Shown here: positions 1 to 64,000 of the stretch, piece by piece
Layout of the letters: each line of letters opens with the position of its first letter
Numbering within the stretch: position 1 is the first letter of the stretch
Assembly: GCA_008690995.1 (NCBI GenBank)
Contig: VRMN01000004.1
Span: forward strand, 372,001 to 436,000
Direction of reading: 5' to 3'
Origin: Porphyridium purpureum
Lineage: Eukaryota
DNA length: 64,000 bases
Translations under genes and position numbers: made by a program
The notes under the pieces: generated by a model
What the model saw: only the letters and a program-made list of their open reading frames with translations
The model's database searches: none
Told to the model about the DNA's origin: nothing

Positions 1-257
1 GTTATGGCCTCTACATGGGTTTGCCGCTGTTGCGCAACGCATACCGGCCAGATATCACCGTAGCAGAAGCAAAGAAGCTCCTGGAGGATATCATGCGCGT
101 GCTCTTCTACCGCGATGCGCGCACTTCCAACTCAATACAGATTGCGGCCGTTACAAAGGACGGTGTGGAGATTTCTGAATTTTACGACCTTGAGACGAAA
201 TGGGATTATCAGCGCTTCGTCGATGGGGCCCGCAGCGGTGATGTATCCACATGGTAA
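1..257 (+). CDS. PSMB4: 20S proteasome subunit beta-7 (PSMB4/Pre4), C-terminal part, truncated by window edge
   Basis: YGLYMGLPLLRN...MRVLFYRDART...ETKWD matches the beta-7 C-terminus. Confidence 0.85.
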   Translation, partial: YGLYMGLPLLRNAYRPDITVAEAKKLLEDIMRVLFYRDARTSNSIQIAAVTKDGVEISEFYDLETKWDYQRFVDGARSGDVSTW

Positions 258-508
258 TTTGCTTTTGGACGACTCGATCGCGCGCCCCTGGAAAGAGTTG
301 TTCTGCGGTTGTGTAAAAAGAACAGATTATCGCACAAATGAGCCTTCTTTATTTTCTTTTTCTTTCCTGTCGGCACGTTCTTAACTCACGTTCGTCATCA
401 CAGGAGCAGCAAAAGAGCTACGGCAGGTCTCATGACCAATACAAACTTATACAATGACGCACAAGCCAAAACATACCACGTCATGCTCGAATCCGTCGTA
501 CAATGATT

Positions 509-1129
509 TCAACAGTTGCAAGGCTCCTGAGCGGTGTTCTGATTGATCTCGACAGTTTCAGGCAGGAAAAACTCTTCTTCCTGCTCGCCGCGCTTCAAGG
601 CGAGAGTTGCCACGAGCTGGAAGGCGGCCTCGACGTTGATGTCTTCGGCAGCGCTGGTCTCAAAGTGCGGTACGCCGCCCTTTGCTGCGCACCATTGCTG
701 TGCGCGCTTCGTTGGAACGGCCTTTGCCCGGTCCACAATGTCGATTTTGTTACCAAGCACCACGAGAGGAAACGTCTCTGGGTCGCGGTTCGCCGCGTAC
801 GCCAAAAACTCCTCCCGCCACGTCTCGAGGCTCTCAAAGCTTCGGAGGTCTGTCACGTCGTAAACGAGCACGCACGCATCAGATCCACGGTAGAACGCAC
901 TGCCCAGCGACTGGTATCGCTCCTGCCCGGCTGTGTCCCAGATCTGCAGGTTGGCCATTCGGTCTTCCAGCTCGATGTCTTTGCTCAGAAAATCCGCTCC
1001 TATTGTGGCTTTGTATTGCTGGCTAAAGCGCTGATTCACATATCTCTCCATCAACGACGTCTTGCCAACTCCGCTATCGCCTAGGATGACAATTTTCAAC
1101 AACTTGGTCTTGGACCTCATGTTGGGCAT
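509..1129 (-). CDS. RAB7: Rab7 small GTPase
   Basis: [34 protein letters not shown] and C-terminal CNC prenylation motif. Confidence 0.95.
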
Positions 1130-1285
1130 TGTTCCTCTTCTTGTCTTCTTTCTCTCAACCCCACTCTTGTCGTGCCGTTTCGTTTCGTTCGTCCTGCCCT
1201 CGCGAAAAACAGCTACGTCGCTTTAACCCGTGGGTCTTGCCTCAAGAGCTACTTCTGCCGGCACCGATACCAAACCGAGAGCCAC

Positions 1286-1334
1286 GTGACGCGTCGCGCA
1301 GCCGCCGTCGTGACGCGTTGGAGTGGTGACGCGT
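1286..1334. promoter_or_regulatory. Three copies of GTGACGCGT in the divergent Rab7/ALG2 promoter
   Basis: Exact 9-mers at 1286, 1310 and 1326; function inferred only. Confidence 0.35.
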
Positions 1335-1458
1335 GCGTATCTTCCTCCTCGTCGTCGTCCAACCGTCACCGTCTCTCTGTTCCACAGACGCTGCTGCTTA
1401 ACACATCGGAAGCGCCCGTTGCCGGCCGGAGCTGTACTTCACTGTACTGACCGTCCAT

Positions 1459-1547
1459 GGAATGTATATTTCATTGTAATGTATTATTCTAGTGTAATGC
1501 TGTATTCCCTTATAATGCTGCATGCCATTGTAATGCGTTATTCCATA
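1459..1547. repeat. Degenerate AT-rich 18-bp tandem repeat, about 5 units
   Basis: Units start at 1476, 1494, 1512 and 1530 (gtaatgtattattctagt / gtaatgctgtattccctt / ataatgctgcatgccatt / gtaatgcgttattccata), plus a 17-nt unit at 1459. Confidence 0.7.
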
Positions 1548-1650
1548 TCGGAAGCACGCGAGCGGTCGTGCGGAGGGATTGGAGAAGAGTCGTGGAGAGC
1601 TGGTTGGGAGTGGATGCGGTAGCGATGGCGTGAAGGTGGATGGAAGAAGG

Positions 1651-3042
1651 ATGGTGGACGAGAAGGAAGGGCGGCGCGTGGCAATCGTGCACCCGGATCT
1701 TGGGCTGGGCGGCGCCGAGCGTCTGGTGGTGGATGCCGCGCTCGGGTTGCAGGAACGTGGACACAAAGTGGTGATCTACACCGCGTACCGCGATGTGCAG
1801 CGCTGCTTCCCGGAAGTGCGCCCGCGCCATTTGGGCGGCTCCGTGTCCTGCACGCTCGTCAATACGTACGTGCCGCGCAGCGTGCTGGGGAGGTTCCACG
1901 CCTTGTGTACGGTTATACAGTGCGTCATCCTCGCGTTGTACGTGTGCGTGAACGCATCGCGCGTCGACGTGGCATTCTGCGATATCGTGTCGGCTCCCGC
2001 CCTCATCTTCCGCATGTTTGGCATTCCCTGTATTTTTTATTGTCACTTTCCCGACCAGATGCTGGCAGACTCCATCCGCGTATCTCACGCGAAGCTAGCC
2101 GAAGTGGATTCTTCGTTGGTAGCCGTCAGCAAGCGGTTCGGACGGCTTGTGTACCGCGCCTTTGTCGACCGCCTCGAGCGTTTCGCAATATCGCGCGCAA
2201 CTTGCGTGGCAGTCAACTCTCAATTCACCGCCCGCATGTTCAGCGAAGTCTATCCGGACCTTTTGCGTGGTCACGAACGGAAGGAGCCCATAGTCGTTTA
2301 CCCCGCCGTCAACATTCGACCTAGTGTCGGCCATGACGCAAGTCTGACGTCAAGGCTCTGGGCAACCTTTGCCGAGGAAATGTTTCCCCTAGTCAAAGAC
2401 CCGATCTTGCTTGTTTCGCTGAATCGCTTTGAGAAAAAGAAGAACGTCGCGTTGGCAGTACGCGCCCTGCACGCGATTCGCTCAAGTGATTCGCTCGTCC
2501 CGAACAAGCAGCTCCGCGATTCGATTGTCCTGCTCATTGCCGGCGGGTACGATGATCGACTCGAGGAAAATAAGCAGACCCTACATAACGTTCGGCAGCT
2601 GATCTCCGAGCTCCGCCTGGAAGCATTCGTTGGTGTGGAACTTAATTTTGACGAATCGAAACGCATAAGCATCCTACGCGCCGCGCGAGCGCTCTTGTAC
2701 ACTCCGTCATCGGAGCATTTCGGCATTGTACCGCTGGAGGCCATGGCGGCAGGTGTCCCAGTCATTGCAGTTGATTCTGGCGGTCCTCGTGAGACCGTGC
2801 AAGATCAAGCCACTGGGTTCTTGTGTCCGGCCGAACCAGCCGCATTTGCCCAGGCTGCTGCCAGGCTCGTGGTTGATCAAAAGCTTGCAGAGGAACTTGG
2901 GAAGCGTGGCAGGGAACGGGCCCAGAGCTTGTTCTCGGTCGATGCGCTCGGAACGGCTTTAGAAGGCCTTGTCCATGAGTGCTGCGACGCAAAGTTGGCA
3001 CGCACAGCGACTAAGCCCAGCTCGAGAAAGAAGCAAAGCTGA
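1651..3042 (+). CDS. ALG2: Alpha-1,3/1,6-mannosyltransferase ALG2 (GT4)
   Basis: HPDLGLGGAERLVVDAA, FYCHFPD, SLNRFEKKKN, GGYD, EHFGIVPLEAM; first ATG at 1651. Confidence 0.93.
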   Translation: MVDEKEGRRVAIVHPDLGLGGAERLVVDAALGLQERGHKVVIYTAYRDVQRCFPEVRPRHLGGSVSCTLVNTYVPRSVLGRFHALCTVIQCVILALYVCVNASRVDVAFCDIVSAPALIFRMFGIPCIFYCHFPDQMLADSIRVSHAKLAEVDSSLVAVSKRFGRLVYRAFVDRLERFAISRATCVAVNSQFTARMFSEVYPDLLRGHERKEPIVVYPAVNIRPSVGHDASLTSRLWATFAEEMFPLVKDPILLVSLNRFEKKKNVALAVRALHAIRSSDSLVPNKQLRDSIVLLIAGGYDDRLEENKQTLHNVRQLISELRLEAFVGVELNFDESKRISILRAARALLYTPSSEHFGIVPLEAMAAGVPVIAVDSGGPRETVQDQATGFLCPAEPAAFAQAAARLVVDQKLAEELGKRGRERAQSLFSVDALGTALEGLVHECCDAKLARTATKPSSRKKQS

Positions 3043-3183
3043 CGCACCGCGACCAATCCGGCTAGGAAACAAGGATGATACGTGATTAACTTGCGCGATG
3101 TCTGTAAGATGCAGGCCTCATATGTATTAGTAATTGCACGGCTAAGACGACCTTGACCCTCTTTCGTCCTCTTAATCGGGTCC

Positions 3184-5343
3184 CTATAAGGACAGGATCG
3201 GTACATTGAAAACCGGGGTTTGCGCCGGAGACAGTAAAGGCGTGGATGGATTTGCCAAAAAATTTCGGTCCCGAGGATCTGACATCCAGAAAAGCGACTT
3301 GGTAACCTCCCCTCGACGTGCATCGTCCAGAGCGATATTGTACTCTGAAATCGAGTACAGTCGCGCGCCTAGCGCGCTAAGTGCACCCACTTCTTCTTGG
3401 ATCCTGTGAACGTGCGCGAGAGCGTCCACAAATGTCGACGGATGTGCGGTTGCTCCGATCACACGCAATTCTTTGGAATAGACTTGAATCGGCGAAAGAA
3501 GAAGCCCTGTGGACAACATTCCCGTGCCATTCAGAAGCACACTACCCCCGGGCAGCACGACGTGCAGAAGCCCGTGCAGAACGTTTCCGTCGCCACTGCA
3601 ATCAATCACAATGTCAAAGTGTCCCATGACGGGAGGGTTCATGCACTCGAGCATATTTTCTAGATTGCGCAGCTTTTTGCGAGGCCGCATTCTTGAGGCA
3701 TTCGCGCTACTGTCCGGGGCTGTGCTCTTGTGATCTCCTGCTCTCGACACCGCAAGCGCTGGTTCACGCACGCCGCTTGTCTCCACCGCTGAAAAGTCCT
3801 TATCGTCCGGGCCGATCGAAATGGAGCCAATCTGCTCCAGTGCGCGATTCACTTCGTCCATTTGAGCTGCAGTGCTTCCGGCAGCTGATGAAGACATTGG
3901 CTGAGTCGGCACCGCCGCCTCTCGCTCTCCCACTTGCGAATCATCCGAATCTTCCGAGGGCGTGTCTGAATCAAGCAGAGACGAGCCGGATGTCTCGTTG
4001 CCCGAGAACTCGACTTTGCCGTAAAAGTGCTCGGCCATCTTCTGCGCAAAGCTGCTTGCATAAAGGCTCTTCGCATACGACGTGGACGTCGCTGCTCCAG
4101 CAAAGGTCATATCAGACGTCGCACCTACAGCGCTGCGTCGCGTGCGGGGCTTTCGTTTGCGCAAGCGCTTTGGTGGTGGCGAATCGGCGTTGTTCTGATT
4201 TCGACGCTCAAGTTGCTCGAGAATGCTCTTGGACATCACCGAGCTCTGAAAATCCAGATCTTGCGCGACACGTGCGCGTCTGGACGAGGTATCAAGAAAA
4301 TGCAGGTCGCGAACGCCCTTTGATCTAAGAAGCAGCAGCCACAGAATCGCGGCTAGCCCACTGCCTCCGACCACCAAAACGCGTGGGAATTCGTGCCGCA
4401 GTGAAGGCTGGAGCTGACGCCACCCATTCAGCACTGCGCTCATTTCGTGCGTGAGGACGGCCCACTCTGGCTGGAATTCTGGTGCCAGTCTAAACACTTG
4501 TACAGCGTTCACGCAGCAGAACTGGCCCCACGCGCCATTCTTGTTGATGCCCATCGACCGTGAATCGCGCCCGACAGTGATGCGACCGCTTCGTGCAAAT
4601 TCGTCCATTGGCGGTACAAAGTGAGGACAGACACATACCAGGTCGTCCAAATTCAAACCTGTGACGTTTCGCCCCATGCTGACCACCTTGCCCACAACAT
4701 CCTGGCCAGGCACAATTTTCATAATATGCGGCGCCGCGCTGTCGGCAAGAATGTGCAGATCTGTCGCGGACACACCCGAGTGTGTCACTTGGACCAGCAC
4801 TTCATCATGCCCCGGATCTCTCAGCGTCAGCGAAACCTCGAGAAGGCGCGAAGGGTACCTGTACTGCAGCGCGTGGTTTCCGTATGCGCCCATTCGTCTT
4901 GAATAACTACTTCCGCTCCCTCCCGCGCTGCTTCCGGGCTGATGGTATGAATCGCGCTGCAAATAGTTCTGCATAAAGCCCTGACTTTTGCTGAGCGACT
5001 GTGCATTGACATAAACACCTTGCTGGTCCGATGGCGCGCCGACGTGAGACGAAGCCGTTGCTGCGACTGCGTCCATCCTATTTCCAGTGGCACCCACTAC
5101 CCCAGCTGATACCGCGGCGGTCGATCTCGGCGTCGTCATGCCTGGCTCTACGTGCGCGCCTTCAGCCGCCAAGAACGGCGCAGGCGCTGGCGCCAGGTGC
5201 GCAGACATCGGATGTAGTCTGCCCGACACGGGCTGTGAGTACTGGAGATGATGCTGCTGCTGCTGCTGCTGCAAAATCCGGGCCGACGACGGCTGGGACG
5301 CGTTGGCGCGCGCGCCGCGGGCCATCGGCGACAGCAACGGCAT
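3184..5343 (-). CDS. MDR/alcohol-dehydrogenase-fold protein with disordered N-terminus and large insertion; probable pseudoenzyme
   Basis: DEVLVQV..GVSATDLH..PGQDVVGKVVSMG (GroES-like domain), VLVVGGSG and FDIVIDCSG (Rossmann); start uncertain (GTG 5514 or ATG 5343). Confidence 0.7.
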   Translation of the reverse strand: MPLLSPMARGARANASQPSSARILQQQQQQHHLQYSQPVSGRLHPMSAHLAPAPAPFLAAEGAHVEPGMTTPRSTAAVSAGVVGATGNRMDAVAATASSHVGAPSDQQGVYVNAQSLSKSQGFMQNYLQRDSYHQPGSSAGGSGSSYSRRMGAYGNHALQYRYPSRLLEVSLTLRDPGHDEVLVQVTHSGVSATDLHILADSAAPHIMKIVPGQDVVGKVVSMGRNVTGLNLDDLVCVCPHFVPPMDEFARSGRITVGRDSRSMGINKNGAWGQFCCVNAVQVFRLAPEFQPEWAVLTHEMSAVLNGWRQLQPSLRHEFPRVLVVGGSGLAAILWLLLLRSKGVRDLHFLDTSSRRARVAQDLDFQSSVMSKSILEQLERRNQNNADSPPPKRLRKRKPRTRRSAVGATSDMTFAGAATSTSYAKSLYASSFAQKMAEHFYGKVEFSGNETSGSSLLDSDTPSEDSDDSQVGEREAAVPTQPMSSSAAGSTAAQMDEVNRALEQIGSISIGPDDKDFSAVETSGVREPALAVSRAGDHKSTAPDSSANASRMRPRKKLRNLENMLECMNPPVMGHFDIVIDCSGDGNVLHGLLHVVLPGGSVLLNGTGMLSTGLLLSPIQVYSKELRVIGATAHPSTFVDALAHVHRIQEEVGALSALGARLYSISEYNIALDDARRGEVTKSLFWMSDPRDRNFLANPSTPLLSPAQTPVFNVPILSL

Positions 5344-5893
5344 CGGGCCGGTGGGCTGCACGCGATTTTCGTCCGCGAGCGCGTCGACCTCCGGGAGGCG
5401 TCGCCGCGCGGGCTCTGCGCCGGACTCGACTCGCGGCCGGGCATGTCCATCCGAGCGACGGCTATCTACGGCGTGCGTCGAGCCACCGCGAGCCACCTTC
5501 CGAGCCGCCCTCACCCCCCACCCACCCCACCCATGCCGGCGCGCGCGCTGCCGCCAGCTCTTCTCTTCAAATTGAGCCGGTTTTATGATCTTTGTCGCGA
5601 TTCCAGATACTATTCAGACCGAGCCGAATTGATTACACGCGCACGTGACACCGCCGTGGCGGCGCCCTGCCGGAACGCGCTGGTTTTATGGGACGCGACG
5701 GAGATGCGCATGTCGCGCGACAAGTGGCGGCTGCGAGACTGCGTAAGATGACGCGACAAGGTCACGATGTGTACTGGGCGCGTGCGCGGGGCTGTGCTCG
5801 AGCCGCGGCAGCCACGCGCGAAAAGAAGAGATGTGACGCCTGCTGCGTGATGGCGTAACCCGCCAGTGCCGCGCGTCATGTCGTTCGGCAACG

Positions 5894-6621
5894 TCAATCA
5901 GAGCGTGACGTGCTGTGCGGTTTCGACATCAAGTACCGCCTCACGCGCCGTTCCAGCACGCGCGACGTGTGCTGCATCGTGTTGATCTTGATGTCGCGCG
6001 CCATCGCCTCGTAGTCGTCGCCGTGCTTGGCGATGAGCTTCTCGAGCACCTGCGCTTCACTGTAAGAAAGGCAGAACACCGCACCAAGGGTCAGCGGGGA
6101 AAAAAAAAGAAAAGCCGCAATGGAAATGAGAAGATAGAAGCGAACAACAGCGTCAGGTTAGCGTCCGGTCCATTTGCCCCAGGACGGGGCACCCGTGGTC
6201 AATTCAGAACATGTGCTGGGCTCAGGCAACGCATCGGACAGGAGCCGCGCGGCGCCTTCACTAGACATCATTAAATTACAAGAAATGCAGAAACAAACAC
6301 AACGTACCCTTCGGCTGGATGCCGCGGCGCCTCCTTCTCCCCGACCGCGGCGAGTTCCTCCATGCGCGCAACAACGGCGGTCTGCGCGTCGCCGCTCGCT
6401 TTTGCCTTGTTGTTCAGCGGCGCATTTGCCCGAGCGGCCAGCCCGATGGCGTCCAAATTTTCCCGCACGTTCTTCGAGTTGTCCCACGCCTCACGTACCG
6501 TCGCGTCCGCCACGTGCTGCTTGAAGACCTTGCCGGTCTTTTGAGAATGCAGTCGCTTCCTGTGCCGCTTCTGCGCAGACCCAGACTTGGTCGCGCCGGT
6601 GCTCGGCTTCCGCTTCACCAT
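5894..6621 (-). CDS. NOP16: Nucleolar protein 16; exons 6621-6308 and 6059-5894, intron 6060-6307
   Basis: WDNSKNVRENL..GLA in exon 1; LIAKHGDDYEAMARDIKIN..Q.T in exon 2; GTACGT donor, CTGAC branch site and TTACAG acceptor join the exons in frame (..HPAEG/EAQV..). Confidence 0.88.
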
Positions 6622-6867
6622 GCTGATTCCCTCCTTGAGTCAATTGGCTTGCTTGCCCTTCTCCCGCCTCGCCACAACACCGGCACGCATGCACGCGCGC
6701 CAAACCGCACGCGCTTCTCTAAGCCCGCGCCGAAACGTATAACAAAGCACGCCGTTTTGATAGTGTACAGTGATTCGTGTGCAACCAAAATTCGCGGCGT
6801 GTGTTGCGGGACGACGAGGGTGGTGGTGGGAACAAGGAGTGGACGGCGGCGGGTGTTCGGCGTCGAA

Positions 6868-7950
6868 ATGGAACCGCAGCAGAAGATGCTGCGGGGATGG
6901 GATCACTTCCGGGCACTAGGCAGCCCGCGACTGCTGTGCGCGCCCATGGTCGATGGGAGCGAGCTGCCGTTTCGTATGATGGTCCGCGGGTATGGCGTGC
7001 AGTGCGCGTACTCGCCCATGATTAACGCCGGTGTGTACGTCCGCGCGGCGGAGAAAATAAAACAGGAACTCTTTTCGACCACGCAGGCTGACCGGCCGCT
7101 CGTGGTGCAAATCGCAGGCCACGACCCGGAACTGATGCTCGCGTGTGCTCGCGAGCTGCAGACGCACTGCGACGCGATCGATATTAATTTTGGATGCCCG
7201 CAGCATATTGCGCGGCGCGGCAAGTATGGCGCATTTTTGATGGACGATTGGGAGCTCGTGGGGCGTCTCGTGCGTACGCTTGCCGAGGGCCTGGACGTGC
7301 CTCTGTGGTGCAAGATCCGTGTCTTCCCTGAAATTGAAAAAACCATCCAGTACGCCAAAATCTTTGAGAGCTCCGGCTGCTCCGTGCTAGCCGTCCACGG
7401 TCGCACACGTGAGCAGAATGGACAGAATTCTGGTGCCGCGAGCATGGAGCATATTCGTGCAGTGCGCGAGGCGCTGAGTATACCGGTCTTAGCGAATGGA
7501 AACGTGCAGACCTTGGCGGACGCCGAGCAGGTGCTTCAGGAAACTGGTGCCGCAGGTGTACTGTCTGCGTGGGCGCTGTTGGACAACCCTTGCGTTTTCC
7601 AGCCAGCCGTATATGGTGGTACGCATCCCAATCGACTGCACCTTGCGCGCGAGTACCTCGACTGGGCTGATAAGTTTCCTGTACGAATTCACATTGTGCG
7701 CACGCATATGTTCAAGCTGTTGCGTAGTCGGCTCGACTGTCACATGGACATGAACCAGGAATTGGCCAAGTGTAAAGATGTGGGAGAAATGCGAGTATTC
7801 CTCGACAGACTTGAAAAGCGCTGCGAAGGAATTGATGATCTCGACTCGATTCCGTACTTCATCCGGCGACAGAAGAAAATGGATGAGAAGGAGGCCGCCG
7901 AAACTAGTGTACAAAAAGAGGAGCTCAAGGAGCCTGTCTTGGCGAGCTGA
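6868..7950 (+). CDS. DUS1: tRNA-dihydrouridine synthase, Dus1-like
   Basis: APMVDGSELPFRM, DRPLVVQ, IDINFGCPQ..A.RG.YGAFL, CKIR, VHGRTREQ, ANGN. Confidence 0.92.
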   Translation: MEPQQKMLRGWDHFRALGSPRLLCAPMVDGSELPFRMMVRGYGVQCAYSPMINAGVYVRAAEKIKQELFSTTQADRPLVVQIAGHDPELMLACARELQTHCDAIDINFGCPQHIARRGKYGAFLMDDWELVGRLVRTLAEGLDVPLWCKIRVFPEIEKTIQYAKIFESSGCSVLAVHGRTREQNGQNSGAASMEHIRAVREALSIPVLANGNVQTLADAEQVLQETGAAGVLSAWALLDNPCVFQPAVYGGTHPNRLHLAREYLDWADKFPVRIHIVRTHMFKLLRSRLDCHMDMNQELAKCKDVGEMRVFLDRLEKRCEGIDDLDSIPYFIRRQKKMDEKEAAETSVQKEELKEPVLAS

Positions 7951-8087
7951 AAGTTTGAGTTATGAACTGAGCTGTCTCAGGAGTGAAATGCATGTTTCAT
8001 TTTTATTACAGGGACGAGGCTACCATCGGAGGAGCCTCGATAAATGGCGACGGACCCCGCACGCATCAGTTTGGAAGCAACTCTTAT

Positions 8088-9002
8088 TCACACAAGACTT
8101 TCATCACCCATATCACTTTCAGTCTGGAGGCGTGGCGATCGTCCTAGCGGTGCTCTTGGGCTCAGCATGTCACAGATTTCGGGCTCTTCTGGTAATCTTC
8201 GAAATCCGGCGTGGACGAGCACCAACAGAAAGCACGCAGAAAAGAGCGTTAGTGCGACGTACCCAGAGCTCGTGTACGTCAGGAGAAACACGGAAAACAG
8301 AAGCCAGATCGCAGACTTGCCGTGTTCGTGAATCACCAGGCGCCAAATTACGACCGACTCTCGCTCGTGGTACATGAAAAAGTACGCGTAGCTCACAAAA
8401 AGAGCGACGTACGAGACGAACGCGAGCGGCCGCATTGCAATCGTGAAAGCCACGATGAACAAACTCACGACAACATAATTGTGGAAGAAGCGGTCGATAT
8501 TGTCTGGAATGCGAGTCGCGAATGTTTTGATGCTCTGCGGCATAGCCAACTGCGTTGGATCGATAAATTCTGGCCACGTTGTTGTCTTGGCCCAGGTTTC
8601 GTACAACATTTCGCGCATCGAGTCCTTCTGGAATAACATGTCGCAGTAGTCCATGCTGCTGAAAGGCTTGACGCCATGGTCCGGTAGCCCCTCGAGGCGC
8701 TCATCATTCGCTAGTTCTTGAAGTTCAATCACGTGCGATGAAGAACCCGACTTTTTCAGTTTGCTTGGTGAGGGCGGAGGCGATATGCTCGTCGCACGCT
8801 GGAGTACCTTGTCCACATTTGGGAGTGGGACTGCCGGCGCAGATCCGGCCTCAAAACATGACGTCTCGCTGCTTTCATCATTCACATCTTCGTAGTCTGC
8901 AAAAGGATCGAGATCTTCTATGACGTGCTTTGCAACGCCTCTCACGTCTGGCTCCTGAAAGGGCAGCGGGTCGTACCGCAAACCCAACAGCATCTCTGAC
9001 AT
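8088..9002 (-). CDS. PRA1-family (prenylated Rab acceptor) membrane protein
   Basis: WPEF..P..L..P....RI..N...F..NY plus two hydrophobic hairpins ending LVLVHAGFR. Confidence 0.8.
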   Translation of the reverse strand: MSEMLLGLRYDPLPFQEPDVRGVAKHVIEDLDPFADYEDVNDESSETSCFEAGSAPAVPLPNVDKVLQRATSISPPPSPSKLKKSGSSSHVIELQELANDERLEGLPDHGVKPFSSMDYCDMLFQKDSMREMLYETWAKTTTWPEFIDPTQLAMPQSIKTFATRIPDNIDRFFHNYVVVSLFIVAFTIAMRPLAFVSYVALFVSYAYFFMYHERESVVIWRLVIHEHGKSAIWLLFSVFLLTYTSSGYVALTLFSACFLLVLVHAGFRRLPEEPEICDMLSPRAPLGRSPRLQTESDMGDESLV

Positions 9003-9863
9003 TTTGACTGTCCTCCTCCTCTTTCTGTCTACGACTGTCCAGCTATCATGTATTCTTCTCACTTGCACCACGACGAACGCCACCACAGGCACCAGTATTG
9101 ACGAAAGTTCGTGACAGCCGCGCCTGCTATTCTTCCGTCACCGTTCCCTGCGTCCGTGCCTGCCTGTCTAAACGCACGCGCCAGTTCAGCTGTCGGCTCT
9201 CCCGAAGCGCCGAGCGGCCATCAATTTATACAAGTGGCAGCACCATAAACGTGCACTGAGCGGCACGCCTTTAGCACATGGCAACTCTGCACCGTGTATT
9301 ACCGCACGGAGATCAATTGACGCACGCCCAGGCATAGCATGGCTTGGCATGGCCATCGACTGGCAAAGACCGAATGCCAGAGATTGTCTCTACGGGTGCA
9401 GCAAACGCACGTGCCAGCGCGTGCGCGGCGCGACAGCCAGCCACGATTGCCACCAACGACAGGCAGAGCACCAACTTGCAGCTGGTGCGAGCACATTCTC
9501 GCCAATTCGCAAGTCCATAGCAATTTAACCAAGTACAGTGACTTTGACGAGGTACAGTGTCAAGTGGACGGGACCTGCAGGCAGGAACTGGCGGAGCAAG
9601 AGACGGACTCGACTACACATGTCTCAGCGCATGCGGGCTCCTGGTCGGCCGTGGCTGTTCGTGCGTTGATACGGTTTGCACGAGGGTTTCGAAAGCTACT
9701 GCTTAAGCGTTGAACTGGCAACGACGAGGAATCCAATACGCTTGGCCGGTCTTTGTAATGTATTTGCAAACTGTGACAAAAAAAAAAAAAAAAAGGAGGG
9801 AGCCGAAAACGGAATAGGGACGCCGTCAGCAGTCGGGGTTGGGACAAGCCAGGGCCGCGTTTG

Positions 9864-10526
9864 CTATTTGAGGACGAGTGGTAACACAATCACTAGCACG
9901 AGCACAATGGCCGCAATCACAATTAAGACCATAAATGTCGTGTTCTGCCACCAAAACTTGTTCTTGGCCGCCTGGCTCGACCGCTGGAAATTGGAAGCCT
10001 CGTTGCGCATCACGTCGGTTTTGTCGACAAGCGTGTCTAGGTTTTCCTGGTTGTTCAGCGCTTGTTGAATATTGTTCTCCATCACGCCCTTCACCTCATC
10101 CACCTGGTATTTCACGCCTTCCAGTTGGTCCACGTTCCGCGCCTGGTCGTACGTTTCCATAAATGCTTTCACCATGCGCTTTCCAGACTTGTTCATCTCT
10201 CCGTCTCGCGCGCCGCGCACGGCTGGTCCAAACTCGGCGCTAAACTCGTCGCGAAACTCGGTGAGCAGCTGGAAGGCGGTGCGCTGCGGGTAGCTGGGAT
10301 CACACATGGTCATGTACACGCACACCGGGTCGCACTCAAAGTGAATGGTGCCGACGTCGCGATCGGTCACGGTGAGCCTTGCGTGCTCCGCGACCCGGCC
10401 CGACGCCAGCAACTTGCGGAACTTTCCCTCGTGCAACTCTGGGTCCGACGCCGAGCAGTACCACAGCAGTGGCACGCGGTCCTGCAGGCGCGCCACGGCC
10501 AAAAACCTCACATTCGGCTCGGCCAT
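9864..10526 (-). CDS. VAMP7: Longin R-SNARE, VAMP7/VAMP71-like
   Basis: Longin domain (YPQRTAFQLL), R-SNARE motif VDEVKGVMENNI, C-terminal TM helix after WWQN. Confidence 0.88.
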   Translation of the reverse strand: MAEPNVRFLAVARLQDRVPLLWYCSASDPELHEGKFRKLLASGRVAEHARLTVTDRDVGTIHFECDPVCVYMTMCDPSYPQRTAFQLLTEFRDEFSAEFGPAVRGARDGEMNKSGKRMVKAFMETYDQARNVDQLEGVKYQVDEVKGVMENNIQQALNNQENLDTLVDKTDVMRNEASNFQRSSQAAKNKFWWQNTTFMVLIVIAAIVLVLVIVLPLVLK

Positions 10527-11287
10527 CCTGTGCGCCTCTGTGCTGCCGGCCTGTTCGCCGCTGCGTTCCTAAATCCCGAGCACCGCTATCACCCACGACG
10601 CGCAAACACACGCTCGAGTACACGCGACCGCACACCGCGCTCCGTTTGTTTCCCGCTCCTGTGTCGTCTCCCCCCCGCCCGCTCCGACCGCGCTCCTTTT
10701 TTCTCTCGAACACACGCACATCCCACAACCACCACCTAACCTTTGACCCACTGCGACATCCCTCGCCACTCGCCCTGCCAATTGAGTCGCCAACTTCGAG
10801 CCGTCATCGCAGGTGTACACTATGAAACCCTAGCTTCACGTTGCGGCATGAACCTTCCGTAGCAAAAACGTGCCGTCTTGATAAGAAGCAAGTGCAGCGG
10901 CGAATCGGTTAACGGTCTACCGACTCATGACGCCACTAAGCCGCAACCGGGAACGGATAAGCAGCGTGGCTGAAAAGTTTGACTACTGATGACGGCTGCG
11001 GGCGTCGGTCAGTGGCTCGACCCCGGAAGAAAGGTGTGCGTCGGTATCGACTCTGCGCATGAAGCGCGACGCACAGCATGGCGTTCACGATGGTTGTGGG
11101 TTCGCAAATGAGTGCTGGTTGGCCAACGTCGTACGTTCAACGCTGGTGTGAAAACCTGGTTTTCGGTTCGCGGTTCACGTCAGGCGCGGCGCAATTTCAA
11201 AGTAACCGTTGTGTCATCAAAGGATAAGTCACTGTACCCCATCCTCGAATCGTTCACTGTACCCACCGTCGCTTTTGAAGCCTGGAT

Positions 11288-12084
11288 CGTGGAATTTTAG
11301 GGTTCCGCCCCGAGAGACGCCGTAGGGTTTTGAGTACAAAACCCTAGAAAGTTCTATGATGAAAGATTGTTCGAGAAGCGTGATGATCTCGGACCTGCGA
11401 AATGTTTGTCATTGTCGTTTTGTGTGACCTTGTGCAAAGGTCAAAGGCCGGCCGAAGCTTCTGGATTCGTTCTTGACGCGCCTTCCCGGCCATTTTTCGG
11501 ATACGTGGCCGGCTGTGGTTGCGAGTTGTGGAACGAATCAAAACCTGTGGTGGAAATTCGTCCTGTTGGAGAAATTTGTTCTCCCGTCCTTGCTGGAAAG
11601 AGCAAGGACGAAGGGTATAAAAGGACGAAGGGGCAAGCTGGTTCCCAGGAATTTCCAGGTCAAGGTAGAAGAAGAGGTAAGGGCAAATAGAATAAAAAGA
11701 GAATTGGTTAGTTGGATTGAGGCAGTCGTTGGAAGACTTGGGTTGGATTTGCGGGAGAGGCACGCTAGCGTGTTGTGCGAGCGGATATCGGTCTGGAGTG
11801 TTTTTAAAAAGGCAGCTGGGGTTTAAACGTACCTTCCATCACCCTTCACTTGTCAAGACCGGTCCACTCCCTCTCGTAGTCCCCTATAAGTTGAATTTTC
11901 TGTCCTCTCTTCCTTTCTAGCCACTTTTCTCTGATTGTCCTGCTTGTCCTTCCGTTCGTTTCGGTGTGTCGGTTCGTCGTCGGTTTGTCAGTTTCCGGGG
12001 TGTGGCGGTTTCCAGTTCCTGTTATCGGTGAAGCGGTCCGGTTTTGTTGATTCGGTTACAAAGCAGAAAGGGAGAAATTCCAAG
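11288..12084 (+). repeat. 5' LTR of copy 1
   Basis: Direct repeat of 16252-17048; one mismatch seen (G12036 vs A17000); TATAAAA at 11616 and AATAAA at 11691. Confidence 0.96.
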
Positions 12085-12102
12085 TGGTATCATCGCCCGG
12101 TT
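12085..12102 (+). other. Primer-binding site (initiator tRNA-Met)
   Basis: TGGTATCATCGCCCGGTT directly abuts the LTR; TGGTATCA core; final TT fits the A-rich T-loop of eukaryotic tRNAi. Confidence 0.85.
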
Positions 12103-12113
12103 GTTTGGAGAAA

Positions 12114-13061
12114 ATGGAAAGCCATGAAATGGAAATGAATGTCCCGCAGGAGAATGCGGCATGGATTGAGGCAGCTAATCAGCTGCATGCGCGCATTGCG
12201 GGACAGGAGATGATGATGGCACAAGTGCAGGAAGCGAATCGTAACCTCCATGAAATGATGCATGTTTTGTTGCGCCAGCAGACCGTGGCGTCTGGGTCTG
12301 GTGACAACGATCGTGCCATGGCCGCGTTAATTGGGCGCAGTTTGAGAAAGTTTGATGGTCAGCGTGACAAGCTCGTTGTCAATGAATGGCTGATGCGAAT
12401 GAAGAGCGACCTGGATATCTGCATGCCCGCAGATGCTTTGGACTCGCAGAAAGTGATTGTTGCAAGTCGCTTTTTCGAGAGGGACGCAGCGCTGCTTTGG
12501 GCAGCTCGTCCGGAGGAGCAGAGAAAGGGCCTTGCAGAGGCCGGATGGGATGCGTTCGCAAACTTCGTGCGCACAGCGTTTGAGCCGCCGCAGGCGCATT
12601 TGACAGCGCGCACCAATCTGTATCAGTTGAAGCAAGGGAAAATGACGGTCGCAGAATTTGAGCAGAATCTCAGGATGACAGCGTTATCAGTTGAAGATGT
12701 GACAGATGCAGAACTGAACACCATCTTCACGCTGGGCTTGAAGGAGAAACTGCGTATTGAGGTGGCCCGTCAGGACACAAGGACCTTGGAAGAATCACTG
12801 AAAGTTGCGTTGGCAGCTGAGCAGGTTGCAAAGTTCGGAGGAGATATGAGTCAAGTGATCAAGAACTCGTCATCGACTCATAGCAGGGCGTTCTCGTCGC
12901 ATTCTGGTAGCGCACCAATGGATTTGGGAGCCATGGACAAGCGGAAGTCTGGCAAGACCAAAGTGAAGTGTTACCATTGTGGAGAACGTGGACACATTAA
13001 GCCCAAATGCCCTAAATTGAAGGAGCGCTTGGCAGGTGGTCCGCCAGAGCCGGAAAACTAA
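12114..13061 (+). CDS. gag: Retrotransposon Gag (copy 1)
   Basis: Retrotrans_gag-like core (LYQLKQGKMTVAEF..F..GLK), APMDLG, CCHC knuckle CYHCGERGHIKPKC. Confidence 0.92.
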   Translation: MESHEMEMNVPQENAAWIEAANQLHARIAGQEMMMAQVQEANRNLHEMMHVLLRQQTVASGSGDNDRAMAALIGRSLRKFDGQRDKLVVNEWLMRMKSDLDICMPADALDSQKVIVASRFFERDAALLWAARPEEQRKGLAEAGWDAFANFVRTAFEPPQAHLTARTNLYQLKQGKMTVAEFEQNLRMTALSVEDVTDAELNTIFTLGLKEKLRIEVARQDTRTLEESLKVALAAEQVAKFGGDMSQVIKNSSSTHSRAFSSHSGSAPMDLGAMDKRKSGKTKVKCYHCGERGHIKPKCPKLKERLAGGPPEPEN

Positions 13062-13113
13062 GACCTCGAGAGCCAAGACAGGAGGAGATCTCGAGGGGAA
13101 TGGAGCCTCCTGT
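13052..13113 (+). other. Predicted -1 ribosomal frameshift signal (slippery heptamer plus H-type pseudoknot)
   Basis: G_GAA_AAC at 13052-13058; stem 1 CCTCGAGA/TCTCGAGG; stem 2 ACAGGAGG/CCTCCTGT. Confidence 0.8.
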
Positions 13114-16100
13114 AATGGGTGTTGTGGAAGGTGTTGCGCACGAGGGTGCGAGGTCAAGGCTCTTCTACAAACATGGGAAAGTGAGTGGTTCAAAAATCGA
13201 CTTCTTGATTGACAGTGGAGCGTCGCATAATTTCCTGGGGTCCCGATTCTTGGACGCAAGCGTAAAGTCCAGTTGCGATGAATGCATGGTCGAGCTTGCG
13301 GGAGGACAGAGAATGAAGGTGCACGGCCCCATTGTGCTTGCGGTGGACCTCGGTTTCTGGATAGGGAACGTCGAGTTTTATATCGGTCCCATTCGTATGG
13401 ATGCCATCTTAGGGTGGAAATGGCTCAAGATGGTGAATCCTAAGATTGATTGGCAGAAGGGACTGATGGAAACGAGGCCCGAGGGGAAGGAAATATGCAC
13501 GTTGGAAAATGTTGAAGAAGTGGTTCCCGAGCTTGACGGGAAAAATCAGAGCGTGGCTGCTTCGGAACACGAGTTGACTCACATGCCTATGCAAAGAGAC
13601 TGTGAGACGTGTGTCGTGGCGAAGATAAAGCGACGCCCGGCCCGAAGGCTGGAGAAAGATGTCAGTGCATTGTCATTCAATGATGAAGTCGGAATTGACT
13701 TGGTGGAGCCTGGGCGAAATGTGAAGTCGGTAGATGGTTCAAAGTTTATTTTGACGCATATCGACAGAGCCACAGGATGGGTGACATTGGCGGGGCTACG
13801 TGCGAAAACCCACACGGCGGTTGCGGACGCTTGGAAAAGTGTGCAAGCCGGGAGAGGATGGCCGAAGGTTTTGCGAACGGATGATGGGAATGAGTTCAAG
13901 GGAGATGTGGGGAGACTGGTGCGTGAACACCTCATAAAGCACGAGGTGGGGATTCCGTACAGGCCAAACAGTCATGCTGAACAGGAGCGGTTTCACCACA
14001 CGCTGAATCAGGGAATCCGTGCGAATCTTGTGCAGGCCGGACTCGGGAAGCGTTGGTTCATGCACGCCGCGCAGCATTTTGCGTTCATGACGAATAGACT
14101 TCACGTGGGCAGGAAGTCTGGAAAGACGCCGTTTGAATTACGACATGGTGAAAAATGGTCGCCGAGAAATCTTAGTTTGCCATTCGGGTGCAAGGTGGTC
14201 TACAAAGATGATCAGCCTGACAATAAGTATGCACCGCGAGGAAAAGTTGGCATTCTCGTCGGCGTTGGAGAGCATCCGATGGCAATTTTGGTGCTTCCTC
14301 GGGATGACTGGACGAGTGAGACCCCAAAAGTAATTCGCACTCAGGATTTTAAGGCATTTACCCATGAGTTCCCTTTAAAGGGAATTGAACGAGAGGTGGT
14401 GAGCCTGAGCCAGCAGGAAGAGTTGCCAGAAGTGGACGAACCATCCGCGGTTGAAGCGGTGCAGGACTTGGATCGTCGTATCGATGCTCTCAGAGCTAGA
14501 GAAGCGGAGCTTGAGAAAGAGATCGAGGCATTGAAAGTGAGAGTGGTTGACGAAGAACGGGCAGCAGGCACGGGTGGTCCAGTGACGATCCCACAGTTGA
14601 ACTTAACGACTTTGCTGAAAACTGGAGCGGCGTTGGCGTCTGAGCAAGGACGAGCCGCGATGGAAAAAGAAGTCAAATCCATGCTGAAATTTGGGGTATG
14701 GGATGAGAGTCCCTTGACGCTGGAGGAGGCCCGGAGGCAACCTGGTGCTCGTTTCGTACGCACACATTTCATTTTCGGTCTGAAATTTGCTGAGATGCCG
14801 GAAGAATTTCGCAAGGTGAAGTGCCGCTTGGTGGCCGGGGGAAACAGGATATGGGGGTCCGATGGAGCTGCGACGAATGACATTTTTGATTATGAGACGC
14901 CTGCTGGTTTGTCAGCTATCCGAATGATAATAGCTGTGGCTGCAATTCTGGGCCTTCAGATTGTTAGTTTCGACATCAGCTCGGCATACCTCCATGCGGA
15001 CCTGTCTGGGCCACCTACGTTTGCATACTTACCGCGTGAAATTTGTGATTCAAAAGACACAGTAGTCAGGCTGAGAAAGGCGCTGTATGGCTTGCCCAGG
15101 AGCGGCTCGGATTTCTCACAAGATGCTCGGAGGAGATTGCAAAAGTTCCAGTGGAAGCTCGTGCATGGTGAAAAGAATGTGTACGTCCGGAGAAATGCTG
15201 CAAGTTCGTCAGTTGCGTTGTTGGCTCTGTACGTGGATGATGGTCTATTAGCCTGTCGAGAGGAGGAACGCCCAGGAATCATCGAAGAATTGAAACAAGA
15301 GTTTCTCATAGAAAAAGCACCAGAACTATTGACGGAAGGAGGATCCTTGAGATTCCTGGGGACGAGCATTTCCCTCAAAAATGGGAGCGTGAGTTTGGCG
15401 AATCAAGAGTATCAAGATGTGGTCATTCGGGAATTTGAGCAGGATATTAGACGCGTATTGCGTGCCGTGAAGTCACCATCTGAGAAGCTAGATGGCGAGG
15501 AAGTTCTGAATTATCAAGTCATCTGGAAGACTTTGAAAGTAAGAGAACACGTCGGGAGGCTGATGTGGCTCGCCAGAACGGTTCGACCTGATATTGCGTA
15601 TGCAGTCGGTATGATTGCCCGGTACGTTGACAAGTGGAATGTGGCAGCAGAAAGGCTGCTCGTACGAGTCGTGCAGTATTTGAAAACACCTCGGGAAGCA
15701 TTGGAGTATCACGTGTTGGGGAATCTCAAGGAAGGCATCAGAGGGGTGAACATTCTTGGATACACGGATGCTGACTTTGCTGGTTGTCCAGAGAGTCGTG
15801 TGTCGACTTCTGGAAGAGCAACGTACTTAGTTGCTGGAGATTACAAGTACCTAGTGGATTGGTCTTCGAGAAAGCAGCGTTTCGTGAGCTCGTCGACTTC
15901 AGAGTCGGAGTTGGCTGCCCTAGAGGAAACTGTGCAACTCTCGTTGTTTCCTGCATTGTCTTTCTTGCGAAGTATACGTGACGGAGAGTTCTCGGTGATT
16001 TTGATGTGTGACAATCAAGCTGTGATGCGAGCAATAGAGATGGGGTACTCGCCAAAGTTGCATCATATGGCGATAACCCGAGCAACAGATTTGGCCTGGT

Positions 16101-16264
16101 TGCATCAGGTGTGCGAAAAGCAGAAACTTGTGAAACTGGCATTTGTGAAGACGGACGAAAATGTGGCGGACTTAATGACCAAGGCCTTATTTCCGGAGGG
16201 CCACATTAAGTGCTGGGAGAAGTTACGCGTCCCTCAGACCGGAAGGAGGAGCGTGGAATTTTAG
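13052..16264 (+). CDS. pol: Pol polyprotein PR-IN-RT-RNaseH (copy 1), in -1 frame relative to gag; first ATG at 13100
   Basis: LIDSGASHNF protease; HHCC and DDE integrase; RVT_2 motifs KCRLVA, DISSAYL, KALYGL, YVDD; Copia RNase H motifs GYTDADFAG, CDNQA, ADLMTKAL. Confidence 0.95.
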   Translation, partial: GKLRPREPRQEEISRGMEPPVMGVVEGVAHEGARSRLFYKHGKVSGSKIDFLIDSGASHNFLGSRFLDASVKSSCDECMVELAGGQRMKVHGPIVLAVDLGFWIGNVEFYIGPIRMDAILGWKWLKMVNPKIDWQKGLMETRPEGKEICTLENVEEVVPELDGKNQSVAASEHELTHMPMQRDCETCVVAKIKRRPARRLEKDVSALSFNDEVGIDLVEPGRNVKSVDGSKFILTHIDRATGWVTLAGLRAKTHTAVADAWKSVQAGRGWPKVLRTDDGNEFKGDVGRLVREHLIKHEVGIPYRPNSHAEQERFHHTLNQGIRANLVQAGLGKRWFMHAAQHFAFMTNRLHVGRKSGKTPFELRHGEKWSPRNLSLPFGCKVVYKDDQPDNKYAPRGKVGILVGVGEHPMAILVLPRDDWTSETPKVIRTQDFKAFTHEFPLKGIEREVVSLSQQEELPEVDEPSAVEAVQDLDRRIDALRAREAELEKEIEALKVRVVDEERAAGTGGPVTIPQLNLTTLLKTGAALASEQGRAAMEKEVKSMLKFGVWDESPLTLEEARRQPGARFVRTHFIFGLKFAEMPEEFRKVKCRLVAGGNRIWGSDGAATNDIFDYETPAGLSAIRMIIAVAAILGLQIVSFDISSAYLHADLSGPPTFAYLPREICDSKDTVVRLRKALYGLPRSGSDFSQDARRRLQKFQWKLVHGEKNVYVRRNAASSSVALLALYVDDGLLACREEERPGIIEELKQEFLIEKAPELLTEGGSLRFLGTSISLKNGSVSLANQEYQDVVIREFEQDIRRVLRAVKSPSEKLDGEEVLNYQVIWKTLKVREHVGRLMWLARTVRPDIAYAVGMIARYVDKWNVAAERLLVRVVQYLKTPREALEYHVLGNLKEGIRGVNILGYTDADFAGCPESRVSTSGRATYLVAGDYKYLVDWSSRKQRFVSSSTSESELAALEETVQLSLFPALSFLRSIRDGEFSVILMCDNQAVMRAIEMGYSPKLHHMAITRATDLAWLHQVCEKQKLVKLAFVKTDENVADLMTKALFPEGHIKCWEKLRVPQTGRRSVEF
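16241..16251 (+). other. Polypurine tract (copy 1)
   Basis: GGAAGGAGGAG immediately before the 3' LTR, inside the pol coding sequence. Confidence 0.85.
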
Positions 16265-17048
16265 GGTTCCGCCCCGAGAGACGCCGTAGGGTTTTGAGTA
16301 CAAAACCCTAGAAAGTTCTATGATGAAAGATTGTTCGAGAAGCGTGATGATCTCGGACCTGCGAAATGTTTGTCATTGTCGTTTTGTGTGACCTTGTGCA
16401 AAGGTCAAAGGCCGGCCGAAGCTTCTGGATTCGTTCTTGACGCGCCTTCCCGGCCATTTTTCGGATACGTGGCCGGCTGTGGTTGCGAGTTGTGGAACGA
16501 ATCAAAACCTGTGGTGGAAATTCGTCCTGTTGGAGAAATTTGTTCTCCCGTCCTTGCTGGAAAGAGCAAGGACGAAGGGTATAAAAGGACGAAGGGGCAA
16601 GCTGGTTCCCAGGAATTTCCAGGTCAAGGTAGAAGAAGAGGTAAGGGCAAATAGAATAAAAAGAGAATTGGTTAGTTGGATTGAGGCAGTCGTTGGAAGA
16701 CTTGGGTTGGATTTGCGGGAGAGGCACGCTAGCGTGTTGTGCGAGCGGATATCGGTCTGGAGTGTTTTTAAAAAGGCAGCTGGGGTTTAAACGTACCTTC
16801 CATCACCCTTCACTTGTCAAGACCGGTCCACTCCCTCTCGTAGTCCCCTATAAGTTGAATTTTCTGTCCTCTCTTCCTTTCTAGCCACTTTTCTCTGATT
16901 GTCCTGCTTGTCCTTCCGTTCGTTTCGGTGTGTCGGTTCGTCGTCGGTTTGTCAGTTTCCGGGGTGTGGCGGTTTCCAGTTCCTGTTATCGGTGAAGCGA
17001 TCCGGTTTTGTTGATTCGGTTACAAAGCAGAAAGGGAGAAATTCCAAG
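16252..17048 (+). repeat. 3' LTR of copy 1
   Basis: Repeat of 11288-12084. Confidence 0.96.
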
Positions 17049-17237
17049 TGGATTAGGGGGAAAGGGTGTACAGTGTGTGTGTGCTGGCATCGTGTACAGT
17101 GGTGAGGACGACAAAGGAATGAAACTGAGTGGGAGAAGGCAAGAGCGTAGGAAGAGAGAGAGAGGGAGAGGGAGAAAGGGAAAGGAGTTTGGTTGGGTGT
17201 GGGGTGTGTGGAAGGAAGAGGCGGAGGAGCGAGCGGG

Positions 17238-18515
17238 ATGGCGGAGAAGCCGGAGCACGAGAATGAGGACAAGGAGGTGCGGCCGCTCGATGAGGGCGAC
17301 ATTGCGTTGCTGAAGACGTACGGGCTGGGGCCGTACGCGGCGTCGGTGAGGAAGCTGGAGGACGAAATCAAGGCGCAGGCCACAAAGGTGGATGAGCTGT
17401 CGGGGATCAAGGAGTCAGATACGGGCATGGCGCCGCCGGCGCAGTGGGATTTGGTGCAGGATAAGCAGGTCATGCAGGAGGAGCAGCCGCTGCAGGTCGC
17501 GCGCTGCACAAAGATCATTGACGCAAACACAGACGACGCAAAGTACATGATCAATGTCAAGCAGATTGCAAAGTACGTCGTCGGACTGGGCGAGCGCGTG
17601 GCGCCCACGGATATCGAGGAAGGGATGCGCGTGGGCGTGGAAAGGAACAAGTATCTGATCCAGATCCCGCTGCCGCCCAAGATCGACGCGTCGGTCACCA
17701 TGATGACGGTGGAGGAAAAGCCGGACATTACATACGCCGACGTAGGCGGCGCGAAGGACTCAATTGAGAAAATTCGCGAGGTGGTCGAGCTGCCGCTGTT
17801 GAGCCCGGAGAAATTTGTCGCACTGGGGATCGATCCGCCCAAGGGCGTGCTGCTGTATGGCCCGCCAGGCACGGGCAAAACGCTGCTTGCGCGAGCGGTC
17901 GCAAACCGCACCGACGCGTGCTTTATCCGCGTCATTGGCTCGGAGCTCGTGCAAAAATACACCGGCGAAGGTGCGCGAATGGTGCGGGAGCTGTTCCAAT
18001 TGGCGCGCAGCAAGCGTGCTTGTATTGTATTCTTCGATGAAATCGACGCCATCGGAGGTGCGCGGTTCGACGACGGAGCGGGTGGGGACAACGAAGTGCA
18101 GAGAACCATGCTTGAGATCGTGAACCAGCTGGACGGCTTCGACGCGCGAGGGAATATCAAAGTGGTGATGGCCACAAATCGTCCAGATACGCTAGACCCG
18201 GCGCTGCTTCGGCCCGGGCGTCTCGATCGCAAAATTGAGGTTGGCCTTCCGGATCTCGAAGGCCGCACCCAGATCCTCAAGATTCATGCGCGCAGCATGA
18301 ATTGTGAACGCGACGTGCGATTTGAGCTTCTCGCGCGCCTGTGCCCAAACACAACTGGTGCGGATCTGCGCAGTGTGTGCACGGAGGCCGGTATGTATGC
18401 GATTCGGGCGCGAAGAAAGACTGCCACCGAAAAGGACTTCTTGGAGTCAATCAACAAGGTGATCAAGGGCTATCAGAAGTTTTCGTCAACAGGTCTGTAC
18501 ATGAACTATAATTGA
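17238..18515 (+). CDS. PSMC2: 26S proteasome AAA-ATPase Rpt1
   Basis: [39 protein letters not shown]. Confidence 0.96.
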
Positions 18516-18874
18516 GACCGTCGTATTTCTCGACAAAAAGCCAAGCAAAACGGAGAAAGTAAATGTAATCGTCGGAGCAAGGTCTGGCGCTCTGCGTCTG
18601 GAGTTCGCACAGCAGCTGGTACAAACAACCTCAAGGCCGATCCAAGCACATGAGAACCGGGAATGGTAAGCTTACACGTGCCGTCTTTACTCAAACTTTC
18701 TGAAAGGTTGCCGGACTCGAAATATATGTTTTGGCTATGCGACATGCTTCACCGACGACTCAGGCCCCGCAATCTCGGGGCACAGATCACTTTTGTTCAT
18801 CTCACGATCGCCGGCTTTCCTCTCCCACCAAAATAAAGGAGCGACAAAGACCTGATTTCATGTCGAACAGACGC

Positions 18875-20176
18875 TTAGATACCTAAAAGGTCGATGCCAT
18901 CCAGCTCGTTTTTGATGGATTCATGTTTCAAAAGCCGCGGATCGGTTGTGATCTCATACTGCGAGTTGGGTCCCACCTCACTTGTCCAGCGGTGATTCAA
19001 GGCCTCCGTGGCTGACAGCCGCAGTTTGGGGTCCTTTCTTAGGAGCCCTGCGATCAAATCCTTCGCATCTTCTGAAACAGTCGCAAAATACTTGACGGGG
19101 AATTCCAGCTCACGATTCATGGCCTCATGAAACGCGAGCTCCTTGGTCTTGCCCACAAACGGAAATTTACCGCTCAGCAAGTAGTATAATGACACACCCA
19201 TCGCCCACATATCTATCTTTGTGTCGTACTGATGGCCGGCGACAATTTCCGGTGCCAGGAAGAATGGCGTGCCCACATGTGTCGCCATCATGTACTCCTC
19301 GTCGTCTTCCATGGCTACCATGCCAGACAAGCCAAAGTCTGTCAGCTTAGCCGTGAGCGGTGGCTCCGTGCCTGTGCACAAAAAGTTGGCCGGTTTGATA
19401 TCGCGATGCACAATTCCCTTCTCGTGGAGGTACTCGAGCGCAGAAAAAAGCTGTGAAAATACATTTGCGACTTCAGCCTCGCCCAGCCTTTTCTGCTTTG
19501 CCAGGCCGTCGAACAGGTCGCCGCCTGCGCAGTATTCCATCACAAAGTAGAGTTTTTCGTCAGTCTCAAATATATCGTACAGGCGCACAATGTTTTTGTG
19601 CCGAATACCGCGCATAATGAAAACTTCGCGTTCGAGATACTTTGTATGCTTTGCGCGCTTATCTGCATCGCCCTTTTCGATAATTTTGATGACATAGTCC
19701 TGGGTATCGTTTTCGTCCCGCGACTTTGCCTTCCGGACCGAGCCAAACGCGCCCACGCCTATTTCCTTTCCGAACATGTAATGCTTCTTGATGCTCTGGT
19801 TGGAAGCGTCTTCGAACGCACGCACCCACGCCTCCTGCTCCTCACTCGAGCTGGCAAACAATTCGAGCTTCCGGTCGGCCATTTCGACAAACAGCTGTCC
19901 TGGCTTGGTGCCGGCGTAAACCTTACACTCCAGCACCGACTTTTCCCAGCTCGGCGGCGCGCCCTGATCCTTGTGCGAGGAGAGGACGGCGCCATGCAGG
20001 CGCAGAAACCGGCGCACTTTCATCTTGGTCGCCTTGCCTGCCTTCATCAAGTAGCCCTCGAGCACGCTTCCCGTGCCATGCCGCAGCTGCGCCGACGCAT
20101 TGAAAGAGCCTCGCCGGTCCATCAGCTCCATCGTCCGATCAGGACGCCGCTTTCCCGCAGCCACTGGGTTCAACAT
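18875..20176 (-). CDS. PH-domain CAMK-group Ser/Thr kinase
   Basis: LEGYLMK...EQEAWVRAF (PH); GVGAFG, HRDIKPAN, DFG, APE; start uncertain. Confidence 0.88.
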   Translation of the reverse strand: MLNPVAAGKRRPDRTMELMDRRGSFNASAQLRHGTGSVLEGYLMKAGKATKMKVRRFLRLHGAVLSSHKDQGAPPSWEKSVLECKVYAGTKPGQLFVEMADRKLELFASSSEEQEAWVRAFEDASNQSIKKHYMFGKEIGVGAFGSVRKAKSRDENDTQDYVIKIIEKGDADKRAKHTKYLEREVFIMRGIRHKNIVRLYDIFETDEKLYFVMEYCAGGDLFDGLAKQKRLGEAEVANVFSQLFSALEYLHEKGIVHRDIKPANFLCTGTEPPLTAKLTDFGLSGMVAMEDDEEYMMATHVGTPFFLAPEIVAGHQYDTKIDMWAMGVSLYYLLSGKFPFVGKTKELAFHEAMNRELEFPVKYFATVSEDAKDLIAGLLRKDPKLRLSATEALNHRWTSEVGPNSQYEITTDPRLLKHESIKNELDGIDLLGI

Positions 20177-21001
20177 CTTGACTTGTACAACCACACGACT
20201 CTCGCTCTATTCGTGCCTCCCTCCGCTTGGTCTCTCAACCCATCCTTCCTCACTTTCATCCCTCTCCCCACCTCCACCTCTACTCCAACCGCCCGTTCCT
20301 CCAAAACGCGCAGGTATCGAATCCAGTCCGCTGTACACCCACACCACACTTTCCCTTTTTCACCTCGATTTACTACCCCCACCACAACTGTACCTCAGAG
20401 CATCCAGCAAGATGACCGCCGGATGAACCGAGCCGATAAGGAATCGGTCAGGAGCCAGCCCCGTGCGTTCAGCGCCGCGAGTACGTTACAAGAACGCGGG
20501 ACGAGGAACGCCAGAAGTGTCGCGCGTATGCACGATCGCTAGAAGACAGGACGACAGGAAGCCTGCATGAGATGTGTTTGTGGCCATCAAAGGTAGCCAA
20601 GTGTTTAGTGGCTATGCCGATGATTCCAAGGAGCGGACCTCTTTCAGTAAATTTGACTTGATCCACCACGTTCAAACGCAACAGAACCTCCTCAGAACTT
20701 CTACTGTACCTCTGTGGCCACCCAAAAAAAAACCCAAGCGCCTTGTGTGCGTTCCACGTCGAAACGCCTGCGCGGTTCTTTTTAGATTTTTCGTGGCGCA
20801 GGCGGCAGGTGTTTTGTCTACTTGGAAACAGCGGCGTTGCTAATTGGATGCGAAGGACGTCTTTGGAGTGCGGGAGGTTGAAGGGGAAGGGAAGAAGAGA
20901 GAACGAGAGAAGAAGGGAAAGACAAAGTGAAGGACTGGAGTGAAAGCGTTGGATAGAGAGAGAGAGTGGGTGTGTGCGTGCGTGCGTGTGCGTGGGGAAA
21001 T

Positions 21002-22120
21002 ATGGATGAGCGGTTGATTGCACAGACGTGCTTTCCGTCCCGGTATGTGCAGGGACCGGCGGCATTGGGAATGATTCCGCGCATCGCGAAAGGGTTTGGC
21101 GGTCGCGCGTTGATGATCACAGATCCGTTTGTCGCAGATAAGGTGCTCCCTACCGTGCAGGATAAGCTGCAGGGCGCAGATTTGGTGATCGAGAAGTTTG
21201 GCGGTGAGTGCACCGATGATGAAATCGATCGGCTCGTGGCCATTGGCAAGGAGCGCCAGTGCGAGTCTGTGATCGGCTTTGGCGGCGGGAAGACGCTGGA
21301 TACCGCAAAGGCCGTGTCTGCGTACATGCAGGTCCAGATCATCATTGTGCCCACACTCGCGTCCACAGACGCGCCCTGCTCGGCGCGCGCCGTCATCTAC
21401 AAGCCCACGGGCGAGGTCGTGCGGTACCTTGACCTGCCAAAGAATCCGGACGTCGTTTTGCTGGACACAGAGCTCATCGTCAAGGCGCCCGTCCGCTTCC
21501 TTATCTCTGGCATTGGCGACGCGCTCAGCACGTGGTTCGAGGCAGAAAGCTGCATGACCAAGGGCGCCGCCAACAGCACGTGCGGCGCCGGCCACTTGCA
21601 TCCAGGAACCATGACCGCCTACGCGCTCGCCAAGCTTTGCTACGAAACCCTTTGCGAGTACGGTACGCTTGCCGTCATGAGCGCCAAAGCAGGTGCTTGC
21701 ACCCCGGCGTTCGAGAAGGTGGTCGAGGCAAACACGTTGCTTAGCGGCCTAGGCTTTGAGAGCGGCGGGCTCGGCGCCGCACACGCCATCCACAATGGCT
21801 TGTCGGAGCTCGAGGAATGTCACAAGTACATGCACGGCGAAAAGGTCGCTTTTGGCGTACTGGCCGGACTGTTCTTCGCGGATAAGTCACAGGAAGTCAT
21901 TGACAAAGTGTACAAGCTGTGTGAAGACGTCGGTTTGCCCACCACGCTCGCCGACCTTGGTGTCAAGGAAGTCACGGAAGAGAAGCTGAAAATCGTCGCC
22001 GAGCGCACATGTGTGCCAGAGGAGACCATTCACAACGAGCTTCGTCCAGGCCTGCCGTCTCAGGTGATCCAGGCCATCAAAGCCGCTGACGCCGAGGGCC
22101 GACGCCGCAAGGGCATGTAG
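21002..22120 (+). CDS. gldA: Glycerol dehydrogenase (bacterial GldA type)
   Basis: PSRYVQG, GGGKTLDTAKA, PTLASTDAPCS, GDALSTWFEA, SGLGFESGGLGAAHAIHNG, HGEKVAFG. Confidence 0.93.
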   Translation: MDERLIAQTCFPSRYVQGPAALGMIPRIAKGFGGRALMITDPFVADKVLPTVQDKLQGADLVIEKFGGECTDDEIDRLVAIGKERQCESVIGFGGGKTLDTAKAVSAYMQVQIIIVPTLASTDAPCSARAVIYKPTGEVVRYLDLPKNPDVVLLDTELIVKAPVRFLISGIGDALSTWFEAESCMTKGAANSTCGAGHLHPGTMTAYALAKLCYETLCEYGTLAVMSAKAGACTPAFEKVVEANTLLSGLGFESGGLGAAHAIHNGLSELEECHKYMHGEKVAFGVLAGLFFADKSQEVIDKVYKLCEDVGLPTTLADLGVKEVTEEKLKIVAERTCVPEETIHNELRPGLPSQVIQAIKAADAEGRRRKGM

Positions 22121-22475
22121 AGTATAGATCTCGATGTAGCATTCGCCCGCCCGTTCTTGTTACACATCTCCAAAGGTCGTTTTTCTCTTAGACTAGTCAC
22201 CCAAGGTAAACGATCGTGGTTGCCGACGTTCACGTGAACGTTGATGTTTTCATTTTTCCTTTTTCTTACGAGGTTCGGCACGCAACAGCTACCAGACGCT
22301 TCCTTTGGACACGGTGTGGAGACGTGCCATTTTGGACGAGCTAAATCCGCCTCGGCCGGCCTTCTCGGAAACGCACTTGCTTCATGCAGTCGCCTTACCT
22401 CACGTCTCAGATGATATACACGACATCGCGAGGCACTGAGAGCGAAAGAGAACGTAGGGACTTTGCTTTCCAGAT

Positions 22476-23729
22476 TTACTTGTAGAAATGGAAGTCGCCA
22501 CTATCCTTCTTGATATTCTTTTTGTACGCCGCCTCAAAGTCGGCAGGCAGCACCTTGTACCTCGAGCGACGGACAGCAAGCATGCCCGCCTCCTGGCAGA
22601 TCGCGGTAATCTCAGCCCCGCTGAGCTTCTCTGGCCTGCTCACATAATCTTCCAGATCTACGTCCTCGCTCAAGTTCATTTTCGCTGTGACCACTTGGAA
22701 AATCAGGCGCTTCTGTCTCCTATCAGGCAGCGGGAATTCAATTTTGCGGTCGAGTCGACCCGGTCGAAGCAGCGCCGGGTCCAGCGTGTCGATACGGTTG
22801 GTGCACATGATCACCTTGACGTTGGTGTGCTGGTCGAATCCGTCCATCTGATTCAGCAGCTCCATGAGAATGCGCTGCACCTCGCGATCTGCGCCAGTCT
22901 GTGCATCAAAGCGCTTTGTGGCGATCGCGTCGATTTCATCGATGAAAATAATTGCCGGTTCGTTCTCGCGGGCGAGGCGAAACACGTCGCGCACCATGCG
23001 CGGCCCTTCGCCGAGGTATTTTTGCACAAATTCAGAGCCCACCACTCGGATGAAGCTGGCGGTGGTCTGCGCCGCGACCGCTTTCGCAAGCATCGTTTTC
23101 CCTGTTCCGGGAGGGCCATACAACAACACGCCGCGCGGAGGATCGATTCCGATTTGCTTGTACAAGTCCGCGTGCGTCAGAGGCAACTCCACAGCCTCGC
23201 GAATCTCCTGCTTCTGAATATCGCAGCCTCCGATATCGGCAAAAGTCACGTCTGGCTTCTCGCCGGCTCCTACCATGGAAATGGTGGAGTCGGCCTCGGG
23301 CGGCAAAATGTCCACCAGAGCGTTCGAGTGCCGGTGCAGCGCAACGGAGGAGGAAGGCCTCAAGAGCTCACGATTCAGCGTGGACAAGATACGAACGTGG
23401 TAGTTGGACCCCGTCGTTGATCCCACGATCCCTGTGTTGGCGTCCACCATTTCGAGAAACTGGCCGATAACCAACGGCACCGACTGGATCCGCTTGACCT
23501 CCTCCTGAGCGTGCAAAAGCTCATTCTTCAAGTTTTTCATCTCGTCCTTGATGTAACCCTCCTGGATCTCAAGAAACTCTAGCTGCCGCTGCAACGCCTT
23601 GAGCCGAACGTACAGATCCTCCGACCCGGCCGCACTGGGGGTTGGCACGTGCTGCACAGCCGCCGCCGTATCCATTTTCTTGGCGTCGTCCCCGTGCACG
23701 TTCAGTGCAGGCGCCGTGTCGACCTCCAT
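22476..23729 (-). CDS. PSMC4: 26S proteasome AAA-ATPase Rpt3
   Basis: [34 protein letters not shown]-terminal FHFYK (HbYX). Confidence 0.96.
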
Positions 23730-25340
23730 CGCCCCTCCGTCGCCGGGTGCCTCCACACTTCACACGGGTCAGGAACACACGTGGAGAACCGAACGCACAC
23801 GCGCGATTCTTTCTTTTCCACGAATTTTCAGGGGACCCGGCGTTCTCCACCGGAAGGGTGACGCTTCTCTTTCCCGCGCTCCTTACCTACGGGACACGTT
23901 TGCGTTATGCGCCGCAAGCACTCGTTCTAGCCGCAATTCACGTGAGCGTCCGCGCCTGTCGCCGCCGTCTTCCTTTCCTCCCTCACAACGCCGATCTTCT
24001 GCGACTTGGCAAACGCTGGCAGGCAATGAATGTTTAAAAAACTATTAAAAAAGCTAGAGGAAGAGAAATGCGGCATTGCATTTCAATGCCTTGTGTGTTG
24101 GGCGAAAGGGATGAGACGATGGTATTCGATAGTCGAGCCGAATGCATTCCACTGTGACGCGATTGAGAATAATCTGCGGCGGCTTTTCTGTGTTCGACTC
24201 AGTGCGCGTACACCACGTATGCACAACACTCAACATGCGGCAGCCAGCGCGCTGCTGCGGCCCTGCGTGGCACCGAAGTCTCCAACTCTCTCTAATAACG
24301 ACTCTGCGAGCATGACAAAGCCAGCCGTTTTCGCCTCGGCCCGCGTGCCTCAATGCGGGCGCCTGCTGCATATAGGACAAAGACAGAGTCGTATCCTTCA
24401 ACCAGTCTGACACCACACACTCTCCATCTGCCTGTGTGGCGCGTCGACTTCCCAAAAGCTGCGGTCTTCTGGCCAGTCATAGACATGGCCGTTCATCATC
24501 CACAGGACTAGTTCGTCAAGTCCTAGCCTGGCTTGTACCACGTCCATCTTTTTGTTTCTCACAAGGTCAGACCACTCTATCCTGCATCCTGCGCGTGGTG
24601 CTGCAGACACCATCCCAACGATGCTTCCCCCGGTAGCCCAGCATCCCTTCCGCTTTCACCACCACGAGGCACAGGACCTCTTGTACGGGCAGTACCTCAA
24701 TGTCCAGTGCCCCGAGCCCGACCTGCTTCCACGACACCCAACAAAGGCCGCCACGTAGCACGTTCGCGCAACAGGTGAATGCGGCGTGCGAATCTCTTGC
24801 GACACTGCGAACGTGCGTGCCGCCCACCGCTTGGCGACAACAACAACAACACCCACCGCAGCGGCGTACCTGCGTGCCCGCGAGCTTTCCGCCTGGCCAT
24901 TGCGGAGTTTAGCGCACGCGCCACAAGTCGCCTTCTCAATTCGCGTCGTTTCCTGGTACCTAACGAACGGGTGCCGCCACGCTCAAGTGCCGTGGTTCGT
25001 GAGTTGGTCGCACCATCGACCGCTGTGCCTTGTGTAAAGTGAGTGGAAAGCGTCGACAAAGTAGCCAAGGTGTTCGTTGACTTGGTCTCTGTGATTGTGT
25101 GTGTCTGTTGGGAGTTTACAAGAGGTTGGGACGCTGCTTGCGCGCCGGAAGGGAATCGCGCTTTGCATGGTTGTGCGCGGGGGTATGCGTGCGTTGGAAG
25201 GGTTGCTGCGTGGGGGGAACGGACAGACAAGTCGCTTTTGCGCGGGCGCCTGGTGGCGGTTCGGAGCAGCAACGGGGTAGCGTGCGGGGATACGGCTGTT
25301 TGGAGTCTGGAATCGGCGGACGTTGTGTTTGGCGCGAGGC

Positions 25341-26642
25341 ATGTCGGAAAGGCGTACGTGCGTGGTGTGCCTGAGCTCGCGCCGCAGGTTCCGCTTTTTG
25401 AAGTTGCTGCCGTGCGAGCATAGCAATGTGTGCTACGACTGCATCACCAAGCTGCATACGCCATGCTGCCCGTCGTGCCGCACGGAAGTGCGGCTCATCG
25501 TGCTGAACAATGGCATAGAGCGACCCATAGAGGCCATTGAATATGAAATGCGCGCGCGTGACGAGCAGGCTCACGCCGCGACTTTGCAGGTCGTGCTCGT
25601 AGGCGAACAAGGCAGCGGTGCGCGGTCCGTGCTCGACCTCTTGGTCAAAGAGTTGTATTGTCTGGATCGAAATGACCCGCAGGTCGCACAGTCGCATGGA
25701 TTCAGCTTGTCGGAACGGATCCTCGGGCAAGACAACGCGCGGGCCCGCGCCGCGCACGCTCGGCCACCCCAAGGAAGTGGTATCGAGCATCCGCTGCACA
25801 GCGCAGAGCTCGTCAATGCAACGGGGTCTGCTGGCCGGTGGCGCTGGAAGGATGCATCTCAACGCCGGAAGCACGACGCGGGAGCGGGGCTGCACGAGCT
25901 GGAGAAGGCCAAAATTCGTGCTCGCGTCCCGACCAGCAGCAACGCGGCTGCTGTCGACCAAGCTTGCAGAGAGCCTGCGTTCGAGGACCTGCGCGTCAGC
26001 GAGCTTCAGGGGGGTGGAGACATGACAACCGACAGTGAAATGGTGGTGTGGGGTGCCCACAGCCGTTTCTCGCCAAATATGAGTGCGCACGGCGTGCCCA
26101 TTCGCCTCACACTGGTGAACACTGTCCGCGAGCCTTCACACGCCGACGTGCGAGGAGTCATGGAAGACCTGGTGAGTCTCAAGCCGGACGTCATCGTGAT
26201 GTGTGCATCTTTCCACGACCGCACGTCGTTTTCAGGCATGGTGTCTTGGGATCGTCTGATTCGCACCAAGCACGCAGACATCCCGCGGCTGTGGAATCTA
26301 ATCCAGCGGCCAGGCTTTGATGCGCTGAACGCCGGCGGCGTCGATATACGCATGGATGTGCCAAGCGCCATACAAGACATTCCTGATCAGCCTTTGCGCC
26401 CCAAAGGTGGGTTTTTCATCACGGCTCCACATGCTCACGTCTTCAAGCTCGACTTGCGGAAAATGGTCGAGGCCATGCTGTGCCACGGAAGCAAACGACC
26501 AGGCTTCATTAATGGTGTGTACAAGCCGCGCACGTTGACCGATCGATTGCGCGGTTTCATGAATACTGTTATCGAGCGCTCGACGGAGGATCCTGTTACG
26601 ATGGATGCCGCCGAGCGCATGAGGACTGGTACCGGACCGTAA
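25341..26642 (+). CDS. RING-HC protein fused to a degenerate small-GTPase-like domain
   Basis: CVVC..LLPCEHSNVCYDC..CPSCR; LQVVLVGEQGSGARS; DVIVMCASFHDRTSF..W. Confidence 0.7.
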   Translation: MSERRTCVVCLSSRRRFRFLKLLPCEHSNVCYDCITKLHTPCCPSCRTEVRLIVLNNGIERPIEAIEYEMRARDEQAHAATLQVVLVGEQGSGARSVLDLLVKELYCLDRNDPQVAQSHGFSLSERILGQDNARARAAHARPPQGSGIEHPLHSAELVNATGSAGRWRWKDASQRRKHDAGAGLHELEKAKIRARVPTSSNAAAVDQACREPAFEDLRVSELQGGGDMTTDSEMVVWGAHSRFSPNMSAHGVPIRLTLVNTVREPSHADVRGVMEDLVSLKPDVIVMCASFHDRTSFSGMVSWDRLIRTKHADIPRLWNLIQRPGFDALNAGGVDIRMDVPSAIQDIPDQPLRPKGGFFITAPHAHVFKLDLRKMVEAMLCHGSKRPGFINGVYKPRTLTDRLRGFMNTVIERSTEDPVTMDAAERMRTGTGP

Positions 26643-26962
26643 GAGCGTTGAGTACGTGGTGAGAGCACTTGGGGTCTGCCCCTGGCAGAAGTGGACGTCG
26701 AGCGCGGGGGAAGGCGTAAATGTATGTAAGATATAATGTGAGATGTTGTCATGTTTCGATGCGAATACGAAGGTGAACCGGTATGGAGGTGAATGATCCT
26801 CGAAGTAAAAGAAATCCGGTGGATTCCAAGATGAGTTGCGAAGAACGGCATTCCGACGAGATCGCTTTTCCCCTTGTTTACTATTCTCAGCACCGAATCC
26901 TACGCTCAAGTGCCGCTCCGCCAGAAAACATGCCGGTCGCCCGGCTGATCACCCGCGCACGC

Positions 26963-27385
26963 TCAGTAGTTTCCCTTGCGCAGGTTGTAGCCGACCGTGC
27001 CAAAGATGAGGGTGGCGAAGAGACCCACGTGCCACATTCCCATGAGCAGCCAGAACGGATCCGCGAGCTGCGGGCCCTGTGGCCAGCGCGAGAGGTTGTC
27101 TGAGATGGACGCCACGAACGCCGGCGTGAGGCCCTTTCCGTCCAGGAGCGGGATGTTTGACGGCACGGACGAGGGCACGACCCATCCAATCAGCGCGAGC
27201 CCAATCACGAGCGGGTTTGCGTCGAACGAGCTGCCCTCGGAGATCTCGTACCCGTCCTGCATCTTGAGCACCGCCCGCTGGCTGCGAGGCGCGTGCACAC
27301 TGCGCTGGTGCGCTCCCACCACACGCCGCGCGCTGACGCGCGACGCCGTCAACGATCCAGCTGCTGCGTTCACGAAAGCCGCCAT
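26963..27385 (-). CDS. psaO: Photosystem I subunit O with plastid transit peptide
   Basis: MAAFV transit peptide; GWVVPSS..IP..GLT..F..I...L..WPQGP..DPFWLL..WHVGLF. Confidence 0.92.
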   Translation of the reverse strand: MAAFVNAAAGSLTASRVSARRVVGAHQRSVHAPRSQRAVLKMQDGYEISEGSSFDANPLVIGLALIGWVVPSSVPSNIPLLDGKGLTPAFVASISDNLSRWPQGPQLADPFWLLMGMWHVGLFATLIFGTVGYNLRKGNY

Positions 27386-27789
27386 CCTACTCCTTTGCAA
27401 CTCTGACCCTCGTCTCCTCCACACTCACTCACCGATACTCCCACTCTCCCTCAATCTTCCCCTCTGCTTACCTCACGTCAAACTTGGAGCTAAAGTATCG
27501 AAGTCCTCCTTCCCACTCGCCTCGCTCAAGAATCCCCAAAACATGCCCCGAACGTGATCCCTATAAAATCCAACCCGTTTTGTTACAAAACAACTCAAGC
27601 TCCTGCCAAGCCCGCGCCAGTTTGCTACTTATCTCCGCGCTCGACCTCGCACGAGATGTGCACTGTACCTTTGTCGCCCCCACAACCCCAAAACGCCAAA
27701 ACGCACAACCAGTCGCACCCCAGTTCTCTCCACTGTACCCCCCCTCTTTCTCCTTCGTTTCGAGTTGTCCAAACGGGTTCGAACGTCAG

Positions 27790-28586
27790 CGTGGAATTTT
27801 AGGGTTCCGCCCCGAGAGACGCCGTAGGGTTTTGAGTACAAAACCCTAGAAAGTTCTATGATGAAAGATTGTTCGAGAAGCGTGATGATCTCGGACCTGC
27901 GAAATGTTTGTCATTGTCGTTTTGTGTGGCCTTGTGCAAAGGTCAAAGGCCGGCCGAAGCTTCTGGATTCGTTCTTGACGCGCCCTCCCGGCCATTTTCC
28001 GGATACGTGGCCGGCTGTGGTTGCGAGTTGTGGAACGAATCAAAACCTGTGGTGGAAATTCGTCCTGTTGGAGAAATTTGTTCTCCCGTCCTTGCTGGAA
28101 AGAGCAAGGACGAAGGGTATAAAAGGACGAAGGGGCAAGCTGGTTCCCAGGAATTTCCAGGTCAAGGTAGAAGAAGAGGTAAGGGCAAATAGAATAAAAA
28201 GAGAATTGGTTAGTTGGATTGAGGCAGTCGTTGGAAGACTTGGGTTGGATTTGCGGGAGAGGCACGCTAGCGTGTTGTGCGAGCGGATATCGGTCTGGAG
28301 TGTTTTTAAAAAGGCAGCTGGGGTTTAAACGTACCTTCCATCACCCTTCACTTGTCAAGACCGGTCCACTCCCTCTCGTAGTCCCCTATAAGTTGAATTT
28401 TCTGTCCTCTCTTCCTTTCTAGCCACTTTTCTCTGATTGTCCTGCTTGTCCTTCCGTTCGTTTCGGTGTGTCGGTTCGTCGTCGGTTTGTCAGTTTCCGG
28501 GGTGTGGCGGTTTCCAGTTCCTGTTATCGGTGAAGCGGTCCGGTTTTGTTGATTCGGTTACAAAGCAGAAAGGGAGAAATTCCAAG
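27790..28586 (+). repeat. 5' LTR of copy 2
   Basis: No difference from 32754-33550 seen by eye. Confidence 0.96.
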
Positions 28587-28615
28587 TGGTATCATCGCCC
28601 GGTTGTTTGGAGAAA

Positions 28616-29563
28616 ATGGAAAGCCATGAAATGGAAATGAATGTCCCGCAGGAGAATGCGGCATGGATTGAGGCAGCTAATCAGCTGCATGCGCGCATTG
28701 CGGGACAGGAGATGATGATGGCACAAGTGCAGGAAGCGAATCGTAACCTCCATGAAATGATGCATGTTTTGTTGCGCCAGCAGACCGTGGCGTCTGGGTC
28801 TGGTGACAACGATCGTGCCATGGCCGCGTTAATTGGGCGCAGTTTGAGAAAGTTTGATGGTCAGCGTGACAAGCTCGTTGTCAATGAATGGCTGATGCGA
28901 ATGAAGAGCGACCTGGATATCTGCATGCCCGCAGATGCTTTGGACTCGCAGAAAGTGATTGTTGCAAGTCGCTTTTTCGAGAGGGACGCAGCGCTGCTTT
29001 GGGCAGCTCGTCCGGAGGAGCAGAGAAAGGGCCTTGCAGAGGCCGGATGGGATGCGTTCGCAAACTTCGTGCGCACAGCGTTTGAGCCGCCGCAGGCGCA
29101 TTTGACAGCGCGCACCAATCTGTATCAGTTGAAGCAAGGGAAAATGACGGTCGCAGAATTTGAGCAGAATCTCAGGATGACAGCGTTATCAGTTGAAGAT
29201 GTGACAGATGCAGAACTGAACACCATCTTCACGCTGGGCTTGAAGGAGAAACTGCGTATTGAGGTGGCCCGTCAGGACACAAGGACCTTGGAAGAATCAC
29301 TGAAAGTTGCGTTGGCAGCTGAGCAGGTTGCAAAGTTCGGAGGAGATATGAGTCAAGTGATCAAGAACTCGTCATCGACTCATAGCAGGGCGTTCTCGTC
29401 GCATTCTGGTAGCGCACCAATGGATTTGGGAGCCATGGACAAGCGGAAGTCTGGCAAGACCAAAGTGAAGTGTTACCATTGTGGAGAACGTGGACACATT
29501 AAGCCCAAATGCCCTAAATTGAAGGAGCGCTTGGCAGGTGGTCCGCCAGAGCCGGAAAACTAA
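28616..29563 (+). CDS. gag: Retrotransposon Gag (copy 2)
   Basis: Protein identical to copy 1. Confidence 0.92.
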   Translation: MESHEMEMNVPQENAAWIEAANQLHARIAGQEMMMAQVQEANRNLHEMMHVLLRQQTVASGSGDNDRAMAALIGRSLRKFDGQRDKLVVNEWLMRMKSDLDICMPADALDSQKVIVASRFFERDAALLWAARPEEQRKGLAEAGWDAFANFVRTAFEPPQAHLTARTNLYQLKQGKMTVAEFEQNLRMTALSVEDVTDAELNTIFTLGLKEKLRIEVARQDTRTLEESLKVALAAEQVAKFGGDMSQVIKNSSSTHSRAFSSHSGSAPMDLGAMDKRKSGKTKVKCYHCGERGHIKPKCPKLKERLAGGPPEPEN

Positions 29564-32500
29564 GACCTCGAGAGCCAAGACAGGAGGAGATCTCGAGGGG
29601 AATGGAGCCTCCTGTAATGGGTGTTGTGGAAGGTGTTGCGCACGAGGGTGCGAGGTCAAGGCTCTTCTACAAACATGGGAAAGTGAGTGGTTCAAAAATC
29701 GACTTCTTGATTGACAGTGGAGCGTCGCATAATTTCCTGGGGTCCCGATTCTTGGACGCAAGCGTAAAGTCCAGTTGCGATGAATGCATGGTCGAGCTTG
29801 CGGGAGGACAGAGAATGAAGGTGCACGGCCCCATTGTGCTTGCGGTGGACCTCGGTTTCTGGATAGGGAACGTCGAGTTTTATATCGGTCCCATTCGTAT
29901 GGATGCCATCTTAGGGTGGAAATGGCTCAAGATGGTGAATCCTAAGATTGATTGGCAGAAGGGACTGATGGAAACGAGGCCCGAGGGGAAGGAAATATGC
30001 ACGTTGGAAAATGTTGAAGAAGTGGTTCCCGAGCTTGACGGGAAAAATCAGAGCGTGGCTGCTTCGGAACACGAGTTGACTCACATGCCTATGCAAAGAG
30101 ACTGTGAGACGTGTGTCGTGGCGAAGATAAAGCGACGCCCGGCCCGAAGGCTGGAGAAAGATGTCAGTGCATTGTCATTCAATGATGAAGTCGGAATTGA
30201 CTTGGTGGAGCCTGGGCGAAATGTGAAGTCGGTAGATGGTTCAAAGTTTATTTTGACGCATATCGACAGAGCCACAGGATGGGTGACATTGGCGGGGCTA
30301 CGTGCGAAAACCCACACGGCGGTTGCGGACGCTTGGAAAAGTGTGCAAGCCGGGAGAGGATGGCCGAAGGTTTTGCGAACGGATGATGGGAATGAGTTCA
30401 AGGGAGATGTGGGGAGACTGGTGCGTGAACACCTCATAAAGCACGAGGTGGGGATTCCGTACAGGCCAAACAGTCATGCTGAACAGGAGCGGTTTCACCA
30501 CACGCTGAATCAGGGAATCCGTGCGAATCTTGTGCAGGCCGGACTCGGGAAGCGTTGGTTCATGCACGCCGCGCAGCATTTTGCGTTCATGACGAATAGA
30601 CTTCACGTGGGCAGGAAGTCTGGAAAGACGCCGTTTGAATTACGACATGGTGAAAAATGGTCGCCGAGAAATCTTAGTTTGCCATTCGGGTGCAAGGTGG
30701 TCTACAAAGATGATCAGCCTGACAATAAGTATGCACCGCGAGGAAAAGTTGGCATTCTCGTCGGCGTTGGAGAGCATCCGATGGCAATTTTGGTGCTTCC
30801 TCGGGATGACTGGACGAGTGAGACCCCAAAAGTAATTCGCACTCAGGATTTTAAGGCATTTACCCATGAGTTCCCTTTAAAGGGAATTGAACGAGAGATG
30901 GTGAGCCTGAGCCAGCAGGAAGAGTTGCCAGAAGTGGACGAACCATCCGCGGTTGAAGCGGTGCAGGACTTGGATCGTCGTATCGATGCTCTCAGAGCTA
31001 GAGAAGCGGAGCTTGAGAAAGAGATCGAGGCATTGAAAGTGAGAGTGGTTGACGAAGAACGGGCAGCAGGCACGGGTGGTCCAGTGACGATCCCACAGTT
31101 GAACTTAACGACTTTGCTGAAAACTGGAGCGGCGTTGGCGTCTGAGCAAGGACGAGCCGCGATGGAAAAAGAAGTCAAATCCATGCTGAAATTTGGGGTA
31201 TGGGATGAGAGTCCCTTGACGCTGGAGGAGGCCCGGAGGCAACCTGGTGCTCGTTTCGTACGCACACATTTCATTTTCGGTCTGAAATTTGCTGAGATGC
31301 CGGAAGAATTTCGCAAGGTGAAGTGCCGCTTGGTGGCCGGGGGAAACAGGATATGGGGGTCCGATGGAGCTGCGACGAATGACATTTTTGATTATGAGAC
31401 GCCTGCTGGTTTGTCAGCTATCCGAATGATAATAGCTGTGGCTGCAATTCTGGGCCTTCAGATTGTTAGTTTCGACATCAGCTCGGCATACCTCCATGCG
31501 GACCTGTCTGGGCCACCTACGTTTGCATACTTACCGCGTGAAATTTGTGATTCAAAAGACACAGTAGTCAGGCTGAGAAAGGCGCTGTATGGCTTGCCCA
31601 GGAGCGGCTCGGGTTTCTCACAAGATGCTCGGAGGAGATTGCAAAAGTTCCAGTGGAAGCTCGTGCATGGTGAAAAGAATGTGTACGTCCGGAGAAATGC
31701 TGCAAGTTCGTCAGTTGCGTTGTTGGCTCTGTACGTGGATGATGGTCTATTAGCCTGTCGAGAGGAGGAACGCCCAGGAATCATCGAAGAATTGAAACAA
31801 GAGTTTCTCATAGAAAAAGCACCAGAACTATTGACGGAAGGAGGATCCTTGAGATTCCTGGGGACGAGCATTTCCCTCAAAAATGGGAGCGTGAGTTTGG
31901 CGAATCAAGAGTATCAAGATGTGGTCATTCGGGAATTTGAGCAGGATATTAGACGCGTATTGCGTGCCGTGAAGTCACCATCTGAGAAGCTAGATGGCGA
32001 GGAAGTTCTGAATTATCAAGTCATCTGGAAGACTTTGAAAGTAAGAGAACACGTCGGGAGGCTGATGTGGCTCGCCAGAACGGTTCGACCTGATATTGCG
32101 TATGCAGTCGGTATGATTGCCCGGTACGTTGACAAGTGGAATGTGGCAGCAGAAAGGCTGCTCGTACGAGTCGTGCAGTATTTGAAAACACCTCGGGAAG
32201 CATTGGAGTATCACGTGTTGGGGAATCTCAAGGAAGGCATCAGAATGGTGAACATTCTTGGATACACGGATGCTGACTTTGCTGGTTGTCCAGAGAGTCG
32301 TGTGTCGACTTCTGGAAGAGCAACGTACTTAGTTGCTGGAGATTACAAGTACCTAGTGGATTGGTCTTCAAGAAAGCAGCGTTTCGTGAGCTCGTCGACT
32401 TCAGAGTCGGAGCTGGCCGCCCTAGAGGAAACTGTGCAACTCTCGTTGTTTCCTGCATTGTCTTTCTTGCGAAGTATACGTGACGGAGAGTTCTCGGTGA

Positions 32501-32766
32501 TTTTGATGTGTGACAATCAAGCTGTGATGCGAGCAATAGAGATGGGGTACTCGCCAAAGTTGCATCATATGGCGATAACCCGAGCAACAGATTTGGCCTG
32601 GTTGCATCAGGTGTGCGAAAAGCAGAAACTTGTGAAACTGGCATTTGTGAAGACGGACGAAAATGTGGCGGACTTAATGACCAAGGCCTTATTTCCGGAG
32701 GGCCACATTAAGTGCTGGGAGAAGTTACGCGTCCCTCAGACCGGAAGGAGGAGCGTGGAATTTTAG
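29554..32766 (+). CDS. pol: Pol polyprotein (copy 2); first ATG at 29602; frameshift signal 29554-29615
   Basis: Differs from copy 1 at three residues (V>M, D>G, G>M). Confidence 0.95.
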   Translation, partial: GKLRPREPRQEEISRGMEPPVMGVVEGVAHEGARSRLFYKHGKVSGSKIDFLIDSGASHNFLGSRFLDASVKSSCDECMVELAGGQRMKVHGPIVLAVDLGFWIGNVEFYIGPIRMDAILGWKWLKMVNPKIDWQKGLMETRPEGKEICTLENVEEVVPELDGKNQSVAASEHELTHMPMQRDCETCVVAKIKRRPARRLEKDVSALSFNDEVGIDLVEPGRNVKSVDGSKFILTHIDRATGWVTLAGLRAKTHTAVADAWKSVQAGRGWPKVLRTDDGNEFKGDVGRLVREHLIKHEVGIPYRPNSHAEQERFHHTLNQGIRANLVQAGLGKRWFMHAAQHFAFMTNRLHVGRKSGKTPFELRHGEKWSPRNLSLPFGCKVVYKDDQPDNKYAPRGKVGILVGVGEHPMAILVLPRDDWTSETPKVIRTQDFKAFTHEFPLKGIEREMVSLSQQEELPEVDEPSAVEAVQDLDRRIDALRAREAELEKEIEALKVRVVDEERAAGTGGPVTIPQLNLTTLLKTGAALASEQGRAAMEKEVKSMLKFGVWDESPLTLEEARRQPGARFVRTHFIFGLKFAEMPEEFRKVKCRLVAGGNRIWGSDGAATNDIFDYETPAGLSAIRMIIAVAAILGLQIVSFDISSAYLHADLSGPPTFAYLPREICDSKDTVVRLRKALYGLPRSGSGFSQDARRRLQKFQWKLVHGEKNVYVRRNAASSSVALLALYVDDGLLACREEERPGIIEELKQEFLIEKAPELLTEGGSLRFLGTSISLKNGSVSLANQEYQDVVIREFEQDIRRVLRAVKSPSEKLDGEEVLNYQVIWKTLKVREHVGRLMWLARTVRPDIAYAVGMIARYVDKWNVAAERLLVRVVQYLKTPREALEYHVLGNLKEGIRMVNILGYTDADFAGCPESRVSTSGRATYLVAGDYKYLVDWSSRKQRFVSSSTSESELAALEETVQLSLFPALSFLRSIRDGEFSVILMCDNQAVMRAIEMGYSPKLHHMAITRATDLAWLHQVCEKQKLVKLAFVKTDENVADLMTKALFPEGHIKCWEKLRVPQTGRRSVEF

Positions 32767-33550
32767 GGTTCCGCCCCGAGAGACGCCGTAGGGTTTTGAG
32801 TACAAAACCCTAGAAAGTTCTATGATGAAAGATTGTTCGAGAAGCGTGATGATCTCGGACCTGCGAAATGTTTGTCATTGTCGTTTTGTGTGGCCTTGTG
32901 CAAAGGTCAAAGGCCGGCCGAAGCTTCTGGATTCGTTCTTGACGCGCCCTCCCGGCCATTTTCCGGATACGTGGCCGGCTGTGGTTGCGAGTTGTGGAAC
33001 GAATCAAAACCTGTGGTGGAAATTCGTCCTGTTGGAGAAATTTGTTCTCCCGTCCTTGCTGGAAAGAGCAAGGACGAAGGGTATAAAAGGACGAAGGGGC
33101 AAGCTGGTTCCCAGGAATTTCCAGGTCAAGGTAGAAGAAGAGGTAAGGGCAAATAGAATAAAAAGAGAATTGGTTAGTTGGATTGAGGCAGTCGTTGGAA
33201 GACTTGGGTTGGATTTGCGGGAGAGGCACGCTAGCGTGTTGTGCGAGCGGATATCGGTCTGGAGTGTTTTTAAAAAGGCAGCTGGGGTTTAAACGTACCT
33301 TCCATCACCCTTCACTTGTCAAGACCGGTCCACTCCCTCTCGTAGTCCCCTATAAGTTGAATTTTCTGTCCTCTCTTCCTTTCTAGCCACTTTTCTCTGA
33401 TTGTCCTGCTTGTCCTTCCGTTCGTTTCGGTGTGTCGGTTCGTCGTCGGTTTGTCAGTTTCCGGGGTGTGGCGGTTTCCAGTTCCTGTTATCGGTGAAGC
33501 GGTCCGGTTTTGTTGATTCGGTTACAAAGCAGAAAGGGAGAAATTCCAAG
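32754..33550 (+). repeat. 3' LTR of copy 2
   Basis: Repeat of 27790-28586. Confidence 0.96.
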
Positions 33551-33978
33551 GTCAGCCATACAAGTACAGTATCTACACTGTACACAGATCCTCATTGACA
33601 GGCCAGGTTTGAAAGGGAAGGCAGAAAGGAAAAAGGTACAGCGCGTGTGAGGCTTGTCACGTGGAATAAGTAAATTTATCACGGCGCGAATCAGACCGTA
33701 CCTCCAAGGAAGGTACGATCAAACGGGTCGTTTTTGGAATGAGATCGATCGCAGATCCGTTGAAGGGGTTTGGATGAAACGGTGATGGTTGGATGGGTGG
33801 TGAGTTGTAGTGGCGGTGGTGGTGAGCGGTAAGTAGGAAGGAAGAGAGGGAATACTCGGTGTGCACGGCGGTGATTGGGAAGCGTGGATCGGTTGGGTGT
33901 AAGGAAGAGAGAAGTTGCGGAAGGAGCGGTTGTGCGGCGAGTTGGAGGCGGTCTGCGGCGGCGGCGGTGGTGGGTACG

Positions 33979-35118
33979 ATGGGTGACGCGCACGCGGCAG
34001 AGTTGAAGCCGTATTCGAGCGCCGACTCGCAGCAGGACGTGGCGCCACTGGAGGTCACGCACGTGCCCGAGGAGCAGCTGGTCGATGAAGTCGACGCGCT
34101 GAACACGCAGGGCCCGGCGGTCGCGGCAGAACAGGGGCCACTCGCGGATTCGGTCGTGTCGAACCCGAGCGAGACGGCGCCGCACAGGGATGAGGTCCCA
34201 GACGCGGTCGAGTCGCAGCCAGAACGTGAGCAGACGCTCGAGGAGCAGCCAGAGCCTGAGCAAGCGCTCGAGGAGCAGCCGGAACGCGAGCAAACGCTCG
34301 AGGAGCACGAGGCGACGAGCAAGCTCCTCGAGGCCCAGGTCGAGGAACTGGCGCGCGAAAAGTCGCTCAAAACGACGGGCTGCTTGTTCGTGCGAACGAC
34401 ATCCAAGACGCCCGAGGGAACAATCGTCAAAATCAAGAAAAGCAAGACGGGAAGCTACCTGCTCGAGGTTCGCCCAGCGGCTTCGCGCGGCTCTTTTGAA
34501 CTCGGCGTCACAGACGTGACCGAATTCAAAAAGCTGGACAAAATGTTTGTGTCGATGGATCTGGCCACGCTCGACTTGTTCTGCATACGCGACGCAGAGA
34601 TTTCGAAGGGGATGGAGGAGCGATCCAAGTCATCGAGCGGCGCCGGTGAAAAGAAAATGACCCGCAGTAAGAGTGGTAAGAGAGACCCTGATATTGTGTA
34701 CGAGTACTTTTACCCAGAGGCCCTGGCATACAGGAGGGCGGTTGATGCATCGAGCAGCGGGATCCGAATCCCGCCGATTGGGCTCCAGGTCATGTTGACA
34801 GGTGGCTTCAAGAACGGCAGCTCCTCTTTTATTGTCGAATGGGTCGAGGCGGACCAGGAAATTCGGCGCTTGAAAAACAAGAAGATGTTTGACTTTCTGC
34901 AGTTGGTTCCGAAAACGCCGGACTACCCTCCAAGCATTCGCATAAGGAAAGAGCGCGGCGAAGATGTATCAGAGGCAGCGCAGGGCGCAAAACAGCCGGT
35001 GGCGCGACCAACAAGGCCAGCTCAGCCGCCACAGGGGCGCCAGCCGGGCGCCACCAGTTCCAAGAATTCGTCTAGCGCCGCGCCGGCGCCAGCTGCCGCA
35101 GTGCAGCAAAAATCATAA
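33979..35118 (+). CDS. Hypothetical protein with acidic repetitive N-terminus
   Basis: Long ORF with host-like GC-rich codons; no family recognised. Confidence 0.7.
   Translation: MGDAHAAELKPYSSADSQQDVAPLEVTHVPEEQLVDEVDALNTQGPAVAAEQGPLADSVVSNPSETAPHRDEVPDAVESQPEREQTLEEQPEPEQALEEQPEREQTLEEHEATSKLLEAQVEELAREKSLKTTGCLFVRTTSKTPEGTIVKIKKSKTGSYLLEVRPAASRGSFELGVTDVTEFKKLDKMFVSMDLATLDLFCIRDAEISKGMEERSKSSSGAGEKKMTRSKSGKRDPDIVYEYFYPEALAYRRAVDASSSGIRIPPIGLQVMLTGGFKNGSSSFIVEWVEADQEIRRLKNKKMFDFLQLVPKTPDYPPSIRIRKERGEDVSEAAQGAKQPVARPTRPAQPPQGRQPGATSSKNSSSAAPAPAAAVQQKS
34215..34304 (+). repeat. Three 30-bp coding tandem repeats (QPE[R/P]EQ[T/A]LEE)
   Basis: gcagccagaacgtgagcagacgctcgagga and two variants. 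Confidence 0.85.
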
Positions 35119-35670
35119 GCGGCGCATGAAGTTGGACCGCTTTTCCGTAGCCTTGTCTTCTCATGCTCGCGCGATTTCGGCTCGCTCATGCTTGCGGAGT
35201 GGATAACGATATGATGATACGTGATCTCTGTGCTCGTCCATCGCATCGCCAGGTGGCCATGTCATGGCGATTTGGGCATGCAGTGCCTTTGAAATTACCT
35301 TCTTCGAGTGCACAGTCAAGTCCCTCTTTGGTTCGGGAGTGTAGCATCCCCTGTTGTTGTTGTTGTTGTTGCTGCTGTCGTTTCTCTGATTTATGTTACA
35401 TGAAACCTCTTGTACTCATTTGAATCTGGCTCGCACCGCGCCGCGGCTCCGCTCTCCCAAATCCGGCCTCGCCACTCGTTCTCGGAAAAATGAAAATCAG
35501 CTCGACGCGCACTGTACCTTTGATCACTAGAAGTACAGTTTGCGCGGGTGCGTAGTGTCTTGTTTCGCATGCGTTGACGCGGAAAGAGCGAGAGGAGGAG
35601 AGAAATCGCGACGGGTCTGCCCTCTGTCGCGGTTGAGAAGGCGGAGACGCGCGCGTCAAAGTGGCACGCG

Positions 35671-37989
35671 ATGGTCATAGTTACGTCGTCTTCGTCGTCG
35701 TCGCCTGCTGCTGGGCCTTGCGAGGAAGAATTGTCCGACATTGCCATGGCCAAGGCGGGCAGGGATGTGGTGGTCAGCAGATCGCCCCGCGCGATGTGCA
35801 GGGGCTCCGAGCTCGACTTGTACTTGCTTGGGCTGCACGACTCGGAAATTGAGGCCAGGATCGGCCGAATCGACGCGCTGAGTGATGCCGCGACAAAGGC
35901 GCAGAGTAGTGTGGCTGGCGACACATACACTGAGGCCGCGGCGTACGAAGAGCACTCGGAGCGCTCCGTGACGTTTCCGGAGAACCCCGAGGAGCACGCC
36001 GCGCGGCACTATCGTCCACCCCGGAAGACGCCACTGACCGTGTACCGTGAAGCCGGCTGCTGGGCAGCGGCAAAGTGGACACTGCTGAAGTTTCTGACGG
36101 ACAATTGGGGTATCTTGCTCTTCCTGTTGATCGCGACCGTGGGGCTTGTCTTGCTGGGAACTTTGTCGTTTGGTCCGCTCAGCTGGAAAGGCTGGTTTGC
36201 TATTGCTGTCACACTCATAATGCTGACGCTCTTGGTCAAGAACACGTTCCCGACACACATTGTGATGATGGGCGCCGTGACGGTTCTGCTCGCATTCACC
36301 ATCATTGAACCGTCCCAGGCATTAATCGGTTTTTCGAATGTGGGTGTTGCAACGGTGGCGGTACTATTTGCAGTTGCTGAAGGCATTCAGCGGACATCGC
36401 TTCTAAGGCCTTTGTTCCGCGTGGTGCTCGGAAAGGGCACGAGCTTGTTTTGGGTGCAAGTACGGCTGTTCACGACCATTGCGATAGTCTCTGCCTTTCT
36501 CAACAATACGCCGGTGGTCGCAATGCTTATTCCCATCATTGAGCAATGGTGCAGGAAGACGGGTACGTCTGCATCGAAAATTCTGATGCCCATGAACGAT
36601 GCGACAATCCTCGGAGGCACAGTCACCCTTTTGGGCACATCAACCAATCTCATCGTGGTGGGGCTTGCCGAAGAAGCGAATCTCATAGACCAAAACGGAC
36701 AGCCGCTGAGTTTCTCGATCTTTGGAATCAGCCCTGTTGGTGCGCCAGTTTGCGTGATCGGGATTATCTACTTGCTGATTGCATCCCGCTTCTTAAAAGA
36801 CAGGAAGACAGGCTTGGGCGAGTTGGTCAAGAATCCGCGCGAGTATACTGTGGCGCTCAAAGTCGAGCCCAAGTCGCCGATTATCGGTGAAACTGTTCAG
36901 GAGGCCGGTCTGCGCCAGCTCGAAGGGCTTTTTCTGGTCGAACTGACTCGAGAAGATGGTCAGAGCTTTCCTGCACCCGGTCCGGAACTGAGAATTGAGA
37001 GCGGCGACGTCATGCTTTTCGCTGGTGTGGTAGAGACCGTGACAGAGTTGTACTTGATCCCGGGGCTCGTGCCTGCCACTGCCGAGACGGAGAAGATCCA
37101 GGCTGAGAGGCACCGCCGCCGGCTCATCGAGGTGGTAATTTCGAGGTCAAGTCACATGGTAGGTATGACTGTCAAGGAGACACACTTCCGCACGAGGTAT
37201 CGCGCGGCCATCATTGCGATCCACCGACACGGCGAGCACGTTACAGAGAAGATCGGAAATATCGAACTACGGGCGGGCGACGTGCTGCTCGTCGAGTGCG
37301 GCGAAGAGTTTTTTGAGGAGAATAAGCATAACCATAACTTTGCGCTTATTTCCGAGGTGAACAATTCGCAGCCGCCGCGTTCTGACATTGTCCACATGGT
37401 CATCGCTGGCTCGCTCGCTGTGATGATGATTGCTATTTCGACAGCGGGTTTGCTGCCGCTTTTCACAACTGCACTGCTTGCCCTGTTTGGCATGGTCTTG
37501 TTTGGTTGCTGCACATTCAGTCAGGCCGGTGCCGCAGTATCGATCCCTGTGCTACTGGCGATTGCATGCTCATTCGCGGTTTCCGAAGGTCTCTCCGGGA
37601 CGGGAGCCGCAGAAGAATTTGCTGACTTCATTGTGTCGGTGTTTGACTTTAGCCAAGTGGGATTGCTTTTTGGCATCTACCTGGGCACGGCAATTCTTTC
37701 GGCGGTGATCACGAACAACGCGGCAGTCACCCTATTTTTCCCGATCATTGCTGACCCGCAGACGGGCATCATCTACACGCAGAATCTCAACCCATACGCT
37801 GCACTGTACACCATGATGCTTGCAGCCAGCAGCTCGTTCTCAACACCAATCGGCTACCAGACAAACTTGATGGTGCATGGACCTGGTGGATACTCGTTTT
37901 TGGATTGGGTTATCTTCGGGTTTCCGTTGCAGGTCATTTTGGCCGTGGTGAGCGTGATATTGTGCTACTACATCTTCCCTTCGGCTTAG
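35671..37989 (+). CDS. SLC13/DASS-family transporter with two TrkA-C domains (SLT-like Na+/sulfate cotransporter)
   Basis: SAFLNNTPVVA, LLGTSTNL, two TrkA-C repeats, ITNNAA, TPIGYQTNLMV.GPGGY.F.D; start uncertain. Confidence 0.9.
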   Translation: MVIVTSSSSSSPAAGPCEEELSDIAMAKAGRDVVVSRSPRAMCRGSELDLYLLGLHDSEIEARIGRIDALSDAATKAQSSVAGDTYTEAAAYEEHSERSVTFPENPEEHAARHYRPPRKTPLTVYREAGCWAAAKWTLLKFLTDNWGILLFLLIATVGLVLLGTLSFGPLSWKGWFAIAVTLIMLTLLVKNTFPTHIVMMGAVTVLLAFTIIEPSQALIGFSNVGVATVAVLFAVAEGIQRTSLLRPLFRVVLGKGTSLFWVQVRLFTTIAIVSAFLNNTPVVAMLIPIIEQWCRKTGTSASKILMPMNDATILGGTVTLLGTSTNLIVVGLAEEANLIDQNGQPLSFSIFGISPVGAPVCVIGIIYLLIASRFLKDRKTGLGELVKNPREYTVALKVEPKSPIIGETVQEAGLRQLEGLFLVELTREDGQSFPAPGPELRIESGDVMLFAGVVETVTELYLIPGLVPATAETEKIQAERHRRRLIEVVISRSSHMVGMTVKETHFRTRYRAAIIAIHRHGEHVTEKIGNIELRAGDVLLVECGEEFFEENKHNHNFALISEVNNSQPPRSDIVHMVIAGSLAVMMIAISTAGLLPLFTTALLALFGMVLFGCCTFSQAGAAVSIPVLLAIACSFAVSEGLSGTGAAEEFADFIVSVFDFSQVGLLFGIYLGTAILSAVITNNAAVTLFFPIIADPQTGIIYTQNLNPYAALYTMMLAASSSFSTPIGYQTNLMVHGPGGYSFLDWVIFGFPLQVILAVVSVILCYYIFPSA

Positions 37990-38275
37990 AGACACTTCTG
38001 CGGACATGAAAGTTTCTTCAGAGTTAGTTAGTTTCACATGCGCGTGAAAACTTGAGCTATAAATTCTCTACTAGGCTACCAAGTTACGCGGTACCAGCGT
38101 CTGACTTGGACTCTGCACGACCGGCCTGGGAAGACCTGCGGGCAGGATCTGACCTCTATGCGTCCAAGAGCGTTCTTTCTCCGCAGCGGTGGTCCGTACG
38201 CGGATCCCGCTTCACAACACATCATTCAGAAGGGAGAAGTGGGACATCAACTGTGTCCCACAAATACGCCAACTG

Positions 38276-39691
38276 TCAAAAGTCCTTCGGCAAGCAAGCC
38301 AGTACCTCATCCTCCGCGCATTTGCTCTCAATGTCTGGGACAATGCCCTTCTTGTTAATGTCCACGTGCGCAGGCGTTTCATACTTGGCGATGGTCACGG
38401 CCACTCCCGAGCCATCACTGAGGCCCGTCACAGTCTGCACGACACCTTTCCCGAATGTCTTCTCTCCTACAAGCAGCGCGCGCCGATTGTCTTTGAGCGC
38501 GCCACTCAGAATCTCGCTCGCGCTCGCGGTGGCCTTATTCACAAGCACCACTATGGGCTCGTCTGCTATCAGGGGCTCCTCGAGCACGTCGTACTCGTCC
38601 TGGATGCCGTTTTTGTTCACGACAAAAACAACTGGCTTATCCTTTGGCAGAAAGAGCCGCGCCACGTCGACTCCCGCAGGAAAGTAACCGCCTGGATTGT
38701 TGCGCAAATCAATGACATACTTCTTGGCACCTTTCGCGCGCAGCTTTTCCAGTGCCGCTCGGGCATCGTCTGGTGTGCTCGAGTTGAACTGCTTGATGCG
38801 CAGCACGCCAATGTTGCCCGGCAGCAGCTCAGACTTGACTGACACGATCTTGAGCGACTCGCGCACCAGGTCGTATCGCACCTCCTTGTCTGGGGTAGAG
38901 GCATGGATGACATACAACGACACGCGCGTGCCAGGGGTGCCTCGGATGCGCGCCGCAGCCTCGTCAGGAGTGAGATCCTCGGTACTTTCCCCGTCAATGA
39001 GCGTAATGACGTCCTGCGAGCGTATGCCCGCCTTGAACGCGGGCGAGCCGTCGATGGGGCTCAATACCACAAGCTTGTTGTCCACGAGCGCCGGGTACAT
39101 CTCTAATCCAACTCCGGCCAGTTCGCCCGTGGCTGATGACGTCAGTGAGTTAAACTGCGACGGATTCAAAAATCGAGTGTACGGATCGCCCAACGTCTTG
39201 AGCATTTCCGTGATGACGGCGTATGCGTCGTCCATGGACGCCAGCGGCTTCTTGATCTCTTTCATTCGGATCTTGAACCAGTCCTGGTTGTTGAACGTGC
39301 GGTCCACGTAGCCCTGATCCACCACGCGCCACGCCTCCGCGACCAACTTTTGCGGCTCCGAGAGCGCGAACGCGGCGCGTGGCCGGATCGCTGCGGCGCC
39401 ATCCCACGCCAATCCCGCCACATCATTTCCCCACACCAAAGCAGCCAATACCAGCGCAGCACAATACCGTCTCCATCCCTCTCGTACCTGATCCTCGCGC
39501 TGCTCCACGCGCTTCTCAGATTCACATGGCTTCACGGATTGTTCGCAGCACGCCACAGGCCGCACGCGCTTCCACGCTTTCACTCCTATGCACGCCGCAG
39601 CTGTACCGACGCTTACATACGTCGACGTTCTACCTCCATGACGATGACGACCGCCACCATCCACTCCACATCCCACGAATGCCACCTCCAT
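38276..39691 (-). CDS. ctpA: C-terminal processing peptidase S41 (D1-processing CtpA type), plastid/lumen targeted
   Basis: MLKTLGDPYTRF, PDZ, DLRNNPGG, TASASEILSGAL, TFGKGVVQ; bipartite presequence ending AFA. Confidence 0.92.
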   Translation of the reverse strand: MEVAFVGCGVDGGGRHRHGGRTSTYVSVGTAAACIGVKAWKRVRPVACCEQSVKPCESEKRVEQREDQVREGWRRYCAALVLAALVWGNDVAGLAWDGAAAIRPRAAFALSEPQKLVAEAWRVVDQGYVDRTFNNQDWFKIRMKEIKKPLASMDDAYAVITEMLKTLGDPYTRFLNPSQFNSLTSSATGELAGVGLEMYPALVDNKLVVLSPIDGSPAFKAGIRSQDVITLIDGESTEDLTPDEAAARIRGTPGTRVSLYVIHASTPDKEVRYDLVRESLKIVSVKSELLPGNIGVLRIKQFNSSTPDDARAALEKLRAKGAKKYVIDLRNNPGGYFPAGVDVARLFLPKDKPVVFVVNKNGIQDEYDVLEEPLIADEPIVVLVNKATASASEILSGALKDNRRALLVGEKTFGKGVVQTVTGLSDGSGVAVTIAKYETPAHVDINKKGIVPDIESKCAEDEVLACLPKDF

Positions 39692-40343
39692 CTTCCGCCT
39701 CCTCCTCCTCCTCCTCCTCCTCTCTATGCCCTACCTCGCACGTCCACATCTCCCACATTCCACCACGCGCGCCTGTCCTGCTCCGGACTAGGGTTCCCCC
39801 GGGACCATTCACTCCACTCCTCTCGTCCATCACCACTTCCCGCGCATGGACGCGCTCAACTGTGCAAGCGCGTCGCCGGCGTGGTCAGCGCTCCACTCCA
39901 CCCGCTGCGTGTGCTGCGGCAGACTACACCGCCGCAACCTGCGCAGACACTCACGCCGCGCGCCGCTCTCTCTTCCCCTCTCGCGCCCTCCCCGCGCGGC
40001 GCGCCTGCCCGCTCGGCACCTCGCGCGATACCCGCTGCTCCATTCCCCGGCCAACCGGTTTATCGGTTTATTGGCTCCACAGCTTACAGGTGGCACGCGG
40101 CGCGTGGGGGAAATGCCGCGTTCTTGTCAAAACGGTGTCAAAACCCGCACGCGCGCGCGAGCAGGCGCAGTTGAGTTGGAACCGATAACGATGCCGACGC
40201 TCAAGAGTCGTGCTGATGAGCTGCGGTGGTCACGCGGTTAACGTCGTGCACCGCGCGTTGTGTGTTGTTTTGGGGGAGGCGGGGGATGACGGGGCCGCGA
40301 ATGAGACAGAAGCGCTACGAGCAACGTGTTGAGACGAGCAGAT

Positions 40344-40367
40344 AGAGAGAGAGAGAGAGAGAGAGAG
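40344..40367. repeat. (AG)n microsatellite
   Basis: Run of AG dinucleotides upstream of SPX gene 1. Confidence 0.8.
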
Positions 40368-40631
40368 TGTGAGAGAGAGGGAGGGCGGGGAAGATAGTGG
40401 GGCGGGAAAGTATTCCACGGGCGGAAGGGCGTGTGTGTGCGTGGTAAGCTTGAGTTCGACGGAGGACGCACGACGCAGGGAATAAGGGGGGTTTGCGTGG
40501 TGCAAGGGGAGGGGAGAGCAGAGCGAGCGGGTTGAGGGGGAGAGTGAAGGCAAGGGAGTCGGTGGAGTAGGGAGTGTGGGGAAGAAGGGGAGGGATGCTT
40601 GCGTGGGTGACGGGTGAGAAGAGCCGGGAGA

Positions 40632-42113
40632 ATGAAGTTTGGGAAGAAGCTGCGGCGGCTTCAAAAGGAGGCCGCGCGACATGATGGCGATGAGTGGGCG
40701 TTTATTTCGTACAAGCGGCTCAAGAAGATTCTGCACCAGATGGCCGCGCGCGAGTTTGCGCCCTCGCTCCGCGTCGAGTTGCGCAAGGTGAATATGTTCT
40801 TTCTGGACAAGCAGCATGAGCTCGCACTGGCGTGCGCGCGCGCAGAACTTGAGCTGCAGTACGCGCTCAACAAGGCCAGGAAGGTGTCGTCAATGGATGT
40901 CAACGCGTTGAAGGGGTCGCTGATCGCGCTGCACGCCCAGTTTGTCCAGCTCGAGCTCTTCAGCACCATGAACTTTGCGGGCTTTCGCAAAATCCTGAAA
41001 AAATATGACAAGAAGCACGGAACCAAACTCAAGAAGCGCTGCCTGCGTCAGTTTAAGCTCGCGCCGTTTTTCGGAATCACATATGTTAACATGCTCGCAA
41101 AGGGAGTGCTCGAGCTTATTTCGCAGCTGGAGCGTTTCGGAAAGTTCAGACGTATCGAGAGCGCAAATCTGGGCGGTGCCATCGCCGCTCGTCACTCGGC
41201 CCACACGTCCAGACACGCGGACGTGATTGCGGCGTGGCCGTCAACTCACCGTGCGCCATCTAGTCGGGGATCCCTCACTGAATCCGAGGCCGGAATCCTG
41301 AGAGTGCGCGTAGGTCAGCGACGGACCCGTGAGCAGATGGAAAGCGAGGACGCCGAAAATGTGATGCCGCCGGCATCGTCTTCAGGCAGACATATGCCCG
41401 ACACGGACCAGGATTTGGACCGGGCGCGGCTGACCAAGATGCTGAAAGTTCTTGTTTCGTTGCCAAGTCTGCGTGCACTCGTCTCCGCTGCGACCGCGGC
41501 CTCGTCAATGGAGCTAGCTTCCTACACGTGTTCGCGCCTCGTGGACCTCGTGGACTCTGTTGAATTTGCAGCCTTCAGCTCGCGTGCGTGCCTAATGCAA
41601 GACCTGAGCCGTGTGAGTCTCCAAGCTCGTGTTGTGAGTGGCGTGTTGGAAAAGAAAGAGCAAACTGAGGCGATAGCACCGATATGGGGGTTGAATCATG
41701 ACACGACACACATTTCTATCCACTTTGTGTATCTTCCCGCGGGCATGCAGCTTGATATGATTTTGCGCGACGGCCAAGAACGAGGTTACATTGTGCAGCT
41801 GGTATGTGGGACCTGCAGGATGACACAATATCGCCAGGAAGGCTGTCTTGTACGTGGAGAGCTGGCGCTGCACGAACAGCGGATGTGCGCTCACGCACAT
41901 GGAGTATGGCCGGCGTGGAGTCTTGTTGGTCTAGCCCGTCATCACAAGATAGAGCCATTGACGAACTGCCTGCTGCTCTATGTCACGCTTGGTGGGCTTG
42001 TGCTCAAGCCTGCGGTTACGTTTGAGAATACAGGAGTGGCAACGGACACTGGAGCCACCCTGCACGCGCGCCGCGGCGCGGTGCAGCGTTTGATTCCACT
42101 GGACGATCTTTGA
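40632..42113 (+). CDS. SPX-domain protein 1 with C-terminal cupin-like domain
   Basis: MKFGK, FISYKRLKK, ELRKVNMFF, NFAGFRKILKKYDK. Confidence 0.88.
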   Translation: MKFGKKLRRLQKEAARHDGDEWAFISYKRLKKILHQMAAREFAPSLRVELRKVNMFFLDKQHELALACARAELELQYALNKARKVSSMDVNALKGSLIALHAQFVQLELFSTMNFAGFRKILKKYDKKHGTKLKKRCLRQFKLAPFFGITYVNMLAKGVLELISQLERFGKFRRIESANLGGAIAARHSAHTSRHADVIAAWPSTHRAPSSRGSLTESEAGILRVRVGQRRTREQMESEDAENVMPPASSSGRHMPDTDQDLDRARLTKMLKVLVSLPSLRALVSAATAASSMELASYTCSRLVDLVDSVEFAAFSSRACLMQDLSRVSLQARVVSGVLEKKEQTEAIAPIWGLNHDTTHISIHFVYLPAGMQLDMILRDGQERGYIVQLVCGTCRMTQYRQEGCLVRGELALHEQRMCAHAHGVWPAWSLVGLARHHKIEPLTNCLLLYVTLGGLVLKPAVTFENTGVATDTGATLHARRGAVQRLIPLDDL

Positions 42114-42228
42114 CCATTTTTGTTTGGCAAATGGTGAAGTGTTCCGCCTGACGATATGAGACCATTGCGAAACCGTATCACGGATACAGTACCAAAGAGG
42201 AGGAACTGAGGACTACAGACACTAAAGT

Positions 42229-43761
42229 TTATATTTGATGAATGGTCTCCTTTTCCTGCCCATAAATTTGAACCAAATCGTCCTTTTTAGCCGTTTTTTC
42301 GATTTGGCGTGCGTCAGTTTCAAAAAATGCGCCTTCCGAGATGCCCGGAAACGCAATCATAAGCACCACGGCTGGAGCCGATGCTTCGAGGCGAAGGAAA
42401 TCCCCATTTCGACTACCTACGCGTATGGTTGGCCACGGGCCAGAAAGATGCTGTCCTGAGGACGCGTGGCTCTGTACAAACCGGTCTGATTTCCGGGTAA
42501 ACTTGTCAAACACAAGCTGACCACTCAGTACACGTACAAAGGCAACGTCGCACGAAGCATTAAAAGAGTCTACGTGAGCACCGCTGGGGAGAATGTACAG
42601 AGCCGCTGACGAGCGCGTCGTGGATTTGTCCAACTCCACGCAGATTCGTTCCGAGAGACTGTTGAGATCATACTCGTCGAGACAAAGATTTCGCATCACA
42701 ACGTCGTCCATGTGGCGCATCAGCGCCGCGATCTCCACCTCGCCTTTCCCGGACGCGTCTTGCTCACCGCTCTCCAATGCTGCCGCTGCAGCGTTCACTG
42801 ATTCTACGAGACGAGGGAGCTTGGCGAAGGAGCGCGGCGCCGATTTTCTCAAGTGAAGCACCGAGTTCTCGGTGACAGCCTGTTCGTTGAGCGTGCCGCG
42901 AGCAGCGGACGCTCCGTGGGCATCCATGGCGCGCAGCTGTGCTTCGGTGCCGTCCAAAAGCTTGGGCAATGTCGCGCTCCGGAAGAAGGGCGTGACCAGC
43001 ACCGCGTTCAAGTAGGTGTGCTGAATGTTCATGCGCGTCTTCTTGTCGTGCTTCTTGAGAATTTTTCGAAAGCCCGTATAGTTGACCTGCGAAAAGTTCT
43101 CCAGCAGGACGAGCTCAGCGTGCAAGTTGATTAGCTTCTGCTTGAGCGTGTTGGCCGTCTTTCGCTGCACGCCATTCATGAGCGCGCGGGTGATTTCTGA
43201 CGTCAAAAACTCGTATCGAATGATGTACTCCTCCTCCTGGTCCAGGTAGAACTCGTTCACCTTGGCCACTTCCTTCTGCAGATACGCCATAAACTGTTCG
43301 TTTGGCACGCGCAGCGCGTTGGGCGAGACGAGCATCTCTCGCCCTGCGCCCGGTTCCGAGCGGTAAAGAGGCGGGTGCGGAACCAGCTCCTGCTGGCCTC
43401 CACCAACCGCGTGGCGCGCGTTAAAACCGCCCGATGCATGCCCATCGCCGTCATCATCTGAATCGCTCACGTCGCCGTGCTCGCGCGCATGCACGTCCGC
43501 AGCCGAGCCGTCACGCGGCGACTGCCGCTGCCGCGCCGTCGCCGCGCCCCCGCTGCTATCACACGTCAACTTGCGCTTTGTGCCGCACGCCTTTGCCGCG
43601 CTGCTGTCCATCTTTGCGTCGCCGCCATGCGCGTCCTCGTCCTCCTCCCTGTAATCCTTGCCAAAGATCATCTTCTTCAGCCCCTTGTAATCTATGAAGT
43701 GCGGCCGCCATTCCTCGGACGACTGCTCCACCGTATTCCTCAACGTCTTTCCAAACTTCAT
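42229..43761 (-). CDS. SPX-domain protein 2 with C-terminal cupin-like domain
   Basis: MKFGK, FIDYKGLKK, EVAKVNEFY, NYTGFRKILKKHDK. Confidence 0.9.
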   Translation of the reverse strand: MKFGKTLRNTVEQSSEEWRPHFIDYKGLKKMIFGKDYREEDEDAHGGDAKMDSSAAKACGTKRKLTCDSSGGAATARQRQSPRDGSAADVHAREHGDVSDSDDDGDGHASGGFNARHAVGGGQQELVPHPPLYRSEPGAGREMLVSPNALRVPNEQFMAYLQKEVAKVNEFYLDQEEEYIIRYEFLTSEITRALMNGVQRKTANTLKQKLINLHAELVLLENFSQVNYTGFRKILKKHDKKTRMNIQHTYLNAVLVTPFFRSATLPKLLDGTEAQLRAMDAHGASAARGTLNEQAVTENSVLHLRKSAPRSFAKLPRLVESVNAAAAALESGEQDASGKGEVEIAALMRHMDDVVMRNLCLDEYDLNSLSERICVELDKSTTRSSAALYILPSGAHVDSFNASCDVAFVRVLSGQLVFDKFTRKSDRFVQSHASSGQHLSGPWPTIRVGSRNGDFLRLEASAPAVVLMIAFPGISEGAFFETDARQIEKTAKKDDLVQIYGQEKETIHQI

Positions 43762-44163
43762 CTCTCCCGACCCTCTCCCATCCACCCTTCCCTCCCTCTT
43801 CCTCCCTCTTCCCTCCCTCTCTCTTCCCTCTCTCTTCTCCCTCTCTCTGTTCCTCTCTGTCCCTTTCTCTTCTCCCCTCAAGCTCCTTCCGCAACGCGTA
43901 TGAACAAACGCAGCCACTTTACATACAAGCTCGAGCTTACCGCATCGCTGCGAGCCATGACGTTGGCGGGTCGCGCGCAGCCGCATCCAAAAAATTCGGT
44001 TCGCACGCAAAACACTCGCGAAAAAGCACGCGCGCGGGTGTTCACGTGCTCATCACCTGGAGGTACAGCGGCGGATCGCGGTCGGCGCGGGTACGGCACA
44101 CGCGCGCGCTCGCACAAACTACGCGCTCCAACGCCTCGCGCTCCACGCCCGCCGGGTCGCCAA

Positions 44164-44231
44164 TGAACCGATAAACTGATAAACCGACCCATAAGCCGGT
44201 AAGCCGGTAAGCCGGTAAGCCGGTGAACCGC
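44164..44231. repeat. 8-bp tandem array T(A/G)A(A/G)CCG(A/G), including four perfect TAAGCCGG
   Basis: tgaaccga taaactga taaaccga ccca (taagccgg)x4 tgaaccgc. Confidence 0.85.
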
Positions 44232-44958
44232 GTGGGACTGCGTCATTGTGGAAGGCAGGATCTGGCGTGTGTGTGTTTTGGGAAAGGCACGACGGATGGA
44301 GTCGCGGCTCGTTGGCCGAGGGCGGCGTCAATGGCGATAAACGTTTACCCGGCGTCACGTACAAAAATTCTCGCAGCTAAAAAATATCGCCCAGACCCCC
44401 TGAACGCCATCACACCCCGCAGTGGAGCAGCGCACATTCGCTCCAAAGAAATCATGACTGGCTGTGGTTCAGCGCCTCCTCCGTATTACTAGTTCATGTG
44501 GGTCGACGGTCGGGCGGACAATGCCAGAATGGCATGATGTCCGCTGCGGGTTGCGTGGTGGAGTGGGCATTCTTCAACGGAGATGGCCGCGACAGGGCCG
44601 CGTGTCCAAGCACAGACGCGCCCAAGAATCATGCCACGAGGTGCTTGCCTGCGGATGCCGTGGAACGAGGATAGCATTCGATTGGATTCTGGCCGCCGGG
44701 TAGCAATTAAGACTTGCAAATTCAACCATCGCACGCTCCGACAAAAGCATACACAGGACAGTCGCCGCTAAAAAAAACGATGACACAGAACAAGGCAGCA
44801 CTCCTGGCTTCTTCCAAACGGCGAGGGTGCGGTAATCTTTTCCCCTCTGTTCGTAACGACCTGATCCCCGCGGCTCGAGGGAAATATGTTTGGGCCATTG
44901 CCCTCGTTTGCCTCCGAGTGCCTAGCACGATTCAAACGACGCGTCGTGTGTCCAGCCC

Positions 44959-45261
44959 CTATTGCGACTGTGCACTACTGGATGCCATCGACGTTTCTTC
45001 CTTAAACTTGATCCCAATCATGATGAAGCTGAGCACAATTCGTGCCTCGGACTCGGTGGTGCCAAACTGCTCGGCAAAGTCCACCGCCGACACCGTCTCC
45101 TTATCGTCGACAATGTTCGTCAAGTAATCCGCAATCTCTCCGGCGCGCTTCTCGCTTCGCAGATCATACTTGTCGAGAATCTGGTTGAAAATCTGCTTGT
45201 GCAATTCTAGCGAGCGCATCACGCGCTCCTCCTCTTGCTCCTCCGTCTTTGTTTCCGCCAT
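44959..45261 (-). CDS. Small acidic helical hypothetical protein (100 aa)
   Basis: ATG after a purine-rich leader; protein-like composition; divergent from the HISN7-like gene. Confidence 0.65.
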   Translation of the reverse strand: MAETKTEEQEEERVMRSLELHKQIFNQILDKYDLRSEKRAGEIADYLTNIVDDKETVSAVDFAEQFGTTESEARIVLSFIMIGIKFKEETSMASSSAQSQ

Positions 45262-45402
45262 CGCGCGCTCTCTCTTTCCCTCTCCTTGTTTCGCACGCCC
45301 GCCAATTCTTTCGGTCGACGTTGTCGCCGAGGCAACTCGTTCGACACCACTGAGCTTCTGTTTGCGATCGTGGTGGCTGTGGTGGACTGTTGTGGTTTCG
45401 CT

Positions 45403-47205
45403 ATGTCTGCGCTCGTACCTGCGTATGTCTGCGCGCCATGGGCATCAATGGAGGCCATACGTCGTCCGCAGATTCTGCGGGCAAACTCGCTGGATGTCGT
45501 TCGGTCGAGAACTGGACGGCCCGCAAGGCGGCGTCTGCGAGCGGCATGGCCGCATGCGAGGAGCGGCGCTGTAGATGATGATGATGGTGATCGGTCTGGA
45601 TCGGGTGCAAGACTGCGAGTTCCGTCGCAGACAAACGATGCACCCTGGAAAGAGTTGTCGGATGCGGAGAGGGTCGAGCTGAAGGAGTTTGCCGAGGCGC
45701 TGGCAGAGGCAGCGGAGCAAGTCGTTCGTCCATATTTTCGTGTGCAGCGCAACACGCTGAATATAGATAGTAAGGCCGACGCTTCGCCTGTCACGGTTGC
45801 GGACAAGAGCGCAGAAAAGGCTATGCGCACCATGATTGAGTCGCGCTTCCCGCAGCACGGCATCCTGGGAGAGGAGTTCGGCGAGTCAGAGCTCTTGAGC
45901 AGCACTTTTGTGTGGGTGCTCGATCCTATCGATGGCACCAAGGCATTTATTTCTGGCAAGCCCACCTTTGGTACTCTGATTGCACTGGTCATGCGTGGCG
46001 TACCCATCCTGGGCGTCATCAACCAGCCTATCAGCAAGGAACGCTGGATTGGCTGTGCATGGAACGAGGCGCTGCTTTTCAATGGTCAATATCTTCCCAC
46101 CTTGTCGTCTCGCTCGCGGGCCACGTCCAATCCCGCATTGCTGGCTGACTGTCTCATGTCAACAACCACACCAGATATGTTTTTGGGCACAGATATGGCA
46201 AGATATCGCGCGCTCGCCGCGCAGGTCAAAGTGGCCATGTTTGGAAGCGATTGCTATGCGTACGCGCTGCTCGCCTCGGGCTTTGTCGAGCTTGTTGTCG
46301 AGGCAGACCTGAAGCCGTGGGATTACATGGCCTTGATTCCGATTGTGCAAGCGGCCGGCGGAATCATTACTGACTGGCAGGGCCGTGCTCTGAACCTTGA
46401 GTCTGACGGCCGCGTGATCGCCGCGCTGAATGCCGGCATACACCGATCGGCGATAGCGTATCTTAGCGGATCGTTTGTCGAGGATGGCATGAGTGGTGAA
46501 GGTGGGGAAAGCACATCGGTGCCCTCACATATGTGCTCTGCCATGACGGGCTGGGGGTATGCGCGCCACATGCACAAAGTAGGCGGAGGCTTTTGCGCAG
46601 TGGCCATCAAGTGCAGCGCGAGTGATCATTTTTCGCTGCACATTGAGACTCTACCAGGAATGCTGGAGCCACATCGCATGGATTTGTTGGTGATGACGCG
46701 CGATGCGATCCAGCGAGGCGCCGCGGTAATCTCAGTTGAGTACATTGATAGCACAGGACTCAACGTACCGTTTTCCGGTGCAAAGTCTTTGTGGGATAGC
46801 GTGCAGATCGCTTTTCATGAGGCCATGCACAACTTTGAGATGCAGCGCGTCGCATACGGAGCCACGTTGCGTGCTGGCATTCTGAACAGTGTGCAATGCG
46901 CACAGAATATTCTGAAGAAGAACTCTGAATTTGAAACCCATTATCCTGAGCTGCACTCGACGTTGCACTTTGAGCTGGCGGTGATACAGAGCGCAGTGTC
47001 AAGCCAGAAAGGGCGAGCGCAAGGTAGCAGCGAAGCCCGGGTAAGTGGTCGGGCGATCTGCAGAGTGGTGGAAGAGCTGTGCGGAAAGATTGAGCAGAGC
47101 TACCGAGGCAGCAGCGGGAACCGCAATGTATCCTGTGGAGTGGTCGCGCTTCAAGTCCTTGAGCAACTTTACTGCATTCGCGACGATGCGAGGCAGCTGC
47201 GATAG
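45403..47205 (+). CDS. HISN7: Histidinol-phosphate phosphatase (IMPase family, HisN/HISN7) with C-terminal YicC-like extension
   Basis: KAD.SPVT.AD, HGILGEE, WVLDPIDGTKAFISG.P.FGTLIAL, DCYAY..LASG, LKPWD; N-terminal transit-like region; start uncertain. Confidence 0.85.
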   Translation: MSALVPAYVCAPWASMEAIRRPQILRANSLDVVRSRTGRPARRRLRAAWPHARSGAVDDDDGDRSGSGARLRVPSQTNDAPWKELSDAERVELKEFAEALAEAAEQVVRPYFRVQRNTLNIDSKADASPVTVADKSAEKAMRTMIESRFPQHGILGEEFGESELLSSTFVWVLDPIDGTKAFISGKPTFGTLIALVMRGVPILGVINQPISKERWIGCAWNEALLFNGQYLPTLSSRSRATSNPALLADCLMSTTTPDMFLGTDMARYRALAAQVKVAMFGSDCYAYALLASGFVELVVEADLKPWDYMALIPIVQAAGGIITDWQGRALNLESDGRVIAALNAGIHRSAIAYLSGSFVEDGMSGEGGESTSVPSHMCSAMTGWGYARHMHKVGGGFCAVAIKCSASDHFSLHIETLPGMLEPHRMDLLVMTRDAIQRGAAVISVEYIDSTGLNVPFSGAKSLWDSVQIAFHEAMHNFEMQRVAYGATLRAGILNSVQCAQNILKKNSEFETHYPELHSTLHFELAVIQSAVSSQKGRAQGSSEARVSGRAICRVVEELCGKIEQSYRGSSGNRNVSCGVVALQVLEQLYCIRDDARQLR

Positions 47206-47253
47206 AAGCAAGGCGCCGAAATGATATAACATATTCATTCTCAAATTCATTGC

Positions 47254-49611
47254 TTACTTGAGTCTAATAATCTTGCGCCGCTGCTCCTTGTAATCCAGCT
47301 CTTGGCGACGAATCATGGCGTTCAACGCCCAGCGCACGGCGCTGCGGGAATGCCCGGTCGCCATTAAATCGTCGTTGAGCTTCTTCTCTGAAGCGAGCGA
47401 GCCCAGCGGGAGTAGCTGCTTGACTGCGCGTTCAACGGCCTGTACTTCCGAGTAGAACTCTGGGCGCAGCGATGTTTCCATGACATGGTTCGTTCCAGTG
47501 TGTGCAGAATCCATCGTTGCTGCGCGGAAGAGTCGAATTGCCTCAGTGACGTGCACCTCTGTGGCCGTGCTGCTGAGCGTCATCTTGGCGAGCGACTCGG
47601 AAATGCGCACAATGGCCTCAAGCTGGCGCACCGTGATGGGAATCACGGGCGTCGAGTCTTCCTCACCCTCGACGCGACGGACACTCTGCCGAATGCTCAC
47701 ATAGTTGTTCCGCAGCACTTCAGCCGCTTCCTTGGTTAGACGCGGAGAGCAGCGCGCTCGGCAGTATGCTACGTACCGCTTGAGGGTATCCAAATCAAGG
47801 TACGCTTCGCCATCCTCCTGCAGGCCGCCATTAACCGCTGACTTGTTGCGCGAAACCATATTTCCCGCGCCATTCGCGCTTCTGGCATTGTTCCCACGCA
47901 TGTGCAGGCCCAGTACATGCCGCGCAATTATGGTGTCCTGCGCGTCTGAACGCACGTCTCGCACAATGAAGATCATGTCAAATCGTGACAGGATAGTGCT
48001 CTGGAACTCGATGTTCTCCGAGGCCGACTTGAGGTCGTCGTACCTTCCAAACGCCGGATTGGCCGCCGCCAGCACGGATGTGCGCGAGTTAAGCACGGCG
48101 GTGATGCCGGCTTTGGCAATGGAAATGGTCTGCTGCTCCATGGCCTCATGGATGGCCACACGGTCCGCAACACGCATCTTGTCAAACTCATCGATGCAGA
48201 CAAGACCACCGTCTGCGAGCACCATGGCACCGCCTTCGAGGTGAAACTCGCCGCCAGAGCCAGCGTCGCGCACAAGTGCCGCCGTCAAGCCAGCCGCGCT
48301 TGAGCCTTTTCCAGAGGTGTACACTGAGACGGGCGCTGCTTTCTCGGCAAATTTGAGCATCTGAGACTTGCCGGCGGAAGGATCCCCGAGTAGAAGCACA
48401 TTGATGTCTCCACGAAGTCGCATCCCGTCCGGTAGGTGCTTGGGTGAACCACCGAACAGTTGGCACGCGATAGCTGCCTTGACTCCGTCGTGCCCAAAGA
48501 TCTCTGGCGCGATCGAGGCGCAGAGCTTTTGGTACAGATCAGGCATGCGTGCGATGCGAAGCATCTGCTCCTCCTCCTCAAGGCTAAAAACATTCATATT
48601 GGAGCGGCCTCCATGCTGCGAATCGCCTTCGACGGTCATGCCCACTACCTGCAAGTATGGGTTGCGCACCGCCTCTGCAGCACCGCCCCTGCCCTGTGCA
48701 GCGCGAGACTGGAACACGGAGTATATGGCAACCACAGATACCCGCATACCCGGCGACGCCTGATCCACTAGCGCGCGGTTTACGCTGAGCATGACGGAGC
48801 GTGGCAGCTCGCCCGTCGGTACATTCTCTGGTAGCTCCTGCATCTTGAGGCGTTGTTGATCTACGTACTCGCTTTCGTCCGGCAGCACCACGAACGGATC
48901 AAGCTGGCACTGTGCGCCTCCATCCTGAACACCGCCATCGCACACGCGAGGCAGCTGCACGCCGCCAAATCCGGCCGGTGCCTTGAGCGTCTTGCGCGAG
49001 CGACAGTCCTTGCACTGGATCTTGATCATGCGCGCTCGGCACGATACAGCACTCGCCGAAATAATGATGCCCGAAATGCGCACCAACTTGGAAATGTGCG
49101 GTGACAGCAGGTCGCGGATTTGCATGGGTGTCTCGTCTGAGCGGATGACGAGCTGGATCGAGCCGATTTCGGCCAGCAGCGCATCGAATGCTGCGCGCTC
49201 CAGCGGCTCTGCATCAGTGCGGTGCAATGTCTCGGCGCCGCTGACATTCGCTAGCCGTGCCGCCACCTCGAGAGCGGCCTTCTCGAACACAGGCAAAGCG
49301 TCGTCTGGGCGCTTCCGCAGCGCCACAGCCAAGGGCTCATCAAAGTTCTGGAGGTCGCGGAGATCCACCTCGAGCCGACGTTCGCCGGCGTTCACACTGT
49401 GCTGCAGAGCCTCGCGGTACTTGAAGCGGAAGCGCTCGTTCGTAAACCCAAGGATAAACTGCCGAAAGCGGAACCTTGCCGCCGACGCTGAGAGGCCATC
49501 TGCCAGTGCGAACTGGCCGCTGCGCGCGCCAGAAGATTGCGAGCCGGCACCACTCCGCACGCCCGCCGACTGGTTCGAGTAGTGCACCGTGTCCTGCTCG
49601 AATCCCTCCAT
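47254..49611 (-). CDS. MCM5: DNA replication licensing factor MCM5
   Basis: MEGFEQ N-terminus, LPDGMRLRGDINVLLLGDPS, IDEFDKM, SRFD, PITVRQLEA. Confidence 0.95.
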   Translation of the reverse strand: MEGFEQDTVHYSNQSAGVRSGAGSQSSGARSGQFALADGLSASAARFRFRQFILGFTNERFRFKYREALQHSVNAGERRLEVDLRDLQNFDEPLAVALRKRPDDALPVFEKAALEVAARLANVSGAETLHRTDAEPLERAAFDALLAEIGSIQLVIRSDETPMQIRDLLSPHISKLVRISGIIISASAVSCRARMIKIQCKDCRSRKTLKAPAGFGGVQLPRVCDGGVQDGGAQCQLDPFVVLPDESEYVDQQRLKMQELPENVPTGELPRSVMLSVNRALVDQASPGMRVSVVAIYSVFQSRAAQGRGGAAEAVRNPYLQVVGMTVEGDSQHGGRSNMNVFSLEEEEQMLRIARMPDLYQKLCASIAPEIFGHDGVKAAIACQLFGGSPKHLPDGMRLRGDINVLLLGDPSAGKSQMLKFAEKAAPVSVYTSGKGSSAAGLTAALVRDAGSGGEFHLEGGAMVLADGGLVCIDEFDKMRVADRVAIHEAMEQQTISIAKAGITAVLNSRTSVLAAANPAFGRYDDLKSASENIEFQSTILSRFDMIFIVRDVRSDAQDTIIARHVLGLHMRGNNARSANGAGNMVSRNKSAVNGGLQEDGEAYLDLDTLKRYVAYCRARCSPRLTKEAAEVLRNNYVSIRQSVRRVEGEEDSTPVIPITVRQLEAIVRISESLAKMTLSSTATEVHVTEAIRLFRAATMDSAHTGTNHVMETSLRPEFYSEVQAVERAVKQLLPLGSLASEKKLNDDLMATGHSRSAVRWALNAMIRRQELDYKEQRRKIIRLK

Positions 49612-49752
49612 GGCGACAACCAGCCAGCACGCACACGATCCAACACGGCGAGAAGATCAAATGACGCCGTGCGTCTGGAGCCCGCCACTCAACCGAACTA
49701 GATACTCACTTGTCGCTCGTGCGTCATTCAGCTTGTGCAGACTACCCTCCGC

Positions 49753-49753
49753 C

Positions 49754-49784
<31 letters not shown>
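49753..49784. repeat. (CT)n microsatellite in MCM5 upstream region
   Basis: CT dinucleotide run. Confidence 0.75.
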
Positions 49785-49877
49785 TTGTTCTCCTTGCCTC
49801 ATATCTACCACATTCACGCTTGTTGTGCCGTCTTCACTTGCGTCCTGTGGCGCCTCCGAACGAAAAACAACTTTTGC

Positions 49878-49924
49878 GATTTCGCGCCAAACACCCCCCT
49901 ATGAGTGTGAGATTTCGCGCCAAA
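49878..49924. promoter_or_regulatory. Two E2F/DP sites upstream of MCM5
   Basis: GATTTCGCGCCAAA at 49878 and 49911; each holds overlapping TTTCGCGC and TTTGGCGC sites. Confidence 0.8.
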
Positions 49925-51371
49925 AACATTTTACGGGGTGTACAGCCGGTGAAACCCTGATGCTAACTGGAACGCATGGTTAGATCCAGGGTTTATGAGG
50001 GAATGAGAAGTGCGATGGAGCGTTTGTAAATGTTTGTGTGCTTCAGAGGAGTTATCGCGGCAGGTGCAGGAGCTGGGTGGATCGAAGGGCCTAGTGCTTC
50101 TTTGATCATGCGCTGGATACTGGACGGGTTGCGCATGCGGCATTCGCATAGCGAACGTGCCTGAACCTCTCGCATGGAACGCCACATTGACATTGATGGC
50201 GAAGGGAATGTTCTTGTGATGCGGAGGCGCTCAGGGAGAAAAAGAAAAAAGGACATCGAATTCTGAAAGCTGCCGCGGTGTAGCGGGTGGATAGTGAGAT
50301 GATCTTGTCGGCAGCATGGTTGTGTTGGCGATGTTGATGATGCGCTCAGACTGACAGAAACAGGCTACCGACTTTGCTGGAAGACATCGCAACAACGCGA
50401 TTCGTCTTGCCCAGAATGCTGGCACGCGGTCAACTCTGTTGTTTGGTCACGACGCCCGGGGGGCAAGTGGCCGTACTGGAGCTGAAACGTGGAGCAAAAG
50501 CCTTCATCGTTGAAATTGAGACCCGCGCGGGAACTCAACTTTCAGGAGATCGAATTGTACTCGCCGCATCCATGAACAAGTCATCGTCCCGCCACCTGGT
50601 GGCTCGACGGAAAGACTTTGTCCCTCGTGCCGTGCGACCGGTCGATGCGCCGATCCTCCGGCCCAACATGCTGTGCGACATCCCGGACCGGCTTTGTCGA
50701 GTGACGCGAAAAAAAGCCAAAGCGGTTCGGATCACGAGTGATTTCGACAGCTGAACACGTTTTCCATCGGAATGGCGGGGGGGCATGATCTCGTCCAATA
50801 TTCCCCAAAGTAGAAAATGTGGTAGGGGAAGGGGGGAACGCGAGGAACTCTCCGCGCTCCCAAAGTGTCCGGTAGGCAGACGCGGAGCAGGGTGTATCGA
50901 CGTCAACATTTACTAAAGCACACACAAGCACCAGCGCAAGCTGACTGGTCACGCCCGCGTTCGTCCCTGTGGTGCTACTGCATTCATTTGGGATTCAGCA
51001 CATCCATCATCCGGGTCGAATTCAAAAAAAGAAAGGAAAAGAAAGCCTCGCTCGCTCGAAGCGTTCGAATCTGAGCGCGTTGCGTAAGGCGGTGGAGGGA
51101 GGATGTGGGAGGGAGGGGGAAGCTACATTTCTACCGCGCTTTGCGGTTGGGTTCAATGAAATGGTCATCATCGGCGCGCTTTTGATGTTGGGATCCGCAA
51201 CGCATGCCTTGACACCACAATCATCGGTGAACGTGCGAGTGCGCCGTTCGGTTGAAGCGGAGGGTATATAGATGTCTCCCCGGGTATTTTGTCTAACGAG
51301 CAGGAAGAGGCGTGGGAAAAGTGATCGCGTGACAGAATTCCAGGCAAGTGAAACGCGAGCTAAAGTGAAAG

Positions 51372-51923
51372 ATGTCAAACTCGGCTGGCAAGACAAATGA
51401 GATAGCCCGAAACTCGACAGCGATGACAAGCCGTATGTCTTCGGCCGACACGCCGTTATGTACAAGATCAAGCGATTCGGCTGTTACGGCTCGGTCGGAA
51501 GGGAGACGCGCACCGGGCGGAGGAGCGTCGCGCTCCAGTCTTGAAGATTCGCCCGTGGACGTATCCTTCTACTCGCGGCGCAACCAGCTCACGGACGAGC
51601 ACGAGGACCCATTTAATTTCGATCTTGACCTGGACCTGGACGTTGCTGAAGCGCCGCGCTCCCCGGAAGAGCTCTCATTACACAACCGCAAGTCGCTGTC
51701 CTCTGGCAGCATACGCATGCGGCTGCGCGCGAGCTCGTTGACACTAAGCGCCGACTCTCGGGGGCTAACGCGCGGAGGCAGCACGCGCCGATCGTCGGCG
51801 GCCAGCATGGAACTGCACTTCAAGTGCCTGGACTCGATGAACCAGCTCACCGCGGTGCAATTCTCACCGCGCTTTGTGCCCACCCTCGAGCCCATTCCAG
51901 AAGCCGATGAAGATACCGACTAG
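51372..51923 (+). CDS. Ser-rich disordered hypothetical protein with C-terminal LxxIxE module
   Basis: Ends MELHFKCLDSM..FVPTLEPIPEADED, shared with the ORFs at 60504 and 62030. Confidence 0.6.
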   Translation: MSNSAGKTNEIARNSTAMTSRMSSADTPLCTRSSDSAVTARSEGRRAPGGGASRSSLEDSPVDVSFYSRRNQLTDEHEDPFNFDLDLDLDVAEAPRSPEELSLHNRKSLSSGSIRMRLRASSLTLSADSRGLTRGGSTRRSSAASMELHFKCLDSMNQLTAVQFSPRFVPTLEPIPEADEDTD

Positions 51924-52287
51924 CCAGAAGTACAGCGGCTGCTGGTAGGAATAGGGCATTCTCACCACACGCCATCGAAAGACTGATAAAACTCTCGCTT
52001 GTGCTCATTTCCTCCTCCTTGTGGTCATCCGAGGAGGTACAGTGTATTATAATAAAACGAGCGTGTTTTATGATTTTCGCTGCGCTTCCAAAGCGTCACC
52101 GTCCGTGTGAGGAAATCATAAAACGGACGTGTTTTGATATAGATTCGCGTGAAAGCTCTAGAAAAGAGAAAAGGCATGGCGGCTTGACCGAACCGGAGGT
52201 GGAGCCTGCGGCGGGTGTGGCACGAGGCGGATAGAGGGAGAAGGAGAGAAAGGGAGGACGAGAAGATGAAAAAGGTGGTGTCGATGG

Positions 52288-53592
52288 ATGTACGTAGGGA
52301 TTGAGGCAGTCACGATGGATGCCGAACAAGTGGGTTGCGATTCCGCGCCTGCGCAGGGAATGCGATGGGATGTGGAGATTCTCGCGGGCGCCCTGTCGGG
52401 GGCCGTGGGCATTTGCCTCACGCATCCGCTGGACACCTTGCGCGTGCGCATGCAGACCTTCGCGGGACAGAGTGCGCACGCGGATGGCGCGAGCAAGAAT
52501 CTGTTGGCGGAGAATGCATGGAAATCGTGCCAAACACACAGCTTGGGCCTGGCATCGCCGAGGCCGCAGGCGTGCGCAGGTCATGCAACCGGCAGCGGAA
52601 GCACCACCAGCAGCAGCAGCAATTGGGAGATGTACCGGTCGGGATCGGCCAACGGAAGTAATAATGCTGCCGGACATCGGGGCGTAGCAGGCCCAAAGTG
52701 TATACCCGGCGCACAATCAATGTGCATATCCAATGCGCTCAAGCAGTGGAAGGAAGGCGGGTCAATGCACAGCTCGGCGCGGTCGCAAAGGGCTGCTGCA
52801 CTGTCGAGGCCCGTACTGTATCAGGTCAGCTCTGCACAGCCGTCGATTCCAAGGCTTGCGCTTGAGCGTCCGGTACAGAACCCGTATGGATCCGTGATCG
52901 GAGGATTGAGGACGATGCTACAGACCGAGGGCGTGCGTGGTGCATATCGCGGCATTGCGGCTCCGCTCGCGTTCGCGCCGTTGCTGACAATATTTCAGTT
53001 TGCAAGCTATCAAGCTGCGAATGTAGGCTTGAACAGCAGCTTCATGCAGCGCCTCACCACGGTTCAGGTGTCTGAAACAAACAAGGCTTTGGCAGCGGGT
53101 TGCTTTTCTGGATTTGTTCAGTGCTTTGTAAGCACGCCGAGCGAGCTGCTCAAGATCCGTGTCCAGGCCCTTGAAAGGTCTGGAGGAGAATCATCTTTCG
53201 GAGTGTGGAAATGCCTGGTGCAAACGCTGCAAACAGATGGTTTCCGCGGGCTGTTTCGTGGATTCGGTATCAACGCCGCAAGACGGGTACCCGCATTCGG
53301 TATTTACTTCTTTTCCTACGAAGAATTGAAGACGCACAGCGTGCCAACGTTTGTGTCAGGCGGTATGGCTGGGTGCGCTGGGTGGATTGCGACGTATCCA
53401 TTGGACGTGCTCAAGAGCCGAATGCAGTCGTGTCCGGCGCGCAGTACCGTGTGGGAAGTCGTCAGATCTGGGCTTCGCTCCGAAGGCCCGCGCTTTATGT
53501 ATCGAGGTCTCTCTGCCACGTTGATTCGAAGCTTCCCGTTCCACGGCACCATGTTCTGTGTTTATGAGCTCATCAAGAAGGCCGCACTGTAG
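52288..53592 (+). CDS. Mitochondrial carrier (SLC25), carnitine/basic amino-acid carrier-like
   Basis: Three PX[DE]XX[KR]XR motifs: PLDTLRVR, PSELLKIR, PLDVLKSR; long loop after TM1. Confidence 0.9.
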   Translation: MYVGIEAVTMDAEQVGCDSAPAQGMRWDVEILAGALSGAVGICLTHPLDTLRVRMQTFAGQSAHADGASKNLLAENAWKSCQTHSLGLASPRPQACAGHATGSGSTTSSSSNWEMYRSGSANGSNNAAGHRGVAGPKCIPGAQSMCISNALKQWKEGGSMHSSARSQRAAALSRPVLYQVSSAQPSIPRLALERPVQNPYGSVIGGLRTMLQTEGVRGAYRGIAAPLAFAPLLTIFQFASYQAANVGLNSSFMQRLTTVQVSETNKALAAGCFSGFVQCFVSTPSELLKIRVQALERSGGESSFGVWKCLVQTLQTDGFRGLFRGFGINAARRVPAFGIYFFSYEELKTHSVPTFVSGGMAGCAGWIATYPLDVLKSRMQSCPARSTVWEVVRSGLRSEGPRFMYRGLSATLIRSFPFHGTMFCVYELIKKAAL

Positions 53593-53918
53593 ATACCTGC
53601 CAACATTCATGCCTTTCCCTTTATATGTATGTGTAACAGTATGTCGTCCAGCGTGAGAAGTCTTCCTTGATGTCGCTCTCATATGTAAAACAACGCTTAG
53701 TCCTCTCCAGCCTTGTCGCTCCGCATTCCGCCTGGAAAGGATCCCTCACCTCGCGCGCATGAGAGACACGTTGCGGTCCTGCGCTGACTCAGCAGACGCT
53801 GTGACGCTCTTTTCAAGCCAAGGAGCCACGCGCCTTGGCTATGGTTTCTCACTCCAATAGCAAGCGGACGCATATTACCGATCCAAATTAAACGCACATC
53901 GAGATGGGTCGCCAAAGT

Positions 53919-56513
53919 TTACTGACTCGCAGCCATGCACGCCGTGATGGCAACAGTATTCACAATATCTGCCACAGTGGCGCCACGAGAAAGATCGTTG
54001 ATCGGCTTGTTGAGTCCCTGAAGCACGGGGCCGATGGCAAGCGCGCCCGTGGACTGCTGGACGGCCTTGTATGTATTGTTGCCTGTGTTCAGATCCGGAA
54101 ATATGAACACATTCGCCTTGCCAGCAACGGGGTCGTCAAAATGCTTGCGGTGCGCCACGTCGGGGTCCACCGCGGCGTCGTACTGGATGGGTCCGGTCAC
54201 CAGCAGATCAGGCGCGCGCTCTTTGACCAGCCGCGTTGCCTCAGCGACTTTGTCGTGAGAGTCGCTGGTACCAGTCGAGTACGAAAGCATCGCTACGCGC
54301 GGCTCAATACCAAATGCTCGCGTCGTCTCCGCAGACGTCACCGCAATCTGGGCAAGCTGGTCGGCCGTGGGGTTTTCATTGATCGCGCAGTCTCCGTACA
54401 CCAAAATTTTCTTGGGCAAAGCCATAAAGAACACCGAAGAGACAATGCTGATTCCAGGCTTGGTCTTCACGATCCACAGCGCGGGCCGAACGGTGGAGGC
54501 CGTTGTATGAATGGAGCCAGACACCATGCCGTCCGCCTCGTCCAATTCCACCATCAAAGTCCCAAACATGTTCACATCCTCGCGCACGAGCTCTCGCGCA
54601 GTGTCTAGCGTCATGCCTTTCTTCTTGCGCTTTTCATACAGAACCTGTGCGTAGCGCTCCAAACGCTCCGACTCGGCCGGATCTGCAGGATCTATGATCG
54701 TGCATCCCAAGAATACGTCTGCGCTTAGATTATGGTCGTGCGCAATCTGCAACACTTGCTTTCTGTCACCCAGTAAAATCAAGCGTGCCGTTTGATGTTG
54801 AAGCAACTGACCGGCGGCCTGCACGACACGTGGCTCCGTGCCTTCTGGCAACACAATGCGGCGCTGTGCGCTTTTGGCACGCTCCATGAACAAATGCTGG
54901 AAACGCTTCGGAGACAATTCCTGCTTGTCTGCACCTTCATGCGTACTGCTGGAAGGTCGCACTGTAGCAAAACTGCCTTGCCTGCTATCACCAGCCATGC
55001 CACGAAGACTTCGATAAAGGACCTCCTCCACCGCTTTGTCGCTCACAAACTCATCGAACAAGGTCTTTGCGCGCTCCACATTTCGAACGCTATGTGCCGT
55101 CATACTCGGAGACACACGTTGATCGAGCGCATTCACAGTGTCAAAAGTGTCCAGCTCTACGCCAATCACCGGCAGGAGCGGGTGCAGACGAACAAAGCGC
55201 TCATTCCGAACAAGCCCTTGAATGTGAGCGTTGATCGACCGTTGCTTATCGTAGCCCGTGATCACAATGCCGGCCAGTAGACCCTGGTAGTATACACTGC
55301 GGTCAGCAAGCAGCGTACCCAGCACAATATCCACACGATCAGCCGCAGTGACCGGCAGCAAGCGTGGCGAAAAATCCGCTAGTTCTCTCACCGTCACGAC
55401 CCCGTCGCCATCCATGTCAAGCCTCGAGATGATGCGCTCGACGAGTGGCGCGTCTGAGATGCCAACGCGCTTCAAAACCTTGTAAATTGTATCTGTATCA
55501 ATCACCGCAAGCATATCATAACCCAATGACGCGCGCACTTCATGCATGAGCTCGGCGCGCTTCTCAGACATGTCGCGGTACGCTCCGAGATCTGAGTTGT
55601 TCAGCCATGAATCGAGATTCGTGCCCACCACGCGCACATCCTCTTGGTATATTTTACGCTGCAAAAACTCCTCACCACAAAGCACGTGCCCATCAAGCTG
55701 CTGTACCAAATCCATAAGTCGCACAGTTTCCATTTCCCGGTCGTACGGAATGACGCCCATCAACTTGGTCGAAGTGCCGAGCAAGTTGCTGTATATTCGC
55801 GCGGTCAGCTCACGCAGCGCCTGGCGGCCCCTGGCTACGCCCTTGATGATCAGGCCTGCTGGGACGCAATCAAAGCTTCGGAATTGCGCGAGGCACTCAG
55901 CGCACCAAGTGGCGGCGTCGCGTGGACTGAGCGCATTGGAATAGGCGTGTGACGACGAGTTTTGTGAAACGGCCAAGGCATCCATCACCAAAACCATGCG
56001 AGCACTCAGTGCGTTCGCAACCATCGCCGACAGCTCGTGATTCGTGAACTCTGTTGGCAGCAGCGCGCCAAAGCCCTCGATCAGAATGGCGTCTAGTCCG
56101 GGTTGTTTCTGCACAAAACTGCGATACTTTTCGACGACGCGATCGACCAACACATCGACCTGTCCGTTACCCACCAGCTCTCTAGCGTCGCGCTCATCCA
56201 CACCGTCACCGACCTGAGCGCCAAAAATCTCAGCCACCAGCTCTGCGCGCGTATCAGGCGCCAGTGTTGAGACCACTGGGACGACTGGCCGGAAGTACCC
56301 GAGCTTTGTCCAGCTCCTTGCCTGGAGCAAGTTCATCAGCCCAACCACGACAGGCGCGACATTCGCGCTGCGGTTCGCCGGCTGGACGTACACCTGCGCG
56401 GACGCCCAACCCCTGCTGAAACCCACGCGCACAACTCGTTCACCTTGCCGACCATTCCACAAACTTGACGCATTCGCCATGCGCACACAGCGCATCATCG
56501 TGCCCACGTTCAT
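53919..56513 (-). CDS. pta: Long-form phosphate acetyltransferase with EF-hand insertion
   Basis: RIVLPEG.EPR, DGMVSGSIHTT, GDCAIN..P, AMLSYSTG, GPIQYDAA, FIFPDLNTGNNTYK, QGLNKPINDLSRG; BioD-like/DRTGG-like N-terminal half; start uncertain. Confidence 0.92.
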   Translation of the reverse strand: MNVGTMMRCVRMANASSLWNGRQGERVVRVGFSRGWASAQVYVQPANRSANVAPVVVGLMNLLQARSWTKLGYFRPVVPVVSTLAPDTRAELVAEIFGAQVGDGVDERDARELVGNGQVDVLVDRVVEKYRSFVQKQPGLDAILIEGFGALLPTEFTNHELSAMVANALSARMVLVMDALAVSQNSSSHAYSNALSPRDAATWCAECLAQFRSFDCVPAGLIIKGVARGRQALRELTARIYSNLLGTSTKLMGVIPYDREMETVRLMDLVQQLDGHVLCGEEFLQRKIYQEDVRVVGTNLDSWLNNSDLGAYRDMSEKRAELMHEVRASLGYDMLAVIDTDTIYKVLKRVGISDAPLVERIISRLDMDGDGVVTVRELADFSPRLLPVTAADRVDIVLGTLLADRSVYYQGLLAGIVITGYDKQRSINAHIQGLVRNERFVRLHPLLPVIGVELDTFDTVNALDQRVSPSMTAHSVRNVERAKTLFDEFVSDKAVEEVLYRSLRGMAGDSRQGSFATVRPSSSTHEGADKQELSPKRFQHLFMERAKSAQRRIVLPEGTEPRVVQAAGQLLQHQTARLILLGDRKQVLQIAHDHNLSADVFLGCTIIDPADPAESERLERYAQVLYEKRKKKGMTLDTARELVREDVNMFGTLMVELDEADGMVSGSIHTTASTVRPALWIVKTKPGISIVSSVFFMALPKKILVYGDCAINENPTADQLAQIAVTSAETTRAFGIEPRVAMLSYSTGTSDSHDKVAEATRLVKERAPDLLVTGPIQYDAAVDPDVAHRKHFDDPVAGKANVFIFPDLNTGNNTYKAVQQSTGALAIGPVLQGLNKPINDLSRGATVADIVNTVAITACMAASQ

Positions 56514-57109
56514 CCTGCTCCGCACCAACACATCCACTCACTCATACCCCGTGCTCAGGCGAACCGAAGATCGCCAACGTCTATTCTCATTCCACAGTTA
56601 CCCGCATCGACCTGTCCGCCTCCTGCTGCGGTTCCTCCTGCTGCTGCTCCTTCACCACGCGCTCCTATCCATCCATACCCAACATCACCATCGCCTTCGG
56701 TCTCCCACGTCCTGTCTCCCTCCCCCGTTCCGCTCGACGCATCAAATCCAAATCCGCTTCCAGCTAGGATAATGCCCCATCACATTTCAATCACAGAACA
56801 GCACACACAGTACTCTCACATTCTTTTGCCATCCCTATACTTTAACCATAGAACGGCATTATTTTGGAAGGTATGAAATGATGTGTACAGCTGACATCGA
56901 GGGTGTACTCCATGAGAGTACAGTGCTGTCTTCCCACGAACCCTAAAACCGCCATTTGCAGAAACCCTAGATTGTGGTTAGAAATCTCAGTTTTTTAACG
57001 CGATACGTTTTTGATTTTTAAGAATGCTTGACGCTGAAGGCGAAGCTGGTGAGGAGAGAGAGGGAGAGAGCGAGAGAGAGCGGAAGGGAGGATTACGATT
57101 GGCGCCGTG

Positions 57110-59047
57110 ATGTTGGATCTGTTTGTGATTTTCGATCGGTACGGGCGGGTGCTGTTTCGAGCACGGCTGCAGGATCTTCATGTTCCAATTGCTTGCGTGG
57201 ACGCGCTGATTCGTGATGTGCTGCTGCAGGAAAAGGCGGCGCAGTCCACCTACACGTCTGGTGCCACGTGCATGCAGTGGCTGCTCGTGAATGAGTTCGA
57301 TCTCGTGCTGGTCGCAGGATACCCCAAATTGCTCCCGCCGCGTTACGTGCCAGCGCTGTTTGAACGCGTGCGCGACGACTTTCTCGCAATGTATGACTCG
57401 GTGTTGCGCGCGCCGTGTGACTCGCGGGATACGCTTGACGCCACTGGCTTTGAAAAAGTGTTTCGAAAGCTGTACCGCAGTGCAGAGGAGGAGCTTTTGG
57501 CACCAAGCGTGGTGGCTTCTCGCACCACGTCGTCCATGAAACCGGCGTCGAAAGAGGGTGTCACGAGCAAGAAATCGCAGACGAAGCACCAAGAGTCAAA
57601 GTCATCAGGTGCCTCGGAAAAGGCACGCGAGGAGCCGCATGCATCACAAGGCGAGCAACCTGCGACAAGCGCGAGCTCAGAACAAGCCACAGAGTCCGTG
57701 CCGGAATTGACGGAAGAGCAGATTCTGGAGAATCGACGAAAATTGCTTTCAAAAAAAGTGGGAGGGAAGAAAAAGCCTTCGGCCCAGAGCAAGAGCAAGC
57801 GCGTCGATGGTTCCAAGCCAGAAGACAACGACACCGTTCAGGTTGCCGAGGACAAACCGTTGAAGCTTGATTATAGTGACCACGCCGGTGAGGATGCCGG
57901 CGTGGACCGCGCTGTTTCTGCGCAGGAGGTGAAAGCCGTGCGCGATAAATTCCTGCTCGGCGAAGTCAACGAGGCGTATGACATCATTCAGCGCTCGGAT
58001 GATGAGGACGACGAAAGCGCGCAGAGTGACGGTGACGAGGATGAGGAGAATGATGCCGATGACGCGGTTGTTCCGCGTGCAGGAGCAGCTCCCGCCGCGA
58101 AGAAGGCGTCCTCGTCTTCTTCATCGATGCTTTCATTCTGGAAACGTTTGACTGGGCAGAGCAGTCTGAGCAAAGAAGACTTAGAACCGGTTCTCCAGCA
58201 ATTTAAGACGACCTTGATTGGTAAGAACGTGGCACAGAATATTGCGGAAAAGATTGTGCAGTCGGTAGGTGCCTCGGTGGAAGGAAAGCGGCTGGAATCG
58301 ATGAAAAGCGTGAAGAGTGCGGTGCGCGAGGCGCTTCATGATGCTCTGACGCGGCTTCTGACGCCAAAGCAAAGCACAGAGGTACTTGCTGATATTGAGA
58401 AGGTGAATGCGATCGAGCGGCGCCCGTTTGTTATCGTGGTTTGTGGTGTAAACGGTGTGGGTAAGTCCACGTCGCTCGCAAAAACGTGCTTCTACCTCCA
58501 GAAGCACGGCAAAAAGGTGCTCATTGCTGCATGTGATACGTTTCGCGCGGGTGCCGTCGAGCAACTGAAAACACATGCGGCGTGCTTGAATGTTGAACTT
58601 TACCACCAGGGATACGGCAAGGACGCTGCGACAGTGGCGAAGGAGGCTGTGCGTCGGGGAACCGAAATTGGTGTCGACGTGGTACTGGTAGACACCGCCG
58701 GCCGCATGCAGCACAACGAGCCGCTGATGCGTGCCCTGGCAAAACTTGTTTCTGTGAACCAGCCTGACCGAATTTTCTTCGTCGGCGAGGCCTTGGTTGG
58801 CAACGATGCAGTAGACCAGCTGAGCAGCTTTAACAAGGCTCTCATGGATTTCCAGAAAGTACCAAACCCGCGTCTCATTGACGGCATCATTCTCACCAAA
58901 TTTGACACGATTGACGATAAGGTGGGTGCGGCTGTGTCCATGGTGTACACCACGGGGCAGCCCATAGTCTTTGTAGGTGTCGGACAAACGTACTATGATC
59001 TGCGAAAAGTGTCTACGTCTGTGCTCGTCAACGCCTTGTTGCGATAG
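57110..59047 (+). CDS. SRPRA: Signal recognition particle receptor alpha
   Basis: SRX/longin N-terminus MLDLFVIF..G.VLF; GVNGVGKSTSLAK, DTFRAGAVEQL, DTAGRMQ, TKFDTIDDKVG. Confidence 0.95.
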   Translation: MLDLFVIFDRYGRVLFRARLQDLHVPIACVDALIRDVLLQEKAAQSTYTSGATCMQWLLVNEFDLVLVAGYPKLLPPRYVPALFERVRDDFLAMYDSVLRAPCDSRDTLDATGFEKVFRKLYRSAEEELLAPSVVASRTTSSMKPASKEGVTSKKSQTKHQESKSSGASEKAREEPHASQGEQPATSASSEQATESVPELTEEQILENRRKLLSKKVGGKKKPSAQSKSKRVDGSKPEDNDTVQVAEDKPLKLDYSDHAGEDAGVDRAVSAQEVKAVRDKFLLGEVNEAYDIIQRSDDEDDESAQSDGDEDEENDADDAVVPRAGAAPAAKKASSSSSSMLSFWKRLTGQSSLSKEDLEPVLQQFKTTLIGKNVAQNIAEKIVQSVGASVEGKRLESMKSVKSAVREALHDALTRLLTPKQSTEVLADIEKVNAIERRPFVIVVCGVNGVGKSTSLAKTCFYLQKHGKKVLIAACDTFRAGAVEQLKTHAACLNVELYHQGYGKDAATVAKEAVRRGTEIGVDVVLVDTAGRMQHNEPLMRALAKLVSVNQPDRIFFVGEALVGNDAVDQLSSFNKALMDFQKVPNPRLIDGIILTKFDTIDDKVGAAVSMVYTTGQPIVFVGVGQTYYDLRKVSTSVLVNALLR

Positions 59048-59168
59048 TCGTTTGCAAACCACCATTTGGAAAGCACGTGAATGTCGATTGTTTTCTCGTG
59101 TTCTTTGTCGGTAGAGGCCTATTGTACAACATACATTTACATCTTGTGGGCTTCTTTGATTTTCCTCA

Positions 59169-60137
59169 CTATGCTTTTTCGAGCTTGACTCGCCTCTTCT
59201 CCAGCTTTATTTTCTTCCGTTCCTTTTTCTTCTCTGCAGACTGTTCGTCCGACGAAGCGCCGCTCTCCTTATCTGACTTGCCCTTTCGCTTGCGTGACTC
59301 TTTTTTGGCCTTTCGCTTGGTATCGGCCATGCCGCCCAATGCATCGCCAATGACAATGGAATCACGCAAGGCCTGCAGGGCAAGCGGTTCGCCCTTCAAT
59401 ACCACGGGGAAATCATCAACAATAGCCGACCCGTCCGATTCTTGTTCCGCCGCGCCTTCTTGCGGCCCTTGCGCGGCTTGGTCATCCGCTCCTACATCTG
59501 CATGGCCACGCTCACTTAAAACCTTATCTAGCTGTGCATGAATCAGAATGATGCCGTTCTCCACGCCCTGCAGACCAGCCACTCTTAACGAAACACGACT
59601 ACCTACACCAATTTCTTGAACTCCTTCAGCCGAGTTTGTGCCTTCCCACACGCCCGAATGCCGTTCATCCGTCTGTAGGGAGGGAGGTCGAAGCGCTGCA
59701 TCTAGGCTTGCTTCTGCATCCGCCACCTCCAGCGACCGATAGCTATAGCCTGGTGCACCGCGCAGCATGAGCACCGCGCGGAAAATGCGAAACACGCGCA
59801 CATTCAGATGGTCTGGAGTCACCTCGAGCACCACACCGGGCACGCAATGATCAACACGCGGAGCAAACAGTAACACGCGCATCGCCACGGTCACTTGGAT
59901 CATGGCATGCTCCATGGACGCCTCGCCGACGTCTTCCACACGTACGTCGCGGCATCCGAGCAACACCCCGCCTAGCGCAGGCACAAACTGAAGCAGTCTT
60001 GGACGCACGAGCGCTCGCTCCAGCGCGCGCGCGCCAACGCCAATCGCGCGCGGCGTCAACAAGCAGTGAATCCGCGCATCCACTTCTTCCCACATCGTGT
60101 CGCCGCCGCCTTCTTCGCCATCGCCGCGACGCACCAT
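59169..60137 (-). CDS. RPA43: RNA polymerase I subunit A43-like
   Basis: LL.F...LGGVLL, RPB7-like tip plus OB fold (LFAP.....GVV..V.PDHL.V.VF.IF.A), Lys-rich tail. Confidence 0.7.
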   Translation of the reverse strand: MVRRGDGEEGGGDTMWEEVDARIHCLLTPRAIGVGARALERALVRPRLLQFVPALGGVLLGCRDVRVEDVGEASMEHAMIQVTVAMRVLLFAPRVDHCVPGVVLEVTPDHLNVRVFRIFRAVLMLRGAPGYSYRSLEVADAEASLDAALRPPSLQTDERHSGVWEGTNSAEGVQEIGVGSRVSLRVAGLQGVENGIILIHAQLDKVLSERGHADVGADDQAAQGPQEGAAEQESDGSAIVDDFPVVLKGEPLALQALRDSIVIGDALGGMADTKRKAKKESRKRKGKSDKESGASSDEQSAEKKKERKKIKLEKRRVKLEKA

Positions 60138-60503
60138 GTCCGCTACCGTCCGCGCTGAACGGTTCACCGCGAAAACGCCAGTTGAACCAAATAGCCGATA
60201 AACCGCTACTTTTGGAGGTGCATGCTGTACACCCACTGTACATCTAGAGCACGGACGCGATTGGTGCGAAGTGGCCGGGATACCTACGGCACAAGACATT
60301 GTGTGCGCGCGACGAACGAGCGTATGGACCTCGGTGTCTGAGGAGCATTGGCATCGCGCAACAGCGACCAGATCATGTGGAATCGCAAGATGTGGAAAAC
60401 ACGCCAGACACTGTTTTTTTCTTCTAAAATGCAGCTATGATTCGCCGAGACAGCGGATCTGAAGCATGTGAACTGCTTTGGGGGCGCCGACCTTTGGAAG
60501 ACG

Positions 60504-60794
60504 TCATGTTCTAGTCGCAACCAATTGAGCGCACTGCATGCGCTTCGGCTTCTCTTGGAATGATTTTGATGTCGATAATGAGCTGTCTTCGGCATCGCAT
60601 GCCGCAACGTCCTCGTCTTCCTCGAAAATGGTGGGCACAGAAGGCGAGAATTTCGGGGGCTTCAAGTAGTCCAGGCTCCCATCTGGCATTTTGTCCAAGA
60701 CACGGAATCTGATTTCAAACATGGCTGCAGTGCTCGCGACAATATGCGCATAGTCCATGACCTTCTTTCTCACATGAGGGCTTCGTGTTCGCAT
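60504..60794 (-). CDS. Small hypothetical protein, paralog of the 62030 ORF
   Basis: FEIRFRVLDKMPDGSL..KPP.F.PSVPTIFEEDED. Confidence 0.6.
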   Translation of the reverse strand: MRTRSPHVRKKVMDYAHIVASTAAMFEIRFRVLDKMPDGSLDYLKPPKFSPSVPTIFEEDEDVAACDAEDSSLSTSKSFQEKPKRMQCAQLVATRT

Positions 60795-62029
60795 TGTGCC
60801 GCTGCCGCTTGAGTCCGGCATCAACAAAACAAGAATATCTTGTGCCCGCTTGCGCGCCGCATGCCTACAAATATCCTCAGTCTTGTCCTTCTCCAGAGCT
60901 CCTGTGCACAGTCACTCACCCAATCTGACCACACCAGGAGTGCCAGGAACCACGCATAGACGACTTACGTCGCACTCGAAGATTCCGCAAGGAGCGCTTG
61001 AAATTGTCGACTGTGCAGACGGGGTTGAAGACGCTCTACACATTGACGAGCGCATGCTCGTAAAGTTTACAGCACATGATTTCTGCGTGGCAGCAAGTAA
61101 AACAGATTTTTGGTCCGCTGCCCATGTCCGTCCTATCCTAGCACCTGTGCCCCTTTCGTCTTCCTGGAATACCCGCCATCCTGCCGATAAGCTCGCGGAG
61201 GATCAAGCTCGATGTTGTCACGCATCAAAACTACGCACGATGACCTCGAGGAAACTGTTCCCATCACGAGCCATGTCAGTGCCCCACATGCTGACTCAAA
61301 CGTCCGAATCAACATGCTGCCGTCCTGCGCGAGCTGTCGAAGGGCTCGATACCGAGCTTTGAATTTGCGTAGACCGACGTGCCGATTGGACGAGGAATTT
61401 GGTTATGGCATCGGTGCACCCGCCGCGCCCTCTAAGCCGCTGTTGTTGAGCGCGTCAAAAATCTCCAGATCCTCGTGGAGCAGGGTGCACGTCAACAGCG
61501 ACCGCCGGCGCAAAGCCTATATCCGCGGTGCTCCCGCTCTCACACTGAATCGTTTTTGGACAACGTAGTAATGCATGCGCTCGTCATGTTCGAAATCTAA
61601 ATCTGAGATCAAGCTCTGTGACAGGCGGTTGCGTCATCCTCTTCGCTCGGCTGGTGTAACTCGTGTGCTGATTGTTTTCAAATGGAAGCACAATACGGCA
61701 GAGGAACGACACGGATTGGCGGGCGGGCAATGACGGCGCTCAACAAGACGCCGATGACCTCAACGCGTCGTTCTGCTTTCGTGCGCAAAGCCAACGCACT
61801 GATGTAGTTTCGTGGCGACGCTGGATCAGCACGTCTGACAGGTGGTGCGCACATCGATACCGGGTGAGCAAGTGGCCATGACAATAGCGGTAAGACGCCT
61901 GACACGTCGACCTCACTTCGGCGCTTATAAGCAGGCTGCCGGTTTGCACCCTTCCCATCTTCCTTGAGACTCTTCCCCAACTTGAAACGTTGTAGAGAAG
62001 ACAACCAGTGCCAAGAAGCTCGTCTCAAC

Positions 62030-62275
62030 ATGCATTCGGCCCACTTTGAGATCAAATTCCATGTGTTGGACCGCATGCCGGAGGACAGTCTTACCCTTTC
62101 AAGACCAAGAGTGTACGTGCCTTCGCTGGAAACTATTGTGGAAGAAGATGAGGACATTGAGGACACTACCTCTAGCGCCGCACAGGCCGACGAGGGCTGC
62201 AAGCACCACATCTCGCTCTCGTCAGAGACGGACTCACAAAGGTCCCTGTGCTCGCAAACATCAGCCGCAAGTTAA
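62030..62275 (+). CDS. Small hypothetical protein, paralog of the 60504 ORF
   Basis: FEIKFHVLDRMPEDSL..RP..Y.PSLETIVEEDED. Confidence 0.6.
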   Translation: MHSAHFEIKFHVLDRMPEDSLTLSRPRVYVPSLETIVEEDEDIEDTTSSAAQADEGCKHHISLSSETDSQRSLCSQTSAAS

Positions 62276-63531
62276 TGAATCATTCATCGAGTCGCGTGAG
62301 GCTCCCGTTTGATACACTGATTTATCTTCTAGCGTAATAATGCGTTTTGTCAATACATAAAAGGAGGAAGAAACTAGGTGAGTCGCGTTCCGGTGCGAGG
62401 AGCCAGCGCTGCATCGGTACAGCCTATCAATTTCCAATTCCACCTCCCGACGGCCTTCAAAAAACTTGGTGAGCACTTCATCCGCCTGCTTTGGTGCATG
62501 TATGTCGCCATCGTAATTCAGTTGCAAGTGCGCACTTGGAGCCGGAGCGTCGGTCCTCCTTGGGACACAGAAAAAGCAGCTGACGTGATCTAACGCCACC
62601 TCAACATTGACCAACTGCTCGTGTGCACCCGAAATCAGAGAAACGTATTACGGCGAGACCTAAAATCAATTCTCCAGCATGGGAGTGTAGTAGAAGCCAA
62701 GCTTGGACCGCGGACGGGTTTTGCCGTATCCAAACGCATTGCCTTGACGTCCACCATCGAAAACTGAGGAGAGCCTTTCAAGCACACTGTTCTCCTTCGC
62801 CGGGCACGCTTTGAGCGCTGGAACGGGAAAAATTGATGCAGTGCACGTGAATGTAGACCGGGTGCATCGAATTACACGTTTTCCTGGGTTTCGATATCCC
62901 AGTTCTCTTTTCCCTCCTGTCTTTGCCCAACTCCTTCATGATTCCAAACATACGACCACGTAAACGCCATCGGATCACACAGGGTGGCCACAGACCTGCG
63001 CATCGTTTCGGTGTAGTCGCACGTCACTTGGATACGTCTCGCTGCGTCGAGACTTAGCAAGCCACGGGTTGCATCGATCGATGGCGCACACCCTTCACGC
63101 AGTGCGCCAAATAGTTCCACGATGTTTGCTTTGTTTAACATGCGGAGCTCCTTGCTCAGTGATACTTGGTGCATCTTCAAAGTTGTCGTGAAGTGCACAT
63201 GGTACGTCGACTTGCCACAATTCCCCCGCCCCGACAATTGGAAGAACCCGGACACAATCGTTTTCCATCCTGTACAGTGGACACTGAGAAACAACACAAG
63301 CTCCGCATGAACAACATCAACACGGTTGCCAGCGTCCGCATCCCAGCCCAACATCTCGCGTACATCCTTGGCAAACTGTTGTCCACAAACTCTTATTCCG
63401 ATGATCAAATCCCACGCCTTCACCGCCATCGAACGAAGTGCGGATGGCGACCGCAGCAAACCCATCACATCATCGCGCGTGTGTGCGTGCGCATCCTTCT
63501 GCACACGAGTTTCGGGGATCCAGCTCAACAC
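62261..63531 (-). pseudogene. Possible fragmented gene of unknown family
   Basis: Three successive minus-strand ORFs in different frames (62872-63531, 62778-62978, 62261-62614) with protein-like composition; family not recognised. Confidence 0.25.
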
Positions 63532-64000
63532 ATCCGGTCAGTACGATGCGTGCCTTGCTGATGCAGCTCCTGCAGCAGCGTCCAATTCCCAGCCGGTCAC
63601 GAGCTGCGCACATCGGGTTTTACACATGCCCGCTGTACTCAGAAGTACAGCTCAAGTCATTGAACCGCTTAAAGACTAAGCGTCGTTGCCCACCGCATGT
63701 CTTCTCATCAAACACATGAGTTTGCATAGATAAAAGTACTGTGAATGCCGACAGACCGGCATATAAATTTACCTCCTGGACCTGTCGTTAGCTTGCCACT
63801 TTATCTCAAACTGATCATAGTTTCGCGCGTCTCCGCGACCAGGTATAGACAGTAAACGCGGCAGGCATGAGTCATTGTCTTGGGCGCGATACAATTCGTA
63901 CTCCATACACAGATACAAAGCTTTGTTAGACATGAAAACTCGAGCGTCCCGAAAAGGGCGACGATCAACCACACAGCGCGCAGCAGCGGCCTCTTATGCC

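Follow-up and report, generated by a model that had tools for sequence, protein, structure and literature searches.

An LTR retrotransposon of Porphyridium purpureum with integrated 5'-CG...AG-3' ends two bases outside an intact TG...CA

We describe an LTR retrotransposon of the red alga Porphyridium purpureum that is integrated with the ends 5'-CG...AG-3' and has an intact TG...CA lying two bases further in. Two copies of this one 5761-bp element, each with 797-bp LTRs, are present at 11288-17048 and 27790-33550 of the window, by which we mean the whole 64-kb stretch of DNA that was analysed. The element is young, recently mobile and intact, with open ORFs in four of four cases across both copies, and near-identical proteins come from P. 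purpureum. Neighbouring genes in the window encode PsaO, proteasome ATPases and MCM5. The features of both copies are given below.

11283..11287, + strand: left target-site duplication (TSD) of copy 1, TGGAT, from flank comparison; single in the empty allele
11288..12084, + strand: 5' LTR of copy 1, 797 bp (CG 11288-89, TG 11290-91, CA 12081-82, AG 12083-84)
12085..12102, + strand: primer-binding site (PBS), adjoining AG
12114..13061, + strand: gag, gypsy-like (Retrotrans_gag, Ty3_capsid, CCHC knuckle)
13016..16264, + strand: pol frame, -1 to gag, intact, in the order PR-IN-RT-RNase H
13052..13058, + strand: candidate -1 frameshift heptamer GGAAAAC, upstream of the gag stop
13175..13429, + strand: protease, gypsy-like (Asp_protease_2, gag-asp_proteas)
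13568..14380, + strand: integrase with a compact finger H-x3-H-x6-C-x2-C and the triad D-D(34)-E
14756..15439, + strand: reverse transcriptase, RVT_2, copia type
15731..16185, + strand: RNase H, copia type, ending in ADxxTK; start approximate
16241..16251, + strand: polypurine tract (PPT) GGAAGGAGGAG, adjoining CG
16252..17048, + strand: 3' LTR of copy 1, one base unlike the 5' LTR
17049..17053, + strand: right TSD of copy 1, TGGAT
27785..27789, + strand: left TSD of copy 2, GTCAG
27790..33550, + strand: copy 2, 5761 bp, LTRs identical, ORFs intact, 14 differences from copy 1
27790-28586 and 32754-33550, + strand: LTRs of copy 2, 797 bp each
33551..33555, + strand: right TSD of copy 2, GTCAG

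Each of the four LTRs starts with CGTGGAATTT and ends with AAATTCCAAG. The LTR termini form an inverted repeat, C-N-TGGAATTT, in which 9 of 10 positions are paired; the outermost base and positions 3-10 pair, and position 2 is the sole mismatch. For boundary scoring, 81 pairs of ends within +/-4 nt around TG/CA were tested for a flanking TSD. Only in the +2/+2 register were both copies flanked by a 5-bp TSD, and at the TG..CA register no TSD of at least 3 bp was found in copy 1 or copy 2. Two 5-mer matches at one register are expected by chance with a frequency of 1.1e-6, or 9e-5 over the 81 registers. Several observations on which the initial annotation had based the CG...AG ends were borne out: the repeat carrying TG/CA 2 nt inside each end pairs perfectly over positions 3-10, the PBS (from 12085) and the PPT (16241-16251) directly adjoin AG and CG with no spacer, and the two independent insertions agree on one register. 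Its statement that 5-bp TSDs appear solely with these ends is strictly true of copy 1; copy 2 by itself is also compatible with a 6-bp TSD, GTCAGC, and an element beginning at G. Here the other junctions decide, and the first base of the element is C, not G.

The stretch is present in 19 of 20 listed public sequencing runs, and 8 runs were examined. An empty allele of copy 1 was recovered in contigs of X6 and X15, which join 11282 to 17049 (2 of 4 runs), and an empty allele of copy 2 (27784 joined to 33551; 2 of 4 runs) in X7 and X19, from contigs of low depth (3.1 and 4.2); the four runs with empty sites come from three studies. Each empty allele skips 5766 nt, equal to 5761 plus one 5-bp duplication, with no letters in between. 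As the empty alleles lack exactly 5766 bp, both dinucleotides are part of the element; with an element bounded by TG..CA, four extra bases would remain at the empty site. We assign next to no probability to a boundary illusion or an assembly error, in which CG and AG would come from the target or reflect a preference for certain target sites. The 6-bp TSD permitted by copy 2 alone would suit it, but internal LTR copies carry CG and AG beside the PPT and the PBS, and empty-site alleles, which the initial annotation had named as a check, contain neither dinucleotide at either locus and rule out an origin as target bases.

Additional junctions were taken from loose-end rows, and the counts that follow rest on the rows listed, 32 of 48. 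Among the rows listed there are 10 LTR right-end junctions, nine with new flanks and one with the flank of copy 1; AG is kept in all of them (9/9 of the new ones) and none stops at CA. Left ends among these rows number six, of which five break just before CG and none at TG; three of the five have one common flank and one merges two contigs, while the sixth row is a short relic that likewise starts with CG. One left/right pair of junctions in X6 yields the TSD GACCC. Two junctions in X19 begin with TGG, letters that may derive from the PBS. The boundaries of other copies, which the initial annotation had also named as a check, are thus CG and AG breaks, with none at TG..CA among the rows listed (32 of 48). 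The same junctions bear on a reading in which the ends are processed normally at CA and host repair then retains the 2-nt 5' overhangs. This would allow the specificity of the integrase to stay unchanged, but we consider it very improbable, given 0/16 canonical ends among the rows listed (6 left, 10 right). Retained flaps would place the extra bases of the two ends on opposite strands, so that after replication each copy would be canonical at one of its ends. If target bases were replaced, a net 5-bp TSD would moreover call for a 9-nt stagger, against the usual duplication of 4-6 bp.

What the integrase joins, across a 5-bp stagger, are therefore CA-N-G-3' ends, and the joined 3' nucleotide is G, not the A of CA. 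On balance, we favour as likely that these ends are joined by strand transfer of blunt cDNA with no 3' trimming, and that the inner TG...CA is the ancestral end signal. According to this model, reverse transcription would set out from the tRNA end and from the first base beyond the PPT, leaving cDNA blunt at AG and CG; the integrase, Ty1-like and lacking a processing step, would use the terminal 3'-G-OH directly. The ancestor would have had 2-nt spacers that were trimmed, and end recognition would later have moved two bases outward, after which the terminal G would be fixed and the second base free. Because the PBS and the PPT directly adjoin AG and CG, the simplest cDNA would have blunt termini that coincide with the integrated ones. 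Were the primer cleanly removed from the right end and the standard 2 nt then trimmed, AG would be lost, yet every right junction among the rows listed retains it. The PBS (12085..12102) is likely complementary to initiator Met-tRNA, and no tRNA gene was found within the 64-kb window.

Compared with the PDB, the lineage integrase profile matches Ty1 IN best (E 1e-12). In the integrase of the element, a His precedes the catalytic Glu by four residues, and the C-terminus gives a weak SH3-like match. In the ESM Atlas, the integrase matched mostly clusters without a name, together with two SH3_retrovirus/gag_pre-integrs clusters holding one diatom record each, and we draw no conclusion from these matches. 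The pre-Glu position corresponds to HIV Q148, which contacts terminal viral bases (PMC3185514). It is His in Ty1 and in 11/11 aligned Porphyridium-family integrases (12 tried), Asn in 29/30 aligned ordinary copias (39 tried), and His as well in 10/136 other hits. A link between this loop His and non-processing may be considered a lead only: there is one characterised non-processing enzyme, and other hits also have His.

An integrase that still trims is a possibility to which we give minor weight. In such a case, the cDNA would be longer than CG...AG and cut after CA-N-G, with a surplus of PPT-derived purines at the left and tRNA-derived bases at the right. RNase H can cleave within a purine tract, or some ribonucleotides of the primer can escape it. 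All junctions fit such shifted trimming equally well, highly uniform ends could come from it, the DDE triad of the integrase is intact, and some copias process, Tnt1 being a copia element that reportedly processes its ends. Neither an unintegrated cDNA end nor a 2-LTR junction was seen in the 8 runs, whose contigs drop rare forms, and it is for this reason that a longer end trimmed back to G retains some weight. (The joint 32751 to 27788 in X10 was rejected as circle evidence, as it is a collapsed-LTR assembly path.) Against it, primer remnants at both ends together with a relocated cut site are required, the PBS and PPT adjoin the ends without a spacer, and the loop His is common to the non-processing Ty1. 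Of the initial claim that the integrase joins unprocessed blunt cDNA at its 3'-G, the joining of G stands firmly on empty sites and independent insertions, and the blunt, untrimmed state is what we infer. The premise of that claim, that retroviral-type integrases trim to CA-3', was overstated, as Ty1, errantiviruses and plant copias depart from it.

A comparison with a sister family (65-72% aa identity) is informative for the inner TG...CA. In six of the rows listed, a related element diverges five bases into the LTR, after an identical PPT. The last pol codons of the element cross the PPT into the 3' LTR, and the sister protein P0006 (72% identical) has the C-terminus GRRSMD vs. GRRSVEF in the window element. 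From this C-terminus and two mismatches in one contig, the sister LTR appears to start with CA-TGGA after the PPT; the conserved TG in this family overlaps pol codons. A sister genomic junction at 33590, seen in a single 177-nt contig of depth ~3, shows one or more bases foreign to the target (A) ahead of TG. Three joined ends are known: CCA-AG, CCA-CG and CCA-TG. Position 2 would thus vary between the families while C and TGGA stay, a pattern that is weak but consistent. The sister family also bears on the reading that joining is blunt, as it may be in errantiviruses or plant non-TGCA copias, and that the inner TG...CA is a mere piece of the 10-bp inverted repeat, with no trimming history or special role, the termini having drifted. 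Non-TG/CA ends are known in errantiviruses, plant copias, diatom CoDi families and GyRex2, and a TG at positions 3-4 of the repeat has a chance of 1/16 per offset. Nevertheless, left and right ends have an offset of exactly 2, perfect pairing of the repeat starts at TG, and the sister family keeps C-x-TGGA with a different base at position 2; we regard drifted termini as improbable.

Judged by its sequence, the element is a mosaic: its IN, RT and RNase H and the order of its genes are of copia type, whereas its Gag and protease resemble those of gypsy elements. Its pol order, PR-IN-RT-RH, is that of Ty1/copia, the polymerase matches RVT_2 (E 1.7e-18) as copia-type RTs do, and it has LTRs, a PBS, a PPT and a TSD within the 4-6 bp of Ty1/copia. 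The RVT_1-type RT and the placement of IN after RT-RH that characterise Ty3/gypsy were not found, nor were the integrated 5'-TG...CA-3' ends of canonical LTR elements. At a threshold of at least 20 bits, RT matched 34/40 and RNase H 39/40 copia proteins, vs. 0/3 gypsy proteins, in test sets that were picked by similarity and are thus partly circular. For this reason the assignment of Gag and protease as gypsy-like rests on Pfam: the copia Gag/protease families PF14223 and PF22936 are absent, and PF03732, PF19259 and PF13975/PF13650 are present instead. Among non-Porphyridium hits, PF14223 or PF22936 occurs in 30/39 and PF03732, PF19259 or PF13975 in 0/39. Gag and protease also align with a gypsy polyprotein and not with a copia one. 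Gag-pol synthesis probably involves -1 frameshifting at GGAAAAC, presumably a slippery heptamer pattern, after which an 8-bp hairpin is predicted (no shuffle control).

Gypsy-like Gag and protease occur also in the Porphyridium proteins P0005, P0050, P0053 and P0062; the protease of the element scores <7 bits against those of P0050, P0053 and P0062, giving no sign of one common protease origin. In an RT-RNase H tree (FastTree; 93 of 207 examined proteins kept, no named GalEa or CoDi reference among them), nine Porphyridium and 24 ungrouped sequences share one side of a branch with a support of 100, with 37 ordinary copias opposite. The ungrouped set includes one Porphyridium and one dinoflagellate sequence, and most of those looked up are environmental records. 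A pattern scan of metagenomes for DNA of related families gave 0 matches, and no related loci were confirmed in viral, metagenome and prokaryote contigs. Within the window, tblastn revealed no further relics of the lineage, and Rfam gave no match over copy 1. A copia of Porphyra is said to have a gypsy-like integrase. No gypsy-gag copia is described in the available text of PMC2774666, and in the open literature, with subscription journals and Repbase outside the search, we found no earlier description of a gypsy-gag/copia-pol lineage. It is conceivable, and in our view doubtful, that a gypsy-type LTR-gag-protease segment with 2-nt trim spacers was fused to a non-trimming copia integrase, giving a hybrid Porphyridium lineage in which TG...CA is read from two bases inside and G ends are joined. 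If true, nature would here provide an integrase that recognises its ends independently of the nucleotide it joins.

Few features of integration by retroviruses and LTR elements are as conserved as the terminal CA, and the cause of this conservation has been called poorly understood (PMC5659011, 10.1101/137141). An intact element that keeps CA and joins two bases further out separates CA recognition from the joined base, and gain or loss of 3' processing becomes testable with a single recombinant enzyme. Motif-based LTR finders that demand a TSD beside TG..CA would likely place the bounds of such families wrongly or miss them, so that similar cases in algae and protists may be undercounted.

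Non-TG/CA ends and integrases that do not process have both been described before; in the Porphyridium element the two would be combined, cleanly and recently. In our search of the open literature (subscription journals and Repbase lay outside it), we found neither this family nor an outward shift of both ends by two bases about a preserved TG..CA described. Drosophila errantiviruses (gypsy, ZAM and Idefix groups) end in AGT/AnT, and the handling of these ends by integrase has been called unclear (PMC5408687). Like the window element, they have non-TG/CA bases at both ends, with a fixed terminal and a variable second base; unlike it, they belong to Ty3/gypsy and carry different end bases, and the comparison covers the outer ends only. 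In plants, a 50-genome scan described seven non-canonical kinds of LTR motif, mostly in copias and with an invariant first T (10.1101/137141), and TGTT and AACA ends are reported from Rosaceae, the supplement giving no bases inside the AA end of the AACA elements (PMC5659011). These copias, including Tos17 (TG..GA), AtRE1 (TA..TA), TARE1 (TA..CA) and the TGTT and AACA elements, resemble ours in being non-TGCA copias near genes. Their ends, however, are in-register substitutions, with AACA deviating at one end, whereas the window element extends both ends outward and keeps TG..CA intact. Three of 26 diatom CoDi families are without TG/CA (PMC2806351), and GyRex2, a chimeric consensus, ends in CT..AA (PMC3587641).

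GalEa-like elements, which have one large ORF and a DTG(C/A) protease signature, have been reported from Porphyridium (PMC5445492). The GalEa/RAS elements (CoPorcru1-2 of Porphyridium and PyRE10G of Porphyra) are, like the window element, copias with a 5-bp TSD, YVDD and ADxxTK, and CoPorcru1-2 share its host genus. Going by the descriptions, the window element is set apart from them by its two ORFs and DSGA in place of the single large ORF and DTG(C/A), and by its CG..AG ends, as GalEa CoRex1 ends in TG..CA. Ty1 shares with the window element the PR-IN-RT-RH order, the 5-bp TSD and the His before the catalytic Glu; unlike Ty1, the window element has gypsy-like Gag and protease and a pol in the -1 frame. 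The Ty1 integrase joins blunt ends with no 3' processing and requires a terminal CA (PMC8487063, PMC2939329), so that Ty1-like chemistry leaves the acceptance of G unexplained. Blunt joining without processing is thus published for Ty1 and inferred for the window element, and whereas Ty1 ends in TG...CA, the window element joins a G two bases outside CA.

Clusters of the motif CTGTAC surround the insertion sites of both copies of the element, with four copies of the motif at the copy 1 site and five at the copy 2 site within 150 nt on either side:

11232-11262 and 17068-17099, CTGTAC cluster at the copy 1 site
27663-27738 and 33564-33641, CTGTAC cluster at the copy 2 site

For this motif, which was chosen post hoc, counts of at least four and at least five occur at 0.8% and 0.2% of host positions, respectively. 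Each site is flanked by divergently oriented genes, and the copy 1 site is 190 nt upstream of the start of a proteasome ATPase gene. Taken together, the CTGTAC clusters and the position between divergent genes suggest that the element targets promoters. In sequencing run X7, a single low-depth contig carries a sister-family insertion (window position 33590) approximately 35-40 nt from the copy 2 empty site, and the two neighboring insertions may mark a hotspot.

Among the 11 right flanks listed, three open with TGG, as does the PBS: that of copy 1 (17049-17053) and those of two junctions from run X19 (28587-28590). The TGG of copy 1 is genuine target sequence. At the two X19 junctions it could reflect target preference, ascertainment, or PBS-derived bases retained on an untrimmed end.

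The pol frame continues across the PPT and the initial 13 nt of the 3′ LTR (16241-16264), so the CG and TG bases there are also coding. Run X6 contains a relic of the LTR left end of about 40 bp (corresponding to 11295-11326), which starts with CG, has one additional T and is flanked by unrelated DNA.

The combination of a copia-order pol with gypsy-like Gag and protease (12114-13429) recurs in several Porphyridium families (proteins P0005, P0050, P0053 and P0062). At the gag-pol junction, 13052-13100 likely holds a signal for -1 frameshifting; P0050 and P0053 are each annotated as one long protein. The environmental relative P0068 carries an AAA_28 domain C-terminal to RNase H (residues 1213-1375). 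Between IN and RT, two related families have a Myb-like DNA-binding domain (P0005, residues 860-909; P0055, residues 315-361), in place of which the window element has a charged stretch that, judged by eye, looks coiled. Such domains are possibly targeting modules.

What the first reader, a model, noticed from the sequence alone, without database searches (positions are those of the whole stretch)
12114..16264. Chimeric retrotransposon: Gypsy-like Gag and protease on a Copia IN-RT-RNaseH
Seen: domain order is PR-IN-RT-RH, and the RT/RNase H motifs are Copia-type (KCRLVA, KALYGL, YVDD, RPDIAYAV, GYTDADFAG, ADLMTKAL). But Gag (LKQG..TV.EF, PMDLG before one CCHC knuckle) and protease (LIDSGASHNF...DAILG..WL...NPKIDW) carry signatures I associate with Ty3/Gypsy elements. 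The Copia-type protease pattern (W..DSGA..HM) is absent, and gag and pol are separate frames. Inference: an old recombination between superfamilies that is still active. I recall that chimeric copia-like elements have been reported in red algae, so novelty needs checking.
Basis: partly seen in the sequence, partly recalled or inferred. Interest (0 to 1): 0.82.

Follow-up and report, generated by a model that had tools for sequence, protein, structure and literature searches.

The report
Gypsy-shell, Copia-engine red algal retrotransposon
This intact, recently spread jumping gene of a red alga has a shell protein and protease of the Gypsy type but copying and inserting enzymes of the Copia type, likely from an old gene swap between the two superfamilies, and it inserts with unusual CG...AG ends.

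Summary
Observation confirmed and extended. The element spans 11288-17048, with a near-identical second copy at 27790-33550. Identical proteins are annotated in Porphyridium purpureum. Gag and protease are Ty3/Gypsy-type by Pfam, ESM Atlas, PDB profile hits and the ILG motif; integrase, RT and RNase H are Copia-type (RVT_2, order PR-IN-RT-RH). Five Porphyridium families share this build. In an RT-RNase H tree they form one clade (95/88) inside a divergent Copia group whose other members have Copia-type proteases. A module swap is the best reading; the root, hence the direction, is not proven. Three additions: a predicted -1 frameshift (slippery heptamer plus pseudoknot, 0 of 2000 shuffles); LTR ends CG...AG with TG...CA recessed two bases, which suggests insertion without end trimming; and a Myb-like integrase tail in relatives, absent here. 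Contigs from independent runs exclude misassembly and show many other insertions. My 10 library searches found no description. This scan noted the same kind of chimera in other genomes (unchecked AI notes); no sequence link was found.

The parts
11283..11287 (+). Left target-site duplication (TGGAT)
   Evidence: Repeated at 17049-17053; an empty-site contig in run X1 skips 5766 bases with 5 shared letters
11288..12084 (+). 5' LTR, 797 bp, begins CG then TG, ends CA then AG; 10-bp imperfect terminal inverted repeat
   Evidence: a 797-nt contig of run X9 covers exactly this span
12085..12102 (+). Primer-binding site directly after the terminal AG; likely initiator tRNA-Met type
   Evidence: Starts TGGTATCA; tRNA type is recalled knowledge, the host tRNA was not available (one search found none in the window)
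12114..13061 (+). gag, 315 aa: N-terminal coiled coil, Ty3/Arc-type capsid, PMDLG, one CCHC knuckle
   Evidence: Pfam; Atlas; PDB profile; model and fold search
13052..13113 (+). Predicted -1 frameshift signal: heptamer G_GAA_AAC (13052-13058) before the gag stop, 5-nt spacer, H-type pseudoknot (stems 13064-13071/13089-13096 and 13078-13085/13106-13113)
   Evidence: two perfect 8-bp stems, 0 of 2000 dinucleotide shuffles; pol is in the -1 frame
13160..13460 (+). Aspartic protease, Gypsy type (DSG ... ILG); bounds approximate
   Evidence: Pfam; only PDB hits are ASPRV1; protease tree
13568..14390 (+). Integrase, Copia type, with a compact zinc finger H-x3-H-x6-C-x2-C, D-x34-E core and SH3-like tail; end approximate
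14447..14554 (+). Likely coiled coil after the integrase, at the place where relatives carry a Myb-like domain
   Evidence: alignment; weak coiled-coil Pfam hits; no Myb-profile hit in the window protein
14660..16264 (+). Reverse transcriptase (RVT_2) and RNase H, Copia type; the frame ends inside the 3' LTR
16241..16251 (+). Polypurine tract directly before the terminal CG
16252..17048 (+). 3' LTR, 797 bp, 1 difference from the 5' LTR
17049..17053 (+). Right target-site duplication (TGGAT)
27790..33550 (+). Second full copy, both frames open, identical LTRs, own 5-bp duplication GTCAG (27785-27789, 33551-33555), same CG...AG ends

Best explanation
This is an intact, recently multiplied LTR retrotransposon whose Gag and protease are Ty3/Gypsy-type and whose integrase, RT and RNase H are Ty1/Copia-type, likely because an ancestor in a divergent Copia lineage had its gag-protease block replaced by that of a Gypsy element. 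Shown: the domain content, the shared build in five Porphyridium families, the ends, the target duplications and many other insertion junctions. Inferred: the RNA is translated to Gag and, by a -1 frameshift at the heptamer and pseudoknot, to Gag-Pol; a Gypsy-type capsid and protease package and mature the Copia enzymes; reverse transcription is primed at the PBS and the PPT, giving a linear DNA that ends CG...AG; the integrase joins these ends without removing the two bases beyond CA and leaves a 5-bp duplication.
For: Gag: Ty3_capsid and Retrotrans_gag above cut-off, no Copia gag family; 9 Atlas rows shown of 30 hits carry Retrotrans_gag, Ty3_capsid, PNMA, RTL4 or only zf-CCHC, none a Copia gag family; a 5-sequence Gag profile hits dArc1 1.1e-5, dArc2 4e-4, Ty3 Gag 2.9e-3 and PEG10 0.011 over the capsid, and Copia capsid protein only at the zinc knuckle. 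Protease: ILG motif, where Llorens 2009 gives LLS for Ty1/Copia and ILG for the others; 6 mixed-build proteases and the Gypsy control lie on one side of a branch against 25 Copia proteases (SH-aLRT 98). RT-RH: the five families form one 14-row clade (95/88; one change in 96% of 200 bootstrap trees) inside a Copia group with LLS proteases; the integrase lies in the same compact-zinc-finger Copia group (100/100). Relative distance: the window protease is nearer to the Gypsy control (path 3.04) than to sister family P0059 (4.37), while its RT is 7.4 from that control and about 2.3 from sister families; RT is normally the slower domain (own knowledge), so shared ancestry from the Copia/Gypsy split fits poorly. 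Ends: 8 of 8 left and 19 of 19 right terminal junction rows include CG and AG. Single contigs span gag to RNase H in 4 of 8 runs laid, from 3 studies.
Against: The root is not fixed: with one Gypsy RT as outgroup, neither a root on the canonical Copia stem (p-AU 0.57) nor one on the mixed-build stem (p-AU 0.45) is rejected. Only one full Gypsy polyprotein was on hand (P0054, E 1.4e-5), and it was found with this very query, so its closeness is selected. No Gag tree was built. One origin is weak in the integrase tree (39/88; 40% of bootstraps) and was not recovered in the 34-row quick tree. Asp_protease_2 is not fully diagnostic: P0137, with an LLS protease, also passes its cut-off on the N-terminal half. 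The fold search favours dArc1 (Z 9.9, rmsd 10.2, 144 aligned), but a Ty1 capsid domain ranks third (Z 7.8) and Copia capsid scores 6.5. Frameshifting, expression and the integration chemistry are untested; the empty-site contig is a single record at depth 4.3.
Confidence: 0.76

Rival explanations
1. No swap: this clade is the earliest branch of Copia and kept the ancestral Gag and ILG protease shared with Gypsy, while all other Copia evolved the LLS type once.
For: ILG is the motif of all non-Copia proteases; on the unrooted tree one change separates this clade from the rest; a root on its stem is not rejected, and the free tree attached the Gypsy RT near this group.
Against: The canonical-stem root has the best likelihood found (about 5 log units above this root, not significant); midpoint rooting falls between canonical and compact-finger Copia; Gag and protease keep 25% and 29% identity to a Gypsy element whose RT shows no match.
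Confidence: 0.11
2. Several independent captures: families A/B took their gag-protease from one Gypsy donor and families C/D/E from another, so swapping is recurrent in this alga and not a single founding event.
For: A/B proteases are nearer to the Gypsy control than to C/D/E; weak monophyly in the integrase tree; a second recombinant type, P0217, has canonical Copia gag-PR-IN on an RT of this clade.
Against: RT-RH monophyly of 95/88 with no Copia-type gag inside; Gags of families A, B, D and E align with shared capsid motifs.
Confidence: 0.09
3. Ordinary but divergent Copia element whose Gag and protease only look Gypsy-like to weak profiles, or an assembly or nesting artefact.
For: Protease scores are near the Pfam cut-offs; PDB protease hits are E 0.004-0.03.
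Against: Separate methods agree; two intact copies with their own target duplications; single contigs in other runs; 16 and 17 cluster members for families A and B.
Confidence: 0.04

Closest known systems
Ty1/Copia (Pseudoviridae)
   Same: PR-IN-RT-RH order, RVT_2 RT, Copia-type RNase H and integrase with SH3-like tail, 5-bp target duplication.
   Different: No Copia gag or Pol_BBD protease; ILG instead of LLS; compact integrase zinc finger; predicted -1 pseudoknot frameshift, whereas the Copia strategies listed in PMC5580714 (passages) are Ty1 frameshifting (+1 per PMC5911963), readthrough, single ORF and splicing; CG...AG ends.
Ty3/Gypsy (Metaviridae), incl. the domesticated PEG10, PNMA, Arc and ASPRV1
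   Same: Capsid, PMDLG before one knuckle, ILG protease; PEG10 also uses a pseudoknot-stimulated frameshift (PMC5009743, one passage).
   Different: RT is RVT_2, with no match to Ty3 RT among the 60 PDB rows shown or to the Gypsy control; integrase lies before RT.
GalEa clade Copia, incl. red algal PyRE10G and CoPorcru1/2
   Same: Copia order, red algal host, Met-type PBS, two ORFs in some members (PMC3587641 passages).
   Different: GalEa have TG...CA ends, a DTG(C/A) protease and an H-x4-H-x30-C-x2-C integrase finger; this element has CG...AG, DSG...ILG and H-x3-H-x6-C-x2-C. PyRE10G is reported to differ in its integrase (title only seen). No GalEa sequence was available for a tree.
Gmr1-type Gypsy elements
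   Same: Gypsy-type gag and protease with integrase before RT (Llorens 2009 section 12).
   Different: Gmr1 are Gypsy elements with a moved integrase; here RT and RNase H are Copia.
Non-TGCA plant LTR elements (Tos17 TG-GA, TARE1 TA-CA, AcCOPIA1 TG-TA, TGTT, AACA)
   Same: Non-canonical terminal dinucleotides with normal target duplications (PMC5659011 passages).
   Different: Those change one end in place; here both ends differ and an intact TG...CA lies two bases inside each end. CG-AG is not among the types named in the passages read.

Membership tests
Ty1/Copia | pol order PR-IN-RT-RH | tested here: met
Ty1/Copia | RT-RH groups with Copia (RVT_2) | tested here: met
   RVT_2 1.7e-18, no RVT_1; trees; 60-86 bits to Copia controls against 18 to the Gypsy control
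Ty1/Copia | Copia-type integrase | tested here: met
   SH3_retrovirus E 0.0023; groups with integrases of LLS-protease Copia elements at 100/100; no Gypsy integrase was in that tree
Ty1/Copia | Copia-type Gag (Retrotran_gag_2 and kin) | tested here: not met
   absent at E up to 1; present in controls P0006 and P0217
Ty1/Copia | Copia-type protease (LLS motif, Pol_BBD) | tested here: not met
   DAILG; a profile of 16 canonical Copia proteases scores it 9.2 bits; motif definition
Ty3/Gypsy | Ty3-type capsid and ILG protease | tested here: met
Ty3/Gypsy | Capsid fold nearer to Gypsy-derived than to Copia capsids | tested here: inconclusive
   dArc1 Z 9.9, Ty1 Drt2 7.8, PNMA2 7.5, PEG10 7.3, Copia 6.5 on a model of pLDDT 63
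Ty3/Gypsy | RVT_1 RT with RT_RNaseH, integrase last | tested here: not met
Ty3/Gypsy | Gag and protease nested in a named Gypsy lineage such as chromoviruses | not testable with these tools
   only one Gypsy polyprotein could be fetched
GalEa clade | TG...CA ends, DTG(C/A) protease, H-x4-H-x30-C-x2-C finger | tested here: not met
   against passages
GalEa clade | RT-RH placement in the GalEa clade | not tested
   no named GalEa sequence among the fetched proteins

The most novel reading that the evidence does not exclude
An undescribed, active LTR retrotransposon lineage born from a Gypsy x Copia gene swap: Gypsy capsid, protease and -1 frameshift pseudoknot drive Copia enzymes, whose integrase inserts untrimmed CG...AG ends without the terminal CA held essential for retroviral-type integrases, and is steered in sister families by a captured Myb DNA-binding domain.
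Probability: 0.45. Interest if true: 0.85.

Novelty: new variant of a known kind. Interest (0 to 1): 0.68.

Why it matters
The Copia/Gypsy split is the main line in LTR retroelement classification, and whole elements are usually filed by RT alone. A living multi-family lineage with a Gypsy capsid-protease and Copia enzymes shows that the particle module and the replication module can be exchanged across that line and still work. REXdb removed elements with signs of chimeric origin as likely mispredictions (PMC6317226 passage), so such lineages may be missed as a rule; LTR finders that expect TG...CA would also misplace these ends and miss the target duplications. The element is intact and multi-copy in a cultured microalga, so capsid-enzyme compatibility, the frameshift and integration without a terminal CA can be tested directly.

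Tried and rejected
No host genome was held, so copy number and the ends of the sister families could not be read. Scans for related loci found nothing: metagenome contigs and viral contigs. A Gag-profile search of longer proteins gave 2 hits, both of this host. Single-sequence AlphaFold of Gag was unusable (pLDDT 41). One search was dominated by the control's RT; it only confirms that P0054 is Gypsy (Ty3 RT at 7e-54). The IS481 hit of the integrase (4e-13) is not special: the ordinary Copia control scores higher (1.5e-17). The top PDB hit of Gag to Copia VLP protein rests on the zinc-knuckle region. P0217 first looked like a sister with ancestral Copia gag, but its integrase groups with canonical Copia, so it is a separate recombinant and says little about the ancestral state. 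Atlas search with a whole family B protein: 10 rows shown of 30, all RVT_2, none listing a Gypsy gag family; small clusters are not searched. GC3 does not mark the junction (gag 0.59, PR 0.59, IN 0.55, RT 0.52, RH 0.55). Expression is not shown: all 8 runs laid were contigs and may hold DNA. TG...CA termini were rejected because no target duplication flanks them in either copy. Gao et al. 2003 on gag-pol recoding was not held; passages sought on Ty1 versus Ty3 end processing did not cover it. The Foldseek PDB search was not obtained.
Full report
1. Observation. They lie in a complete LTR element at 11288-17048; a second copy lies at 27790-33550 and differs at 14 of the 5757 positions compared, with 3 amino-acid changes and no stops. 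The LTRs are 797 bp and differ at 1 position in copy 1 and at none in copy 2. Proteins 99-100% identical to the window's Pol are annotated in Porphyridium purpureum; this family (A) has a cluster of 16 members and a sister family (B, 67% Pol identity) has 17. Single contigs run from gag to RNase H in 4 of 8 public runs laid, from 3 studies, so the build is not an assembly artefact.

2. The 5' block is Gypsy-type. Gag passes the cut-offs of Retrotrans_gag and Ty3_capsid and hits no Copia gag family; the protease hits Asp_protease_2 (above cut-off), gag-asp_proteas and RVP_2 (below) and not Pol_BBD. A Copia control (P0006) and a Gypsy control (P0054) give the opposite and the same pattern. The ESM Atlas neighbours of Gag are Retrotrans_gag, Ty3_capsid, RTL4 and PNMA clusters at 0.93-0.96 (9 rows shown of 30). 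A profile of 5 Gags hits dArc1, dArc2, Ty3 Gag and PEG10 over the capsid and Copia VLP protein only at the knuckle. The only PDB hits of the protease are 6 ASPRV1 sequences (that ASPRV1 and Arc derive from Gypsy is my own knowledge; for PEG10 and PNMA see PMC5009743). Llorens et al. 2009 (PMC2774666; passages and part 1 of 3 of section 12 read) give LLS as the C-terminal protease motif of Ty1/Copia and ILG for the other families; the element has ILG. The only outside hit of family B's Gag-PR among 7997 candidates was the Phytophthora Gypsy polyprotein P0054. The fold search confirms a capsid but separates the superfamilies only weakly.

3. The 3' block is Copia-type. Order PR-IN-RT-RH, RVT_2 and no RVT_1. 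RT scores 60-86 bits against Copia controls and 18 against the Gypsy control. The integrase has a compact finger, H-x3-H-x6-C-x2-C, and an SH3-like tail.

4. Relatives and trees. A profile search of 1.84 billion representatives returned the best 150. I Pfam-scanned 35 of them and 27 more proteins, 7 of which are cluster members. The mixed build recurs in P0059 (family C), P0061/P0210 (D) and P0069/P0213 (E), all from P. purpureum, at 24-33% Gag identity for D and E. An unnamed metagenome protein, P0123/P0216, has the ILG protease and the compact integrase but no RT in the record. An RT-RH FastTree of 150 of 155 rows (5 dropped for under 60% cover) splits canonical Copia (72 rows) from a divergent group (78 rows) that holds the window. 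In a careful tree of 48 rows picked from these, the five mixed families fall in one 14-row clade (95/88), inside the divergent group (100/100) whose other members with a readable protease have LLS; 9 of the 14 rows lack the 5' block and are unscored. Six mixed proteases group with the Gypsy control against 25 Copia proteases (SH-aLRT 98); a profile of them scores the control 42.5 bits and the Copia proteases at most 12.1; the control was selected by this query. In the integrase tree (38 rows) the window lies with compact-finger Copia at 100/100, but the mixed families are only weakly one group. Rooting with the single Gypsy RT is unresolved. The strongest argument for transfer is relative distance: Gag and protease stay alignable with a Gypsy element whose RT is not.

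5. Gag-Pol expression. pol is in the -1 frame to gag. The last gag codons hold G_GAA_AAC; 5 bases on begin two interleaved perfect 8-bp stems, an H-type pseudoknot. None of 2000 shuffles reached this score, and one other site in the internal region did. P0059 and P0061 are annotated as single proteins, so other families may differ. The frameshift is a prediction.

6. Ends. Both copies have a 5-bp duplication only if the element is read CG...AG; TG and CA lie two bases inside. An empty-site contig in run X1 skips exactly element plus 5 bases (one record, depth 4.3), and a contig of run X9 spans exactly the 797-bp LTR. Of the loose-end rows at the termini, 8 of 8 left and 19 of 19 right include the extra two bases; some rows are the same insertion seen in several runs, 6 rows away from the termini were left out, and 4 rows were not shown by the tool. 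The PBS starts directly after AG and the PPT ends directly before CG, so the predicted linear cDNA ends are the integrated ends. Retroviral integrases trim two bases after CA before joining (own knowledge; PMC11054761 passages say only recessed HIV ends were active). I infer that this integrase skips trimming and joins a terminal G. Whether this came with the swap is unknown.

7. Integrase tail. Family B has a Myb-like domain between integrase and RT (Pfam 7.4e-5, just below cut-off); so do P0062 (3.3e-5) and P0059 (0.036), and a profile of these three finds P0074, P0068 and P0072, weakly P0061, and nothing in the window protein or 11 other proteins. The window has a likely coiled coil there. 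A targeting role, like a chromodomain, is a guess.

8. What is known. Ten library searches gave no paper that describes a Copia element with Gypsy gag-protease, CG...AG ends or this family; most subscription journals are not held, and no supplements were read, so Repbase-type entries or supplementary tables may hold it. Read as passages: PMC2806351, PMC3587641, PMC5445492, PMC2836005, PMC5580714, PMC5659011, PMC6317226, PMC5911963, PMC5009743, PMC11054761. They report GalEa elements in red algae, PyRE10G with a gypsy-like integrase (title only), Gmr1, CoDi-A chromodomains and recombination within Copia. The scan's own notes list three similar chimeras in other genomes and one reverse-type chimera; look-ups by sequence found no link to them. 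They are unchecked and are not counted as support.

9. Verdict. A real, intact, recently spread element with Gypsy-type Gag-PR on Copia IN-RT-RH, part of a radiation of at least five families in one red alga. It works like an LTR retrotransposon with Copia enzymes but fails the Gag and protease tests for Copia and the RT test for Gypsy. Swap between superfamilies 0.85 in all (one event 0.76, several 0.09), ancestral retention 0.11. New variant of a known kind; interest 0.68.

Noticed in passing
P0217 / P0071 / P0095 / P0073 (P0217 and P0071 from P. purpureum): A second recombinant type: canonical Copia gag, protease and integrase on an RT-RNase H that is sister to the mixed-build clade (P0095 was not in the RT trees).
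   Followed up: partly
P0015 residues 807-856; P0059, P0062, P0068, P0072, P0074: Myb-like domain at the integrase C-terminus; P0005, P0060, P0061 and P0063 carry a cysteine-rich stretch in that region; P0093 and P0109 have a zf-CW hit.
   Followed up: partly
P0059-P0205 (78-row group): A large, mostly unnamed Copia group with weak RVT_2 scores and often a compact integrase finger; P0102, P0104 and P0105 have CCCH zinc fingers upstream, and P0075 has an AAA domain after RNase H.
   Followed up: partly
window 10526-11288 and 17048-17238; 26642-27790 and 33550-33979: Both copies sit between genes; copy 1 lies between the divergent starts of a VAMP-like gene and a proteasome ATPase gene, 190 bp upstream of the latter.
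   Followed up: no
P0001, P0023, P0002 and kin: Host gene models fuse or duplicate parts of the element, or join gag and pol across the frameshift, so public annotations hide the two-frame build.
   Followed up: partly
window 17238-18515 and 22476-23729: Two intronless 26S proteasome AAA-ATPase genes on opposite strands, 72-73% alike over short stretches.
   Followed up: no
window 40632-42113 and 42229-43986: Two neighbouring genes that look like SPX-domain proteins (by recalled motif).
   Followed up: no
window 21002-22120 and 53919-56513: Genes that look like a glycerol dehydrogenase and a phosphate acetyltransferase of bacterial type (by recall), possible horizontal acquisitions.
   Followed up: no
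window 11510-12064: LTR contigs are far deeper than internal ones in RNA run X19; may reflect solo LTRs or LTR-driven transcripts, but contig depth cannot show this.
   Followed up: no

Follow-up and report, generated by a model that had tools for sequence, protein, structure and literature searches.

A candidate -1 frameshifting signal in a Copia-order retrotransposon of Porphyridium purpureum with a Ty3/Gypsy-type gag and protease

The 64-kb stretch of Porphyridium purpureum DNA analysed here (the window) is gene-dense eukaryotic DNA and carries an LTR retrotransposon of 5761 bp in two copies, at 11288-17048 and 27790-33550. The element is likely a Gypsy-Copia hybrid, in which a gag and protease of Ty3/Gypsy type precede an integrase (IN), reverse transcriptase (RT) and RNase H (RH) of Copia type. 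The sequence of its gag-pol junction makes it quite probable that a minority of ribosomes slips by -1 at the heptamer G_GAA_AAC, before a predicted pseudoknot, to make Gag-Pol. A wider reading is proposed tentatively, with the balance tipping slightly against it: an active hybrid lineage in which a Gypsy capsid and protease with a -1 knot would drive a Copia IN-RT-RH, and in which the integrase would insert untrimmed blunt ends, leaving CG...AG termini.

The retrotransposon is young and intact. The two copies differ at 14 of 5761 bases, the LTR pairs differ at one site in copy 1 and at none in copy 2, and both ORFs are intact. A recent LTR expansion has been reported for Porphyridium purpureum, in an account whose available text does not describe the families involved (PMC6811547). 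The features of the element are as follows.

11283-11287, + strand: left target-site duplication TGGAT (right copy at 17049-17053)
11288-12084, + strand: 5' LTR, 797 bp, with ends CG...AG
12085-12092, + strand: primer-binding site TGGTATCA, abutting the LTR
12114-13061, + strand: gag, 315 aa, with a Ty3/Gypsy-type capsid and one CCHC knuckle
13052-13058, + strand: slippery heptamer G_GAA_AAC
13064-13113, + strand: predicted H-type pseudoknot (stem 1, 13064-13071/13089-13096; stem 2, 13078-13085/13106-13113)
13016-16264, + strand: pol, in the -1 frame
DSG at 13211, + strand: protease in pol, Ty3/retroviral type, motif assigned by eye
HHCC at 13568, D 13694, D 13877 and E 13982, + strand: integrase in pol, DDE assigned by eye
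from 15227, + strand: YVDD motif of the RT in pol, assigned by eye
from about 15761, + strand: RNase H in pol, assigned by eye
16241-16251, + strand: polypurine tract, abutting the 3' LTR
16252-17048, + strand: 3' LTR, one difference from the 5' LTR
27790-33550, + strand: second full copy, with identical LTRs and target duplication GTCAG (27785-27789 and 33551-33555)
29554-29615, + strand: frameshift cassette of copy 2, identical to that of copy 1

The gag-pol junction

The cassette had been noticed in a sequence-only reading of the window, and all the coordinates described for it hold. The end of gag was given there as CCG GAA AAC TAA; the heptamer GGAAAAC indeed occupies 13052-13058 and is followed directly by the stop TAA (13059-13061). 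The gag and pol ORFs overlap, with pol in the -1 frame. This frame is open through the junction, as had been claimed, but it opens at 13016 and not at the heptamer, and the ATG at 13100, which had been called the pol ATG, lies within pol and is simply its first Met. The two stems proposed for an H-type pseudoknot form Watson-Crick pairs at all 16 of 16 positions, with loops of 6, 3 and 9 nt, and the spacing of 5 nt after the heptamer is correct (spacer TAAGA). The usual spacer of -1 cassettes is 5-9 nt (PMC5009743), and the start of the predicted stable structure lies within this range here. The description of the heptamer as a variant of X_XXY_YYZ is in line with the listing of G_GA among the X_XX variants (PMC5009743). 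The identity of the copy 2 cassette is likewise borne out; it is no evidence of selection, since so few bases differ between the copies as a whole. Slip site, spacer and pseudoknot together conform to the textbook -1 pattern, and a sister family keeps the frame and the register and, by the residues of its gene models, probably the stem-2 pairing, which supports the reading of the junction as a frameshift signal.

The pseudoknot is far beyond chance. In an exhaustive scan of the 64 kb it is the sole 8+8 H-type knot, found in the two copies and as their minus-strand mirror. When the 100 nt that follow the heptamer are shuffled with dinucleotides preserved, an 8+8 knot arises in 0 of 20,000 trials; shuffling of the whole element yields one in 1 of 300. 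Read in the gag frame, gag also has no slip-like heptamer other than GGAAAAC. An Rfam scan gave two chance matches and no frameshift family. Contigs of two labelled RNA runs, both from one study, end at 13068 and 13095, and depth is lower over the 5' part of pol; no weight is given to this here. The palindrome CTCGAG lies in each arm of stem 1 (13065-13070 and 13090-13095) and could also pair between two RNA copies.

In the proposed mechanism most ribosomes would stop at the UAA and release the 315-aa Gag. The predicted pseudoknot would stall ribosomes at the heptamer, where in the remaining ribosomes tRNA-Glu would move from GAA to GGA and tRNA-Asn from AAC to AAA. The slipped product would read ...PEPEN/LRPREP... 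and yield a Gag-Pol of about 1383 aa, and the slip would set the Gag excess that the particle needs. Read-through of the stop was considered and rejected, because another stop soon follows in the gag frame.

The -1 cassettes of retroviruses and of the Ty3/Gypsy-derived genes PEG10 and PNMA3 resemble the present one in heptamer, 5-nt spacer and H-type knot, PNMA3 being described with a classical heptamer and an H-type knot (PMC5009743). The present cassette differs from such retroviral and Gypsy-derived cassettes in carrying G_GAA_AAC instead of G_GGA_AAC, and in being followed by a pol with Copia order and an RVT_2-type RT. It likely works in the same way as a retroviral or Gypsy cassette. Among known frameshifting elements, Ty1 shifts by +1, and so does Drosophila 1731, a Copia element. 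The modes of expression described for Copia elements are a single ORF, splicing, Ty1 frameshifting or stop read-through (PMC5580714). The element 1731 is also given as a frameshifting element in PMC5009743, whose summary of Gao et al. 2003, in the text available, gives no breakdown of the -1 cases into superfamilies. In the available text of the literature searched, which included PMC2806351, PMC6317226, PMC5445492, PMC2774666, PMC6875170, PMC3587641 and PMC5443660 and left the survey of Gao et al. 2003 itself and Repbase outside the comparison, neither a -1 knot nor a Gypsy-type gag was found in any Copia element.

Gypsy-type front and Copia-type back

The domains of pol follow the Copia order PR-IN-RT-RH, and the RT matches RVT_2 with 67.6 bits against a cut-off of 31.6; the Ty3/Gypsy definition, an RVT_1 RT with the integrase last, does not describe the element. 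With the canonical Ty1/Copia elements (Tnt1, copia, EVD, Ty1 and Tca2) it shares this order, the RVT_2-type RT, the ADxMTK end of RNase H and a 5-bp target duplication, but its RT-RNase H and its integrase fall into a separate clade. In midpoint-rooted FastTree trees built without Gypsy sequences, the RT-RNase H groups in a clade that separates from canonical Copia at support 1.0 (a tree of the window's sequence and 81 of 90 proteins, nine having been dropped for short cover), and the integrase lies outside the canonical Copia group with support 0.991 (53 of 53 proteins).

The front end is of a different type. Gag scores above cut-off for two Pfam families, Retrotrans_gag and Ty3_capsid; Pfam matches to Retrotran_gag_2, Pol_BBD and gag_pre-integrs are absent from the element. 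Among solved structures the best whole-domain sequence match of gag is dArc1, and its Atlas neighbours are Retrotrans_gag clusters. The predicted fold of gag, from a model of mediocre quality (pLDDT 66.7, pTM 0.35), is nearest to dArc, Ty3 and PEG10, with dArc1, Ty3, dArc2 and PEG10 ranking first and a Copia capsid at rank 24. The protease matches Asp_protease_2 and gag-asp_proteas and not Pol_BBD, exceeding one Pfam cut-off only when run as an isolated piece. The element is not a full member of either superfamily.

Three more Porphyridium families (P0051, P0053 and P0218/P0060) have the Ty3-type front end in common with the element. A protease C-terminal motif of the ILG-x-x-W type occurs in five Porphyridium families; six aligned relatives from outside Porphyridium, members of the same IN/RT clade, carry the Copia-like protease motif LLS-x-G-QL. 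Since these deeper relatives of the clade have the Copia-like motif, the distribution suggests a gain of the Gypsy module within the Porphyridium branch. There, a divergent Copia lineage would have exchanged its native front end for a Gypsy-type gag-protease module, which probably brought the -1 signal; a Copia-order element would then have a -1 signal because its gag and protease are of Ty3/Gypsy type. Families P0051 and P0053, which have the same Ty3-type front, are modelled as single proteins, so that the slip may have arrived with the swap or later. In P0218/P0060 gag and pol are separate models. No donor of the Gypsy module was found with the present trees, which are without Gypsy rows.

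Several related families show further peculiarities. In P0208, P0209 and P0210, gag, protease and integrase are of canonical Copia type and the RT-RNase H is of the divergent clade. They form a hybrid of a second kind within the species, and their mixed domains imply that modules have been exchanged in this genome. The Ty3-fronted family of P0218, P0060 and P0219 has, besides separate gag and pol models, a fused model from which the zinc knuckle is missing. Between integrase and RT, P0054 has a Myb-like segment (Pfam E 3.3e-5, about the cut-off), which is weaker in P0210 and P0206 and discernible by eye in the sister family, family B; the window family has a short charged stretch at this place. 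The Myb-like segment is possibly a targeting domain.

Two known groups invite comparison. Gmr1-like elements are Ty3/Gypsy elements with a Copia domain order and a Gypsy-type RT. They resemble the present element in mixing Gypsy and Copia traits, but here RT, RNase H and integrase are all of Copia type and only gag and protease are of Gypsy type. The GalEa clade has been reported from Porphyridium cruentum (PMC3587641, PMC5445492). By the features described in the available accounts, GalEa shares with the element a red-algal host genus, YVDD, ADxxTK, a 5-bp duplication and a primer-binding site directly after the LTR, and is characterised by TGT...CA ends, one ORF, the primer-binding site TGGTAGCAGAGC and the motifs KARLVA and TRPDI. 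The element differs from this description in its CG...AG ends, its two ORFs, another primer-binding site and the motifs KCRLVA and VRPDI.

A sister family and alternative readings of the junction

Family B is a cluster of 17 members with 72% identity to the window family in gag and 66% in pol. In 3 of 3 aligned gags (those of the window, of family B at 72% and a third gag at 60%) the protein ends in EN-stop after a variable linker. Family B contigs span the junction region in 807 letters, against 762 in the window, in 4 of 8 runs, no single bridging contig being present in the other four. The difference of 45 means that the -1 frame is kept in family B; the length of 807 is obtained both in a labelled RNA-Seq run and in a run guessed to be DNA. 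By hand arithmetic, subtraction of 266 letters on the gag side and 515 on the pol side leaves 26, and the distance from the heptamer to the S of SRG is 32 nt in family B as in the window family. The database models of family B also require AG at +11/+12, as found in the window.

Pairing in family B was deduced from the -1-frame residues of gene models, not from junction DNA. On this basis five of the eight stem-2 pairs are forced and the other three are allowed. Of the eight stem-1 pairs the residues force one and permit six, in five of which they leave the 5' side undefined; the innermost pair cannot form. The family B replacements R>S and V>G fall on a single stem-2 pair, for which the reading with fewest changes is A-U to C-G or U.G. 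At 80% likeness, no family B sequence in the eight runs matched onto the window junction. Scans of the gag alignment against viral, metagenome and genome contigs and of the pol alignment against viral contigs gave no matches; the pol alignment found six metagenome loci at 24-31%, none informative for the gag-pol junction. In a distant relative (L003:1048-1050) one stop separates a long proline-rich ORF from a pol that continues in its frame, which would reflect either read-through or decay.

The slip might be real and its stimulator a long knot-free hairpin, formed by stem 2 and its extensions, or a switch between hairpin and knot. Such a hairpin is the predicted minimum (ViennaRNA; -24.7 kcal/mol, z -2.64), starts 8 nt past the heptamer and is at least as stable as the knot by a rough estimate of the latter (-21.8 kcal/mol). 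This reading is nevertheless unlikely: it leaves the perfect 8-bp stem 1 unexplained, and the residues of family B force a G.G mismatch in the hairpin extension while stem 2 is kept, which favours the knot.

The slip would be dispensable if Pol were made separately, either by splicing or from ATG 13100 or 13115, reached by reinitiation or on a subgenomic RNA. Most database models can be read in this way, as Met 13100 is the start of 14 of the 15 listed family-A proteins and an intron joins gag to pol in 14 of the 15 listed family-B models. Met 13115 is conserved in family B, and a GT at 12963 with the AG at 13083-13084 would permit an in-frame splice. All these models are, however, predictions, and the family-B introns come in two conflicting forms, each in 7 of the 15 listed models; both forms remove the zinc knuckle, and one creates a stop in the window family. 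The CTRAY branch motif is absent at the junction, and the ATG at 13100 is replaced by Thr in family B. Splice joints sought in the contigs of the eight runs were not found, in a material of which two runs are labelled RNA and in which rare splice forms are lost on assembly into contigs. Free Pol is normally not packaged, which also counts against its separate synthesis. Neither heptamer nor knot would be explained, and a separate Pol is considered improbable.

Finally, the frame break might be a mutation in a former single gag-pol ORF, the copies then being non-autonomous. A single ORF is usual for Copia elements (PMC5580714), and the models of two sister families are single proteins. Against this stand the LTR differences of just 1 and 0 and the two intact ORFs, as well as the identical break in a family at 66-72% identity, beside a knot that is far beyond chance. 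The presence of the break in family B largely refutes a mutation, which is barely credible as an explanation. Slippage at the heptamer before the predicted pseudoknot is the preferred reading.

Element ends and significance

Only CG...AG termini fit the 5-bp target duplications, in 2 of 2 copies; TG...CA termini do not. A perfect 8-bp inverted repeat, with a TG start and a CA end, sits 2 nt inside the LTR termini. Contigs from other insertions run out of the element at identical positions (loose ends 17048, 12084 and 16251), and the outer, CG...AG ends adjoin both the primer-binding site and the polypurine tract. Retroviral integrases cut two bases off the cDNA ends. The simplest reading of the CG...AG ends is that blunt cDNA was inserted here with no trimming. 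The primer-binding site TGGTATCA presumably matches initiator tRNA-Met; tRNA genes sought for comparison do not occur within the 64-kb window.

Plant non-TGCA LTR elements offer a partial parallel, as Copia elements among them combine unusual termini with 5-bp duplications (10.1101/137141, PMC5659011). In the available text of the plant survey the first T is invariable (10.1101/137141), and AA...CA termini are added by another plant paper (PMC5659011). The present element differs from these in that both ends deviate, with an intact TG...CA 2 nt inside.

The motif CACTGTAC occurs 17 times in the window, against 0.94 expected. In 7 of the 17 cases it lies no more than 130 bp from one of the four element ends (11230, 11255, 17068, 17094, 27661, 27731 and 33576), and it is present too in the flank of another insertion; it may reflect a target preference or be a mere intergenic motif. 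The window also contains a 147-nt inverted repeat with 72% complementarity (18092-18238/22738-22884).

These results have practical consequences for annotation. Database gene models bridge junctions of this kind with introns that are absent from the contigs, and LTR finders based on TG...CA would misplace the ends of the element. If the proposed reading of the CG...AG ends is true, they are a natural example of cDNA integrated with untrimmed ends. As a whole the element is a strong and compact candidate on which -1 frameshifting could be studied in red algae. It is usual to regard the two big LTR superfamilies as distinct all the way from gag to RNase H, each balancing Gag and Pol in its own way. 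If the proposed origin of the element is true, capsid, protease and recoding signal can move between the superfamilies as one working module.
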